Origin: Eledone cirrhosa
Taxonomy: Eukaryota
Direction: 5' to 3'
Length of the DNA stretch: 64,000 bases
NCBI GenBank assembly: GCA_964016885.1
Contig: OZ024743.1
Location: forward strand, 243,908,001 to 243,972,000
Program-made: the position numbers and the translations under genes
Notes under the pieces: generated by a model
What the model was told of the DNA's origin: nothing
Databases searched by the model: none
What the model saw: the letters and a program-made list of their open reading frames with translations, nothing else
Shown here: positions 1 through 64,000 of the stretch, one piece after another
Layout: each line of letters begins with the position of its first letter
Position numbering within the stretch: position 1 is the stretch's first letter

Positions 1-34
1 CCATTGTCTTCTATATAAACAGATAGGCGCACAT

Positions 35-143
35 CTACGCACATAAAAACATGTACATTCGTACAGATGCGTATAGGTGCGTACATATGATGCTGTGTAT
101 GTATACAAACATGTACCTGTATGTACGTGTATATACGTACATG

Positions 144-217
<74 letters not shown>

Positions 218-314
218 CACACACATAAATGTATGTGCGTGTGTATGTATATATATATATGCACATAAATACCAATTTGTATGTATATATGTAAATATGT
301 ACACACACACACAC

Positions 315-383
<69 letters not shown>

Positions 384-575
384 TGTATGTGCGTGTGCTT
401 ACATACATATATACATACATATATACGTATGTGACAATGGATATGCACACTGACTCTTTTATACCAAAGCGCGTTACGAAAATAAATAAGAACAAGCACT
501 ACACTATTAAAGTATACATATGCACGCACACACACACCTACATGTATGCGAGTGTACCTGTATGTATGTATGTAT
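35..575. repeat. Compound (TA)n/(CA)n/(TG)n microsatellite
   Basis: Direct reading; ORFs here are low-complexity YI/HT/CV artefacts. Confidence 0.95.
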
Positions 576-977
576 CTATTGGTACTCTTTCCTCCTCACT
601 GTTTCAGATGTTCACCCTCAGTCAGATCTGTTTCCATAAAAATACCAAATTCTCTACACAACTTACACTACTGTATTAAGAACGCCGCCTAATATAAAAA
701 GAGGAGCGGGCTAATTTTAGCTTCGTTTCACTTCTTGTTTACGTGGAAACTAGTGTTGCTGCCGTTGGCGCTGATGGAAATGTCTTGTAAAAATGCCAGA
801 TTACATCTGACCTCCTCACTCTTATGGCCATTCTTTTAAATGGTTATTCCACTCTCTCTTCTCTCCATTATCCTCTTTCTCTCTCCTCTTTATTTTTATT
901 TTATTTGTGATTTTTATTCGTTTTTTGTTTTGTAATCAAGATAAACTAAACCGGGATTATTATATGAGGAGGAGATT

Positions 978-988
978 TATGTGTGTGT

Positions 989-1075
<87 letters not shown>

Positions 1076-1342
1076 ATGAACAGTTAGAGAAGGTGTAGAA
1101 TAATGATGACGAAGGTTGAAGAGGAGGATGAGGATGAGGAAGGAAGGAAGATAAACATTAGGGTGAAGCATTGTTTACTTGCATTGTGTGCATACACACA
1201 CCCACCCGACCGCATATTCAAACATGCCTACGTAAAATCTGAACACTGATATATACACACACATCTACACACACCAGCACACACACAAACACACACGTAC
1301 ATACACGCACACGCACACACACACACACATATATATATATAT

Positions 1343-1380
<38 letters not shown>

Positions 1381-1565
1381 ACATAAACATACACATACAC
1401 AGACAGACACCGACACACACATACACACGCACACATACACATACAGAAACACACTCACATACTCACACACACAGAAACACACACACAGAAACACACACAC
1501 ATGCACATACAAATACACACACAAACAGACACACACACAAATACACACATATATACACACACATA
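978..1565. repeat. (TG)n and degenerate (CA)n microsatellites
   Basis: Direct reading. Confidence 0.9.
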
Positions 1566-1806
1566 TAATTGAAAACACATACTTGTCGAATATGAAAACA
1601 ATCTTAAGAATTATCAGGCAAAGCGGAGTAAGAGGGTCGCAGTATGATATGAAGAGTAAGTTGTAAGAAAGATATCTGTGTCGTGCTGTTTTATGAATAT
1701 ATAGATGTATAAAATGTGCCATCGGACAATGTAAATAAAAAGGACAGGCATTACAGTTGGGTCATCAGCTGGTATACGAGGCTCAAATGCAGTTTCGGAC
1801 CTTTAA

Positions 1807-2277
1807 CACTTTCGCTACCATATTTCTTACGAAAGGCACGGACAATGGTTTTTAAATAAGTTCAATTATAGTGAAGAGGTTAGAGGGGTTTAGTAATAAA
1901 AATAAACTCTCGTTTTTTATTTTGGTATTTGAAACATAACTTAAATCCTCAGTTGAGATGACGGTGGATTGCTTTTAGATACAGATTTGCAAATAAAGAG
2001 TTTGTAACATACAGCACTCTCTCCCAATCCCCCTCTCTCTATCAATTAGCACCAAACTCTCCCCCTCTCTATACCAACTACACGGAACTCTCTTCCAATA
2101 CCCTCTCTGTATCAATTAACCCCAAACTCTCCCCCTCTCTATATCTACTATATGGAACTCTCTTCCAACCTTCCTCTCTATATCAATTAGCGCCAAACTC
2201 TCCTCCTCTCTATATCTACTACACGGAACTCTCTTCCAATCACCCTCTCTATATCAATAAGTTTGCTATCAAAATGG
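1807..2277. mobile_element. Putative piggyBac-like non-autonomous element (MITE) containing a minisatellite
   Basis: TTAA at 1803-1806 and 2278-2281 flanking degenerate inverted ends (CACTTTCGCTACCA / TGCTATCAAAATGG). Confidence 0.4.
2016..2258 (+). repeat. ~70 bp pyrimidine-rich minisatellite (ACTCTCTTCCAA..CCCTCTCTATATCAATTA..CCAAACTCTCCCCCTCTCTATATCTACTA)
   Basis: About 3.5 tandem units; related reverse-complement array at 8514-8840. Confidence 0.8.
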
Positions 2278-2529
2278 TTAAACCATAGTACTATCCGTCT
2301 CAGCGTTCATGGCTATTTTACTAACTGTATTCTTACAGATCATAAAGGGCCGTAACTCTATGTTGCAAAGCATAGCTTCCGACCCTCAACCGATACTGCC
2401 AATCCACTTATCATAATATTATTGATATTCGGTTTGTTTACAAGTTAAACAGACTCATAAAACACCTTCGAATATAATATTTAAGTTATGCAAATAGTGC
2501 TATACCTGCAAATATATATACACCAATCA

Positions 2530-2615
2530 AAATTAAGAAGTTCGGTTCGCAACCACGTGGTTTTGGGTTCAGTATCGCTGGGTCACATCTTGGGCAAGTG
2601 TCTTTTATTGCAGCG
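2530..2615 (+). mobile_element. tRNA-derived SINE fragment (family with TTGGGCAAGTGTCTT core)
   Basis: Similar to 9625-9775, 27810-27940 (-) and 34290-34440; box B-like GGTTCAGT. Confidence 0.55.
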
Positions 2616-3093
2616 TCAGTTTGACTGCTGCTTTATATTCATATATAGATTTTTCTTAAGTATTTATTGTTGTTATTTTCTGTCCGGTTTCTACATTTAG
2701 TCTATGCATTCTGTATAAACAGGGGCCGTAGAACTGCCCCCCCCCCCAATAATTATATTTTTCTCCCCAAACTACCAAAACGCACATCTATTTGTATATG
2801 TGCTACAATTTATGTACATGTTATGTAGAGACAGATGGGAGAGATAGATATATATTTCTATTTATTTGCCACCAGGGCATCAAAGATTGGGACAAATACA
2901 AAGGGGGGAGTTTACATACATTTAAAAAGACGTGTAAAAAACATATAACAAATTAAATTTAACAATCGATGTCCTCAATAGGGAGGGGCGTTGACATGGG
3001 TCGCACACACCCCCGAAAAAATGTGCAACCCTCCTCTTCAGGAGCACAAAGAGCGGGAGCTTCCTTCCTCTTCTCATTCTTCTCCTCTCTCAC

Positions 3094-6000
3094 CTACAGG
3101 CTGATATAGAAAGAAGGCCCATTCACTCGGGCCATTCTCACTACTTTCACCCATCTTTCATAAAACTTGCTGGGGTAGAGCACCTCTCTCTCCATTCTGA
3201 TCCTTCTTCTAAAGTGGTACTTGAAAAAAAAGACCAGTTGTTGGCCGGAGAGAAAGGTGTCTGACCTCAGCCCTTTCAACCTTGTCCACCATACAACTTC
3301 TTTCGCCATGGCTATCACACAGAGGAAAACCGCCTCTCCTTCGTTTTTGAAAGGGGGAGGCGGTTTGATCGTGACAATGTTCTCGGTGGTCAACCGGATT
3401 GGTTCCACCCGCGACAGTAGTCGTTCTACATAGCCCCACAGGTAGCAACGCCCGGGCAATGTACAAATGCGTGTGCGACGGTTTCCTCGTCACGCACGCA
3501 TCTTGGACAGATCTTCTTTGAGGGGTCCCTACCCGGGCGCCCGTGTCTGTAGAGCTTGTCCCGAATGGGTAGAGCTCCTCGGTAACATTGCCAAACCAGG
3601 GACTTTTGGAAGTTGTCCATCGGTCCCGGGCCAAACGTCCTATCGAACAGACTGGCCAGCTCGTCTTCCTCCATGCCCAGAGCCTCTCCGAGAGCGTCGT
3701 CGCACTTACTGCGCACCAACCCTCTATAGAATGTTGAGGTTGAGTCTCCACTGATTGCCGGATCCGCTTGCCAGAGGGCCGTGAGCGCCTGGGCACATTC
3801 AATGTGCCAGTCGCCCACTTTTCTCGGTCTTTGCTTGACCCAGGATTGCAGCTCGGTGAGTGAGACGAGTCTCGGAAAGGCTCGCCTCACAAACAGGGCC
3901 CACACCGGCTGACCGGTGAGGAATACCTGGAGGTGCCGTAGCCTTAATGCGTGTTTACGCATCGTCAGCCACGGCAACCCCAGCCCTCCGTTCGAAGGGT
4001 GTTGACAGCAGATGGATCTTCTCACCAAAGGATCCCGCTTCTTCCAAAGAAATCGGAAGAGCGCGCGCTCCAATTTGGCGAGTGTTTTCTCTGGGCAAGG
4101 CACGACGGTCAAGCGGTAGTAGATGACGGACGCTATATAAGCGTTCGCCACCTCCGCTCGACCATTCAGGGATAGTTTGCACTCGGCCCATTTCTGGGCG
4201 AGTGCAAACACCTTGCCCGTTACCTCGTCCCAGTTTTTCTCTACCTGGAGGTCCGGTCCGAACCAGACCCCGAGCAGCTTCACCGGTCCCTCCGTCCAGC
4301 GTCCGACGATGCCGTCGGAGGGCATCGTTTTGCCCCTCCACGTTCCGAGTTGCAAACCGACGGACTTGTTCCGGTTCAGCTTGGCTCCTGTGAACCTTTC
4401 ATATTCCTCCAGTAAGGTGCCGATCTGCCCGATTTCCGAGGCGCACGACACCATTACTGTCACGTCATCGGCAAAGGCCGACACCGCTTTCCGCAATCCC
4501 GGTTCCAAGGGGATGCCCTGCAACAGCTCCAGCTTCCGCAGTAGTGGCTCGAGAGCCAGCACATGCAGGAGGGAGGAGAGAGGGCATCCCTGTTGAATGG
4601 ATCGCGTGATTTGGAACGGCTCCGAGAGGTAGCCGTTCACCTTGACCCTCGAGCAGGTGTTGCTGCTGTGTATTGCAGCAATCCAGCCCCTGAAAATGGG
4701 TCCGAAGCCTGCCGCCGCGAGCACCGCATCCAGCTACCGATGGTCAACCCTATCGAACGCCTTAGATTGATCCAAGTTGATCAGGGCCCCACCAAAGCCG
4801 GGTTCGTTACCTACCCTCTCTACGATGTATCGCATGAGGTGGGGGTTGTCGTGTATGGACCTGGACGGGATTGCGCATGTCTGCGCTTCTCCCACCAGGT
4901 TCCCGACGACAAGCGCCAACCTCGTCGCTAACACCTTGGCCAAAATCTTATATCTGTGTTTAGCAGAGTTATGGGCCTGAAGTTATCTATGTCATCCCCC
5001 TTGTTCTCGTCCTTCCTCACCATCGTGACTACGCCCTTGGTCACAGAACTGGGAATTCTCCCGTTCTGTTGCTAGTTGCAGTAGACCGCCTCGAGGAGAC
5101 CGGAGAACAAGCCCGGCATCGCTACATAAAGTTCGTATGGTAAACCATCGAGACCCGGAGATTTGCGTTTGCCGCATTGGCTCAGCTCTTCCCCTATTTC
5201 AGCGGCTGAAATCGGCCTCTCGCAGGACTTCGCCTCCCCGTCCGAGAGCCGCGCCAGACCGTCGAGGTATGGACCGAAATCCATGGCCCCACCCGGCCCG
5301 CCGCCCCTCCCGAACAGTTGTGCAAAGCGCCGTTGAAAGGCCGCGCTCATCCGCTCAGGTTCAAGGATCACGCGTCCATCCTGGCCCTTCAAAGACTGAA
5401 TCGTGGACTTGTTTCCACTTTTTGCCTCTGTCACTCGGGCCCAGCTAACAGCTTTGGCTCCCTCGTTACCCAGAGCACGTATTTTACTCCTGACAACGCA
5501 GCCCTCGTGCTTCGCATCAAAGAACTGGTCTAGGGCCGTTCTTGACGCCAGCACGCCGGCCACGTTGCCACTCCTAATCGCCTCTTCTACTCTATTTATT
5601 AATTCCCTTTCAGTTCTATTCCTATCTGATGCTAATTCCCGACTAAAACCTATCGATTCTATTCTAATTTCTCTCTTGAGAGAGCCCTACGACCTGTTGT
5701 TGACAATTGCCCCCATCAAACGCTTCTTAACTAGTGTGCTAATCCGCTTACTGTAAGCTTTGTTTGTCGGTAAAGACAAGTTTAGCTTCCAGTAACCGGG
5801 TCCCTGTCTATGAGTTCTATCAAGGTTGACCACTCCGGTCACGAACTTGTGATCCGAATAGTCAACCATGAACATTTGTGGACAGCTTAATATGTCCCTA
5901 TCCTTATTTCTAACTAGGAACCTATCTAGGTTCGACCTAGATGTTCCGCTGAGATTACTCCACGTCCACAGTGGCACAGTCGGAAAATCTAGTCGATATC

Positions 6001-6532
6001 TATCGGCCAGATCAAATCGGCCGATTAATCGTTTGAGGCTGTTACACCCCCCTCTATCGAGACATGCCCCTACATAGTCCCAACGTGCATCCAGGATACC
6101 ATTCCAGTCCCCCACTAAAAGCAAGGAGCGAGACGTTCCCAGGAAATTCTCCAGGCGTCGGAAGAAGTCCGGTCGCGGTGTCCCAGATGGGGCATACGCT
6201 GCCACCAGCCTGAAAGCTCCACCTTCACCACTACTGCCGACGTCTAAAACCACCAGTCGACCCTCCGGGTCCAGGTGTACCTTCTGTGTGGCAAGACCCA
6301 GGTATTTTCGCAGCAGAACGACAACCCCACCCCCACCCCTCGGCTGACAGAAAGATGCGTAGATCTCAAAGTCGTCGAAGATGGGGGCCAGTTGGCGCTC
6401 GCTGCTGATCCTGGACTCGCAAATAACCATTACATCCACTCTGTGCGACCTGAGGTCATTTAAGAGTTTGCCCTGTTTCCAGGACATCCCCAAGCCGCGT
6501 GCATTCACACATCCAACTCTTATATTGGCCAT
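3094..6532 (-). pseudogene. Tx1 ORF2 (APE endonuclease, reverse transcriptase, CCHC), disrupted
   Basis: GCVNARG, LVGDWN, SDH, LDQSKAFD, QGCPLS, FADD, CPRC..ETVAHAFVHC; split over six ORFs by stops (5687, 5072) and frameshifts. Confidence 0.9.
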
Positions 6533-6574
6533 GTTGGTGCTGAAGAGTTAAAAAGGAAGAGGAAAGGAAATTAC

Positions 6575-7310
6575 TTACCTCTTCGTCTCCTGGGGACCAG
6601 GCTGCACAATTTCCATGGGGGTGTTGGAAGGGTTGTTTGGTGGGGTGGTGGTTTGTGGTGGGGTGAGGACATCAGTGTGTGGTGGGATTAGGGTGTTTGG
6701 TGGGATGTGGGTGTCTGGTGTGGGGGTGGGAAAACATCTCAATAGGACGCTGTTATGTGGTTTGGTGCAGTTGGTCCCCACATGCATTGGATGGTTCTTT
6801 TTCAAAGTTTCATAGGTTTCCGTTGGGACCCTAATCATCATTAGGTGCGGTTTGTTCGCTGCGTAGGTGAAAGTGATCCCTTCGGTTTCCACCGAAGGGT
6901 TATTTTCTATCGCTTTCATCAACGTTTTATTGTTCTTGTTAATGTATGTATAGAGTTTTTGTTGTGTTGTGTTTGTTTTTGTTTGTTGTTCTTGTGCGTG
7001 TTTGCGTTTTGTAGTACGTGTTATGTTTTGGGGAGGGGTGGGTTTTTTATTTGTGATGTTTGTTCTGTTTGTGCTGGTGGTTGTGTGTTTGTGGCATTTT
7101 TGTTAATGTGGTGCCTTTTTTTTTCCTTTTCACCTGTTGAAAGGGTTCTCCCTCGTCGTCACTGGGTGACGTTGATACAGAGTCCTCTTCCGTGTTGTTG
7201 GGGAGGGGTATATTTTGGGGTTTTGTTGTGGTTGCTTTTGTATTTGTTTTAGGTGGGGAGGGGTTGGGTGGAACAGTGTTTTGTGTTGTTATTTTTCCGT
7301 GTTGTTGTGG

Positions 7311-7368
<58 letters not shown>

Positions 7369-8322
7369 GGTGGTGGTGGTGGTTGTGTTGTTGTGTTCGG
7401 GGTTGGCAGAAGAACCTTTTTTTTTTACTCGTTAATTGAGGACAGGCAGCCCTCAGGTGACCCCTGTTAAGCAGTGGTAACATGACGGCCGCCTTCCCTC
7501 CACTGAAATGTTTATATAAGTTAGCCCGTCCAGAGGCACGCGTTGTGGGATATTCGCTATTCGTTCTGGGCTCATTTGCACCAGAACTTCTACGCTGGTT
7601 CCACCAAATACACCTCCGGAGGACTTTCCTATTGAAATTATCCTGTCTTCATCAAAGTCAATGATTCGACATAGTATCCACCAAATATTTACATTTGGTA
7701 TGATACTCATAATTTTTATTCTTTGTGTCCTTTTTCCCCTGTATGTGGGGAAAAAGGTGAAGCGGGGGGACACAATGGGTGATACCGAGTATTTTTGTGC
7801 TGTTGACTGGTTATTCATTAGCACCGAAATGCTACCAAACAGTTTTCCTTTTTGTATGAAGGTTATGTCCTTCATTGCATCTTTTAGAACCAGCTCAATT
7901 TCATTTTGTGATAATTGAGCTGGTTTTCTTGTTTCGTTCGATATTGTCCTGAAAACCACAGTTTTCAGGACAGCCTCCCTACGTAATTCCTGTGGAGAAT
8001 TGATGCTAAAAGCACCGTTTTCGCCAAAAGTCACGAATTGTTTTGCTTCTTGTAGTAGTTGTTTAGCATTTGTTATGTCAATTGGCGTTTTTTTTTACAG
8101 TCTGTGCGAACGTTGTTTTGGTGTTGTTGTCTTTTTTGTTGCTGTCACTGTTGGTAATATTGTTCATGTTTTCCTTGGTGTTGCTATTGTTGCAGTTGTT
8201 GGTTGTGGTGTTATTGTCATTGTTCTTGTTGTTGGTGCTGGTATTATTTACCGGGTTTGATTTCGTGGTTTCTTAGTGAACGTGGCACTCACGACAGTGT
8301 GCGAGGTTGAAATGGCATCCAT
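6575..8322 (-). pseudogene. Tx1 ORF1 (nucleic-acid-binding, zinc knuckle remnant), disrupted
   Basis: 7453-8034 aligns by eye to ORF1 of copies A-C (VEGRRP-C); internal (AAC)n expansion at ~7300-7370; start position approximate. Confidence 0.7.
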
Positions 8323-8513
8323 TGCTGACTACCAAGTCTACACAGTTTTGAGATGAAAATGAAAATTTCGCCCCAGAAAGGGGCGAAAATTAGTTGACTC
8401 AACATCTGAAGGCCCAGGTAAGGGGTTAAACTAAACAATGTTATTAAATTGAGCAATGAACTCAGTTTTTTTTTACAATAATCCGTAAAAATCCGGAGCG
8501 AAGTAATTCCCGT

Positions 8514-8840
8514 CTATATCAAGTGGTAATTGATATAGAGAGGGGGATTGGAAGAGAGTACTATGTAGTAGATATAGAGAGGGGGATAATTTGGTGGTTG
8601 TAGATATAGAGAGAGGGATAATGGGAGAGTGCCGTGTAGTAGATATAGGGAAGGGGAGATTTTAGGCGTGATTGATATACAGAGGGGGATAGGGAGAGCT
8701 AAGTGTAGATATTTATAGAGTGTGGGATAAGAGAGGCGGTATCGTAATAGATATAGAGAGGGGTAGAGTTTAGTTTTAGTAGATACAGAGAAGGGGATTA
8801 AAAGAGTTTTTGAGTGATAGCCATAGAGAGGAGGAGAGTC
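8514..8840 (-). repeat. ~70 bp minisatellite, inverted relative to 2016-2258
   Basis: Repeated GATATAGAGAGGGGGA units. Confidence 0.75.
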
Positions 8841-8869
8841 TGGTGTCACTCTCGGGTCCAATATTTGGA

Positions 8870-9070
8870 GAGAGGAAATAATGGGGGAAGGGGCTTGGGA
8901 AATCTGTAATTGTATAGTGTACGTTCGTAAATATGGGATTTCTTGTAATGTTCTACTTTTGTCGTATATAATGTTTTTTTTAATGTAAAATAAAATTATT
9001 ATTAGATTCTCCAGCTGCTGTATCAATCTGAATCACTTAAAATAAAATTTCGCCGGAGATGGATTAGCAA
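8870..9070. mobile_element. Dispersed repeat, probably Helitron-like non-autonomous family
   Basis: Homologous to 33330-33480 (GGGATTTCTT.TAATGTT...ATTATTAGATTCTC.AG.TGCTGTATC.AT.TGAATCACTTA). Confidence 0.5.
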
Positions 9071-9289
9071 AATGTAATAATTTAATGAGCTAAACTAATA
9101 ACTACAACTAAATTGTGCAAATTTGGACCCCCTCCCCCCCCCAAAAAAATTCAGAAATGATTCCATCACTCCTGATACAGCCCTCTCAGAAACGAATTGA
9201 TAGTTGCTGAGACAACAAATTCTTTCTGTTTACCATTGAGTGTTTATTGGGCCTCGCGTATTTCTTTCACACAATGATGTCTTCGATAA

Positions 9290-9470
9290 ATTCCAATCAG
9301 GAACGCGCCTGGGGTTCTCCTCTCTTCAGAGATGTGCATCTTCGTGAGGTGGAGAGAATACTTTACTGACCTCCAAAACCCGATCACAGCAGCATCTGAT
9401 GTACACGAAGTGCATCTGGAAGCGGTGACTAAACTCTCGAGGACTGAGGTCGCAAGAGCAGTTGAACAGC
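9290..9470 (+). mobile_element. LINE (RTE-like) ORF remnant
   Basis: Translates IFVRWREYFTDLQNP...LSRTEVARAV, matching the RW.EYF..LLN / EV..A. region upstream of LINE RT. Confidence 0.5.
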
Positions 9471-9624
9471 ATTTATGGTGATGCCATTTCATACGCCTTT
9501 TGTCTCCAGTAAACGACTTCTGTCTGACCCAGAGAGTCTTAGTGGTTGTCTCTCCTTTCAGGGGGTCAGGGGGGGGGGGGGCTTAACTTGACAGCTAGTT
9601 TTACTCTTTCCCTTTGTTAATAGA

Positions 9625-9775
9625 AAATGATTGTGTGGTTAAGGAGTTGGCTTCACAACAACGTTATTCTTGGCTCAGTCACGCTGCGTGGTACCTTGGG
9701 CATGGACCTTCTACTACAGCCGCAAGTTGACCAATGCCTCGTGAGTGGAATTCAGACGGAAACTGCAGAACCCTG
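9625..9775 (+). mobile_element. tRNA-derived SINE fragment
   Basis: GTGTGGTTAAG head, CCTTGGGCA core, GACCAATGCCTCGTGAGTGGA..GACGGAAACTG tail. Confidence 0.55.
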
Positions 9776-10018
9776 TCATATCTCCAACAGTTGCCACATA
9801 GGGCATAGAAAGATCCTCTCCGACATTCCCTTTAGTGCTTTGATACTGGATGGTACATCCGAAATATAAAGACTAATAAATATTTCCAAGGTCACATTAT
9901 CCCTGGTTCTTTTTCTTTTTCCTTCCTCTTCTCCACTCAACTTCCCCTCTGTTTCTTTACTCGATTTTGTTGCCTTAATATTTATATCACCTGCAGGTAG
10001 TGTAGCGGTTTCCCAAAC

Positions 10019-10074
<56 letters not shown>

Positions 10075-10119
10075 GTTCTCGCAGATTTCAAATTCCAGCA
10101 GAAAACAGTAGGGAAGCAC

Positions 10120-10159
10120 TGTCTCGATGAGAGCCAGAAGCTTGAAATGTACATAGACA
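10120..10159 (+). ncRNA. Type I minimal hammerhead-like fold with variant core (UCGAUGA)
   Basis: Stem I TGTC/GACA; TCGATGA; stem II GAGC/GCTT; GAAA; palindromic stem III ATGTACAT; site UA; inside a (TA)n-flanked insert 10072-10370. Confidence 0.55.
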
Positions 10160-10368
10160 TGTACCCTTCACTGCTTCTGCTGGAATCCGCTAGACGGCGC
10201 TGGCCGTCAGCCTTTATTCATAGCTGGGCTTTCAAAAAGTTTATTTTTTAAACATACCGTATATCTTTTTAGATATACAAAATTCAGATACATATATGTA
10301 TACAGCTCTGTTGAATCGTGTATATAGGATTGAGCAATACATTTCTTATGTAACACCTCCACTTTGTT

Positions 10369-10415
<47 letters not shown>

Positions 10416-12332
10416 GTGAGTGTCTTTGTTTATGTTTGTATGTCACGTGGCTTAGTGGTTCGATAAAAAAAGGTGATCAATTAAATATATACCCAAATTT
10501 GGATAAGTAAGTACAGGGTCAATATGATCGACTAAATCAGGCCAGTGCTTCACCATGGCCTCAGTCAGAAATCTGAAATCAGTAAAAGAATAAAAAAATA
10601 AAAGAATATAGTTTAAAGACTGTTGTATTTCTGGTGACATCTAGTGACCCAAAATATCGGTTCGCCTATTTATGGAGTTTACAAAGTGTTTATCGAGAGA
10701 TGATTGTAGATTGTGAGTAAACACAGGTACAACCACATTAAAAGTATCAATACAGACGCGGATATAACAAAACAAAACGAAAACAGCACTGAATATCTGC
10801 ACAAGCGTGACAGAGCAGCTTTGTATGCTAAAAATTCTGTAATACGAGATCTTCATTTTAAATAATTGATATGACCATACCATAGAATGACGCAATATTC
10901 AGGGATAGGAAGATACGTATCAATAAAAAAAAAAAAAAAAATGACCTGAATTCTAAATCATCTGTTGTGTTATTTTTAGACGCAGGCAATTCACTTACAA
11001 CTACGTGGTTCCGAGTTCAGTCTCATTTTCCATACATAATCTTTACACGACATATCCACCACCAGGACAGTGGTTTGGCAGGAACCATTTATAGATATAT
11101 AACTCAAAGCATTACATTGAAATATTTCCCCTTTCAATATAATTCAGAGAAGCTTATAAATATCATAGATGAGTAGTAAAAAAAATTTAATAGAAAAAGG
11201 AAAAATATAGATTGAGAAGAAAGAATGGAATGGAAAATAAGAAAATATAAAAAAAACGGAAAAGGAAGGGAAAGGAAAGGGCTCTAGGGTCACAGAAGAA
11301 TGGGGAGCGGAAAGGAGGTGTGTGGTGAGCTCTGGGCCTAGGGTGCGTCGGTAATGGGGCTGCGCTCCATAGACAAGACTGCAAAAGCATTCCCGCGGAC
11401 AATAGCCAGCGACACCCGCTGCAACAGCCACCCCACCCCGCGGGGCCCCTTCCTCAGACCAATGACGATGTAATGAATATATATGTCTGTCTATTTACCT
11501 GTCTATCTATCTTTATCAATGCATCTATCTTCGGGCAAGATTAACAATATCAATAACCACAAAGCACGATTCCCAATAGTATAGCTGTCCGAAGATAGAT
11601 TGATATAAACATCTTGCTCTTGCTCAACGCGACCGGAGTCATCCTTAGCCAGCGATCCCAAAGCATAGTCGTGCGTAGAGCCGACCAGGTCCACCTGCGC
11701 CTTCCTGGGTCTGTCCTTGTGGCAAGAGGATTTGTGTATTCCGTAAATCCGAGAGAGTGTTACCGTCTGAAGCTTTGCTCAAGATAGGGCCACCCTAGGC
11801 GGGCCGGTTGGGGAGGTTCCAGACCAACAATTACCAACGGTGTGTCGGCTCGCTGCTAAGATAGCAGTCCCATCATCTGACTATTCCGCGGAGGGTAAAA
11901 AACCCGCCCAGAAGAATCTTCAACCTGTTACTAAACCGACTAGAAGATGATATATACATAGACATAGAACAAACTTATCGTAGTTTAGTGGGCATTTGTC
12001 TGATAGTGTTTTAACAAACCATGAAATAAAATTATAATTGATTTAAATTAATGTAAAATAAAATACGACGATGACTGGAGTGACAAGACGAAAATCAAGG
12101 AATCATGGAAAAATCGAGGAATCACGGCATTATTAAATTAAATACATGTTTTACTAACCACTGCCATTTTGAGGAGTAATATTTTAGTTTAAAAATAATA
12201 TACAGTGCATTTCATTAGGAATATTGTAAGGAAAGGGTTAAAAAGTAATTTGTTTAACAATAAAGAACCTGCCCTTCCAATGAATGGGTAGGAATCTTGT
12301 TAGTTCAATTTGTGGCCTGTTCTGAATCTACG

Positions 12333-12538
<206 letters not shown>

Positions 12539-12851
12539 CAGAAATATCCACGGTTAGTTGTGGGGTCTAGTCTGCACGAAGAACTCAATGTAATCCATAT
12601 GTTGAAAATGTTGTAGGTTAAAATAAATCCCGGAAAACAAGAAAACATCGAAAGGAATATATTTACCTACATGTATATTCCTTATTTGATATTTTGTAAC
12701 TAACCCTACATAGATCGATAACGAAATATGCGTACGATGTATTATTATCACCTAGAAACGATCGTAAAGCAGTGAAGTATATTTCTAATGACTTGAATTT
12801 TTATTTCATTGTTTTAACTTATCTCTCTCTCTCTCTATATATATATATATA

Positions 12852-13297
12852 ACTTTGATAGGTTTCGGCCAGTATTGGCCCAGGCCATGTCTATCTTAAT
12901 AGCACCACCTGGTGAAGTCTTACAAATTAGTGTTTGGGCACCATGGCCCACTCGAGCAGAGAGTTATTGTTTATGGAGGCATATCCGGGTGTAGGAGGCT
13001 TTTCCGGGATTTCTTGAAAGAATTTATCCAAAGACTTCTTGAACTTGATGGGGTCTGTCTCTGCTTTGATGTGTTTTGGTGTAATGTTAAAGAGAGCAGG
13101 GCCAATTGAGGTGAAATAATTGTGCCGTATTGTTGTTATGTGATGCGAGTAAGATTTTTGTCGAGGGCGGATAGCACGGGGCCCAAGCCTTGGGTGTCCA
13201 TTAAAGGTGATGCCAACATCATTTGGGCAAAGCTGATGGAATATTTTCCACATCATGCAGATAATGTAGCGCTCACGGTGACGTTGGAGAGCATATA
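12852..13297 (-). mobile_element. 3' fragment of an APE-type LINE (CR1/L2/Jockey group), 5'-truncated
   Basis: [19 protein letters not shown]...FKKSLDKFFQEIPEKP..PGY...NSLLEW resembles LINE ORF2 C-terminus; 3' UTR hairpin GGCCA-ATAC-TGGCC; (TA)n on both sides. Confidence 0.65.
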
Positions 13298-13377
<80 letters not shown>

Positions 13378-13545
13378 GTATATATATATTTATATATTTA
13401 TGTATATATTTATATATTTATGTATATATATATTTATATATTTATGTATATATTTATATATTTATGTATATATCTATATTTATATATTTATGTATATATT
13501 TATATATTTATGTATATATATATTTATATATTTATATATATATAT
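13298..13545. repeat. (TA)n and TATATATTTA(TG) degenerate microsatellite
   Basis: Direct reading. Confidence 0.9.
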
Positions 13546-13644
13546 TCTTTAGTCGATCGACTTTCGTCAAATCGGACCGAGGAAACAATGTTTTCGTCGG
13601 TCTTTCCAGTTGCTAATACTATCTATCGGTCGCAACTCCAGGTA

Positions 13645-13770
13645 GAAGGAGCAACGTGAAATAAAGTGTCTTGCTCAAGGACATAACGCATCGCCCGGTC
13701 CAGGAATCGAACTCACAATCTCAAGATTGTGAATCCAATTCTCTACCCACTCAGCCACACGCCTTCACTT
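13645..13770 (-). mobile_element. tRNA-derived SINE 5' part (GTGAAATAAAGTGTCTTGCTCAAGGACA family)
   Basis: Same motif at 17160-17200 and 28215-28257; GGAATCGAACTC reads GAGTTCGATTCC (box B) on -. Confidence 0.6.
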
Positions 13771-14203
13771 CACTATATATATATATATTTTTTTTGAAAT
13801 ATCATTTATGTATATATATATATTTATATATATATACAGCGGGAGAGAGAGAGAGAGAGGCATGCATAAACACACACATACATATATAGAGGGAGAGAGA
13901 AAGTGAAAGGGGGAGTGAGGCATTGAGTGATAGAGGTAAACAAGAATGAAAACAAGCTAAGAGACGAGACGCCAAAAGAGGTAGGTTTCCACGCTTCCCA
14001 CCTATTAATTAAAAAAAAAAAACTAGTAGAAAACGTGGCGTTATAACGCAGACCATTGTTAGAACCGTGACGACCTAAAAACGTCCATGCCATCATGGAT
14101 TTATCACACTGGAACAAAGAAAGTAAACTTGAATAAACTTATCTCTCTAGACATCAGACATACAGACATGCAATAACGCAATTTCATACAGACTCAGACA
14201 CTC

Positions 14204-14256
<53 letters not shown>

Positions 14257-14274
14257 ACTCCCACTCACTCTCTG

Positions 14275-14324
<50 letters not shown>

Positions 14325-14394
14325 CAGTATTTACGTATCGAGAGAGAGAAATAAACATGTTTTAACGGTCTATTCTCCGATTTCTTACTTTCTT

Positions 14395-14956
14395 ATATTG
14401 TTATAACATTACCAAAAATAATAATAAATCACACTCACTTTTAAAAACAGTGAGTGTGTTTTATTATTATTTCTGGCAATAACATAACAATATGACCCTC
14501 CCCAAATATAACAGTATTTGTTTCAACACACGATTTCATATAAAAAAACATGCAAAACAAATATATATATATACCCACTCTACTACCCAACGTATTGAGT
14601 ACTCGGGGGCGTTATGGTCCACCTGGTTCCTTACCACACTTCCTTCGTTTAATAGGAAAATATTCAAGACCCCGATGGCAGAGCTCAAGCCGTTTCGATG
14701 GCTATTTCTGGTCTCCAGAAATAGCCGTCGAAACGGCTTGAGCTCTGCGTCGGGGTCTTGAACATTTTCCTATATATATATATATATATATATTTGTTTT
14801 GCATGTTTTTTATATGAAATCGTGTGTTGAAACAAATACTGTTATATTTGGGGAGGGTCATATTGTTATGTTATTGCCAGAAATAATAATAACACTCTCA
14901 CTGTTTTTAAAAGTGAGTGTGATTTATTATTATTTTTGGTAATGTTATAACAATAT
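14395..14956. repeat. Nested foldback: outer ~180 bp inverted arms plus inner ~60 bp hairpin (14652-14773)
   Basis: 14395-14572 is reverse complement of ~14778-14956; inner arms flank TCT loop at 14712-14714; shares ATGACCCTCCCAAA.TATAACA and GAAATCGTGTGTTGAAAC with PLE terminus at 18720-18770. Confidence 0.85.
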
Positions 14957-15001
14957 GACCCCCACCCCCCACAATATAACTATATATATATATATATATA
15001 T

Positions 15002-15747
15002 ATACATTATGAAGAGAGAAGAAACATTTAGATATAATTAGTAATAAAATGTATCATACCTAAGCTGTTCCTAAATTCCTCGACTACGTAGTTTCGTGGC
15101 ATAAACAAAAACAATATATCAAAGATATAGAGTTCTTGCGAGGTCTGCCGACTTATCAAGAGGATACCTCATTTTACTAGTCTCAAGAACGCGTCTACAC
15201 GACGTGAGAAAGAATCCCAAAAGGCGGAGGGGGAGATAGTCACGCGATATAACGGTCGAGAAACAGAGCTAAGCCTCTTATAACCACGAAGAAAATACCA
15301 CGGAGGCGGAGGGGGTATTCATATCGAGGCCGTAGAAGAGGTAGTGAAGAAGGCGAGAAGTATGAGTAATGGAAGCTTTCCAGTTGTCCCCACACTTCAA
15401 AGATTGCTCGACCAGAGGGAGTTATTAATATATTAAGAAACACACAGATACATGCGGACACACACATATATACATGAATGCATCCGCACCCAACTGTGAG
15501 TTAAGGGTGCCAACTTCACCGATGTTGCTCAATGAATGACTGGGACAGACCAATTCAGTTTGAACCAGACTGAACCAGTATCAGAGTTAAAAATACATTA
15601 TGAAGAGAGAAGAAACATTTAGATATAATTAGTAATAAAATGTATCATACCTAAACTGTTCCTAAATTCCTCGACTACGTAGTTTCGTGGCATAAACAAA
15701 AACAATATATCAAAGATATAGAGTTCTTGCGAGGTCTGCCGACTTAT
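15002..15747. mobile_element. (TA)n-embedded element with 155 bp terminal direct repeats (period 591 bp)
   Basis: 15002-15156 matches 15593-15747 with one mismatch seen. Confidence 0.75.
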
Positions 15748-16053
15748 ATATATATATATATATATGTAAAAGTTATATTTAAATTGTTGGGATACAACAA
15801 GCAAATATTTTTATAACTGATATAAAGCACTCAACAAATTATTGGAGTAAAAATACGATATATTAACAAATGGAAACTATATTTATAAAACCATATTTAT
15901 TTGATTATACATATTTCAAAGACACCAAGTCAAATTATGGTGCGCTTTCATCAGATAAAATATAATATAGATCAGTTTTATAAATAAATATTGATATACC
16001 CTTAAAGAATGCGACCATTTCTGTTGGAAGCTCCCGGATAGATGCGGGTTCGT

Positions 16054-16726
16054 ATACATATATACACACACACACTGATTGCGTCATAATGACGTAATGC
16101 AGACAGTCAGGCATATAGACAGATATTATAAGGGCGCGACATTATATCTATGTATCTATCTAAAAAGAGAAAAACTAAGAATTATAGAGAGAGATCGCTA
16201 AATCGCCTAATGCCGTCCCTAGGGCATTGAACATTTGAATTTCTTTTGCTCAAAACACTCAGAGGGCCATAAGTATTATATGTGTAAAGTTTGAAAAAAC
16301 TCGGTTGGGTGCTTCTCAAGTTTTAGTGATTGGACAGACAGACAGACAGACATTCTCTGTTTTAATAATATAGACTAGCAGAAAACCACCCGTGGGCGGT
16401 TTTCTGCTAGTCTATATATCTAAAACAGAGAATGTCTGTCTGTCTGTCAGCTCACTAAAACTTGAGAACCACCCAACCGATTGTTTTCAAACTTTATACA
16501 TGTAATACTTATGGTCCTGTGAGTGTTTTGAGCAAAATTTATTTCAAATTTTCAATGCCCTAGGGACCGCATTAGGCGATTTAGCGTTCTCTCTATATAA
16601 TTCTTAGTCTTTCTTTTTAGATAGATACATAGATATAACGTTGCGCCCTTATAATATCTGTCTGTATGTCTGGCTGTCTGCATTACGTCATTATGACGCG
16701 CTCAGTGTGTGTGTGTATATATGTAT
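16054..16726. mobile_element. ~340 bp-arm palindrome made of Helitron-like non-autonomous units
   Basis: Arms centred on 16392-16393; centre CTAGCAGAAAACCACCC-GT-GGGCGGTTTTCTGCTAG followed by TCTATATAT..(GTCT)n, resembling Helitron 3' CTAG and 5' TC ends. Confidence 0.6.
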
Positions 16727-17295
16727 CGTAATGCAGACAGCAAGACATATAGCTTTCCTTCCCCTCTTCCAGCGTCTCTCTCTCTCCCTCCCGCTATCCC
16801 CCTCTTGTAGTCTGTCTCTTTCTTTCACTCTCACTCTCTCTCTACGCGTCGGACAGACAGACAGAGAAATTGCTGGTTATATATTATAAGGAGATATGTA
16901 TGTATAATCACGACAAAAGTTTTTCTGTACTTTCATTGCATTATGAAGTGAGGGTATTTAGAGATTTCAAAAAGTTTTTTTAATTATAAAAAAAATTTTC
17001 TTAATTATATGTATAGCAATGTAAATCACAAAGTAATACACAATAAACTTATTGTGTGATGTTAAATGAAATTTATATGAAAAATAGAAACGGGCTATCA
17101 AGCTTCGGACAGTATTCAAATTGTTTCGTGTGTTATATTTTTTAGACAAAAAATATGTAAAATAAAGTGTCTTGCTCAAGGACATAGCACGCCGCCAGGA
17201 TTTGTGAGCAACGTGTCTTCACTGCCATGGTATATCTTTACATACAATAACGTCCACTTTAAAAGCAAAATATTAAAATAGAAAATTAATACTCA

Positions 17296-17490
17296 GGCGG
17301 TGGATTGGCAGTATCGGTAGAGGGTTGGACGCCATGCTTTGATGCATAGAGTTACGGCCCTTGCCATTCTGAGTTCAAATCCCGCCGAGGTTAACTTTGC
17401 CTTTCATCCTTACGGGGTCGATAAAATAAAGTACCAGTAATGTACTGGGTAATTGCTGGCCTTGTGCCTAAAATAGAAACAATTATTAAT
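17296..17490 (+). mobile_element. tRNA-derived SINE with conserved central domain (Meta-domain-like)
   Basis: Box A TGGCAGTATCGG, box B GAGTTCAAATCC, core CTTTGCCTTTCATCCTT..GGGGTCGATAAAATAAAGTACCAG, tail GAAACAATTATT. Confidence 0.8.
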
Positions 17491-17765
17491 ACTCTTTGGT
17501 AAGCATTAACAGAGTTGGTTTGGTCAATGATAATGTATTACCTAAATAGGCATCGTACAAGAGTTGCAGACTAAATACACATATACAACATACTTACATA
17601 TATACATACATTCACTTATGCACATGTACACACACACGCATACACACATATACATATGTACATGAATATTATATGTATGTAGATATGTGGCAACAGTGAC
17701 TATAGTTTGTTGGCCAGTCGAACCTAATTAAATATGTATATAACACACACACATATATATATATC

Positions 17766-17796
<31 letters not shown>

Positions 17797-17927
17797 GATA
17801 TATATATATATGGATATGAATATATATATATATTATATGCATATGGATATATATATGGATATATACATATATATATCCATATATATATATTCATATATAT
17901 ATATGCATATATATATATATGCATATA

Positions 17928-18472
17928 CAGGGGTTGGACAAAATAATGGAAACACCTAGCATCATAGCATCATAATTTTGATCATAAAACCATCAAAAGC
18001 TTGTTTATTTTTATTGTCCTCGAGGTGGTCATTAAGCTCTGCAGTAATTTTGGGAGCTGTACTTTTGTGATCCTTTCTAACAATTCGCGTAAGAGTCCGA
18101 CGCTCCCTATCTGAAAGTTTTGTTTCGACGAGGACGTTTTTCCCCCTCTTTCTCAAAGGCTGTCATTACTTTCGAGACAGTACCTCTTGATACACCAAAC
18201 ATTTCGGCTGTTTTCGTTACGTTAGCGCCTGCCACATGAGTACCAACAATTTGACCTCTTTGAAAGTTCGATAGATCTGTCATTTTAATGAATTTTAATT
18301 ACCTTTTTCTGATGATATCTGAAAAGAAACAGCAATTTTAACTTAACATATTAAGCAACACTAATAATAAATAAAAAAACATAAAAATAAACAAGCTTTT
18401 GACGGTTTTATAGATATTTCAAAATTATGATGCTATGATGCTAGGTGTTTCCATTATTTTGTCCAACCCCTG
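17928..18472 (-). mobile_element. Internally deleted Tc1-family DNA transposon
   Basis: ~54 bp TIRs CAGGGGTTGGACAAAATAATGGAAACACC..., TA flanks; transposase N-terminus on - from 18283 (MTDLSNFQRGQIVG...GVSRGTVSKV; KLSDRERRTLTRIVRKDHKSTAPKITAELN). Confidence 0.9.
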
Positions 18473-18545
18473 TATATATATATATACACATATATATATA
18501 TATGTATGCATATATATATATATATACATATATATATGTATATGC

Positions 18546-18686
<141 letters not shown>

Positions 18687-18854
18687 CGTTTCTGAATTTG
18701 TTTAGCAAGATTCTTTATCTGAAATCGTGTGTTGAAACCGATATTGTTATACTTTGGGAGGGTCATGTTGCCAATAAGAAACACACGCACCAGTTGCTTT
18801 CACTTCAATTTAATTTAATATGGTACTGAGGGACAATGTAGAAACAAAAATATA

Positions 18855-19124
18855 GTGTACATAGGTGAGACAGCTCGTAGTATAGGGGAACGAATAAATG
18901 AACACTGGCGAGACCTCCAAGATAGTAAAGAATCATCTGTGCTCTACCAACATGCTAAGATAGAACACAGGGGTAAATTAGAGAGCATAGAAATAAAAAT
19001 AGAATCCACACACAAGAAAGACGCAATGTTTAGGCAAATTACAGAGGCAGTAAGCATAAAAGAATTAAAACCAAAATTAAATAGAAAATATGAGTGGAAC
19101 AGCAACATCACAACTTACAATTAA
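18855..19124 (+). pseudogene. GIY-YIG endonuclease C-terminal fragment (PLE)
   Basis: YIGETARSIGERINEH...H...RQITEAVSI...PKLN. Confidence 0.85.
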
Positions 19125-19428
19125 GGACAAAATGAAAACACACACACACATAGAACAAACAACTTACAATTGAAAACACACACAAAATGAAAACACACAC
19201 AAGACAAAATGAAAACACACACACACATAGAACAAACAACCAACCAACAATAAATAAATAAATAAACAAACAAATATAAATAGAAAAATAAAAAATAGAA
19301 AAATGAACACAAACACACACAGACACCCGGATGTGGCGCATGCGCAAACTGAGCACGCAACCCACACACAAACAAAATGGCGTAGGATAGAAGAAAGGAA
19401 AGGCACAGAAACGAAGAAAGAAATCCCC

Positions 19429-19473
19429 AGTCACTGAAGAGGTCACAGAGTGTGTGACGAAAGAACTATGACT
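19429..19473 (+). ncRNA. Type I minimal hammerhead ribozyme
   Basis: Stem I AGTCA/TGACT; CTGAAGA (19434-19440) plus one extra G; stem II GTCACA/TGTGAC; GAAA; very short stem III; site UA. Confidence 0.7.
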
Positions 19474-19624
19474 ATATATATATAAACAACTATCTGGTTG
19501 TGGAACCAACCAACCAACCAGAAATTTATAAATTTGTAAATTTATAAATATATATTAAATTAAATTGAAGTGAAAGCAACTGGTGCGTGTGTTTCTTATT
19601 GGCAACATGACCCTCCCAAAGTAT

Positions 19625-19670
<46 letters not shown>

Positions 19671-19673
<3 letters not shown>

Positions 19674-20493
19674 ATTGGAGGCTTAGTAAAATCGAATCTT
19701 TGGCGGTGTGCAAGCAAATTCGACCTACTATATGAATGAGTTAGCAAAGCACTCGACAAGGTAGGTCCTTAGAGTAATAACATACGTTTAAATAGCTTGA
19801 CAAATTGAAGATTGTGGTAGGCAAAATCTAACACACAATACTAAAGTAACGAAAGGACTAACAGGTTGAGAAAAAATACACCTGGACAAATCAAACGTTA
19901 TACGTTTAAAGTGTTTCTATGAAATCCGAAATCAAATATCAGACTTACGTAACTGGCAAGCTCGTGGTATTCATGATCGAACAGGGATTCATTTCATCAA
20001 CAGGATTTCGTTCTACCAAAGAACGGGGCGAGATACTAAATGTTGCAGCTAGCAGCAGCGAATCGGACATTTAGTTGTCACGTGTTATTTCCAACAAGGG
20101 AAATAACCCCCGGTTTTTGGCGGCTCATTCAAAGTATTAGACAAAGGAAATATTATAATTTCCGCTAACTTTCAGAATAAGCTCTCGACCAGATGTTATT
20201 AAACAAACACAAATAATTAACCAATCAACAGAATTGTCTAATTAAATTAATTAGTTAATTATTAAATCTAGGAGAAAATAATATAATTGGAGGCTTAGTA
20301 AAATCGAATCTTTGGCGGTGTGCAAGCAAATTCAACCTACTATATGAATGAGTTAGCAAAGCACTCGACAAGGTAGGTCCTTAGAGTAATAACATACGTT
20401 TAAATAGCTTGACAAATTGAAGATTGTGGTAGGCAAAATCTAACACACAATACCAAAGTAACGAAAGAACTAACAGGTTGAGAAAAAAATACA
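19671..20493. mobile_element. (TA)n-embedded element with ~210 bp terminal direct repeats (period 612 bp)
   Basis: 19671-19880 matches 20283-20493 with a few mismatches. Confidence 0.75.
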
Positions 20494-21078
20494 TACATAT
20501 GCATATATATATATATATGCATATGTATGTATAGATATATACGTATGGTATGTGCACAGCTAATACCAACATAACAAACCATTACCAGCCACCCCTTCTC
20601 CATCCACAAACACCATCACCACCGTTGATGTCATGGCAATTAGATTTCGTTAAATCCTTGAGTTTCTCCATCACATTGCATTGACTGTTGAACAGTCATA
20701 GAAGTGTTGTATGGTGAGTGTATGGAGGGGGCGTACCCTCACCAGTTATTTTGTAAAAGTGTTAGGCAGAGGGTGGATAAACGTGTAAGGAGTCTCTCGC
20801 AGTGGTGTTGTGCAGTGGAGGTATGGTTGGGAAAAGAATATTTAGCAGTCATTTATCCGCTTTGTCCAATATATTTCCTCGTGAATAATATAACACACAC
20901 ACACATACACACACACACACACACACTCCCCCTCTCACACACACATACACACACATTTAAAAAAAAAAAGAATATGGCGTATGAACGTAAGTATAAACAA
21001 ATAAAAAAATGTAGTCTATTGGCCTGTTTCTAAAGAATTTAATTAATCCCCTACTTTATGGAATATTAATTTTGATAA

Positions 21079-21220
21079 TGGCAGAGTCGTTAGAACGTCA
21101 GATAGAATGTTTGTGGTATTTGTTCCGACCCTCTGCTCTCTGAGTTCAAATCCCGTTGAGGTCACTTTTGCCTTTCATCCTTTCAAGGTCGATAAAAAAG
21201 GTATCAGGCTAGTACTGGGA
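21079..21220 (+). mobile_element. Meta-domain-like tRNA SINE
   Basis: TGGCAGAGTCG, GAGTTCAAATCC, GCCTTTCATCCTTTCAAGGTCGATAA. Confidence 0.75.
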
Positions 21221-21259
21221 ACAATTCTTCTATATTCCTTTCTCACTTCCACTCTCTCA

Positions 21260-24242
21260 ATTTCTATCTTTTTCTAGAACGACAGGTTAAGCTTCAAGTA
21301 ACCGAGTCCTTGTCTACGTGTTCTATCTAGGTGTACCATGCAGATCACGAATTTGTGGTCTGAAAAGTCGTCCGTTTGAAGTTGTGGACAACCTATGTTA
21401 TTCCTATTTTATAGCCTAATAAAAAAACATATGTATACACGATCTGGGTGACCCTACGCTATTGGTCCATACTGGCGCATTCGGGAAATTTAGTCGGTAT
21501 CTGTCAGACATTTGGAATTGTCTGATCAGCTTTTTCAAGCTTTTGCATTCTTCCCCACTTCTATCAGCTACTGCCACACAGTTCCAGCGTGCTTCTAGGA
21601 TACCTTTCCAGTCCCCTGCTAACAGTAAAGGGCTTTCAGACGCCTGAAGAAATCCGGCCATCCTGCCCCAGTCTAAGAGCACCACCTTCACTATTTCTCA
21701 CATTCAGGACCACCAACTTACCGTCCGGGTTCAGGAAGATCGTCCATATCTCGAGATCCAGGCCTTTCTTAAACAGTTTTGCCATCCCACCACCCATTCC
21801 AAAACGCCTAAGAGATGCGTAGATTTTAAAGTCATCAAAAATGAGGGCTAGTGCGCGCGTGTCAGAAATTCTGGTTTCCCTGTCGGCAGTCAGGGACCTG
21901 AGCAAGTGACCTTTCTCCAGGACTATTCCAGGCCACATACGTTTACTTTACTCATAGAATTTCCAAGTTGGCCGGATAGAGTTAAGAGAATAAAACGTGG
22001 GGTCACTTACCCTCTTGTTGCTGTTGGAGATAGGTCGATTCAATTCCCACATCTGGTTGTAGTTCCTCTGGGAACCCTTTTAAAAGAGTTGTTACTTTTA
22101 TGTTAGGGGTTCCCACGTCATGCGAGAAGCCCTCCCCCATTATTTTCTGAGTCTGTATGGGCATGCGTGTTAGTAGTAGATTTTGGAGTACTTTGAATAT
22201 ACTGGTACGAAATATTTCCTCCTCTGTTTCTATGTCCTCCGTTTTTGCTACGAAGTACACAGGGTGTTGATTTACCTTCCTCAGATGCACGAAGTTTGCT
22301 GTGTGATCGTCCGCTTTTCTTGTTGCGTGTGTTTTCTTTTTATGGCTTGTGGTTGTTATAATGTTGGTGGTTATGCTTGTGTTGTTTGTGTTCCCTGATG
22401 TGGAGTTGCTGTAGATGGAGAGGTGGCTGTGTTTGGTGTGTGTTTTGTCGGTTTTATGGAGTGTGTGTCGGAACAGTGAAGGATGTTTTTTTTAAATTTT
22501 CTTATGCTTGTTTTGTTAGTTTTGGGGCTTTTGGAGATTTCTCCTCTTCTTCGCTACGAGAAGAGGAAGTCTGAATCATTTGACTCAGATGTGTGTTGTG
22601 TTGTGTGTGTGTGTATTTGGAAGAGGGGAGAAGGGGAACTTGTGTGAAATACCTCTTTTGATGTTGGTGGTGGAGGTAGTGGTGGTGGTGATGATGATGA
22701 TGGTACTTATGGTGCTGGTGTTGTCCCAGCTGCGTCTCTTGTTGTGGTCGCAGCTGTTGGTTTTGTTGTTTTTAAAGTTGCTGATGTGGTTGTTGGTGTT
22801 GATGGTGTTCCTGCTGTTACTGCTGCTGTTTTTGTGGTTGCAGCAGGGAGGTCATGTGATTCTTTGTTTCATGTTGAGGGCAGAAAACTCTCAAATGGCC
22901 AGTCTTCCCTCAGATAACAACGAAGTTTCTTTTCCTTTAACTACGAGATAAACTCCATTCTTTTTGGAAGGGGAATGAGGTCTGGGATCTTGTCAATGTT
23001 TCGTGGTTTGATGTGAAGGAGAACCTCCACACTGATCTCTAACTAGTTTTCGCGTTGGGATCATCTCACTTCTAGGAGGGTGTTACTTTCATCCAGAACC
23101 ACACATGCCCGGATCCACCAGATATTCACCTCTGGTGGGATCCCGGAAATCCTGACCCTTACTGTTCTTCGGCCTAGATATGATGAATAGAGAACATACT
23201 TGTCAATTCGACAGAGTATCTCAGAGATTTTGACGGTCAGAGCTTCACTCTTAAATAGCACTGAAATACCCACAAACTACCTGGTTCTTGCTATGTGTTG
23301 TATATCGGGCAGTATGACCTTTAGTGCTCTTTTTTTTTGTCGATGTGAGCTGCTTGCTTTGGCCGTCTTGAGTTTGTAGAGACATTTCTAAGTTACAGTC
23401 TTTTCTGTCTCTGCCAACACCCCCGGGAGGGGGGATAGCCACGTCAGTCCATGCTTTTTGTACTTTGATTAAATGTATAATTCAGTTACCTTGGCAGCTG
23501 TTGATGCAACTGTATGTCGTTGTTGTTGCTCATGTTGTGGTTGTTGCCGTTTGTGTTGTCGTGTTTGTCTATGTTGCTGTTATTTTTGTTGCTCGCTTCT
23601 GTTATGTTCTTGCGGTTGTGATGGTGGTAACTGACAGAGTTCTTGCTTGTATTAGTGTTGCTTTTTGTTGGATTGGCAGTATTGGTAGAGGGTCAGACAC
23701 CATGCTTTGCAGCAAAGAATTACGGCCCTTTATGGTCTGATTTCAAATCCCGTCGAGGTTAACTTTGTCTTTCATCCTTACGTGGTCGATAAAATAAAGA
23801 GCCAGTAATACACTGGGATAATTGCTAGCCTTGTGCTAAAAGTAGAAACAATTATCTCTTTTGTTGTTCCTGTGATGGTGATGGCGGTATTGAAATTTTT
23901 AGCAGTGGGGAATTAGTTTCATACTTTTTCCGTGTTGTGTTGTGGTTGTTATTGTTGCTGATGCTTTCACCTATTTTTACAATTTCACTGTTACATTCTG
24001 GCTCTTCTTTGCAGTAGACAACCATTCCTCGTCTGCCATTTTTCTTTTTTTTTTCTTTAACAAAAATTGAGGTGCGTGTTTGCTAAATAAATTCCGGTTT
24101 AACCCATAAGGGCTACAAGTGAAGAAAAACTAACCAGCTCCCTAAGGTCCCGGTTAGTTTATTTAAAAATCGGTAACAAATTTTCAATATATAACAATAG
24201 AAATAATAACAGACTTACAGGAGCGAAGTGTAATACATGTCG
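21260..24242 (-). mobile_element. Old, 3'-truncated Tx1-like LINE (copy E): 5' UTR, ORF1 remnants, APE remnant
   Basis: LAGDWKGILEARW, DRYRLNFPNAPVWTN, IFLNPDGKLVVL; ORF1 SYLGRRTVRVRISGIPPEVNIWW; 5' end shares ACTTCGCTCC with copy D. Confidence 0.75.
23669..23855 (+). mobile_element. Meta-domain-like SINE inserted in ORF1 of Tx1 copy E
   Basis: Near-collinear with 17296-17490. Confidence 0.75.
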
Positions 24243-24849
24243 GTAAACAGACGAAAAAAAATCTACAGCAGCAATAACAACAATAATAATTAGAATCAGA
24301 ATAAAAATCAGAACGGCGTGAAGTATATAATGTTAGGTTTTGTTTAGAGAAGGACTATTAAATATGAAAATATAATTCGAGAAGAGACACCAACATATAC
24401 ACAGGCATATATATATATATACGTACACACACATACACACACGCATATATGTATATAAATATGTATGTATGTATGTGTGTATGTATGTATGTATGTATGT
24501 ATGTATGTATGTATGTATGTATGTATGTATTTATTTATGTATGTTTGTATGTGTATGCGTGTGTATGCTAGTCTTTTCCCGAATTATATATATTCGCATA
24601 TAAATATTCATACTTAATTGCTGAAGGTTAAGTGTAATGAATCAAGCCCGTTGGCCCCCGATATAGCACCATTTGGTGTTATTGTAAGACATAATAACGT
24701 TTATTGTTGTCTATAGAAATATATATTCTATAGATAACGGTCCACTTTCACCTTTATCGACAACGTCACTGACAAGAGATTTAGATTTTAATCAAATTTT
24801 AAAACTTGTGGTTATTCAATGGAAGCAAATTCAATGTTGATGTTGTTGT

Positions 24850-25664
24850 TGGAATTAGCAAAGATGGCGGTAGTGGTAGCAGTGGTTGTGTTATTGTTTT
24901 TGGTTGTGCTAATGGTGGCCATGGTGGCGGTTGTTGTTGATGACAGCAGTGGTGTTGGCGGTAGAGGCGGTGGTGGTGGTTGTGTTGTTGTTGATGACGG
25001 TGGTGGTGTTGACGTTGGTGGCTGGCTGTGGCTGTTGGTGGTTGTGGTGGTAGTGTTGGTAGTGTTGGTGGTTTTGTTGTTGTTGTTGTTGTTGATGACG
25101 GTGGTGGTGGTGGTGGTAGTAGTAGTGGTGGTGGTTGTGGCGATAGTTGTGGTGGTAGTTGTGTTGATGGTTGTGGTTGTTGGTGGCTGTGGTGGTAGTG
25201 GTGGTGGTTTTGCTGTTGCTGTTGTTGTTGATGACGGTGATTGTGTTGGTAGTAGTGGTGGCGATGATTGTGTTGATGTTGGTGGTTGTGGTTGTTTGTG
25301 GTAGTAGTGGTGGTTTTGCTGTCGCTGTTGTTGTTGATGGTGGTGGTGGTGGTGGTGTTATTGTAGTTGTGTTGGTTATAGTTTTGTTTTTTTGTGGTGT
25401 TGGTGGTGGTAGTAGTGGTGGTGGTTGTGTAATTATTGTTGTTAGCGATGTTCTTAGTGCCATTGTTGATAATGGTAGTTTTGATGGTTGTGTTGGTGTT
25501 TTTTACGATGGTAGTGATGCTGGAAGTGATTGAGGTGTTGCTGGTGAATGTAGTGTTTTAGGTGGTTGTGGTGTTGGTGATAGTGGTGGTGGTGTTGGTG
25601 TAGAGCAGAGATATACACCTTATTAAAGTGAAGAAGAAGAAGAAGAAGAAGAAGAAGAAGAAGA

Positions 25665-25714
<50 letters not shown>

Positions 25715-26301
25715 AGAGTGAGAGAGAGAGGCGGGAGAGAATCAATTGAAAGAGACAGAGAAAAAGAGAATGTAAGAGAGAAATAGAGAGAGATAGCGAG
25801 AAAGAACTAGAAGAAGGAGGAGAAACAAATACATTGATATTAAATGGTGTTAGGAAAAGTTGTGGGCAGTAAATATTTACAGGAGGATGAGAAAATACAT
25901 TGAAGAAAGAGTGAGAGAATGAGAGAGAGGGGAAAGGGAAGGAGAGTAAAAGGGTGAGAGAGAGAGAGGGAGCGAAGGAGAAAGTGTTGTTGATGGTACT
26001 GGTGATGGTGATGGTGGTTTTGGTGGTTTTGGTATTGGTAATGCTGGTGCTGTTAATAACGGTGGTTTCGGTGTAGCTGTTGGTGTTGCTTTTGGCGATG
26101 GTGGTGATGCTGGTGAGAGTGTTGTTGTTTTTGTTGTGTTGTTGGTGGTGTTGATGCTGGAGGTGTTGTTGCTGGTGATGATGGTGGTGATGGTAGTCGT
26201 GGTAGTGGTGTTGGGGAAAGAGAGAAAGAGCAGGACAGGGAGAGAGAGAAAGGGAGAGAAAGAGAAAGAATGAGGGAGAGAGAGAGAGGGGGAGAGAGAG
26301 T

Positions 26302-26371
<70 letters not shown>

Positions 26372-26390
26372 GAGAGAGAGAGGTGAGAAA
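24850..26390. repeat. Low-complexity (GGT/GTT)n, (GAA)n and (GA)n tracts
   Basis: Direct reading. Confidence 0.9.
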
Positions 26391-27809
26391 GAGGGAACGG
26401 GTGAGGGAGAATTAGAGAAAGAGAGCGAATGATAGTGCGTGGGCGAGAGAAAAAGTGAGGCTAAAAGATGAAAAGGTTAAGAAAGGTTGATAGACAGTTG
26501 AGGTCAGATCATTTCCTTTCAGCTAAACAACCATAAAAATATTTTCCCCTTAAATTTTTTCAGCTGAATGCTGGTAAATTTTAGTTTTCTATCAACAAGA
26601 AATAGTTGTTTCGACCTAATTGATCTTTGTATAGTTTATATTTGAATTATGATCAGATTGATGGTTTTGGAGACACAAAAGCTACATTCTTTATGCAAAC
26701 TAAAATATATTAGTTTAGTCAATGTAGTTTAGTCAATATATATTTTAAAAATACCCAATCAATTTTTGTAAACACAGAGTTTAAAAGTGCAATAATTATC
26801 TCTGTTTTATTTTATTAACTTCATTTTTAATTTTTAATTTGAGTTTTATCTCTGTTGTATGTATTTATTATATAATCCCTTACTCAACTTTGGTTTCGAA
26901 ACGAAGAAAAATGTTAGAAACCATAAACAAAGGCTATAAGAAACGAAACTATATGACTGACTTTGAGTCAGTAATACTGAAATTTAGAAAAAAAGATTTT
27001 GTGCTTGTATTATTTCTCTTATTGATCGAGTTTAAATAACTTGGGTTAAGTGTTTGCTCTTTCTAGGGAATTAACATTATAATGTTTACTGCATAAACAA
27101 TTACACCAATGGATATAAATGAAGTGTTGCAACCACAAACAGTTATTTTTGCAGTATAATTTTGCTAATTCAACAGAGCAAGTAAACATTACAAGAGTTC
27201 ATATTTGTGCCCCTCTTTAAGCAGAACAAACGAAAAAATCCCACACAATCGTGGAATGAGTTTGAAGTAGAACCCAAATCTACTTTAATAAATGCCAATC
27301 ATATATCAACGGCTCTTTTGTTTCTTTAATGTTAAGGATATTAAGGTACTATTCTTTTATTTTGTTATTCTTTTATTGACATCAGTCTTTAGACTTCAGC
27401 CATGCTAAAGCACTAGCTTCCTTTTTTTTTAAGTTGATCATATCAATCCCATTACTTAATTTTCCATATCTAGCACTTATTTTATAGATTTTATTTTGTC
27501 GAACAGATAAGTTACGAGATATAAACACATATACACACACAAACACACACCAGAGCTTTCAACTGTCTCCATCCGACGGGGAGATCTCCCACGCACTTTG
27601 GGGTAGGTGAGAGATGTCTTCTCTTGTGTAAATGGTTAAAGTTTTCATTATATAAAAATCTCCCCATTTTGCCTCATTTGTCCACGTTTTGGGGCACTTT
27701 TTTTCATGGTACTCCCCGTTTGGGTTTTTAGAGGTTGGCAGGTTTGACACACACATACACACAACTCGCATGCGCACATATACGGGCTTCTAAAGTTTCT
27801 GTCTATTAT

Positions 27810-28257
27810 ATTCCCATCAGAAACATTAGTCAAACTGAGGCTATAGTACAAGACACTTATCCAATGGACCACGCTGCGGGACTAAACCTGGAAACACATG
27901 TAAAGCAAACTCCTTAACCATACAGCTATGCCTGCGCCTATTAGTGATAAAAAATGAACAAAGGGGTTGTTGACGGGACGCAATCCACATAAGGGTAAAG
28001 ACTCCCTTCGGTCACGAATGACCATGGGATTTTCACCTAGAAAGTTCTCCTCCGAAGCACAAGTCCGAGCAAGGTTATTTGTGGAAGACCAACAGTCGCC
28101 CATACATACCAGTCTCCCCCTCTCCACGCCCCCGATGTTGTCTAAGGGAAAGGCGAAGGCCGATACATCTTGGCACCAGTGACGTCGCAGCTTATTTCTA
28201 CTGCTGAGTAAACTGGAGCATCGTGAAATAAAGTGCCTTGCTCAAGAACACAACGCA
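27810..28257 (-). mobile_element. Two adjacent SINE-derived fragments
   Basis: 27810-27940 is reverse complement of the TTGGGCAAGTGTCTT family; 28215-28257 matches the 13650 family. Confidence 0.55.
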
Positions 28258-28393
28258 TATGAAGCTGTATAATTTGGCTCAATTTAAAATAGAATAGAAT
28301 TAGAGTTTAACTTCGAACATACCGTATTTCTTTAGAAATACGAAATTCAAATACATATTTGAATACAGCTATGTTCGAAGCTAAACTCTAATC

Positions 28394-28560
<167 letters not shown>

Positions 28561-28661
28561 GTAATAATAATAAAATTGAAGACTAAAATCCAAAGAGGGC
28601 TCGATAAGGAAAATATATATCAAATATATAAGAACCGTAGAGCAAATATTTATTAAAATAA

Positions 28662-28735
28662 CAGATTAAAGTTTAAGCAAAGAATCGCTGCTTTCACCCT
28701 TAACGGGATCTTCTGAAACTAACAAAGTCAATCTG
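28662..28735 (-). ncRNA. Hammerhead-like fold (CAGAAGA core), inverted pLTR copy
   Basis: Reverse complement of 29279-29352. Confidence 0.45.
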
Positions 28736-29278
28736 TAAACGCAGAACTGGATATTTCAAAAAACGTTGCAACCGGAGGAAGACAGGAAGACGATACTTTG
28801 GTTCGTGGAAAGGTTTTGCGTATGCTTGTGTATGTACGTATCTGTTTGCGTGTATGTATTTATTTGTTTCTATTACTTCTGTATTGTATTTATTTACTTT
28901 GTTCTTAACTCTGTAGCGGAGATTCATTTGGTCTCCTAGTTAGCATTTTAGTCTACGATTTCTGCTATACAATTTACGTGGTTTTGTCTTTGCGTGCTAT
29001 TGTTCTCCACGCTCCACATATGACTTATTATCTTCGTTTTTTCGTTCATTGCCAGAGAACGTCTCTATGCACCATCTAAGAGAACATTAGTCTACGACCT
29101 CTTTTATACCATAAACGTGGTTCTGTCTTTGCGCGTAATTGTTTTTCACCGCTCCTATTAATGACGTATTATTCGTTTTTTCCCGTTCCTAGCCAGCGAA
29201 CGTTTCCACGAACCAAAGTATCGTCTTCCTGTCTTCCTCCGGTTGCAACGTTTTTTGAAATATCCAGTTCTGCGTTTA

Positions 29279-29352
29279 CAGATTGACTTTGTTAGTTTCA
29301 GAAGATCCCGTTAAGGGTGAAAGCAGCGATTCTTTGCTTAAACTTTAATCTG
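29279..29352 (+). ncRNA. Type I hammerhead-like fold with variant core CAGAAGA in PLE pLTR
   Basis: Stem I AGTTT/AAACT extended by CAGATT/AATCTG; CAGAAGA 29299-29305; stem II CCC/GGG; GAAA 29319-29322; stem III AGCA/TGCT; site U at 29339. Confidence 0.5.
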
Positions 29353-29497
29353 TTATTTTAATAAATATTTGCTCTACGGTTCTTATATATTTGATATATA
29401 TTTTCCTTATCGAGCCCTCTTTGGATTTTAGTCTTCAATTTTATTATTATTACTATTTGGCTCCTTCGGTTGAGCACTCTACTGACTTATATTCATC

Positions 29498-31626
29498 ATG
29501 CAGAAACAACATCTGAATATTTCTACAAAGAACATACCCGTACCAAGCAGGAAAACATACCTAAAACTCCTGATACAGAAAACAGACGCGTTCATTAAAA
29601 GGTTGCGTTGGCGTGCCTTTTATTTCGATAATCCGCGAAAAGCAGACAACAAACAGGATAAATTTGGATTTAAAACTTATAATAACCCTCCGTGGAACCC
29701 AGCATTGCTACCCTTCGAAAATGATGTCTTGGAACTCATTCGGAATATCATATTTCGGAATAGGAGAAATTCCTTCCAGCAAGACCTGAAGAATAGAATT
29801 CGTTCTATTAAGGATTCTAACGCCGTGCACGTCCATTCCGACAAAACTGGCAACCTATATCAAGTGGAGCGCAGTACTTACCAACAACTACTACATAATG
29901 CTGTAACTAAGGATTACCGTAAAACTAATCGGTGCGTCATCAATGAAATCAACGATGCTGGGTTTAAAATCACATCTGATCTCAACATCCTGGACCGGAC
30001 CGAACCTCTGGACCCTATCTCTCCCCACTTTACCCTGAAGGATCACAAATCCAATTTTCCGAACAACCCCTCCATTCGGCTTATTAACCCTACGAAGTCC
30101 GATTTAGGTAGACTTAGTAAAACGATTCTTGATAGAATTATACCTGAAATTAGAAGTTTGGCCCCTCTCGCACTGTGGAACAATTCTTTCGCGGTGATTG
30201 ATTGGTTCAACGGCATATGTAACAAGGAACATTGCCGTTTTATCCAATTCGACATCAACAATTACTACTCCTCCATCACTTTACCACTTCTCCTTAGAGC
30301 TATCAATTTCGCTAAAACACTCACAGTGGTTAAGGATTTTGAAGTTGATGTCATCCTTAATGCCCGAAAGTCGGTGATTAATTTCGACGACTCTATTTGG
30401 ATTAAAAAATCCAATAGTACCCCATTCGACGTGAGTATGGGCGCCAGTGACTCTGCGGAGGTTACTGATCTTATTGGCCTTTTCCTTCTTTTCTCTATCA
30501 AGGACGAATTCCCCAACGCGGGCGGTGGTTTGTACCGTGACGATGGTCTTTTGACCATGACTAAGTGCGGACCTCGTGCTTGCGACAGGTTCAGAAAAGA
30601 ACTCACAGCCTTCTTTAAAGGCTTCAACCTCTCTATACAGGTTGAGGCCAATCTCTCGGTCGTTAATTACCTCGACGTTACCCTCAATTTATTGAATGGG
30701 TTGTATTACCCGTATAGAAAGCCGAATGATACGCTTAATTACATAAGTAAGCATTCCAACCATCCTGCCAGCATAACCAAGAACCTGGTAAGAAACGTTT
30801 CGTTGAGGCTTTCCCGTCTTTCCACCAACGAGCGCATTTTCAACGACCATTCCACTTATTACAATGAAGCTCTTGCTCGAAGTGAATTTGTCGATAAGGT
30901 AGCATATACCGAGTACGAAAATAGACCTAGAAGAAATAGATTCCGTCGCATTTGTTGGTTTAACCCACCATATAATATGGAGGTGGCCACACCATTAGCT
31001 AAGATCTTTCTTTCCCTTATTACGAAGCATTTTCCCCCTACACATAAATATAGTAACATTTTTAATAGAAATACTATTAAAATTTCTTACTCTACGACTC
31101 CTAACCTTGCACATAACATCACAGCTTCAAATTTAGCTAAACTACCTAGCCGTAGGAACACGTGCAACCCTGTAGTTAGTACTAGCTATAATTGTAGGAA
31201 TCGGGCTGATTGCCCCTATCCGGGAAATGCCTCTCTAGTAACATTGTCTACAAATGTAAGGTTGTAACACCCACGTCCCGTAGGGCCTACATAGGGTTAA
31301 CCGCCAATAGTTTCAAGCAGCGTCTTTACATGCATACCCATTCTTTTCGTTACCCTCTAAGAAGGAATATGACGTCACTTTCAGCTTATATCTGGAGTCT
31401 AAAAGACAACCACACCCAATATAAGTTACACTGGGAGATCCTAGCTAGGGCTAGATCGTATAACGGAAATAAAAGACCATGTGACCTCTGCGCCGCTGAG
31501 GCCCTGGAAATACTCTACGCTACAGACCACATCTTAAACAAAAATTCTGAGGCAATTTCGGCTTGTAAACATAAATTGCACAAAACTTTCCTGTATTACA
31601 GCCCCACGTTATACCCTAACGGATAG
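29498..31626 (+). CDS. PLE reverse transcriptase with C-terminal GIY-YIG endonuclease; one frameshift at ~31213-31216
   Basis: KNIPVPS..Y...LIQK...FIKRLRWRA, SDKTGNLY, QFDINNYYSSI, MGASDSAEV, LYRDDGL, NYLDVT, WFNPP; then NCR..CPLSGKC...IVY..YIGLT..FKQR..H, CDLC..E. Confidence 0.88.
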
Positions 31627-32537
31627 CACGATCTATACGTGGATATTTTACGTCTTGATGTGGGAGCTAAGTATATGTTTTGTTTATTCGTTTACTTATT
31701 TGCATAGGTAAGTATTTATTACCCGTATGTTTTGTGAAGGTATGTATACCTTCTCGTACGTATATTTGACTGTTATAGCGTATAATTTTTACATATTCTG
31801 GTATTTAGGGTTTGGCTATGTGTATACGGGAGTTTTGCGTCCGCGTGAGTGTGCAGGTTCGTACGTATGGTGGGTGTGTGTATATGTGTACTTCTTGTTT
31901 TAGTTAACTTACGTCTCCGAACTTCCGTGTATTTATATGTAGGTATGCGTGTGCGCTTGTTATATACGTATTTATTTACTTATATACGTTTATATAATTA
32001 TTTATTTATTTGTACACAAGCATACACACACACATATTTATATGTGCGTGGTTTTGTATACCCATGGTAAGGTTTTGCGTATGCTTGTGTATGTACGTAT
32101 CTGTTTGCGTGTATGTATTTATTTGTTTCTATTACTTCTGTATTGTATTTATTTACTTTGTTCTTAACTCTGTAGCGGAGATTCATTTGGTCTCCTAGTT
32201 AGCATTTTAGTCTACGATTTCTGCTATACGATTTACGTGGTTTTGTCTTTGCGTGCTATTGTTCTCCACGCTCCACATATGACTTATTATCTTCGTTTTT
32301 TCGTTCATTGCCAGAGAACGTCTCTATGCACCACCTAAGAGAACATTAGTCTACGACCTCTTTTATACCATAAACGTGGTTCTGTCTTTGCGCGTAATTG
32401 TTTTTCACCGCTCCTATTAATGACGTATTATTCGTTTTTTCCCGTTCCTAGCCAGCGAACGTTTCCACGAACCAAAGTATCGTCTTCCTGTCTTCCTCCG
32501 GTTGCAACGTTTTTTGAAATATCCAGTTCTGCGTTTA

Positions 32538-32611
32538 CAGATTGACTTTGTTAGTTTCAGAAGATCCCGTTAAGGGTGAAAGCAGCGATTCTTTGCTTAA
32601 ACTTTAATCTG
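32538..32611 (+). ncRNA. Hammerhead-like fold (CAGAAGA core), 3' pLTR copy
   Basis: Identical to 29279-29352. Confidence 0.5.
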
Positions 32612-32619
32612 TTATTTTA

Positions 32620-32647
<28 letters not shown>

Positions 32648-32656
<9 letters not shown>

Positions 32657-32968
32657 TAAACGGAATAGAAAATGCTGACAAATTGTTCACAGTTGAAAAA
32701 TAGTTTAATTAGGAATAAAAGAGTATTAGTGATTGTATGGGTTAGTATTCAGTTGTGGTTTTAAGATCAGAGCAAACAGCACGGACACTCTATCTCAAAA
32801 TTATTTTTGAAAAGCATTTAGAAATGCGCAACCGGTAAAAACTTAAAAACTTAAAACCACAACTGAATACTAACCCATACAATCACTAATACTCTTTTAT
32901 TCCTAATTAAACTATTTTTCAACTGTGAACAATTTGTCAGCATTTTCTATTCCGTTTACCAATATATA
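32648..32968. repeat. (TA)n-flanked foldback with ~119 bp arms and ~83 bp spacer
   Basis: 32648-32766 is reverse complement of 32850-32968. Confidence 0.88.
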
Positions 32969-32997
32969 ATAACTTGTGTGTTACACCTCTATTCTTT

Positions 32998-33034
<37 letters not shown>

Positions 33035-33035
<1 letters not shown>

Positions 33036-33665
33036 TAGCATCTTGTTCGATTACACTACAGAGAGCCTACTACTACCCTGTCTCGAATAAAGTATCATAC
33101 AAGATTTTCTGTGCCATTATCTGCTAATATAAGTGTAACATTTTATTTCCACAAGTCTCTCACTTGATTCACTAAAAAAACTTGTCACTAACAAATGACG
33201 TTAAGTTATTCTACCAATGTTTAATATGGGAAGGTGTCTTACCTAGGTTCGGTGCGGGGGGGGGGAATTGGACATTTGCTTAAAAGCAGTGGTGGGATGG
33301 GGGTGTAATAAGCGGGGTTGGGGTCGGTAGTTGTATAGTGCACGTTGGTAAATGTGGGATTTCTTCTAATGTTATTTTTTTGTCACATATAATGCTTTTT
33401 TTAATGTAAAATATTATAATTATTAGATTCTCTAGTTGCTGTATCGATATGAATCACTTACAATATAATTTCGCTGGGGTGAGGTTGGAATAAAAGCGTG
33501 GGGTTTGGAAAAAACCTAAAAAGTTAATACGCGGGGGCTGGAGGTGGGGTTTATTCAAAACCTGAGACTATACGAATAAGAATGAATTATAAATCAACGG
33601 GGAATCATGTTTAATGTAATCTATCCGATAGTCTTCGAATGTTGAGACAAGAAACGCCACATTAT
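33035..33665. mobile_element. Degraded Helitron-like dispersed repeat
   Basis: Begins ACTAG after (TA)n; internal homology to 8870-9070. Confidence 0.4.
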
Positions 33666-34029
33666 AAACGAGTTATTTACAGCTAGACACACCACCTGGA
33701 TATGTAATTATTAAATCAGTACTTTTTGTAGGTGTTGCTGCCTTGTAGCGTCATGATCAAAGGTGTTCCAGCCGTGACAATCACAATTTCCAAAATGACG
33801 GTTTATTACGGGAGAAATGTCGACGGTACCAGACCACCACCACCACCACCTCAACTACATCTAACGGATCTTATCACTATACAGGACTGAACACAGCAGA
33901 TTTCTTCCATGGAAAGATAGACAGATAGATAGATAGATGGATAGAGAGAGAGAGAGAGAGAGACAGAGAGAGAGAGGGAGAGAAAGAGTGAGAGAGAGAG
34001 AGATAGGGATGAGATATAGAAGGAAATTC

Positions 34030-34180
34030 GATCCCATATTAGACTGGTAGTTTATTTATCAATCTCGAAAGGATGACAGGCTAAGCTGATCACAGCAGGA
34101 ATGGAACTCAGAGTCCAGAGATCCAGAACGAAAACCTCAACGCATTCCATCCGACGTTTCAGTGACTCTGCCAATTCGGC
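34030..34180 (-). mobile_element. Meta-domain-like SINE, degraded
   Basis: ACTGGTAG..TTTATC..GAAAGGATGA..GAACTCAGA..GACTCTGCCA is reverse complement of the family. Confidence 0.6.
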
Positions 34181-34289
34181 ACCAATAACCACATGCATCA
34201 TACCAAACAAATACTTTTCTGATATTCTGTGACAGGTGAGAATGCATAAAAGTCATAACATCCACTAAATATTGATATGGAATGGCTGC

Positions 34290-34440
34290 ACGCATGGTCG
34301 TATGATTAAAAAGTCTGCTTCGTAATCACATGGTTCTGGGTTCGATTCCACAGCTCGGCATCCGGAGCAATGTTTTTCTGCCATAGCTTCGGGAGAACCA
34401 ATATTCTGTGAATGAATTTTAGCTGACGGAAACCATGCGT
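34290..34440 (+). mobile_element. tRNA-derived SINE (GGTTCGATTCC box B)
   Basis: Similar to 9625-9775; ends GACGGAAAC then (CA)n. Confidence 0.55.
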
Positions 34441-34824
34441 AGCTGATCACACACACACACATATATATATATACAGTCTGTTCGCTTTTTACGCGAAGAT
34501 GCATTCGTGAACGCGGCGCGTAAAGCAAATTCGCGTAATTCAATTCTAATGTTATATTATACAGTATTTCTGATAAATAAAAAAATAAAAAACCGCAAGC
34601 GTTATAGCGCGTTATTCGTGCAAAGTGAATAACATTTCGAAGATTAAGATTACGATTATACTTATAATTTTTTCAATTGTCATTTTCAACTACAAAAATT
34701 ACCGGAAGTTATTTATGATCTTAAAACGAAGGATTACTCTCTCCCCTTTACTGCCACTATCGAGTATTGAACCACTTCACTGCTATTTTCGTTTTTGAAT
34801 TTGTCATGTGTAATCAACACATCA

Positions 34825-35505
34825 CGGGAAAATCTGACATTGTTTGAGGCAGATCTAACTGGTTTCCTTGAACGTTTCCTAACTCAGGATGATATGGGTT
34901 CATCACTTTGAATTAGAGGCAAAGAGACAATCCATGTTGTGGAAACATCCTTCCACATTTGCCCCAAAGAAGGCCAAGATCGTATCATCTGTAGGGAAGG
35001 TAATGGCCTCAGTTTTTTGGGATGCAAAAAACATTGTTTATTGTCTATCTTCAAATGGTCTACACCATCAATAGAGAGTACTATGCCAATTTGCTGAGGC
35101 AGTTACAAAAGGCTATCAAGACCAAACGCCCAGGAAAACTAACGAAAAGGGTCTTGTTTCATTAGGACAATGCTCCAGTCCTTGGTTTCAATGGTTGCTG
35201 TGCGGGATTGTGGCTTTGAACTGGTTGAGCACCCTTCCTATTTTCCTAATTTGGCCTCGTGGACTATCATCTGTTCTCAACACTTGGGTGGGAACCAATA
35301 TCGCAGTGATGATGACGTCATATGTGCTTTTGATGATTTATTTTACCAACAGGATGAAAAATTCTTCACCAATGGGATCCAAGTACTGCAACACCGATAG
35401 AAGTGTGTGGATCGCAAGGGGGACTATGTTGAAAAATAGGCCTCATTTGGTCTCATTTCATGAGAGTATCTTGGTCAGCCTATGAACTTTTCAGCCAACC
35501 CTCGA
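34825..35505 (+). mobile_element. Mariner transposon 3' remnant (DD34D-type transposase pseudogene)
   Basis: WVHHFELEAKRQSMLWKHP, GKVMASVFWD, DNAP, HPSYFPNLA; TIR-like end AACTTTTCAGCCAACCCTCG. Confidence 0.85.
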
Positions 35506-36084
35506 ATATCTAACTTAGCTTCCAAGTATTTCTCATGGGAGGAAGCTTGATTGTAGATAACTGCTTCAACGAGAGTCCATTGATTCAAAGTTTCTGGCAC
35601 ATTGAGAATCGTCACTTCGGTAAAACGACGACCCATATAAATAAAAAAATCGCATAAATTTCTCTTTATATATTCCAATTAGCGGAGTAAATTCATGTGT
35701 CTTCTTCATCTCGGAAGAAACCTTCTACAGAACCACGTACACTGCACTCTTTTAAGCACTTTCCTGTATGAACAGGGGGAATGTATTGCAACCGTTTTGT
35801 TAACTCACCTGTTATATTTTTCGGTGAACAATTTAATTCTGCTTCTGGAAACAACTATTTTCCTACGACCTTTGATATAAAGCTCAAGCGTTGCTCATTT
35901 CTGAACTGAAGCCAATGTGCTCAGCTTAGGTATTGGTGACGCTGGCAAAACAACCACTTATTTTGGCGTTTCAGCTGTTTATGTTGCTGCCGCTATCGAA
36001 GTCATTACAGCAACAGCAACAACAAGAACATTCACCACCAACACCACAAGCAACAGCACCACCAAAAATAAATCGAGCTCATTG

Positions 36085-36380
36085 CGTTACTGGTGTTTCA
36101 TTTTAATGGCCCCGAGAGGATGAAAGGCAACGTTGACCTTAGCGGGATTTGAACTCAGAAAGTAAAACACCGTAAATATATGCGGTAAAGCATGTTATCC
36201 GACGCTCTACCGACACTGCCAATCCATCGCTCTATAGCTGCAATTAGTAAGGGTTTCTACTTTAGTACAATTTGAAAAGAAGGGGAAGTAGAATAAATCT
36301 ACCCAAATACGTTACTGGTACTGTATTTTACTGACCCCGCAAGGATGAAAAGCAAAGCTAATCTCGGTGGGATTTGAACT
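36085..36380 (-). mobile_element. Two Meta-domain-like SINE fragments
   Basis: AGGATGAAAGGCAA...GGGATTTGAACTC twice. Confidence 0.65.
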
Positions 36381-36422
<42 letters not shown>

Positions 36423-36670
36423 CATTGCTGCTGCTACTACTACTACTGCTGTTGCTACTACTACTACCATTGCTGCTGCTACTACTACTACTACTGTTGC
36501 TACTACTACTACTACTGTTGCTACTACTACTACTATTACTGCTACTACTACTACTACTACTATTGTTGCTACTACTACTACTACTGTTGCTACTACTACT
36601 ACTACTGTTGCTACTACTACTACTACTACTACTGCTGCTACTACTACTACTACTACTGCTACTACTACTA

Positions 36671-36705
<35 letters not shown>

Positions 36706-36730
36706 ACTACTACTACTGCTGCTGCTGCTG

Positions 36731-36786
<56 letters not shown>

Positions 36787-36835
36787 GCTGCTGCTGCTCC
36801 TGCTGCTGCTGCTGTAGTAGTAGTAGTAGTGGTGG
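36380..36835. repeat. (CTA)n/(CTG)n trinucleotide array
   Basis: Direct reading. Confidence 0.95.
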
Positions 36836-37052
36836 TAATAGTAACAACGAGTACTGTCCGATGATAGAAGATATGTACAATAAATAAAGGCGCGATGCGC
36901 TCTGCTTGGGACCCTGTTAAAATAACAGTGTCATAAAACCTTCATTTCCAGTTGACACTTGTAATATTATTTTTATATATTTACACATGGATACTATGTG
37001 TGCGAGTGCGTGAAGGTGTGAATGTCTGTCTGTGAATATGGCTATGTATATT

Positions 37053-37104
<52 letters not shown>

Positions 37105-37136
37105 TGTGTGTCTGTGTGTATGTGTTTGTGAGGGTG

Positions 37137-37173
<37 letters not shown>

Positions 37174-37478
37174 CTGTGTATGTGTGTGCCTGAGAAGCAT
37201 GTGTATGTGTGTCTGTATGTATACATGAGACTGGATGTACATTAGTATTATGTAGACGTGTGAGTGTGTGTTTGTGCGTCAGTGTAATTGTGTGAGTGTG
37301 TGTCTGTGCGTCAGTGTACACGTGTGTGTTATATTATGTTCATATATGTATATATATATATATGTGTGCGCGTGTGTCTTATAACGTATATGTATGCTTG
37401 TAAGTATGTAGGTGAGTGTGTGTATATATGTGCACTATTGTATTCCTATATGCTTTAAAAAAAAAAAAAAAAAAAATA

Positions 37479-37510
<32 letters not shown>

Positions 37511-37612
37511 ACCAACAGTTAAACAAGGTTCTAGATTAATCAATGAATATAGTTTTACAATATATTAGAAGCACTCAACAATCATAAAAAAAAAGGTTAT
37601 TTGGAGTTATTA

Positions 37613-37935
37613 ATATTAATTCAAAATATTAATAAATATAGACATTCAACGTAATCGAAATATATTTTATTATATATATTTCTACTGTGCTGTTTTTTCA
37701 GTACGTCCTCATCAGATAAAATATATAAATTGATGTATGACATACCTCAACTGAGCTGATGGTTCAATTCAAGACTGGAATTGAACCATCAGCTCAGTTG
37801 AGGTATGTCATACATCAATTTATGTATTTTATCTGATGAGGACGTACTGAAAAAACAGCACAGTAGAAATATATATAATAAAATATATTTCGATTACGTT
37901 GAATGTCTATATTTATTAATATTTTGAATTAATAT
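37613..37935. repeat. Near-perfect palindrome, 158 bp arms, 7 nt loop
   Basis: 37613-37770 vs 37778-37935; loop AAGACTG; one mismatch seen. Confidence 0.92.
37822..37888 (+). ncRNA. Type I minimal hammerhead ribozyme (mirror copy on - at ~37660-37726)
   Basis: Stem I ATGTATTTTAT/ATAAAATATAT; CTGATGA 37833-37839; GAAA 37866-37869; palindromic stem III ATATATAT; site UA; stem II imperfect. Confidence 0.6.
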
Positions 37936-38020
37936 ATATATATATATATATACATATATGTGTGTGTAGGCGTTTGTGTGTGTTTGTGTATGTAGGTGAG
38001 AGTGTGCGTATATATATATA

Positions 38021-38053
<33 letters not shown>

Positions 38054-38221
38054 ATCTGCGTCTGTGCGTGTGTGCAATGTGTGTGTGTATGTGTGTGAGT
38101 GTTATATCGTGTTTCCACAACTGTCAAACTCAACACAACAAAACTACGGCCTTTTTTTTTACGGTAGTCTTGTAAAAATAATTCTATTTTTTTTCCTTTT
38201 TAGATGTCCTGTAACCTCTTT

Positions 38222-38752
38222 CACCACCACCACCACCAGCAACAACAACAACACCACCACCAGCGCCACCACCACCACCATCACCACCACCACCACCAGT
38301 ACCACCACCACCACCACCACCAACACCACCAGCACCACCACCACCACCAGCACCACCACCACCACTACCACCAGCACCAGCACTACTACCACCACCACTA
38401 ACACTACCACCAGCACCACCACTACCACAACCACCAGCACCAGCACCACCACCACTACCACCACCACCACCACCACCACCACCACCACCACCACTACCAC
38501 TACCACCACCATCAGCACCACCTCCTCAGTGTCCCTCCTCCGACATCACCACCATCACCACCATCACAACCACCACCACCACCACCACCACCACCACCAC
38601 CACCACCACCACCACCACCTCAGTTTCCCTCCTCCGACATCACCATCACCACAACATCACGACAAAAACTAAAACAAAAACATCAACACCAAATAAACTC
38701 AACTATAAACACCGCCACCATTACTTTCACTATCAATAGAAACACCAGCACC

Positions 38753-38783
<31 letters not shown>

Positions 38784-40115
38784 GCAGCAGCACCACCAGC
38801 ACCAGCACCACCACCATCACCACAACCACCACAGCCACCACCATCAACACAAACCCACCACCACCACCACAACCACCACAACCATCACCATAGCCATCAT
38901 CACCACCACCACCACCACCATCACCATCATCACCACCATCACCACAACCACCACAGCCACCACCATCATCACCACCACCGTCACCACACCACCACCATCA
39001 CCACCACCAAAACCACAACCATCACCACAACCACCACCCCTACCACAACCACTACCGCCACAGCCACCACCATCATCATCACCACCACCGCCACCAGCAC
39101 TACCACCATCACCACCACCCAAACCACAACCATCCCCACAACCACCACCCCTACCACAACCACCACCACCACCACCATCACCACAACCACCACCAACACA
39201 GCCACCACCATCAAAATCACCACCACAACCACCACTATCACCACCAGCAGCACCACCACCATCACCATCACGACCACCACCATCACCACCACCACCACCA
39301 CCACAGCCACCACCACCATCAGCAGCACCACAAGCACCACTACCAACACCACCATCACTACCACCACCATCACCAGGACCACTGTCACCACAACTACAAC
39401 CACCGCCATCACTACCCCCCACCTTCACCACCACAACCACCACTACCAACACCACCATCACAACCACCACCATCACCAGCACCACTATCACCACAATCAC
39501 CACAACCACCACCATCACTACCACCGCCACCACCACCACCACCACCACCATCACTACCACCACCACAATTACCACCATCACTACCACCACCATCACCACG
39601 ACAATCACCACCACCACCACAACCACTAACATCACTACCACCACCACCACCACCACCACCGCCACCACCACCACCATCACCACCACCACCACCACCACCA
39701 CCACCACCACCACCACCACCACCACCATCACCACCACCACCACAACCACCACCATCACTACCCCCACCATCATTACCCCACCATCACCACCACCACCACC
39801 ACCATCACTACCCCCACCATCATTACCCCACCATCACCACCACCACCACCACCATCACTACCCCCACCATTTCCACAACCACCACCACCACCACCAACAC
39901 CACCACCACTACCACCACTACGCCTACAACCACCACCACCACCACCACCACCACCACCACTACCACCGCCACCACCACCATCACCACCACCATCACCACC
40001 ACCACCACCACTACCACCGCCACCACCACCACCATCACCACCACCACCACTACCACCGCCACCACCACCACCATCACCACAACCACCACAACCACCACCA
40101 TCACTACCACCACCA
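38222..40115. repeat. Long degenerate (CAC)n low-complexity array
   Basis: Direct reading. Confidence 0.95.
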
Positions 40116-40181
40116 AAACCGTTGGGCACCACAAAAATACTCTTCGTCATCACTGGTCAAGCCTGAAATGCCGCTGTTCAG

Positions 40182-40562
40182 CACTGAAATATCGTTGGTC
40201 ACTTCTTAAGCACTGTTGGTCACCACTGAAATATCGTTGGTCACTTCTTAAGCACTGTTGGTCACCACTGAAATATCGTTGGTCACTTCTTAAGCACTGT
40301 TGGTCACCACTGAAATATCGTTGGTCACTTCTTAAGCACTGTTGGTCACCACTGAAATATCGTTGGTCACTTCTTAAGCATTGTTGGTCACCACTGAAAT
40401 ATCGTTGGTCACTTCTTAAGCACTGTTGGTCACCACTGAAATATCGTTGGTCACTTCTTAAGCACTGTTGGTCACCACTGAAATATCGTTGGTCACCACT
40501 GAAATACCGTTGGTCACTACTGAAGCACTGTTGGTCACCACTGAAATACCGCTGGTCACCGC
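40182..40562. repeat. 42 bp minisatellite built of two 21 bp subunits
   Basis: CACTGAAATATCGTTGGTCAC + TTCTTAAGCACTGTTGGTCAC, about 9 units. Confidence 0.92.
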
Positions 40563-40964
40563 TGTTGGACACAGAAAAACATAACATACTGCCCTTACGT
40601 TTCACCGCATATTGGCCGTTCATAAAAAATAACGTACACTTCTGTCCACAAAAAGAATTATAAACAAACGCTAATTATATAAAATACAAAGTAGTACTCT
40701 AACTGACTTGTCTAATTTACATGCTGTGCCGAGGCATTCTTATTCAAATGATAAATATTTATGCTCAATACAATATATATCTCACATAAAATAGACTATT
40801 ACAGATAGTCCATGTTACGTGTAATAGAAAGTTACACATTACATGTGTTACGTATTATATGTGTTACACAATACCTGTGTTACACATTACATGTGTTACG
40901 TATTACATGTGTTACGTATTACAAACCAGATATGTTACACAAGACAGTTTATTACACGTAATAC

Positions 40965-41505
40965 ATTTAACGTGAAATACACTAATACGCACCATATATC
41001 TAACATCAGATATACCATTATACACAAATATTTAACGTGAAATAGATGTCAGATATACCATTATACACAAATATTTAACGTGAAATAGATGTCAGATATA
41101 CCATTATACACAAATATTTAACGTGAAATAGATGTCAGTTATAGACAAATATTTAATCTGAAATAGATGTCAGATATACCATTATACACAAATATTTAAC
41201 GTGAAATAGATGTCAGATATACCATTATACACAAATATTTAACGTGAAATAGATGTCTGTTATAGTCAAATATTTAATCTGAAATAGATATCAGATATAC
41301 CATTATACACAAATATTTAACGTGAAATAGATGTCAGATATACCATTATACACAAATATTTAACGTGAAATAGATGTCAGATATACCATTATACACAAAT
41401 ATTTAACGTGAAATAGATGTCAGATGGACCATTATACACGAAACATTAAACGTGAAATAGATGTCAGATAGACCATTATACACGAAACATTTAACGTGAA
41501 ATAGT
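40965..41505. repeat. 43 bp minisatellite
   Basis: CAGATATACCATTATACACAAATATTTAACGTGAAATAGATGT, with shorter variant units. Confidence 0.92.
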
Positions 41506-41784
41506 GTTATACACCATATATCTGTCGTCAGACAGACCTTTACACACCAGCTATGTTATATGTTATAGACTTATATATCGACTATTACTTACTAGATATG
41601 TTAGGTGAGACGAATTATTACATACAAGCCATCAAATATTTCGTAATCATAACCAAAATTGATTAAGCTAATTGAGATGAATTAGTGATTCTACTCTGAA
41701 ACTCACTAATAGAATATCATTCAGTTGCTAAGGAATGACTCCTACTCACTGTTATAAACAATTAGAACACACATCTATTATTTG

Positions 41785-42005
41785 CCTTCTGAGTTCAAAT
41801 CCCGCTCTGGACAATTTTACCTTTCAATCTTCCGAGGTGTGTAAAATAAAGTACTAGTCAAGTACTAGAAGCAATATTATCGACTATGCCCTTCTCCAAA
41901 TATGTTCTGAGTTCAAATCTCGCTAAGGCCAACTTTATTTTTCAAATGTGAAAGATTTACGCTCAAATGTGAAAGTTTTGTTGCCTATGTTAGAAATCAA
42001 TTATA
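41785..42005 (+). mobile_element. Meta-domain-like SINE fragments
   Basis: Two CTGAGTTCAAATC motifs with downstream core. Confidence 0.6.
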
Positions 42006-42529
42006 ACCATGTTATATAAATGAGCCTATTTACAGCTGGATAGACTGGTAAACATCAACGTGAAAAAAAATCATAAAAATTTCACCTTATTCACTTAATC
42101 AAAAGAAATTGATAATGTTATGTATAGTATTGCGTGTCATGCACTAATTGTCATCTAAGTGATATATTATGATGCATAATAATTCAACTATACGAACGTA
42201 GCAGTAACGTAAATTATCCTTCTCAACCTTTCGCTGTGAATATTATCGGAGGGTCCATCTCTGTTGGTGTATTGGCATTTCGTCCTATTTCATGGCATTT
42301 CGTGGTATTTCACATGTGTATTAATGTAAATGATAGTACAAATGAAACTTGATAGTGTTCAGTTTTATTACACTACATCCTAACCTTAACTATCACCAAA
42401 GAGAGGGGTTGCGTGTACCAGTGATATGCTGGGTAATTCAATAGAATATACTTCCTAACAGATTTTGATCTTGTGCCGAATACACATGTCTTCCCCTCTC
42501 CTCTTCCTCCCCCTCCTCCTACTACTACT

Positions 42530-42847
42530 GGTTTCTGATTTAGGCATAAGGCCAACAGGAGAGGAGAACGTCGATTAAATCGACCCCAGTATGTTACTGG
42601 TACTTTATATTAACCACCAAGTAAGGATGAAAGGCAAAGTTAACCTCGGCGGATTTTGAACTCAGAACTTAAAGGGCCATAACTCTAGAGTACTTTACGT
42701 TCTGAGTTCAAATCCCACCGAGGTTAGCTCTACCTTTCATCCTTACTTGGTGGTTAAAATAAAGGACCAGAAATACACTGGGGCCGATTTAATAGATTTT
42801 ACCCTCACCCCAAAATTACTGCCCTTGTGCCTATAGTAGAAACAAAA

Positions 42848-42850
<3 letters not shown>
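42530..42850. mobile_element. Head-to-head pair of Meta-domain-like SINEs; the + copy runs into (ATT)n
   Basis: - copy ~42530-42685, + copy ~42695-42850 ending CCCTTGTGCCTATAGTAGAAACAAAAATTATT. Confidence 0.75.
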
Positions 42851-42901
<51 letters not shown>

Positions 42902-44156
42902 GTTCTTTGAGTTTCAGTCATTGATGTTAGTTAACTGGAAAGTTTGTTGAAATGAATATCAAGCCACTACCTGCAGCCTCAGATATTCAGGACGTATCGG
43001 AGGGTTCTTGCTGTTCCCAGCAAGCATACCTTTTGAAGCGTTCCAAAAAGCGTGAAGGGGCCAATTTTCTTTAACCATCCCTGGAAACTTTTTGAGATAG
43101 TACCCAGTGCGCCTATGACAATCGGGACCACTTTGACTTCATGGCAGTTCCAAATCCTTTTTACCTCCCACTTTAAGTCCTGGTATCGGTTAATTTTCTC
43201 CCTCTCCTTCTCTTGCACTCTCGTGTCGAATGGGCAGGCCACATCCACAATCAGGCACGATCTTTTTTCTTTGTCCAAAACCACCAGGTCAGGCCTATTG
43301 TGTTCCAGTTTCTTGTCCGTCTGTATCCTAAAATCCCACAGCACCTTCACCTGATCGTTTTTTATCACCGACTCTGGCCTATGCTCATACCACTTCTCAG
43401 AATGAGGTAAATTGTTTACTTTGCATAGGTGCCAGTGGATCACCCTGCCCATCACATCAAGTCTCCAGCCGTTATAGTGAGTCTGGGCTAGGTGTTTACA
43501 CTCGGATACAATGTGAGCCACAGTCTCCTCTCTCTCTCCACAGATCCTACACAGTGGGCTAGCCTCCTCCTTGTAAATATGGTGTTTCAACCACTTCGTT
43601 TTGAGGGCCTGCTCTTGCGCAGCCATTAACATTCCTTCTGTAGCCTTTTTAAGGTCTCCTCTTTTCAACCAGTTCCATGTCTGTGGATCTCTGAATTCAG
43701 TTTTCTCAAAGAAGGTACTATGAAGGGATTTTTCCTGAAGGCTGCTCTTTCTCCTTGCTGTTATTTCCTCCTTGGAGATCCCCTGGTCTATGGTCCTCTC
43801 CTTCAGTACAGTTCTGAGCATTGGCTCCTTACTATCAGTCACGTATTTGTATAGGTTGTTTTTCTCCATCTGAACACAGTCCTCTATGCTGATAAGACCT
43901 CTTCCACCTTCAGATCTCTTTAAGTAGAGTCTATCGACATCACTCATCTTGTGGAACATGTTGTAGATAGTCAATAGCTTCCTAGTCTTCCTATCCATTT
44001 CTTTTTGTTCAGGAACATTCCATCTCAGAATTCCCGCACTGTACCTAATAATAGACACAGCTCGGGAATTTACTGCACTTATGGCATTCCTACTGATCAG
44101 ATGTGACTTTAATACGCTCCTTACTCTCCGAATGTATTCAGATCTTAACAATTCCT

Positions 44157-44158
<2 letters not shown>
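42902..44158 (-). mobile_element. R4/Dong-clade non-LTR retrotransposon, 5'-truncated, flanked by (TAA)n
   Basis: ORF 42979-44160 with GGRGL, AAQEQAL, CRICGEREETVAHIVSEC, RPDLVVLD..DVACP..EKINRYQDL (restriction-like endonuclease). Confidence 0.88.

Positions 44159-44160
<2 letters not shown>
42979..44160 (-). pseudogene. C-terminal RT thumb, CCHC and RLE domains of R4/Dong element
   Basis: Motifs above; the ATG is created at the microsatellite junction. Confidence 0.85.
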
Positions 44161-44227
<67 letters not shown>

Positions 44228-44437
44228 GGCGACCTACGTAGTAAATCGTATCATTGTGAGCTCCGCAAAGGTTTGTTATTTCCGTTTGTTAAAAATTGTC
44301 ATTTATGGAAAATTTTATTGTTAACTGTTTATAAGCGCACATACATTGTTTTCCGAAAAAGACACCCAAAAAGATTGGGGCCTTATGCCCAAAATTTAAA
44401 CTTTTATTATTATCAAAAATTTCTTTGAAAAAAAAAA

Positions 44438-46402
44438 ATGGCTAATTCACCTCTGCATCAAGCAGCTGAAAGCCTTCCTCACAAATTAACACCTCACACC
44501 GACACCACCATTGTAAATGTTACTACATTTGCCAACACAAAAAAAAAAATATAAGCAGTAGCAATATTTTAAATTTGTCTCAGGCAGACATTCATTTCCC
44601 GCCATTACCAATGACTGCAGGTGTTAAAGCCTCCACCACCACCACCACCACCACCACCACCGCGACAACCCCCACCCCCACCACCACCGCGACAACAGAA
44701 ACAAAAGAAGAAAAAAATAAATTAACTCGTGATGTCGAAATGAAATCAAGCAAAATGGACTCTTCCCCACCAAAGACGACTGACGTCACCACCACCACAA
44801 CTGAAACTAAAATTAATATTAACACAAATAACGATAGCAACAACAACAACAATGACATTATAAAACCGACCCTCAGTTTCGCCAGAGTAGCAAAACAGTT
44901 CGAAGCATTTACGGTAACTCAGGAGGATTTAGAAAATGCCAAACAAATGGTAAAGAAAGATGGGTACAGGGTCAGCCTCACCCCCCCACCTAATAAAATG
45001 GAGCATCGGCGCCTATGCACTGTGTCGTATAGAACAATAAATGTAAAATCGCGCCGAGTGGAACGGGCATCCGAGTCCCAAATCCAAAAAGCTTTGGGAC
45101 ATGTGTGGGCAAGAAAAACCCACATCAGACGTGGGCAAAAGTATGGAACCGTGGACGTGTTCTTTGAAACACCAGAGGAGGCTAGAGAACACTCCATGGC
45201 CCCATTAAGAAGTGACGACTTCACACTCGTCCCAAGCTATTGTGGCCAGAGACTCGTGAAGATCAGGGTGACCCACGTTCCACCGGCCATCGAAATTCCC
45301 TGGCTAATAGCGGCTGTCCTCGCCGGCATCGAAGCCAACACGAAAATAATAGCAATAGCAAAAGAAAAGCAGGAGAACTGGTCCGGATCTGGGATGGAGC
45401 TCCTGATCCAAGCGGACCAAAAAAGCATTGAGGAGATCCCAGAGGTAATAGACCTCACTGACGGCAGCCACCTCACGGTAATTGTCGAGGGCAGAAGACC
45501 TAGGTGTGTCGTTTGTGGTGAAGGAACCCACCTAAGGGCTTTCTGCCCTCAGGCTAAAAGGTTGAGGCCACCTCTCCTACCCACCCCAGTGACACAACCA
45601 TCAACACCACCAGTAGCAGAGATGGCAGCAACAACTGTAGCAGCAACAACAGAAGCAACTATAACAGCAACAACCCCGGCAACAGTAGCAAAACCAACAC
45701 CACCACTACCACCACTACCACCAGCAAAACCAACACCACCACCACCCAACGCTTCAGAACTAGCACCAGCGCCTACACCATCCACCACGCCACAACCAAA
45801 ACTAACGGCTGTGGAGGATTTTCCACTCCCCGGCCTATCACAACTGGAGACAGATTGTGACGACGAGGAGTGGGAAAAAAAAAGAAACCAAAAAAGAAAA
45901 AATTCTCTTCCTTCCCCCTCCAAAAACAAAATACAGAGGGAAACAAATAAATTAAGAAACAAAAAAGTTAGGACAGATATGCCACCATCCACACCAGCAT
46001 CACCAACCCCATCAACCCAAACACCAACACCACCACCATCATTAACCCCAACACCACCATCACCTACACCGCAAAAGTCACCAAAATGCGAAACAGAAAC
46101 AAACCCACAACAAACGCAAACAAAACAAAACAACCAAAACGATACACACTACACAGCATTAAATTTGAACAACAAGCAATTATTACACTACATCCAACAC
46201 AACACCAGCATCACAGAAAAAGACTACACAACAACCCCAAAATTCACACCACCTCCACACATACAAATCACTCGCATCACACAGAAAACGTACATGACAC
46301 TAAAACAAAAATTCCCCAAAGACATCAGAGACTTCCGACAAGCACTCTCCAGGAGGATTTATAAGGACATCCTTCCTGAGGAGGCCACACGCAGTGAAAA
46401 GG
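44438..46402 (+). pseudogene. Tx1 ORF1 of copy A (CCHC zinc knuckle, Pro/Thr-rich linker)
   Basis: Likely ATG at 44438 with frameshift in A-run ~44540; open 44575 onward; C-terminus lost by deletion. Confidence 0.8.
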
Positions 46403-49071
46403 CGTCTGGAGACCTTTCTTGGAACGTCCCGCTCTTTAGTGTTAGTGGGCGACTGGAACGGGATCTTAGATGCACGCTGGGATTGTGTGGGATTAGTGGA
46501 TAGGGAAGGAGGGTGCAAGAGTCTCACCAACCTGCTCAGACGTTTTGAACTGTCTGACAGGTACCGAATGGATTTCCCGAATGTACCAATGTGGACTTGG
46601 ATAAATCGCATAGCGTCATCCAGATCATATCTAGATAGAGTATTTTGTAGGGAAATAGATAGGTCTAGCATAGGCTGTCCACAATTCAAGATAGTCAGCT
46701 ACACGGACCACAAATTCGTGATCTGTGTGCTTGACTTAGATAGGCTTCATAGACGAGGACCCGGCTACTGGAAGCTAAACGCGTCCTTACCAGCGCGCAA
46801 GGCCTACAGAGACCGGATTAGCGAACTAGTTAAGCGGGCGTTGACGGGGGCCATCGTCAACAACAAGTGGTGGTTTGCTCTGAAAAGAGCAATTAGAATA
46901 GAGTCCATTAGGTTTAGTAAGACTTTAGCAATAGAGAAAAATAGAGCAGAGGGAGAATGCTACTCGATCCCGTGCAAATGTGTGAAGCTTTTCAGCGACA
47001 CTTCGCTCAACTGTTCGGGGGCAGTGGCGGACCGGATCGAGGGATGGACTTTAGTGTCTACCTCGACGGACTGCCGCGGCTTTCGGCCACTGAGGCGGAG
47101 TGTTGCGAAAAGCCGATAACAACCGCTGAAGTACGGGATGCAATGACTAGTTGCACAAGGGGTAAATCGCCTGGTTTGGATGGTCTGCCCTATGAACTTT
47201 ACGTACAAATGCCAAACTTGTTCGGAGGCCTCTTGGCGGACGTCTACTGCAACTGGCAACAGAACGGGAGAATTCCCAGCTCTGTGAGCCGAGGAGCGGT
47301 GGCGCTGCTGAGAAAGGATCCGAACAAGGGGGATAACATAGATAATTTTAGGCCCATAACTCTGAGGGTAGCTAGGGAACCTGGCACGGGTGGGTCCTTG
47401 ATCAATTTAGATCAGTCGAAAGCTTTCGATAGGGTCGACCATCGTTACCTAGCGGCAATCCTGAGGGCGGCTGGCTTTGGGCCCGTCTTCAGAGGCTGGA
47501 TCGCTGCCATGCACAGCGACATCTGCTCTGTAGTGAGAGTGAACGGTCACCTTTCGGAACCGTTCAACATCATGCGCTCGGTCCGCCAAGGATGTCCCCT
47601 CTCGTCCCTATTGTACGTATTGACTCTCGAGCCATTACTGCACAAACTGGAGACGTTGAGGGGGCTCCCGCGCGAACTAGGATGCGGAAGATCCGTGTCA
47701 GCATATGCCGACGATGTCACCGTAGTGGTGTCCAACGCCAAACACATCGAGGCGATCGGCACTACACTAAGAGAATACGAAGCGGTGACAGGAGCAATGA
47801 TCAACCAGAAAAAGTCAGTGGGCCTGCAGCTCGGCACCTGGAGAGGCAGGTCCATGCCGTCCAACAGCGTCGTCGGGCGCTGGACGGACGGACCGGTTAA
47901 ATTGCTAGGGGTCTGGTTCGGTCCAGACCTCCAGACGGACAAAAACTGGGACGAGGTGACGAGCAGGGTGGCTTCTCTCACCCAGAAATGGGCCGAGAGG
48001 AAGCTATCCCTGAAAGGTCGAGCGGAGGTGGCGAATGCGTACATCGCATCCGTCATCTACTACCGCCTGACCGTCGTACCTTGTCCTAAGCCCCGCCTGA
48101 CTGCGCTGGAGCGTTTGCTCTTTCGCTTCTTGTGGAAGGGACGCGCTCCGATGGTCAGGCGGTCCATCTACTGTCAACACCCGCTACGTGGAGGGCTGGG
48201 CATGCCGTGGCTGATGATGCGCAGACACGCGCTCAGGCTACGACATCTCCACCTCTTCCTCGACGGTGATCAGGTGTGGTCGCCGTTTGCTAGACACGTT
48301 TTTCCCCAGCTCGTCTCCTTGACGGAGCTGCAGTCCTGGGTCAAGCGAAGACCGAGAGGGAGCGCTTGGAGACTGGAATGTCTTCAGGCGCTCACAGCCC
48401 TCGACCAATCGGGCAATGTGATCGGTGGAAACTCCACCTTGGCGTTCTATAGGGGATTAGTGGAGGGGAAGAGCGACGACGTACTTGGGGAAACTCTAGG
48501 CGTCGACGAAAATCAACTAGCCAATCTCTTCGGAAGAACTTTCGGGCCAGGGCCTATGGACAACTTCCAGAAATCTCTGGCCTGGCAGTGCTACCGAGGA
48601 GCCTTGCCAGTTCGGGATAAACTCTACAGGCATGGAGGTGCCGTCAGCCGGGCATGTCCGAGATGCGCGCAGGGCGACGAAACCGTCCTGCACGCACTCG
48701 TCCAGTGTCCGAAAATTGCTGACTTGTGGGTTTATGTCGAACACCTGCTGTCGCGTTTAGGACGGATCCAGCTATCATCTGAGTCTATCGTGAGGATTGC
48801 CCCGCCCTCCTCCTTTAGCCGGGAAGGGCAGGCAGTTTTTATCTGTCTGGTGGCCATGGCGAAAGAGATAGTATGGTGGACACGTTTGAAAGGGCTGAAG
48901 ACGAGCACTTACCTCTTCGGTGATGCTCTGATTGACTTTTTCAAATTTCATTTGAAAAGGAAAATCAGAGTAGAGAAGGAAGTGCTCTCTTCCCAGCATT
49001 TTGTTGAAAGATGGGTGAGAGAAGCAAGAATGGCCCGAGTGAATGGGCCGACTCTGAGTATATATCTGTAA
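46403..49071 (+). pseudogene. Tx1 ORF2 of copy A, deleted and frameshifted
   Basis: ORFs 46394-47119 and 46957-49071; YADD present. Confidence 0.9.
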
Positions 49072-49333
49072 ACTAAAGGTGGAAAACTGGGAGAGGGCAC
49101 TTGCCTTGGTGGTCAGGGTCATTGTGGCTTTTTACTGGGCTTTCTCCACAAATGTCCCTCCGAAGTCTCCCCCCCCTATTGGGGAATTTTTCATTGTTAT
49201 TTTCATTGTTATTTTTGTTACATCCTCTGTTTTTGTTTTTTTACACGCAGAAATGCCCATTTGTACCGTCCTGCATTGTCCTGCACTGTCCTTAATGTCT
49301 ACTTTATGTAAACCCTTGTGGTTAATAAAGAAA

Positions 49334-49384
<51 letters not shown>

Positions 49385-49385
<1 letters not shown>

Positions 49386-51896
49386 AGCTGCATTTATCTT
49401 GCTTTATGTTCATACGAGTTATCACCAAGTCACAACCAGTGACCTCAAGAGACAACAAGGTCCGCCATGTTCAAGAAAGAACATACATACTCACACATGC
49501 ATCTTTAGTGTTTAGACTTGTGATGCACTTATATTGACAGAATCTTCCTTAGTATATGGGCAGTTCCCATTAGTACTATCTTTTGTATTTCTCCTATACG
49601 CGGGTTTCCTGGGATTTGCGATAAGTAATCATTAGACCCCTTAGGTATCATTCCTAGAGTGCCTACAACCACTGGTATTATTTTAGTTCTCAATTTCCAC
49701 ATTTTTCCAATTTCTATCTCCAGGTCCTTATCCTTGCTCAATTTTTCAAATGTTTTTATAGATACATTCTTGTCTATTGGAACAGACATATCAATTAGCA
49801 GGCATACCCTCTTTTTAAAGTCCTTCAATATTATATCAGGTCTATTTGCATCTATTTTTCGGTCTGTTTGGATGCTAAAGTTCCACAAGATTGAGATGTG
49901 ATCTTTTTCAAGTATGGGAGGTGGTTGATGCTCCCACCAATTCTTTTGATGGGGCAGGTCAAAATGCTTACACATTATCCAATGTATGTATTGTGCAGCT
50001 CTGTCATGCCTCTTTACGTATTCGGTTGGAGCTATAGGACTGCACATTGAAATTATATGGTCAATGGTCTCTGGTTGTTTTTTACATACACGGCATAATG
50101 GGCTGCATCCATTTTTTATTATGTTGGCTTGGTAACTTTTTGTTGGCAGACACTGATCTTGTGCTGATATAATCAGTCCTTCAGTCTCCGATTTCAGTCC
50201 AGAGGATGCCAACCACTGATGGGTTAAAGTTTTGTCAACATCAGGATTGTTAGCTCGTTCTGGGTATTTTCCATACAGAGGCTTTTCTTGCCATTTCTTA
50301 GCCAGTTTCTGTAGCAGTTCTTTCTTTGCAGTTACTTTTACCTGCTTTGCTTTTTCTGTGTTTTCCATTTCAGCAGTAAATGGGACTTCTGAAATTTGTA
50401 GTCCATTACTGTATCTTTGTACATCTTTTGTAATGGAGTATGATCTTTTGATGCTTTCGTGTTTCAAAACGAGTTTGATCATCCAATCATGTGATTCCCT
50501 TAGATATGTAGATAATCCAATTGTTGCAGTTTTCAACGCAATGTCTAACTGGATTAACCCACGTCCTCCTTCTTTCCTAGGGAGATATATTCTCTCTATA
50601 TCTGCCTTAGGGTGATGCATTCTGTGCGTGGTTAAGAATTTTCGAATTTTTGTATCGAGCCTACGGATCTCTGTGCTTGACCAGTTGATGACATTGTAAC
50701 TGTAGGTTACTACTGGTATGGCAAGCGTGTTTATGGCATCGATCCTATTCCTTGCATTCAATTCCGTTCTTAAGATTGCTCTTACTCTGCGGTAACATTC
50801 CTTCCTTATCCTTTCCCTCATTGTGGAGTGCTTGATTCCGTTTCCTTCACAAACACCTAGATATTTGTAAGTTTTTTCTTGATCAAGTTCTCTTATCACG
50901 TTCCCCCGATCAAGATTAATGTCTGAACTCTTCAGCAGCTTTTTCTGGTGAACGTTGCTTTGGCGCATTTATCTAGTCCAAACTCCATTTTAATGTCATC
51001 ACTGAACTGCTTCACAGTGGATAATAGCCCTTGCAATTGTTCATCATTTTTTGCAAATAGTTTCAGGTCATCCATGTAGAACAGGTGATTAATGATTTTG
51101 TCATAGACTTTATATCCATGTTTTGTTTCATTGAGCATTTTACTTAATGGTATAAGTGCGATGCAGAATAAAAGCGGTGATAAAGAGTCACCCTGAAAAA
51201 TTCCACAATTAATATTAACTTCTCCAGCTTCCAGTGATTTTGTTTCACTATTCAAAAGGAGTGTCGTTTTCCATGTCTTCATACTGAATGACAAAAACCT
51301 CCTGACAACGGGGGATACTTTGAAAATCTCTAAACATTTTTCAATCCAACTGTGTGGCAAACTATCGAATGCTTTTTTATAATCTATCCAAGCAATCGAT
51401 AGATTTTTGTGTCTCTTATGACAATCTTCCAGTATCATTTTGTTAACCAGAAGCTGATCCTTACAGCCATATGAGCCTCGTTTACATCCTTTCTGCTCAA
51501 TGGGAAATAGGTCATTTGTTATCAGGTGGTCATATGTGTATTCAGTTAGGACTGATGTTAATATGTTATACATTGTGGTCAAGCAAGTTATCGGTCTGTA
51601 ATTTTTGGGATTGTTTGTCTCATCATTCTTCGGAAGCAGGAATGTAATACCGTTAACTAGCCATGAAGGTATCTTTTCTGGCTCCTTAACTATTTCATTG
51701 TAAAGTTGGGCTAACAGCTCATGAGACTCTGTGAAGGCATTTATCCAAAAGTTTTGTATTTTGTCTTTTCCTGGGGATTTCTATTTGCTGGTTTTTCTTA
51801 GAGCCAAGCGCAACTGTTTAACTGTTATATTTTCCCATGTTTGTTCCTCAAGGTGAGCTGTATCTTTCATTTGTCTGTCTATCCATGGGGCATGTA

Positions 51897-51899
<3 letters not shown>
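49385..51899 (-). mobile_element. Second R4/Dong-clade element (different family), 5'-truncated, flanked by (TAA)n
   Basis: YRPITCL, EQKGC, WIDYKKAFDS, GIFQGDSLSP, FYMDDLKL, CRVC..ETIDHIISMC, RPDIILKD..DMSVP; frameshift ~50940, stop ~51781. Confidence 0.9.
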
Positions 51900-51927
<28 letters not shown>

Positions 51928-52143
51928 GAATGCCATGGTTGACGGAGGCTCGGCTCTGTAAGGTATAGTAATTTTTAACCGTTAAAACAATTGTAAATTG
52001 TTTAAAACTTGAACCAAATTGTTGATAAAGACACCCTCCTCCTCGTGAGAGGGGTCTTTCTGTCCGTTATTTGGCCCTTCGGGGTTAAATAACCAGTTAT
52101 TGGGGTTTTGTACCCAAAATTTCATTTTAAACAAAAAAACAAC

Positions 52144-54240
52144 ATGGCTACGAAAAAGAAATTTCATACGTCACTCCCACTCATTCCGTCTTCTTCTTCC
52201 CCAATCATCACTACAGCAGAGAGAAGATTGTCTCTCTCCCTCCCTTCTTTAAATGTGTCTCTCTCCCTCCCTTCTCTTTCGCAAGTGACGAAAGAAAAGA
52301 AAAGTCTCGTGCAAAGCGTGCAAGGTTTCTCCACGACGACGACGACAGCGACGAAACAGGTGTGCGGGAAATACGAAAACCCAGTTCATTCGTCTGACGT
52401 CAGGAATAATAGCAGTAGCAGCCGTAATAACAACAGCAACAGTGACAATGAAAACAACAGTAGCAGCCGCAACAGCATCACCAGCAGCATAAACAACAAC
52501 AGCATTAGCAGCAGCAACACCAACAACAACCACAGCAACAGCGGCGGAGGCAGTAGTCGTAGTACCTGCAGCAACAACAAAAGTACCAGCAGCTCTGACG
52601 ACAACAACAACAGCAGAGAAAAACCAATCTCATTTGCAGGTATTGCGAAAAACTTGGAAACAATCCTCATAACAAATGAGGAATTAGAGGAAGCGAAGAA
52701 GATAGTGACAAAGAACGGACACCGAGCAATCTGCAAGGCAGCGGAAAAATTTTTCAAAACCCAAGAGCACTGTACGGTCACGTACCGTACAGTAAGTACA
52801 AAATCCCGTAGGGTGGAAAGAGCCACAGAGGCCCAAATACAAAAAGCCTTGGGGTCTGTGTGGCAGCGGAAAACGCACATCACCCGAGGCAAAAAATATG
52901 CCACCGTAGACGTACTTTTTGCCACACCCCAGGAGGCAAAGGCCCAATCAGTAGTGACCCTAAGGAGCGAGGAAATGGTGTTGGTGCCCTCCTACTGCGG
53001 GCAAAAAATTGTGAGGGTCAAACTGACCCACGTCCCCCCCGGAATGACCCCTTCTTGGCTGGCCGCGTCTGTCCTAATCGGAATCGAGGACAAAACAACT
53101 GTACTGCAAGTACAGAAAAAAGTAAGAGAAGATTGGGTCGGCTCCTCCATTGAGATGCTAATCCAAACCAACCAGGAGTGCATCGAAGCTATCCCGGATG
53201 TGATAGACTTCGATAACGGCACTCAACTGCCCATAAGTGTTGAGGGCAAACGCCCGAAATGCTTTCGCTGTGGATCGAAGACTCACCTCAGGGCCTTCTG
53301 CAACGAGAAGACCCTGAGAAAGGAGAAAACCCCCCTCCTTCCGAATCCGGCTCCACGGCTACCAGCAACAGGACAAGCGGCAACCAGGAACGATAGGTCC
53401 GTGGCACCCATACCCACTCCACGGAAATCAAAGACAGCAGCAGCAGTGGAAATATTAACAACAACAACAGCAATACCAAATGCAGCTGCAACAGAGACTC
53501 CAGTGCAAACATCACCAACAACAACAAGTGAAAGAGTGGAGCTGGTACCCCTCCCCGACCTTACAGAATCAGACATGGAGTGTGAGGTGGGAGAGGGATG
53601 GCAAAAGGTCGCAAGAAGGCACAAACGCAGAAGCAGCGCATCGTCGCCTTTGAAAAGGGAGGAAAGAAATGAGAAAAGGGTAAAGTCTACTGCAAAGAGA
53701 CCCACAGCAGCAACACCACCAACACCATCACCACCCACACCAGCACCACCATCACCACCGGCGACAACCCCACCGCCAACAACACCTTCAACACCACCAC
53801 CACAAGCACCAACATCGCAAACACAACAACAAAACACACACACCCAGCAACAACGACAAGAAAATAGCAGAACCACACCCCACCCCCAGAAAAACAAATG
53901 CACGGCAATAAACACACACAACAAGAAACTAATGACTTACATAATTGAACACACAGACATTTCACAACAGGACTACATAATACCAGCACCAATCAAAACG
54001 CCAACTAACATAAGACTGCTAAAAATAGCACAGAAACAATACACAAACATTAAAACGAAATTCCCCAACGCAGTTGGTGATTTCAGGGACCTAGGAGGAA
54101 CCATCAATCGAAGAGTATATTCAGACATTCTCTTAGAAGAGCCGACGACCAGCCGAAGGGACGATTCAACGGTCCCTTCACCAGACGATCAAGTGAAAAG
54201 GGATGTAAAAACCATCCCTCCTCTACCAAAAGTACGGTAA
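52144..54240 (+). CDS. Tx1 ORF1 protein (RRM-like region, CCHC zinc knuckle)
   Basis: Open frame 52108-54240, first ATG ~52145 (MATKKK); CFRCGSKTHLRAFC; homologous to ORF1 of copies A and C. Confidence 0.85.
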   Translation: MATKKKFHTSLPLIPSSSSPIITTAERRLSLSLPSLNVSLSLPSLSQVTKEKKSLVQSVQGFSTTTTTATKQVCGKYENPVHSSDVRNNSSSSRNNNSNSDNENNSSSRNSITSSINNNSISSSNTNNNHSNSGGGSSRSTCSNNKSTSSSDDNNNSREKPISFAGIAKNLETILITNEELEEAKKIVTKNGHRAICKAAEKFFKTQEHCTVTYRTVSTKSRRVERATEAQIQKALGSVWQRKTHITRGKKYATVDVLFATPQEAKAQSVVTLRSEEMVLVPSYCGQKIVRVKLTHVPPGMTPSWLAASVLIGIEDKTTVLQVQKKVREDWVGSSIEMLIQTNQECIEAIPDVIDFDNGTQLPISVEGKRPKCFRCGSKTHLRAFCNEKTLRKEKTPLLPNPAPRLPATGQAATRNDRSVAPIPTPRKSKTAAAVEILTTTTAIPNAAATETPVQTSPTTTSERVELVPLPDLTESDMECEVGEGWQKVARRHKRRSSASSPLKREERNEKRVKSTAKRPTAATPPTPSPPTPAPPSPPATTPPPTTPSTPPPQAPTSQTQQQNTHTQQQRQENSRTTPHPQKNKCTAINTHNKKLMTYIIEHTDISQQDYIIPAPIKTPTNIRLLKIAQKQYTNIKTKFPNAVGDFRDLGGTINRRVYSDILLEEPTTSRRDDSTVPSPDDQVKRDVKTIPPLPKVR

Positions 54241-54275
54241 GTGGTCTTTCCCATCTTTTCCACTCTATTTTAAAC

Positions 54276-57200
54276 ATGACCTCACTCAGAATAGGCAGCA
54301 TAAATGCGCGTGGCTTGGGGTCGTCATGGAAGCAGGGTCACCTGCTCAACGACCTCAGGTCACTAAACATAGATGTAGTGGCCATCAGCGAGACCAGAAT
54401 CTCCGAAGCACGGGCCTTCGCACCGATCTTCGGCGGCTACGATGTGTACGCATCTCCCAGCCGTCCTGGATCGGGTGGAGGAGTTGCTGTGCTTTTTCGG
54501 AGAGGTTTGGATCTCGCCATACGGGCCATCTTCCTGGACCCAGAGGGTAAGCTGGTGGTGCTGGACGTGACCAGCGGAGACGGGCAAGCTTTCAGGCTAG
54601 TGGCCGTCTATGCCCCGACAGGAGCAGGACGGCCTGATTTCTTCCGGCGTCTGGAGACCTTTCTTGGAACGTCCCGCTCTTTAGTGTTAGTGGGCGACTG
54701 GAACGGGATCTTAGATGCACGCTGGGACTGTGTGGGATTAGCGGATAGGGGTGGAGGGTGCAAGAGCCTCACCAACCTGCTCAGGCGTTTTGAACTGTCT
54801 GACAGGTACCGATTGGATTTCCCGAATGTGCCAATGTGGACTTGGACAAACCGCATAGGGTCATCCAGATCATATCTAGATAGAGTATTTTGTAGGGAAA
54901 TAGATAGGTCTAGCATAGGCTGTCCACAATTCAAGATAGTCAGCTACACGGACCACAAATTCGTGACCTGTGTGCTTGACTTAGATAGGCTTCATAGACG
55001 AGGACCCGGCTACTGGAAGCTAAACGCGTCCTTACCAGCGCGCAAGGCCTACAGAGACCGGATTAGCGAACTAGTTAAGCGGGCGTTGACGGGGGCCATC
55101 GTCAACAACAAGTGGTGGTTTGCTCTGAAAAGAGCGATTAGAATAGAATCGATTAGGTTTAGTAAGGCTTTAGCAATAGAGAAAAATAGAGCAGAGGGAG
55201 AACTAGTTAGAAAATTAGACGAGGCGCTTAGCAAAGGCATTGCGACCGACGTGCTTGCGGCGAAATTGGCCCTTGACCAATTCTTCAATGCAAAGCACGA
55301 AGGCTGCGTTGTCAGAGCTAGGGTGCGTGCTCTCAGACACGAGGGGACGAAAGCCGTTCAATGGGCCCGAGTGGCGGAGGCGCGTCGTGGCAACAAAGCC
55401 ACGATCCGGTCTTTGGTGGACCACGACGGGCGCATGCTACTCGATCCCGGGCAAATGTGTGAAGCTTTTCAGCGACACTTCGCTCAGCTGTTCGGGGGCA
55501 GCGGGGGGCCGGGTAGAGGGATGGACTTTAGTGTCTACCTCGACGGACTGCCGCGGCTCTCGGCCACTGAGGCGAAGTGTTGCGAAAAGCCGATAACAGC
55601 CGCTGAAGTACGGGAGGCAATGACTGGCTGCACAAGGGGTAAATCGCCTGGTTTGGATGGTCTGCCCTATGAACTTTACGTACAGATGCCAGACTTGTTC
55701 GGAGGCCTCTTGGCGGACGTCTACTGCAACTGGCAACAGAACGGGAGAATTCCCAGTTCTGTGAGCCGAGGAGCGGTGGCACTGCTGAGAAAGGATCCGA
55801 ACAAGGGGGATAACATAGACAATTTCCGGCCCATAACTCTGCTAAACACAGAGTTTAAGATTTTGGCCAAGGTGCTAGCAAAGAGGTTGGCGCTTGTCGT
55901 TGGTGGTCTGGTGGGAGAGGCGCAGACATGCGCCATTCCCGACAGATCCATCCACGACAACCTCCACCTCATGCGATACATCGTAGAGAGGGTAGCTAGG
56001 GAACCTGGCACGGGTGGGTCCTTGATCAATTTAGATCAGTCGAAAGCTTTCGATAGGGTCGACCATCGTTACCTAGCGGCAGTCCTGAGGGCGGCTGGCT
56101 TTGGGCCCGTCTTCAGAGGCTGGATCGCTGCCATGCACAGCGACATCTGCTCTGTGGTGAGAGTGAACGGTCACCTGTCGGAACCGTTCAACATCATGCG
56201 CTCGGTCCGCCAAGGATGTCCCCTCTCGTCCCTCTTGTACGTATTGACTCTCGAGCCATTACTGCACAAACTGGAGACGTTGAGGGGAGTCCCGCGCGAA
56301 CTAGGATGCGGAAGATCCGTGTCAGCATATGCGGACGATGTCACCGTAGTGGTGTCGAACGCCAAACACATCGAGGCGATCGGCACTACACTAAGAGAAT
56401 ACGAAGCGGTGACAGGAGCAATGATCAACCAGGAAAAGTCAGTGGGCCTGCAGCTCGGCTCCTGGAGAGGCAGGTCCATGCCGTCCAACAGCGTCGTCGG
56501 GCGCTGGACGGACGGACCGGTTAAATTGCTAGGGGTCTGGTTCGGTCCGGACCTCCAGACGGACAAAAACTGGGACGAGGTGACGAGCAGGGTGGCTTCT
56601 CTCACCCAGAAATGGGCGGAGAGGAAGCTATCCCTGAAAGGTCGAGCGGAGGTGGCTAACGCGTACATCGCGTCTGTCATCTGCTACCGCCTAACCGTCG
56701 TACCTTGTCCTAAGCCTCGCCTGACTGCGCTGGAGCGTTTGCTCTTTCGCTTTTTGTGGAAGGGACGTGCTCCGATGGTCAGGCGGTCCATCTGTTGTCA
56801 ACACCCGCTACGTGGAGGGCTGGGCATGCCGTGGCTGATGATGCGCAGGCACGCGCTCAGGCTACGACATCTCCACCTCTTCCTCGACGGTGATCAGGTG
56901 TGGTCGCCGTTTGTTAGACGCGTTTTTCCCCAGCTCGTTTCCTTGACGGAGCTGCAGTCCTGGGTCAAGCGAAGACCGAGAGGGAGCGCCTGGAGACTGG
57001 AATGTCTTCAGGCGCTCACAGCCCTCGACCAATCGGGCAATGTGATCGGTGGAAACTCCACCTCGGCGTTCTATAGAGGATTAGTGGAGGGGAAGAGCGA
57101 CGACGTACTTGGGGAAACTCTAGGCGTCGACGAAAATCAACTAGCCAATCTCTTCGGAAGAACTTTCGGGCCAGGGCCTATGGACAACTTCCAGAAATCT

Positions 57201-57692
57201 CTGGCCTGGCAGTGCTACCGAGGAGCCTTGCCAGTTCGGGATAAACTCTACAGGCATGGAGGTGCCGTCAGCCGGGCATGTCCGAGATGCGCGCAGGGCG
57301 ACGAAACCGTCCTGCACGCACTCGTCCAGTGTCCGAAAATTGCTGACTTGTGGGTTTATGTCGAACACCTGCTGTCGCGTTTAGGACGGACCCAGCTATC
57401 ATCTGAGTCTATCGTGAGGATTGCCCCGCCCAGCTTTAGCCGGGAAGGGCAGGCAGTTTTTATCTGTCTGGTGGCCATGGCGAAAGAGATAGTATGGTGG
57501 ACACGTTTGAAAGGGCTGAAGACGAGCACTTACCTCTTCGGTGATGCTCTGATTGACTTTTTCAAATTTCATTTGAAAAGGAAAATCAGAGTAGAGAAGG
57601 AAGTGCTCTCTTCCCAGCATTTTGTTGAAAGATGGGTGAGAGAAGCAAGAATGGCCCGAGTGAATGGGCCGACTCTGAGTATATATCTGTAA
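54276..57692 (+). CDS. Tx1 ORF2 polyprotein: APE endonuclease, reverse transcriptase, C-terminal CCHC (1138 aa)
   Basis: GSINARG, ISETR, LVGDWN, YLDRVF, TDH; RPITLLN, LDQSKAFD, RQGCPLS, YADD; CPRC..ETVLHALVQC. Confidence 0.96.
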   Translation: MTSLRIGSINARGLGSSWKQGHLLNDLRSLNIDVVAISETRISEARAFAPIFGGYDVYASPSRPGSGGGVAVLFRRGLDLAIRAIFLDPEGKLVVLDVTSGDGQAFRLVAVYAPTGAGRPDFFRRLETFLGTSRSLVLVGDWNGILDARWDCVGLADRGGGCKSLTNLLRRFELSDRYRLDFPNVPMWTWTNRIGSSRSYLDRVFCREIDRSSIGCPQFKIVSYTDHKFVTCVLDLDRLHRRGPGYWKLNASLPARKAYRDRISELVKRALTGAIVNNKWWFALKRAIRIESIRFSKALAIEKNRAEGELVRKLDEALSKGIATDVLAAKLALDQFFNAKHEGCVVRARVRALRHEGTKAVQWARVAEARRGNKATIRSLVDHDGRMLLDPGQMCEAFQRHFAQLFGGSGGPGRGMDFSVYLDGLPRLSATEAKCCEKPITAAEVREAMTGCTRGKSPGLDGLPYELYVQMPDLFGGLLADVYCNWQQNGRIPSSVSRGAVALLRKDPNKGDNIDNFRPITLLNTEFKILAKVLAKRLALVVGGLVGEAQTCAIPDRSIHDNLHLMRYIVERVAREPGTGGSLINLDQSKAFDRVDHRYLAAVLRAAGFGPVFRGWIAAMHSDICSVVRVNGHLSEPFNIMRSVRQGCPLSSLLYVLTLEPLLHKLETLRGVPRELGCGRSVSAYADDVTVVVSNAKHIEAIGTTLREYEAVTGAMINQEKSVGLQLGSWRGRSMPSNSVVGRWTDGPVKLLGVWFGPDLQTDKNWDEVTSRVASLTQKWAERKLSLKGRAEVANAYIASVICYRLTVVPCPKPRLTALERLLFRFLWKGRAPMVRRSICCQHPLRGGLGMPWLMMRRHALRLRHLHLFLDGDQVWSPFVRRVFPQLVSLTELQSWVKRRPRGSAWRLECLQALTALDQSGNVIGGNSTSAFYRGLVEGKSDDVLGETLGVDENQLANLFGRTFGPGPMDNFQKSLAWQCYRGALPVRDKLYRHGGAVSRACPRCAQGDETVLHALVQCPKIADLWVYVEHLLSRLGRTQLSSESIVRIAPPSFSREGQAVFICLVAMAKEIVWWTRLKGLKTSTYLFGDALIDFFKFHLKRKIRVEKEVLSSQHFVERWVREARMARVNGPTLSIYL

Positions 57693-57952
57693 ACTAAAGG
57701 TGGAAAACTGGGAGAGGGCACTTGCCTTGGTGGTCAGGGTCATTGTGGCTTTTTACTGGGCTTTCTCCACAAATGTCCCTCCGAAGTCTCCCCCCTATTG
57801 GGGAATTTTTCATTGTTATTTTCATTGTTATTTTTGTTACATCCTCTGTTTTTGTTTTTTTACACGCAGAAATGCCCATTTGTACTGTCCTGCATTGTCC
57901 TGCACTGTCCTTAATGTCTACTTTATGTAAACCCTTGTGGTTAATAAAGAAA

Positions 57953-58002
<50 letters not shown>

Positions 58003-61000
58003 GGCGACCTACGTAGTAAATCGTATCATCGTGAGCTCCGCAAAGGTTTGTTATTTTCAGTTATTTAAAATTGCCATTTATGGAAAATTTTTATTGTTAA
58101 CTATATATAAGTGCACATACATTGATTTCTGAAAAGGACACTCAAAAATATTGGGGCCTTGAGCCCAAAATTTAAACTTTTTATAATTATCAAACAAAAA
58201 ATTTTTTCTTTGAAAAATAATGGATGACTCAGATTCACTCCTTCCTCACAATCCAACACCTCACACCGACACCACCATTGTAAACATTGCTACGTTTGCC
58301 AACACTGGAATTGTAAGCAGTAGCAATATTTTAAATTTGTCTCAGGCAGACGTTCATTTCCCGCCATTACCAATGACTGCAGGTGTTAAAGCCGCCACCA
58401 CCACCACCCCCACCACCGCGACAACCACCACCCCCACCACCACCACAGCGACAACAGAAACAAAAGAAAAAATAGATTAACTCATGATATCGAAGTGAAT
58501 TCAACCAAAATGAACTCTTCCACACCGAACACCACTCACGCCACCACCACCACAACTGAAACTAAAATTAACAATAGCTGAAATAACGATAATAACAACA
58601 GCAGCAATGAAATTAAGAAAACTACCCTGAGTTTTGCCAGAGTAGCAAAAATGTGCGAAGCGATCCAGGTAACTCAGGAAGAATTAGACGAAGCCAAAGG
58701 AATGGTAAAGAAAGATGGGTACAGGGTCAGCCTCACCCCTCCACCTAATAAAATGGAGCAGCGTCGCCTATGCACCGTATCTTATCGGACAATAAACATA
58801 AAATCGCGCCGAGTGGAACGGGCATCTGAGTCCCAAATCCAAAAAGCTTTGGGACATGTGTGGGCAAAAAACCCCCACATCATTCGTGGGCAGAAGTATG
58901 GAACCGTGGACGTGTTCTTTGAAACACCACAGGAGGCCAGAGAACACTCCATGGCCCTATTAAGAAGTGACGACTTCACACTCATCCCAAGCTATTGTGG
59001 CCAGAGACTTCTGAAGATCAGGGTGACCCAAGTTCCACCGGCCATCGAAATTCCCTGGCTAATGGCTGCCTCCTCGCCGGCATCGAGGCCAACACCAAAA
59101 TAATAGAAATAGCAAAAGAAAAGCAGGAGAACTGGTCCGGATCAGGGATGGAGCTCCTGATCCAAGCGGACCATAAAAGCATTGAGGAGATCCCAGAGGT
59201 AATAGACCTCTCCGAGGGCAGCCACCTCACCGTAATCGTCGAGGGCAGAAGACCTAGGTGTGTCGTTTGTGGTGAAGGAACCCACCTAAGGGCTTTCTGC
59301 CCTCAGGCTAAAAGGTTGAGGCCACCTCTCTTACCCACCCCAGTGATTCAACCATCAACACCACCAGCAGCAGAAATAGCAGCAACAACTGTAGCAGCAA
59401 CAACAGAAGCAACTATAACAGCAACAACCCCAGCAACAGTAGCAAAACCAACACCACCACCACCCAACGCCCCAGAACTAGCACCAGCGCCTACACCATC
59501 CACCACGCCACAAGCAAAACCAACGCCTGTGGAGGATTTTCCACTCCCCGGCTTATCGCAACTGGAGACAGATTGTGACGACGAGGAGTGAGAAACGGTA
59601 TCAAGAAAAAAGAAAAAAAAAAAGAAACCAAAAAAGAAAAAATTCTCTTCCTTCCCCCTCAAAAAACAAAATACAGAGGGAAACAAATAAATTATCGAAC
59701 AAGAAAGTTAAGACAGATATGCCACCATCCACACCAACATCACCAACCCCATGACCACAAACACCAACACCATCACCATCATTAACCCCAACACCACCAT
59801 CACCAACACCACAAAAGTCACCAAAAAGCGTAACAGAAACAAACCCACAACAAACGCAAACAAAACAAAACAACCATAACGATAGACACTACACAGCATT
59901 AAATTTGAACAACCAATTATTACACTACATGCAACACAACACCAGCATCACAGAAAAAGACTACACAACAACCCCAAAGTTCACACCACCTCCACACATA
60001 CAAATCACTCGCATCACACAGAAAACGTACACGACACTAAAACAAAAATTTCCCAAAGACATCGGAGACTTCCGAGAAACACTCTCCAGGAGGATTTATA
60101 AGGACATCCTTCCGGAGGAGGCCACAAGCAGTGAAAAGGATGGACAAACCATCCTTCCTCTACGAGAAGTAAGGTAAGTGGTCTTTCCCATCTTTCCCAC
60201 TCCATTTCAACATGACCTCACCCAGAATAGGCAGCATAAATGCGCGTGGCTTGGGGTCGTCATGGAAGCAGGGCCACCTGCTCAACGACCTCAGGTCACT
60301 AAACATAGATGTAGTGGCCATCAGCGAGACCAGAATCTCCGAAGCACGGGCCTTCGCACCGATCTTCGGCGGCTACGATGTGTACGCATCTCCCAGCCGT
60401 CCGGGATCGGGGGGAGGAGTTGCTGTGCTTTTTCGGAGAGGTTTGGATCTCGCCATACGGGCCATCTTCCTGGACCCAGAAGGTAAGTTGGTGGTGCTAG
60501 ACGTGACCAGCGGAGACAGGCAAGCTTTCAGGCTAGTGGCCATCTATGCCCCGACAGGAGCAGGGCGGCCTGATTTCTTCCGGCGTCTGGAGACCTTTCT
60601 TGGAACGTCCCGCTCTTTAGTGTTAGTGGGCGACTGGAACGGGATCTTAGATGCACGCTGGGACTGTGTGGGATTAGCGGATAGGAGGAGGGTGCAAGAG
60701 CCTCACCAACCTGCTCAGGCGTTTTGAACTGTCTGACAGGTACCGATTGGATTTCCCGAATGTGCCAATGTGGACTTGGACAAATCTCATAGGGTCATCC
60801 AGATCATATCTAGATAGAGTATTTTGTAGAGAAATAGATAGGTCTAGCATAGGCTCTCCACAATTCAAGATAGTCAGCTACACGGACCATAAATTCGTGA
60901 TCTGTGTACTTGACTTAGATAGGCTTCATAGCCGAGGACCCGGCTACTGGAAGCTAAACGCGTCCTTACAAGCGCGCAAGGCCTACAGAGACCAGATTAG

Positions 61001-63829
61001 CGAACTAGTTAAGCGGGCTTTGACGGGGGCCATCGTCAACAACAAGTGGTGGTTTGTTCTGAAAAGAGCGATTAGAATAGAGTCCATTAGGTTTAGTAAG
61101 GCTTTAGCAATAGAGAAAAATAGAGCAGAGGGAGAATTAGTTAGAAAATTAGACGAGGCGCTTAGTAAAGGCATCGCGACCGGCGTACTTGCGGCGAAAT
61201 TGGCCCTTGACCAATTCTTCAATGCAAAGAACGAAGGTTGCGTTATCAGAGCTAGGGTGCGTGCTCTCAGACACGAGGGGACGAAAGCCGTTCAATGGGC
61301 CCGAGTGGCGGAGGCGCGTCGTGGCAACAAAGCCACGATCCGGTCTTTGGTGGACCACGACGGGCGCATGCTACTCGATCCCGGGAAAATATGTGAAGCT
61401 TTTCAGCGACACTTCGCTCAGTTGTTCAGGGGCAGCGGCGGGGCGGATCGAGGGATGGACTTTAGTGTCTACCTCGACGGACTGCCGCGGCTCTCGGCCA
61501 CTGAGGCGGAGTGTTGCGAAAAGCCGATAACAGCCGCTGAAGTACGGGAGGCAATGAATGGCTGCACAAGGGGTAAATCGCCTGGTTTGGATGGTCTTTA
61601 CGTACAGATGCCAGACTTGTTCGGAGGCCTCTTGGCGGACGTCTACTGCAACTGGCAACAGAACGGGAGAATTCCCAGTTCTGTGAGCCGAGGAGCGGTG
61701 GCACTGCTGAGAAAGGATCCTAACAAGGGGGATAACATAGATAATTTCAGGCCCATAACTCTGCTAAACACAGAGTTCAAGATTTTGGCCAAGGTGCTAG
61801 CAAAGAGGTTGGCGCTTGTCGTTTGTGGTCTGGTGGGAGAGGCGCAGACATGCGCCATTCCCGATAGATCCATCCACGACAACCTCCACCTCATGCGATA
61901 CATCGTAGAGAGGGTAGCTAGGGAACCTGGCACGGGTGGGTCCTTGATCAATTTAGATCAGTCGAAAGCTTTCGATAGGGTCGACCATCGTTACCTAACG
62001 GCAGTCCTGAGGGCGGTTGGCTTTGGGCCCGTCTTCAGAGGCTGGATCGCTGCCATGCACAACGACATCTGCTCTGTGGTGAGAGTGAACGGTCACCTTT
62101 CGGAACCGTTCAACATCATGCGCTCGGTCCGCCAAGGATGTCCCCTCTCGTCCCTATTGTACGTATTGACTCTCGAGCCATTACTGCACAAACTGGAGAC
62201 GTTGAGGGGCGTCCCGCGCGAACTAGGATGCGGAAGATCCGTGCCAGCATATGCGGACGATGTTACCGTAGTGGTGTCGAAGGCCAAACACATCGAGGCG
62301 ATCGGCACTACACTAAGAGAATACGAAGCGGTGACAGGAGCAATGATCAACCAGGAAAAGTCAGTGGGCCTGCAGCTCGGCACCTGGAGAGGCAGGTCCA
62401 TGCCGTCCAACAGCGTCGTCGGACGCTGGACGGACGGACCGGTTAAATTGCTAGGGGTCTGGTTCGGTCCGGACCTCCAGACGGACAAAAACTGGGACGA
62501 GGTGACAAGCAGGGTGGCTTCTCTCACCCAGAAATGGGCGGAGAGGAAGCTATCCCTGAAAGGTTGAGCGGAGGTGGCTAACGCGTACATCGCGTCTGTC
62601 ATCTGCTACCTCCTGACCGTCGTACCTTGTCCTAAGCCCCGCCTGACTGCACTAGAGCGTTTGCTCTTTCGCTTTTTGTGGAAGGGACGCGCTCCGATGG
62701 TCAGGCGGTCCATCTTCTGTCAACACCCGCTACGTGGAGGGCTGGGAATGCTCAGGCTATGACATCTCCACCTCTTCCTCGACGGTGATCAGGTGTGGTC
62801 GCCGTTTGCTAGACACGTATTTCCCCAGCTCGTTTCCTTGACGGAGCTGCAGTCCTGGGTCAAGCGAAGACCGAGAGGGAGCGCCTGGAGACTGGAATGT
62901 CTTCAGGCGCTCACAGCCCTCGACCAATCGGGCAATGTGATCGGTGGAAACTCCACCTCGGCGTTCTATAGAGGATTAGTGGAGGGGAAGAGCGACGACG
63001 TACTTGGGGATACTCTAGGCGTCGACGAAAATCAACTAGCCAATCTCTTGGGAAGAACTTTCGGGCCGGGACCTATGGACAACTTCCAGAAATCTCTGGC
63101 CTGGCAGTGCTACCGAGGAGCCTTGCCAGTTCGGGATAAACTCTACAGGCATGGAGGTGCCGTCAGCCGAGCATGTCCGAGATGCGCGCAGGGCGACGAA
63201 ACCGTCCTGCACGCACTCGTCCAGTGTCCGAAAATTGCTGACTTGTGGGTTTATGTCGAACACCTGCTGTCGCGTGTAGGACGGATCCGGCTATCATCTG
63301 AGTCCATCGTGAGGATTTCCCTGCCCTCTTTCTTTAGCCGGGACGGGCAGGCAGTTTTTATCTGTCTGGTGGCCATGGCGAAAGAGATAGTATGGTGGAC
63401 ACGTTTGAAAGGGCTGAAGATGAGCACTTACCTCTTCGGTGATGCCCTGATTGACTTTTTCAAATTTCATTTGAAAAGGAAAATCAGAGTAGCGAGGGAA
63501 GTGCTCTCTTCCCAGCATTTTGTTGAAAGATGGGTGAGAAAAGCAAGAATGGCCTGAGTGAATGGGCCTACTCTGAGTACGTATCTGTAAATTAAAGGTG
63601 GAAAACTGGGAGAGGGCACTTGCCTTGGTGGTCAGGGTCACTGTGGCCTTTTACTGGGCTTTCTCCACAAATGTCCCTCCGAAGCCTGGGGAATTTTTCA
63701 TTGTTATTTTTTTGTTACATCCTCTGTTTTTGTTTTTTACACGCAGAAATGCCCATTTGTACCGTCCTGTATTGTCCTGCACTGTCCTTAATGTCTACTT
63801 TATGTAAACCCTTGTGGTTAATAAAGAAA

Positions 63830-63831
<2 letters not shown>
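58003..63831 (+). mobile_element. Tx1-clade LINE copy C, full length, multiple stops and frameshifts
   Basis: Same 5' end and ORF1 type as copy A; ORF1 58220-60177 and ORF2 60212-63590 fragmented; ends AAAGAAATC(ATT)n. Confidence 0.93.

Positions 63832-63887
<56 letters not shown>
63832..63887. repeat. (ATT)n tract (others at 42849-42901, 44159-44227, 49336-49384, 51899-51927, 57955-58002)
   Basis: Direct reading. Confidence 0.95.
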
Positions 63888-64000
63888 CATAAATAAATAA
63901 ATACATTAAAGTGTTATATGATTTCTCCTCAGTAACACTACTCTCAAAATGCATAAGCACCAAAAAAGAGGTATATGAGTTATGGAAGAAAAAGAACCAA

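Follow-up and report, generated by a model that had tools for sequence, protein, structure and literature searches.

Dong is described as having the TAA microsatellite as its target (PMC3812793) and is placed in the R4 lineage (PMC3774820). Microsatellites are also targets for elements with an APE. Kibi, Koshi and crocodilian Tx1 are described as microsatellite-specific APE elements, with (TC)n, (TTC)n, (TTCC)n and (TTTC)n as targets, and Tx1-Mar likely mobilises a SINE having the same target (PMC4494074). Sharing of one target by two elements has been reported as well. The Tx1 element Keno, with an APE, and Utopia, with a restriction-like endonuclease (RLE), evolved in parallel towards the same U2 snRNA gene target, where tandem insertions are found (PMC4640811). 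TRAS1 and SART1 both insert into (TTAGG)n, in opposite directions, the nick made by TRAS1 falling between T and A (PMC7265360). In Octopus vulgaris, Dong-R4 is given as the largest in number among recently active LINE groups, with 1129 Dong-R4 and 421 L1-Tx1 recent insertions; the word "target" is absent from the available part of that annotation text (PMC13282606).

Here, we analysed a window of DNA, that is, a whole stretch of 64 kb, which holds an array built from four families: two Dong-type and two Tx1-like, the latter with a common ORF2 and different ORF1. Our main reading, to which we give a probability of about 0.8, is that the array consists of five distinct copies belonging to four LINE families, the Tx1-like copies lying in ATT sense and the Dong copies in AAT sense, and that it likely grew as one target-primed insertion followed another in a tract for which a SINE tail was the likely seed.

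Layout of the array and identity of its elements

A tract scan of the window revealed six perfect ATT tracts on the plus strand, which bound five LINE copies with no other intervening DNA. The first tract, (ATT)18 (42848-42901), is followed by a minus-strand, 5'-truncated copy of Dong-type family 1 (42902-44158), of which there remain a short 3' UTR and the last 393 codons, these including CCHC and restriction-like endonuclease motifs. After (ATT)23 (44159-44227) comes a plus-strand Tx1-like copy with head A (44228-49335), marked by three internal deletions with junctions near 46401, 46955 and 47364. (ATT)16 (49336-49383) separates it from a minus-strand copy of Dong-type family 2 (49384-51900), 5'-truncated within the RT and frameshifted near 50950, with CCHC and endonuclease motifs and an RVT_1 match (E 7e-27). 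Then (ATT)9 (51901-51927) leads to a full-length plus-strand Tx1-like copy with head B (51928-57954), both ORFs of which are free of stops: ORF1 (52144-54240) has one CCHC knuckle, and ORF2 (54276-57692) encodes 1138 aa with APE, RT and zinc finger. Beyond (ATT)16 (57955-58002) lies a second plus-strand head-A copy (58003-63831), full length and with broken reading frames, and a last (ATT)18 (63832-63885) closes the array at 63885, where non-array DNA begins. A sequence-only reading of this DNA had proposed the same order, strands and spacers of 9-23 units (23, 16, 9 and 16 between elements), and all of these hold; its element coordinates were right as to layout, and its exact ends were off by 1-2 bases.

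Chance placement of the elements is excluded, since 10/10 element ends touch a tract, while elsewhere in the window an end of (ATT)3 falls on 8 of 42,800 positions. The sole run of at least four units outside the array is (TAA)4 at 28562. On the left, the first tract is adjoined by the tail of a 3' part of a 187-nt SINE family (42693-42847, plus strand; 84% and 90% matches), next to headless SINE pieces that point away from the array (42531-42684, minus strand; 84-85% to a full 187-nt copy). A copy of a sister Tx1-like family, family E, which is not an ATT user, lies outside the array on the minus strand (2855-8522). No duplication joining the right flank of the array to the left one was found, and ARAGORN reported 0 genes in the 64-kb window. 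Arrays of equal or greater length are present on contig 1.

The two Dong copies represent two families, with 35% amino-acid identity over 432 C-terminal columns and 45% over the RT part, and both carry CCHC and RPD...D motifs. A longer family 1 copy found elsewhere (L171) has a single 1130-aa ORF, the best solved relatives of which are R2 proteins. The anatomy is that of Dong/R4, namely, a single ORF with RT, CCHC and a PD-(D/E) restriction-like endonuclease and without APE, and the elements lie in TAA sense inside (TAA)n. An Rfam scan of one Dong 5' end for an HDV-like ribozyme gave a chance-level match (E 0.41), divergent ribozymes being likely to escape such a scan. No named Dong or R4 element occurred among the 120 homologue matches listed out of 133.

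As for the Tx1-like copies, their ORF2 matched Exo_endo_phos (3e-14), RVT_1 (1e-28) and zf-RVT (7e-8) in Pfam, and its best solved relative was human L1 ORF2p (E 1e-52). Two ORFs, an ORF2 with N-terminal APE, RT and C-terminal zinc finger, and sequence-specific insertion into a multicopy target agree with the Tx1 clade of the L1 group. ORF1 of that clade is described as being of RRM/CCHC type rather than Transposase_22 (PMC5203782), and both ORF1 types found here show one C-X2-C-X4-H-X4-C knuckle and gave no Transposase_22 match. As a lead, atlas neighbours of ORF1 include zf-CCHC and RRM-like domains, with scores of 0.88-0.93. Homologue searches with the Tx1-like proteins returned no named Tx1 element, and the outgroups of our RT tree were all unnamed. 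One partial protein match was named from Octopus sinensis, which, with the repeat make-up and size of the genome, suggests an octopus. The names Dong and Tx1 are therefore used in a provisional sense, given by domain anatomy and target rather than by a tree holding named references.

Target use and polarity across the assembly

Head and tail motifs were counted by pattern across the whole 3.0-Gb assembly, head motifs being matched exactly. Head A stood immediately after (ATT)3 in 2090 of 2240 cases and head B in 1564 of 1604. A base other than T preceded 10 A-type and 9 B-type heads (the B pattern tolerating one variant in this count), and even among these 19, an ATT tract still lay in front of 17 of the 18 in one set, and of the 19th. 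Because full-length RNA might itself carry ATT, we drew another sample by tail, taking 40 copies from among the 100 tail matches that come first on contig 1. All 23 full-length copies began at a tract (16 with head A, 4 with head B and 3 with a third head, C), as did 9 of the 16 that were 5'-truncated; one further copy was a chimera and was placed in neither group. The seven truncated copies without ATT at the break (7/16) include two that are duplicates of one event and one that adjoins a same-sense Dong tail. Overall, at least four Tx1-like families use (ATT)n.

The Dong families were numerous too, with 9650 tail-motif matches genome-wide for family 1 and 3554 for family 2. In samples of 30, every tail lay at a tract in either family (30/30 and 30/30), and so did 10 of 13 visible 5' breaks in family 1 and 11 of 15 in family 2; the family 1 sample included 14 copies that extend beyond the reference piece and 3 that are internal deletions or another family. 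It had been suggested from the locus that both clades share (ATT/TAA)n as target, an idea that would fail if most other copies lay in non-ATT flanks. The genome-wide counts point the opposite way, heads being overwhelmingly behind ATT. This bias is not a passive accumulation of all such elements, since 0/25 tails of family E touch ATT.

The two clades differed strictly in orientation. In 34 array stretches, selected as element clusters, 57/57 Tx1-like ends were in ATT sense and 48/48 Dong ends in AAT sense, which bears out the proposal that an APE-bearing Tx1-like family reached the same microsatellite from the opposite strand. Just one B head in the genome had a Dong tail of the same sense no more than 90 nt away, on the far side of a compound tract.

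Genome-wide, we counted 1665 tail-to-tail junctions between Tx1-like elements and Dong family 1. These junctions take up 17% of the Dong family 1 tails (1665/9650), and Tx1-like tails make up 17% of the tract starts (7574/44,308), an approximate null, since the patterns are unequal in strictness and the count took in a single start phase of the tracts. Target sharing alone thus roughly accounts for the mixing of the clades. The locus is no special landing pad, as mixed junctions are about as frequent as random tract choice predicts; a special attraction between the clades was rejected on the same figures, with which a mild enrichment is still compatible. ATT targeting is genome-wide, and the locus in the window is one among many, with over a thousand other mixed sites.

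Probable exchange and possible target change among the Tx1-like families

The middle Tx1-like copy, with head B, has a different 5' end from the outer two, with head A, and its ORF1 is 43% identical to theirs over 380 columns. In their shared 3' part, the three copies diverge by 2-6% (94-98% alike), and they have private deletions. At the level of families, ORF2 and 3' UTR of A and B are 94-97% alike, whereas their 5' modules can be aligned over just 6-17% of their length. The 5' module of family B is 67-70% like that of family C, the ORF2 of which is 82-83% alike, and A and B are intermingled in the RT tree. Taken together, the shared ORF2, the C-like 5' module and the mixing in the tree indicate that family B is likely a recombinant, with a putative crossover near 54192 (plus strand), where the sequence common to heads A and B starts. 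In CR1/L2 elements, ORF2 evolution is reported to be tree-like and that of ORF1 reticulate (PMC4120745). The present case differs from that exchange in being a probable recent swap between living families, with 94-97% identical ORF2 and barely alignable 5' modules. Beyond this genome, a metagenome scan with one homologue as query confirmed 0/70 candidates, and scans with alignment yielded distant relatives only (best segments 24-44% identical), which were not used for targets.

Downstream of the shared start, a splice-donor-like motif covers the ORF1 stop (54236-54242, plus strand). Among 38 distinct junctions, drawn from five families, 35 have the motif 37-46 nt upstream of the point where ORF2 starts; it occurs in 0/24 distant relatives. 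Since it falls in two different ORF1 frames depending on the family, a single fixed in-frame ORF1-ORF2 fusion is unlikely. A search for spliced copies, with a probe in which the donor was joined to one or the other of two candidate acceptors, gave 0 matches in the genome, and loss of the spacer was seen in 0/38 distinct ORF1/ORF2 junctions.

Family E shares 72% DNA identity in ORF2 with the ATT-using families. It is young and abundant, as 40 copies scored out of 1934 candidates were 99-100% identical. About 22 of 25 tails, as judged by eye, run into a minisatellite, and the same minisatellite lies 5' of the full-length family E copies and of five of the six listed truncated ones. In the RT tree, family E joins copies that we had assigned to an ATT-using family (support 84/98), a placement that suggests that family E switched away from ATT.

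Proposed insertion mechanism, rival explanations and known systems

The SINE offered a view on how the target is cut. Among the 17 whole copies of the 187-nt SINE in the loci examined, 12 are found neither in pure tracts nor in tandem-head arrays, and each of these 12 is flanked by a duplication of 14-20 bp, which starts with ATTAT and is preceded by C or T. This start and the pyrimidine before it would place the first nick on the other strand, where ATAAT meets a purine. Such a step is L1-like, in keeping with the preference of L1. The SINE was far less strict than the LINEs, just 3/17 copies being followed by at least four ATT units. When its tail was compared with Tx1-like tails, the score was reached by 0/500 shuffles for families C and D and by 12/500 for family B, and for the Dong tails, by 391 and 143 of 500. 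The similarity is thus above shuffles for C and D and weaker for B and E, the comparison covering these LINEs among the candidate partners. Because the tail resembles Tx1-like and not Dong tails, we infer that the SINE was moved by a Tx1-like enzyme, although some other LINE, for instance an RTE element, could have mobilised it instead. The SINE tail at 42693-42847 was likely the seed of the array.

In the mechanism that we propose, the Tx1-like APE would open the AAT strand between ATAAT and a following purine, and an (AUU)n RNA tail would pair with the freed DNA end. With a second cut 14-20 bases further along, five to six ATT units would be duplicated, so that a tract fit for further insertion would remain on either side of the new copy. 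The same steps would be carried out from the opposite strand by the Dong restriction-like endonuclease, so that the polarity of each clade would reflect which strand its nuclease cuts. The clades would meet in a common pool of tracts enlarged by their own tails, and cooperation would be unnecessary. The sequence-only reading had held that each insertion regenerates the target. In favour of this are the SINE duplications and, in one array, a GTT interruption present 18 nt ahead of each of four heads, a pattern consistent with duplication or with exchange. Against it, pure tracts hide duplications: in the copies inspected, their length could be read neither at off-pattern heads nor in autonomous copies within pure tracts. 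A duplication of the SINE type likely accounts for regeneration of the target.

A different determinant of site choice has to be weighed against this. RNA rather than the nuclease may pick the site, transcripts starting and ending in ATT and pairing at both ends while the APE merely prefers T-to-purine steps. In line with this, just 10 of the 2240 heads of type A have a base other than T in front of them, and 11/11 full-length family E copies have a near-invariant 18-nt target-like leader with differing 3' flanks. Besides, the predicted APE hairpin loop of family E differs by three residues from that of families A-C, and R2 RNAs are reported to be able to include upstream target sequence (PMC3774820). 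Yet 9/16 truncated copies, which lack the RNA 5' end, still begin at a tract, and swapping the endonuclease domains of SART1 and TRAS1 is reported to swap their targets (PMC7265360). We regard RNA guidance as rather unlikely, and it would alter the determinant of site choice while leaving the targeting itself standing. A wider scenario builds on it, namely, that one young Tx1-like radiation has been caught switching from (ATT)n (A-D) to a minisatellite (E) while its nuclease loop hardly changed, sites being chosen by target-derived transcript ends. In that scenario, ORF1 modules would have been swapped onto one ORF2, a frame-independent splice-donor motif would govern ORF2 expression, and the families, together with two Dong families and the SINE, would make up a microsatellite niche that expands by itself and amounts to tens of megabases. 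Taken as a whole, we find this doubtful.

The arrays might instead have formed mainly by unequal crossing-over or tandem duplication of co-oriented copies, rather than by fresh insertion. Identical pieces are indeed repeated in other arrays: one has a pair of 813-bp Dong fragments, another a pair of 161-bp fragments, and a third has three copies identical over their first 1.2 kb. Some other arrays did, therefore, grow also by unequal exchange, as a second route. As the main route it is improbable, given that whole copies differ by 26-76 substitutions within those arrays as compared with 27-86 between arrays, and that the window shows no repeated unit, its families, heads and deletions all being different. 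Finally, repeats could have been joined at microsatellites by the assembler. The order of junctions at this locus is known from the assembly alone, but the tracts span just 27-69 bp, and strict family-specific polarity is not what random joins would produce. Moreover, 94 raw reads of a different sample run from a Dong 5' break into (ATT)n, so this type of junction is real. An assembly artefact is very improbable, and serial insertion is the reading that we retain.

These data add a target to the Tx1-type repertoire and provide a dispersed, high-copy case in which APE and RLE elements converge on one repeat from opposite strands. With 72% ORF2 DNA identity and different targets, family E and families A-D are a natural pair for asking whether the nuclease or the RNA ends set target choice, and the determinant of LINE target choice matters for LINE-based gene insertion tools. 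About one-sixth of the counted (ATT)6 tracts start at a Tx1-like tail, which makes them unreliable as single-locus markers. LINE hotspots in such genomes may likewise reflect target sharing and not host selection.

The system is explained by known principles, and what is new is the target plus the APE/RLE pairing. (ATT)n seems unreported as a Tx1-like target: no ATT-targeting Tx1-like family was found in the literature searched, a scope that stops short of Repbase and the supplements of PMC4494074. The Dong-type families resemble Dong of the R4 clade (Bombyx Dong, DongAg and snail DongBg) in their TAA target, single ORF, RT, CCHC and restriction-like endonuclease motif. They differ in that two families just 35-45% alike share one pool, and in that the one 5' end scanned gave no ribozyme match. 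Like Kibi, Koshi and crocodilian Tx1, the Tx1-like families are Tx1-type APE elements specific for a microsatellite; unlike them, they use (ATT)n, in a mollusc-like genome, share it with a restriction-like-endonuclease clade and comprise at least four families. As with TRAS1 and SART1, two kinds of element occupy one simple repeat in opposite directions, but TRAS1 and SART1 are both of APE type and telomeric, whereas here the nucleases are unrelated and the tracts dispersed. Keno and Utopia likewise show APE and RLE elements converged on one target; theirs is the same strand and site in a gene, whereas here the two clades use opposite strands of a microsatellite that would be enlarged with each insertion.

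A probable module exchange and the end of ORF1

A single ORF2 carries either of two ORF1/5′ UTR modules, head A or head B, these heads being the 5′ ends of Tx1-like LINE families that sit behind (ATT)n. The putative swap point lies near 54192 in the full-length copy with head B and near 60130 in the one with head A. Judging from the sequences, family B looks like a C-type ORF1 joined to an A-type ORF2. Close to this point, the end of ORF1 bears a splice-donor-like motif (purine-G, GTAAGT; 54236-54242 and 60173-60179) that is conserved across five families and in two reading frames, and is followed by a pyrimidine-rich spacer. Searching the genome with this donor joined to either of two candidate acceptors returned no spliced copies. 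Binding of U1 to the motif would be a guess.

Other sequences at (ATT)n and (TTC)n tracts

Among 30 sampled tracts, 6 started with an additional repeat family whose own 3′ end runs into (ATT)n (loci L141, L142, L146, L147, L154, and L169), and A heads at two further loci (L216 and L217) used tracts seeded by it. A second recurrent sequence, starting immediately 3′ of (ATT)n (L017:1770 and L409:2295), is possibly a sixth ATT-targeting head. Compound (TTC)n(ATT)n tracts were common upstream of heads, and (TTC)n adjoined several 5′ breaks (L209, L415, and L418). At one locus (n = 1), the 9 bases (L213:6674-6682) upstream of a truncated copy were the first 9 of the downstream head variant; this head piece would reflect either a duplication extending into the neighbour or else an internal deletion. 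We also noticed long tandem arrays built of the 45-nt head of the SINE alone (L374-L391).

Other elements of the window and the sister family E

An open frame of 593 codons (29486-31267, plus strand), for which no Pfam match was found, is flanked by 563-bp direct repeats (28806-29368 and 32065-32627) that are 99.5% identical and contain inverted segments. This is possibly a mobile element. A related Tx1-like ORF2 (66-71% identity) has left an older fragment at 21278-21821, with no ATT tract adjoining it. Outside the window, a complete L1-group ORF2 relative was observed amid CA microsatellites at L256. Its contig bears the title of a bacterial genome bin but is probably host DNA inside that bin.

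Family E (2855-8522, minus strand; further loci L232-L255 and L342-L361) is a young and abundant Tx1-like sister family whose target is a 35/71-bp minisatellite. Its full-length copies open with 10 bp that repeat the target motif in inverted orientation, and this stretch could fold back onto an almost invariant 18-nt leader.

Follow-up and report, generated by a model that had tools for sequence, protein, structure and literature searches.

The window, a stretch of 64 kb, contains a cluster in which three Tx1-like LINE copies (A, B and C) and two Dong/R4-like elements on the opposite strand (Dong1 and Dong2) fill one (ATT)n tract (Table 1). All six ATT-class tracts of at least 18 nt in the window were observed inside this cluster. 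Outside the cluster, pure ATT of at least 9, 12 and 27 nt preceded 25, 2 and 0 of 85,922 strand-positions, respectively, a background frequency that describes this 64-kb window alone and not the genome. The likely source of the target microsatellite is the short ATT-type tail of the SINE-like repeat upstream of T1; three other SINE-like copies (near 17357, 23725 and 41895) end in AGAAA(T)C followed by a short AATTAT tail.

Table 1. Elements, reading frames and ATT tracts in the window, in order of position.
Feature	Position	Strand	Remarks
Related copy D	about 2854..8514	-	decayed; short alternating AT flanks
Related copy E	about 21278..24290	-	degraded; 5'UTR, ORF1 and APE kept, remainder missing; SINE in ORF1
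SINE-like repeat	42690..42847	+	match to a repeat family that recurs in the window (several copies)
T1, (ATT)18	42848..42901	+	18 units; expanded SINE tail plus 3' (TAA)n tail of Dong1
Dong1, Dong/R4-like LINE	42902..44158	-	5'-truncated; 393-aa frame open to stop
T2, (ATT)23	44159..44227	+	23 units; borders Dong1 and copy A, both at their 5' ends
Tx1-like copy A	44228..49335	+	5' end complete; interior with three large deletions
T3, (ATT)16	49336..49384	+	16.3 units; copy A 3' flank plus Dong2 3' tail
Dong2, Dong/R4-like LINE	49385..51898	-	5'-truncated, decayed; frameshift, in-frame stop
T4, about 10 ATT units	51899..51927	+	9.7 units; borders Dong2 and copy B, both at their 5' ends
Tx1-like copy B	51928..57954	+	6027 nt, full length; both ORFs open
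Copy B ORF1	52144..54240	+	698 aa; tandem RRM-like core (predicted) and a CX2CX4HX4C knuckle, as in Type I ORF1
Approximate crossover	54192..54201	+	decamer; B's distinct 5'UTR/ORF1 to common ORF2 module
Copy B ORF2	54276..57692	+	1138 aa; APE endonuclease, RT, C-terminal zinc knuckle (1002)
AATAAA signal	57943..57948	+	ends 6 nt before element end; likewise placed in A and C
T5, (ATT)16	57955..58002	+	16 units; separates copies B and C
Tx1-like copy C	58003..63831	+	full length, decayed; 3 stops, frameshifts
T6, (ATT)18.7	63832..63887	+	18.7 units; then unique flank

Copy B appears to be intact, and the preliminary description was right that both of its ORFs are open. Judged from its sequence, it has what is expected of an active LINE, namely full length with both ORFs and the catalytic motifs preserved. 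ORF2 retained the APE residues N10, E39, Y112, D141, N143, D202 and H227 as well as the RT motifs QGCP (646) and YADD (685), its Pfam domains were Exo_endo_phos, RVT_1 and zf-RVT, and the best structure matches of its APE were L1-EN. None of the seven private substitutions of B fell within the 251 columns conserved at 95% or more among 26 homologues; at 23 of these 251 columns the residue of B was not that of the homologue consensus, in no case through a private change.

The AlphaFold model of ORF1 (pLDDT 88.6) gave eight Foldseek matches at E ≤ 0.001, all of them RRM proteins, with TM scores of only 0.25–0.33. The CX2CX4HX4C knuckle was found in ORF1 of both B and A, and B ORF1 is 53% identical in amino acids to the core of A's ORF1. 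Pfam zf-CCHC was detected in 7 of 20 members of the ORF1 alignment, B itself not being among them, and Pfam held no family for the whole of B ORF1; its weak MBD matches were judged to be chance. A Type I ORF1 (RRM plus CCHC knuckle) is linked to Tx1 in non-mammalian animals according to PMC5203782, and the ORF1 of B, as modelled, carries this feature of the clade. A donor-like hexamer at the stop of ORF1 raised the idea of a spliced ORF1-ORF2 fusion, with a candidate intron of 53 nt, for which homologues gave no support: the ORF2 N-terminus was found on none of the 150 listed of 293 ORF1 homologues, and none of 13 long homologues had the residue class predicted by the donor-like motif at the ORF1 end. 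One 176-aa protein among the same 150 combines part of ORF1 with an internal part of the APE. A conserved 5' or 3' RNA hairpin was likewise unsupported in the four ends folded (z of -0.87, -1.48, -1.44 and +1.21).

The arrangement of ORF2, with an N-terminal APE, an RT and a C-terminal zinc knuckle, is that of the L1 group. The RT scored 108–110 bits to L1 ORF2p versus 57–81 bits to R2 proteins, and about 246–249 HMMER bits to fish proteins versus 108 bits to human L1; the high-scoring fish proteins group with TX1-named proteins. The RT of B was 35–40% identical to the fish 'transposon TX1 149 kDa protein' and to BAC82605, BAC82606 and BAC82609, which we take to be accessions from the Kibi/Koshi paper. 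In a tree of 34 rows, which contained neither L1-proper nor Xenopus Tx1L rows and whose base lacks resolution, the window copies and an Argonauta protein formed a clade of their own (99/99), apart from that of the fish proteins (100/98). The copies are thus a separate clade and are not nested in the fish microsatellite-targeting lineage, if the fish proteins are indeed Kibi and Koshi as we presume. Cluster look-ups of nine close ORF2 homologues returned no informative names. For O. vulgaris, the annotation described in PMC13282606 counts 421 insertions in 13 L1-Tx1 families with recent activity, and also lists 5 Dong-R4 families.

The Dong1 frame contains CCHC and PD-(D/E)xK restriction-like endonuclease motifs. 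Dong2 is 35% identical to Dong1 in amino acids, its RT is nearer to that of R2 than to that of L1, and its C-terminal part had no sequence match in the PDB. The two neighbouring elements show the Dong/R4 features of a C-terminal CCHC with a PD-(D/E)xK nuclease, (TAA)n at either end and an R2-like RT, the clade label being assigned here from motifs and target rather than by alignment to a named Dong reference. Dong, of the R4 clade, targets TAA repeats (PMC3812793) and so has a microsatellite target in common with the Tx1-like copies, with two Dong-like copies present in the same array. The Dong-like copies have a C-terminal restriction-like endonuclease and an R2-like RT and lie on the opposite strand, whereas the Tx1-like copies have an N-terminal APE and a separate ORF1; their shared target would be convergent.

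The three Tx1-like copies are 95–98% identical in ORF2 and lie head to tail, as might be expected from tandem duplication or assembly collapse of a single insertion. However, the 5' 2.26 kb of B (5'UTR/ORF1) is only about 50–60% identical in nucleotides to A and C, while A and C are about 90% identical in this module. Over 871 shared codons, private ORF2 changes numbered 26 synonymous and 15 non-synonymous in A (no stops), 12 and 7 in B, and 19 and 29 plus 3 stops in C, corresponding to dN/dS values of 0.18, 0.18 and 0.53. The non-synonymous excess of C versus B was significant (p = 7e-5), as was the N/S ratio of C versus A and B together (p = 0.008), but the N/S contrast of C with B alone was not (Fisher p = 0.063). 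By these counts the private changes of A and B are under purifying selection. Neither this nor the divergence within the 5' module would be expected after local duplication; we consider duplication or collapse highly improbable, and tandem duplication was rejected on these grounds. The purifying selection on private changes in A and B, the decay of C and the different 5'UTR/ORF1 of B indicate that the three copies are separate insertions.

The deletions of copy A relative to B (at least 454, 232 and 147 nt) were considered as splicing products and rejected, as none of the three has GT-AG ends; the first begins after the same decamer that marks the crossover in B. L1 lineages are known to replace their 5'UTR/ORF1, placing a new 5' module on a conserved ORF2. 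Unlike in those lineages, here the whole 5'UTR and ORF1 were swapped at the end of ORF1, in a microsatellite-associated element. Since two different 5'UTR/ORF1 modules are found with the same junctions, targeting would travel with the ORF2/3'UTR module.

Each of the three plus-strand copies begins with G directly after ATT and ends at AATAAAGAAATC|ATT, so that the junctions have the form ATT|G...AAAGAAATC|ATT, as had been described. None of the three 3' junctions contained poly(A). In PMC4494074 a Tx1 family is treated as target-specific when more than 20% of flanks are of one sequence type; the same repeat occurs on both flanks of all three family copies in the window, all at one locus. The 5' tracts of A and B (T2 and T4) do adjoin the truncated 5' ends of Dong elements, from which the preliminary description had concluded that they are not Tx1 or Dong tails. 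We retain that conclusion for T2, the sole 5' tract not explained by any Tx1 tail in view. T4 may be the far half of copy A's tail, split by Dong2, and T5, at the 5' end of C, includes the tail of copy B. As C is more decayed than B, B would have entered ATT already present 5' of C. At least two separate insertions, and probably three, went into the repeat with orientation and phase alike. The phase shared at the 5' junctions is a weak argument, expected by chance in about one case in three, because the 5' sequence of A is also that of C.

The layout, in which the 5' tracts of B and C are readable as the tail of the upstream copy, also fits a family that inserts widely, carries an (ATT)n 3' tail and has no general specificity; the array would then be a local hot spot, or a single concatemer made by template jumps among RNAs of the A, B and C types, into which Dong2 inserted afterwards. 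The mosaic ancestry of the copies indicates that template exchange occurs in the family, and the 3' ends of A and B are almost identical (4 of 854 nt differ in the last 850 nt), with a divergence of 3.2% upstream versus 0.5% downstream (p = 1.5e-6). This near-identity could reflect recent movement, or local gene conversion instead of youth. However, no Tx1 element lies upstream of A's 5' tract, so that even a single event needs an ATT target, the far greater decay of C than of B argues for different insertion times, and long ATT occurs nowhere else in the window. We therefore consider an unspecific family unlikely.

Copy D belongs to the same clade as A, B and C (63% amino acid identity in the APE, 72% in the RT region) yet sits outside ATT. 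It had been described as ending in (TA)n, but the alternating AT beyond its end spans no more than roughly 8 nt, and that on the 5' side about 5 nt. Specificity for (TA)n was not supported: the site is somewhat unusual but no microsatellite. Alternating AT of at least 7 nt starts at 0.2% of positions in 1–42000 with long tracts masked and at 2.3% unmasked. The site of copy D is a short stretch of AT, possibly with a target duplication of 5 bp. The target divergence proposed earlier has one old copy as its basis. For copy E, whose 5' end is uncertain and whose 5'UTR is AT-rich, an (ATT)6 with two mismatches (24290-24273) is followed by G at the plausible 5' end; the only other near-(ATT)6 matches outside the cluster are one duplicated pair.

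We consider it likely that these copies represent a Tx1-clade LINE lineage, of cephalopod type, that inserts preferentially into (ATT)n microsatellites. In the proposed cycle, an internal promoter in the approximately 210-nt 5'UTR would produce a two-ORF RNA. Given an AATAAA only 6 nt from the element end, this RNA would run into the flanking repeat, so that a small number of AUU units would come ahead of any poly(A). The APE of ORF2 would nick the strand of (AAT)n, a TpA step being the probable site as for the L1 endonuclease, and the freed DNA end would pair with the AUU units and prime reverse transcription, leaving poly(A) uncopied. A top-strand cut after ATT would yield ATT|G, and since ATT is left on both sides of every insertion, the target would be renewed. 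Dong/R4 elements would use this repeat from the opposite strand. In this way a single SINE tail could have become a 21-kb array of five elements. Support for this model comes from the microsatellite precedent within Tx1, from the TAA target of Dong and from RNA-target pairing, which helps priming for I, R1Bm and R2Ol (PMC6007223).

The choice of ATT could instead lie with RNA-DNA homology alone, a relaxed, L1-like APE nicking TpA or AT-rich sites and a read-through (AUU)n tail picking ATT at priming; a copy landing at another AT-rich site, as D did, would then hand on a different target. From the position of AATAAA, AUU is expected in the RNA; none of the three junctions shows poly(A), TpA steps occur at both junction phases, and the relative D is at a short alternating-AT site. 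The betaB6-betaB5 loop of the B APE is equal to or shorter than that of most close homologues and shorter than that of three named fish Tx1-type proteins, and in L1 chimeras integration sites were a subset of nick sites, possibly by base pairing (PMC1950540). Against this, Tx1 families are reported to target (TC)n, (TTC)n, (TTCC)n and (TTTC)n mainly via the endonuclease (PMC4494074), and Tx1L-EN to nick almost nothing but its target (PMC4494074, PMC1950540). We regard targeting by homology alone as possible rather than probable, and it would alter the mechanism while the observed preference stays.

Kibi ((TC)n) and Koshi ((TTC)n) of fish and the crocodilian Tx1 elements ((TTCC)n/(TTTC)n) are also two-ORF APE-RT microsatellite LINEs (PMC4494074). 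The (ATT)n target of the window copies differs from those of Kibi and Koshi in being without C, and B ORF2 is shorter (1138 aa versus 1246–1329 aa for BAC82605, BAC82606 and BAC82609), as is its endonuclease hairpin loop. TRAS and SART are R1-clade APE elements that enter telomeric repeats from opposite strands, with RNA read-through pairing aiding priming. The present array resembles them in that two element types occupy one tandem repeat from opposite strands, but here an APE/Tx1 and a restriction-like/R4 element meet in one interstitial microsatellite. No ATT-, AAT- or TAA-specific Tx1 was found in a literature search whose scope excluded the target listing of PMC4494074, Repbase and Dfam.

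The (ATT)n-specific Tx1 family of the preliminary description is thus borne out at this locus, where B looks intact, while we infer its family-wide specificity and activity from a single locus, chosen for its striking look. More tentatively, the lineage may be an undescribed and still mobile octopod Tx1 whose APE itself recognises (AAT)n/(ATT)n, with the Dong target reached by convergence on the opposite strand, specificity carried by an ORF2/3'UTR module to which exchangeable promoter-ORF1 modules can be joined, and D preferring a different AT site; we put less weight on this fuller reading than on the insertion preference as such.

ATT-repeat targeting looks like a new target for elements already aimed at short repeats, and is plausible rather than startling, as Tx1 families repeatedly adopt new microsatellite targets. 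If true, the known Tx1 targets would include (ATT)n, and one microsatellite would be the point on which an APE element converges with one that has a restriction-like endonuclease. APE-LINE targeting would become open to test in a system that combines an intact copy, a simple repeat as target, a natural swap of ORF1 and a close relative at another site; the shares of nicking specificity and RNA-DNA pairing could be addressed there, and B and D would be a close natural pair for mapping a change of APE target. Microsatellites in repeat-rich, cephalopod-type genomes may in that case seed large retrotransposon arrays.

The feature is real as a whole: a single (ATT)n array holds three plus-strand Tx1-like LINE copies (A, B and C) and two 5'-truncated, minus-strand Dong/R4-like LINEs (Dong1 and Dong2), and decayed or degraded relatives of the three copies (D and E) lie elsewhere in the window. 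Each plus-strand copy begins with a G directly after ATT (3/3) and ends in AATAAAGAAATC followed by ATT (3/3), which bears out the shared junctions of the preliminary description, and poly(A) was absent from all three 3' junctions. The six ATT-class tracts of at least 18 nt in the window all fall inside the array (6/6). Outside it, strand-positions following pure ATT of at least 9, 12 and 27 nt numbered 25, 2 and 0 of 85,922, a local background counted within the window only. Two adjoining SINE copies in inverted orientation were observed at the array's left end (42558-42847). The stretch immediately to the left (37613-41507) contains a 265-nt inverted repeat of 98%, a low-complexity block that is long and rich in ACC (about 38200-40120), and arrays of 42-bp and 43-bp period (about 40175-40564 and 41005-41507).

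Array components, related copies and splice-donor-like sites, positions within the window
Feature	Position	Strand	Flanks or identity
Whole array	42690-63887		components read in plus-strand order
Array left end	from 42690		SINE-like repeat, then (ATT)18
Dong1		minus	between (ATT)18 and (ATT)23
Copy A	44228-49335	plus	(ATT)23 5', (ATT)16 3'
Dong2		minus	between (ATT)16 and about 10 ATT units
Copy B	51928-57954	plus	about 10 ATT units 5', (ATT)16 3'
Copy C	58003-63831	plus	(ATT)16 5', (ATT)18.7 3', then unique DNA
Copy D	about 8514-2854	minus	APE 63% identical
Copy E	about 24272-21278	minus	APE pieces 50-57% identical to B
GTAAGT sites	54237 (B), 60174 (C), 6578 (D), 22010 (E)	minus in D and E	

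ORF2 of copy B (1138 aa) contains APE, RT and zinc-knuckle domains. The top matches of its APE were L1 endonuclease structures, and the homologue-conserved residues N10, E39, Y112, D141, N143, D202 and H227 are kept. Its RT scored 108-110 bits with L1 ORF2p versus 57-81 with R2, and about 246-249 bits with fish proteins clustering with entries whose annotation is transposon TX1. The nearest named relative was an Argonauta hians protein (RT 74% identical), which makes an octopod the probable source. B, C, D, this protein and an NCBI protein formed one clade (100/99) in a 43-row tree. In a 34-row tree, with rows lacking L1-proper and Xenopus Tx1L, the B/C/D-Argonauta clade stood apart from the fish clade, the base being unresolved. 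ORF1 of B (698 aa) had no Pfam match as a whole; its core fold was predicted confidently (pLDDT 88.6), and the core model matched RRM proteins weakly (8 matches at E<=0.001, TM 0.25-0.33). With this RRM-like core and the CCHC knuckle that follows it, ORF1 as modelled is a Type I ORF1, a type that passages of PMC5203782 link to Tx1.

ORF2 identity among A, B and C was 95-98%. The first 2.26 kb of B was about 50-60% identical to A and C, versus about 90% between A and C, and B, which switches module near 54192, is a natural swap of the 5' module (5'UTR plus ORF1) on a shared ORF2. The same decamer, possibly a template-switch hot spot, was observed just before the ORF1 stop (54192, 60130, 46393-46402) at the B crossover and at the start of the first deletion in A. 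Across the 871 codons common to the three copies, private changes (substitutions unique to one copy) numbered 26 synonymous and 15 non-synonymous in A (dN/dS 0.18), 12 and 7 in B (0.18), and 19 and 29 plus 3 stops in C (0.53). The ratios of A and B indicate separate source elements under selection and little decay after insertion. Local duplication of one insertion was excluded by the 5' module divergence and by private changes under selection. C is older than A and B; its non-synonymous count differed from that of B (p=7e-5), and its N/S ratio gave p=0.008 versus A+B and p=0.063 versus B alone. The greater decay of C also disfavors a one-step concatemer as the origin of all three copies, although C might derive from an already defective source. 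Copy A is dead owing to three deletions. At their 3' ends (57101-57954 in B), A and B show 4 differences in 854 nt (99.5% identity) versus 66 in 2076 nt upstream (96.8%), reflecting either very recent (mosaic) descent of this segment or local gene conversion. In one protein, P0316 (176 aa), part of ORF1 is fused to an internal part of the APE with 65% identity to B, an arrangement resembling the ORF1-to-APE deletion of A.

The preliminary description took the tracts 5' of A and B to be neither Tx1 nor Dong tails. This stood for A, since no Tx1 lies upstream of it, but does not strictly hold for B, because Dong2 may have split the tail of A. The order of ages mends the argument: if B is younger than C, it inserted into ATT already present 5' of C. 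Under every order that can be constructed, ATT was the 5' neighbor of each copy at insertion, and the one locus records two to three independent insertion events. The original ATT tract seems to have grown from a SINE tail, given that a short AATTAT closes three further copies of the array's SINE; SINE copies elsewhere in the window were not within ATT tracts. ATT-type tails occur on both the local SINE family and the Tx1 copies. The 3' ends of three local SINE copies (42818-42847, 17450-17486, 23818-23853) resemble the Tx1 3' end (57925-57954), with shuffle p-values of 0.005, 0.001 and 0.02, respectively, a likeness that may reflect a tail in common or convergent evolution.

Both minus-strand neighbors, which share 35% identity, carry CCHC and PD-(D/E)xK motifs and have (TAA)n at both ends; the RT of Dong2 is R2-like. 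These features are as expected for Dong/R4, and TAA repeats are given as the Dong target in passages of PMC3812793.

Copy B is a full-length and apparently intact element, and its two ORFs are open, the latter as originally described. It differs from the homologue consensus at 23 of 251 columns at least 95% conserved (26 homologues), and none of its private substitutions fall at any of the 251 (0/7). Judged from sequence, present activity of B is plausible. Parts of PMC13282606 report 13 recently active L1-Tx1 families with 421 insertions in O. vulgaris, together with Dong-R4 families, so activity of the B type would be unsurprising; the word "target" is absent from its main text.

The single-locus evidence makes it reasonably probable that this lineage prefers (ATT)n. 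An AATAAA terminates 6 nt upstream of the element end. RNA cleavage normally falls 10-30 nt downstream of AATAAA, so the element RNA should end in a few AUU units followed by poly(A). Priming would probably begin within the AUU stretch paired to the nicked (AAT)n strand, because poly(A) was uncopied at all three junctions. Both junction phases are TpA steps, the 5' phase resting on two independent sequence types only and the 3' phase carrying no information if the RNA pairs with the target; TpA is the step preferred by L1 endonuclease in passages of PMC1950540 and PMC6007223. Two causes of the preference are about equally likely: an ATT-reading endonuclease combined with pairing, or RNA pairing with a relaxed nicker. 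Sections of PMC4494074 report the endonuclease as the main target determinant in the Tx1 clade, which favors the ATT-reading enzyme, while the hairpin loop of the B APE, shorter than in three named fish proteins, speaks against it. Identical junctions were produced with two different 5' modules, so we infer that the determinant sits in ORF2 or the 3'UTR and not in ORF1 or the promoter.

All four copies retaining the end of ORF1 (4/4) carry there a 5' splice-donor-like GTAAGT, and the spacer behind it is rich in pyrimidines. Use of the nearest YAG downstream would fuse ORF1 with ORF2 in frame in three of them (53 nt in B, 52 nt in C, 39 nt in D) and not in E. These candidate introns would be very short, and no sign of an ORF1-ORF2 fusion was observed among homologous proteins.

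A (TA)n end had been ascribed to D, but the site proved to be a short alternating-AT stretch (about 8 nt after the copy, about 5 nt before); such runs of at least 7 nt begin at 0.2-2.3% of positions (long tracts masked versus unmasked). Target divergence between D and A/B/C is a lead only. A 71-bp minisatellite forms inverted arrays either side of D (2016-2258 and 8527-8763), one of which abuts its 5' end. In E, a two-mismatch (ATT)6 immediately precedes a G at the possible start, from which the 5'UTR would be about 230 nt, where those of A, B and D measure 190-214 nt; the other near-(ATT)6 matches outside the cluster were one duplicated pair only. This mildly suggests that ATT targeting predates the A/B/C family, the start of E being uncertain. 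The ORF1 region of E is interrupted by a SINE copy (23669-23855).

Elsewhere in the window (28558-32627), two 563-nt direct repeats of 99.5% identity enclose an RT-like frame of 593 aa (29486-31267), and an inverted partial copy is also present. The frame had no Pfam match and its Atlas look-alikes were eukaryotic clusters with HTH_animal/RVT_1; we take the layout to be like that of a young Penelope-like element.

Among Tx1 elements, Mutsu targets 5S. Sections of PMC4494074 report Tx1D, U2, (TC)n, (TTC)n, (TTCC)n, (TTTC)n and several transposons as targets. An ATT-specific Tx1 was not found in the literature searched, which comprised partial texts outside Repbase, Dfam and the target-labelled 2015 Tx1 tree and supplements; passages of PMC4640811, PMC3747384, PMC5753468, PMC9004415 and PMC8967140 had no bearing on an ATT target. 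A broad range of microsatellite targets is already known in Tx1, and A, B and C are very likely a Tx1-clade LINE with an (ATT)n insertion preference, a target shared with the opposite-strand Dong elements.
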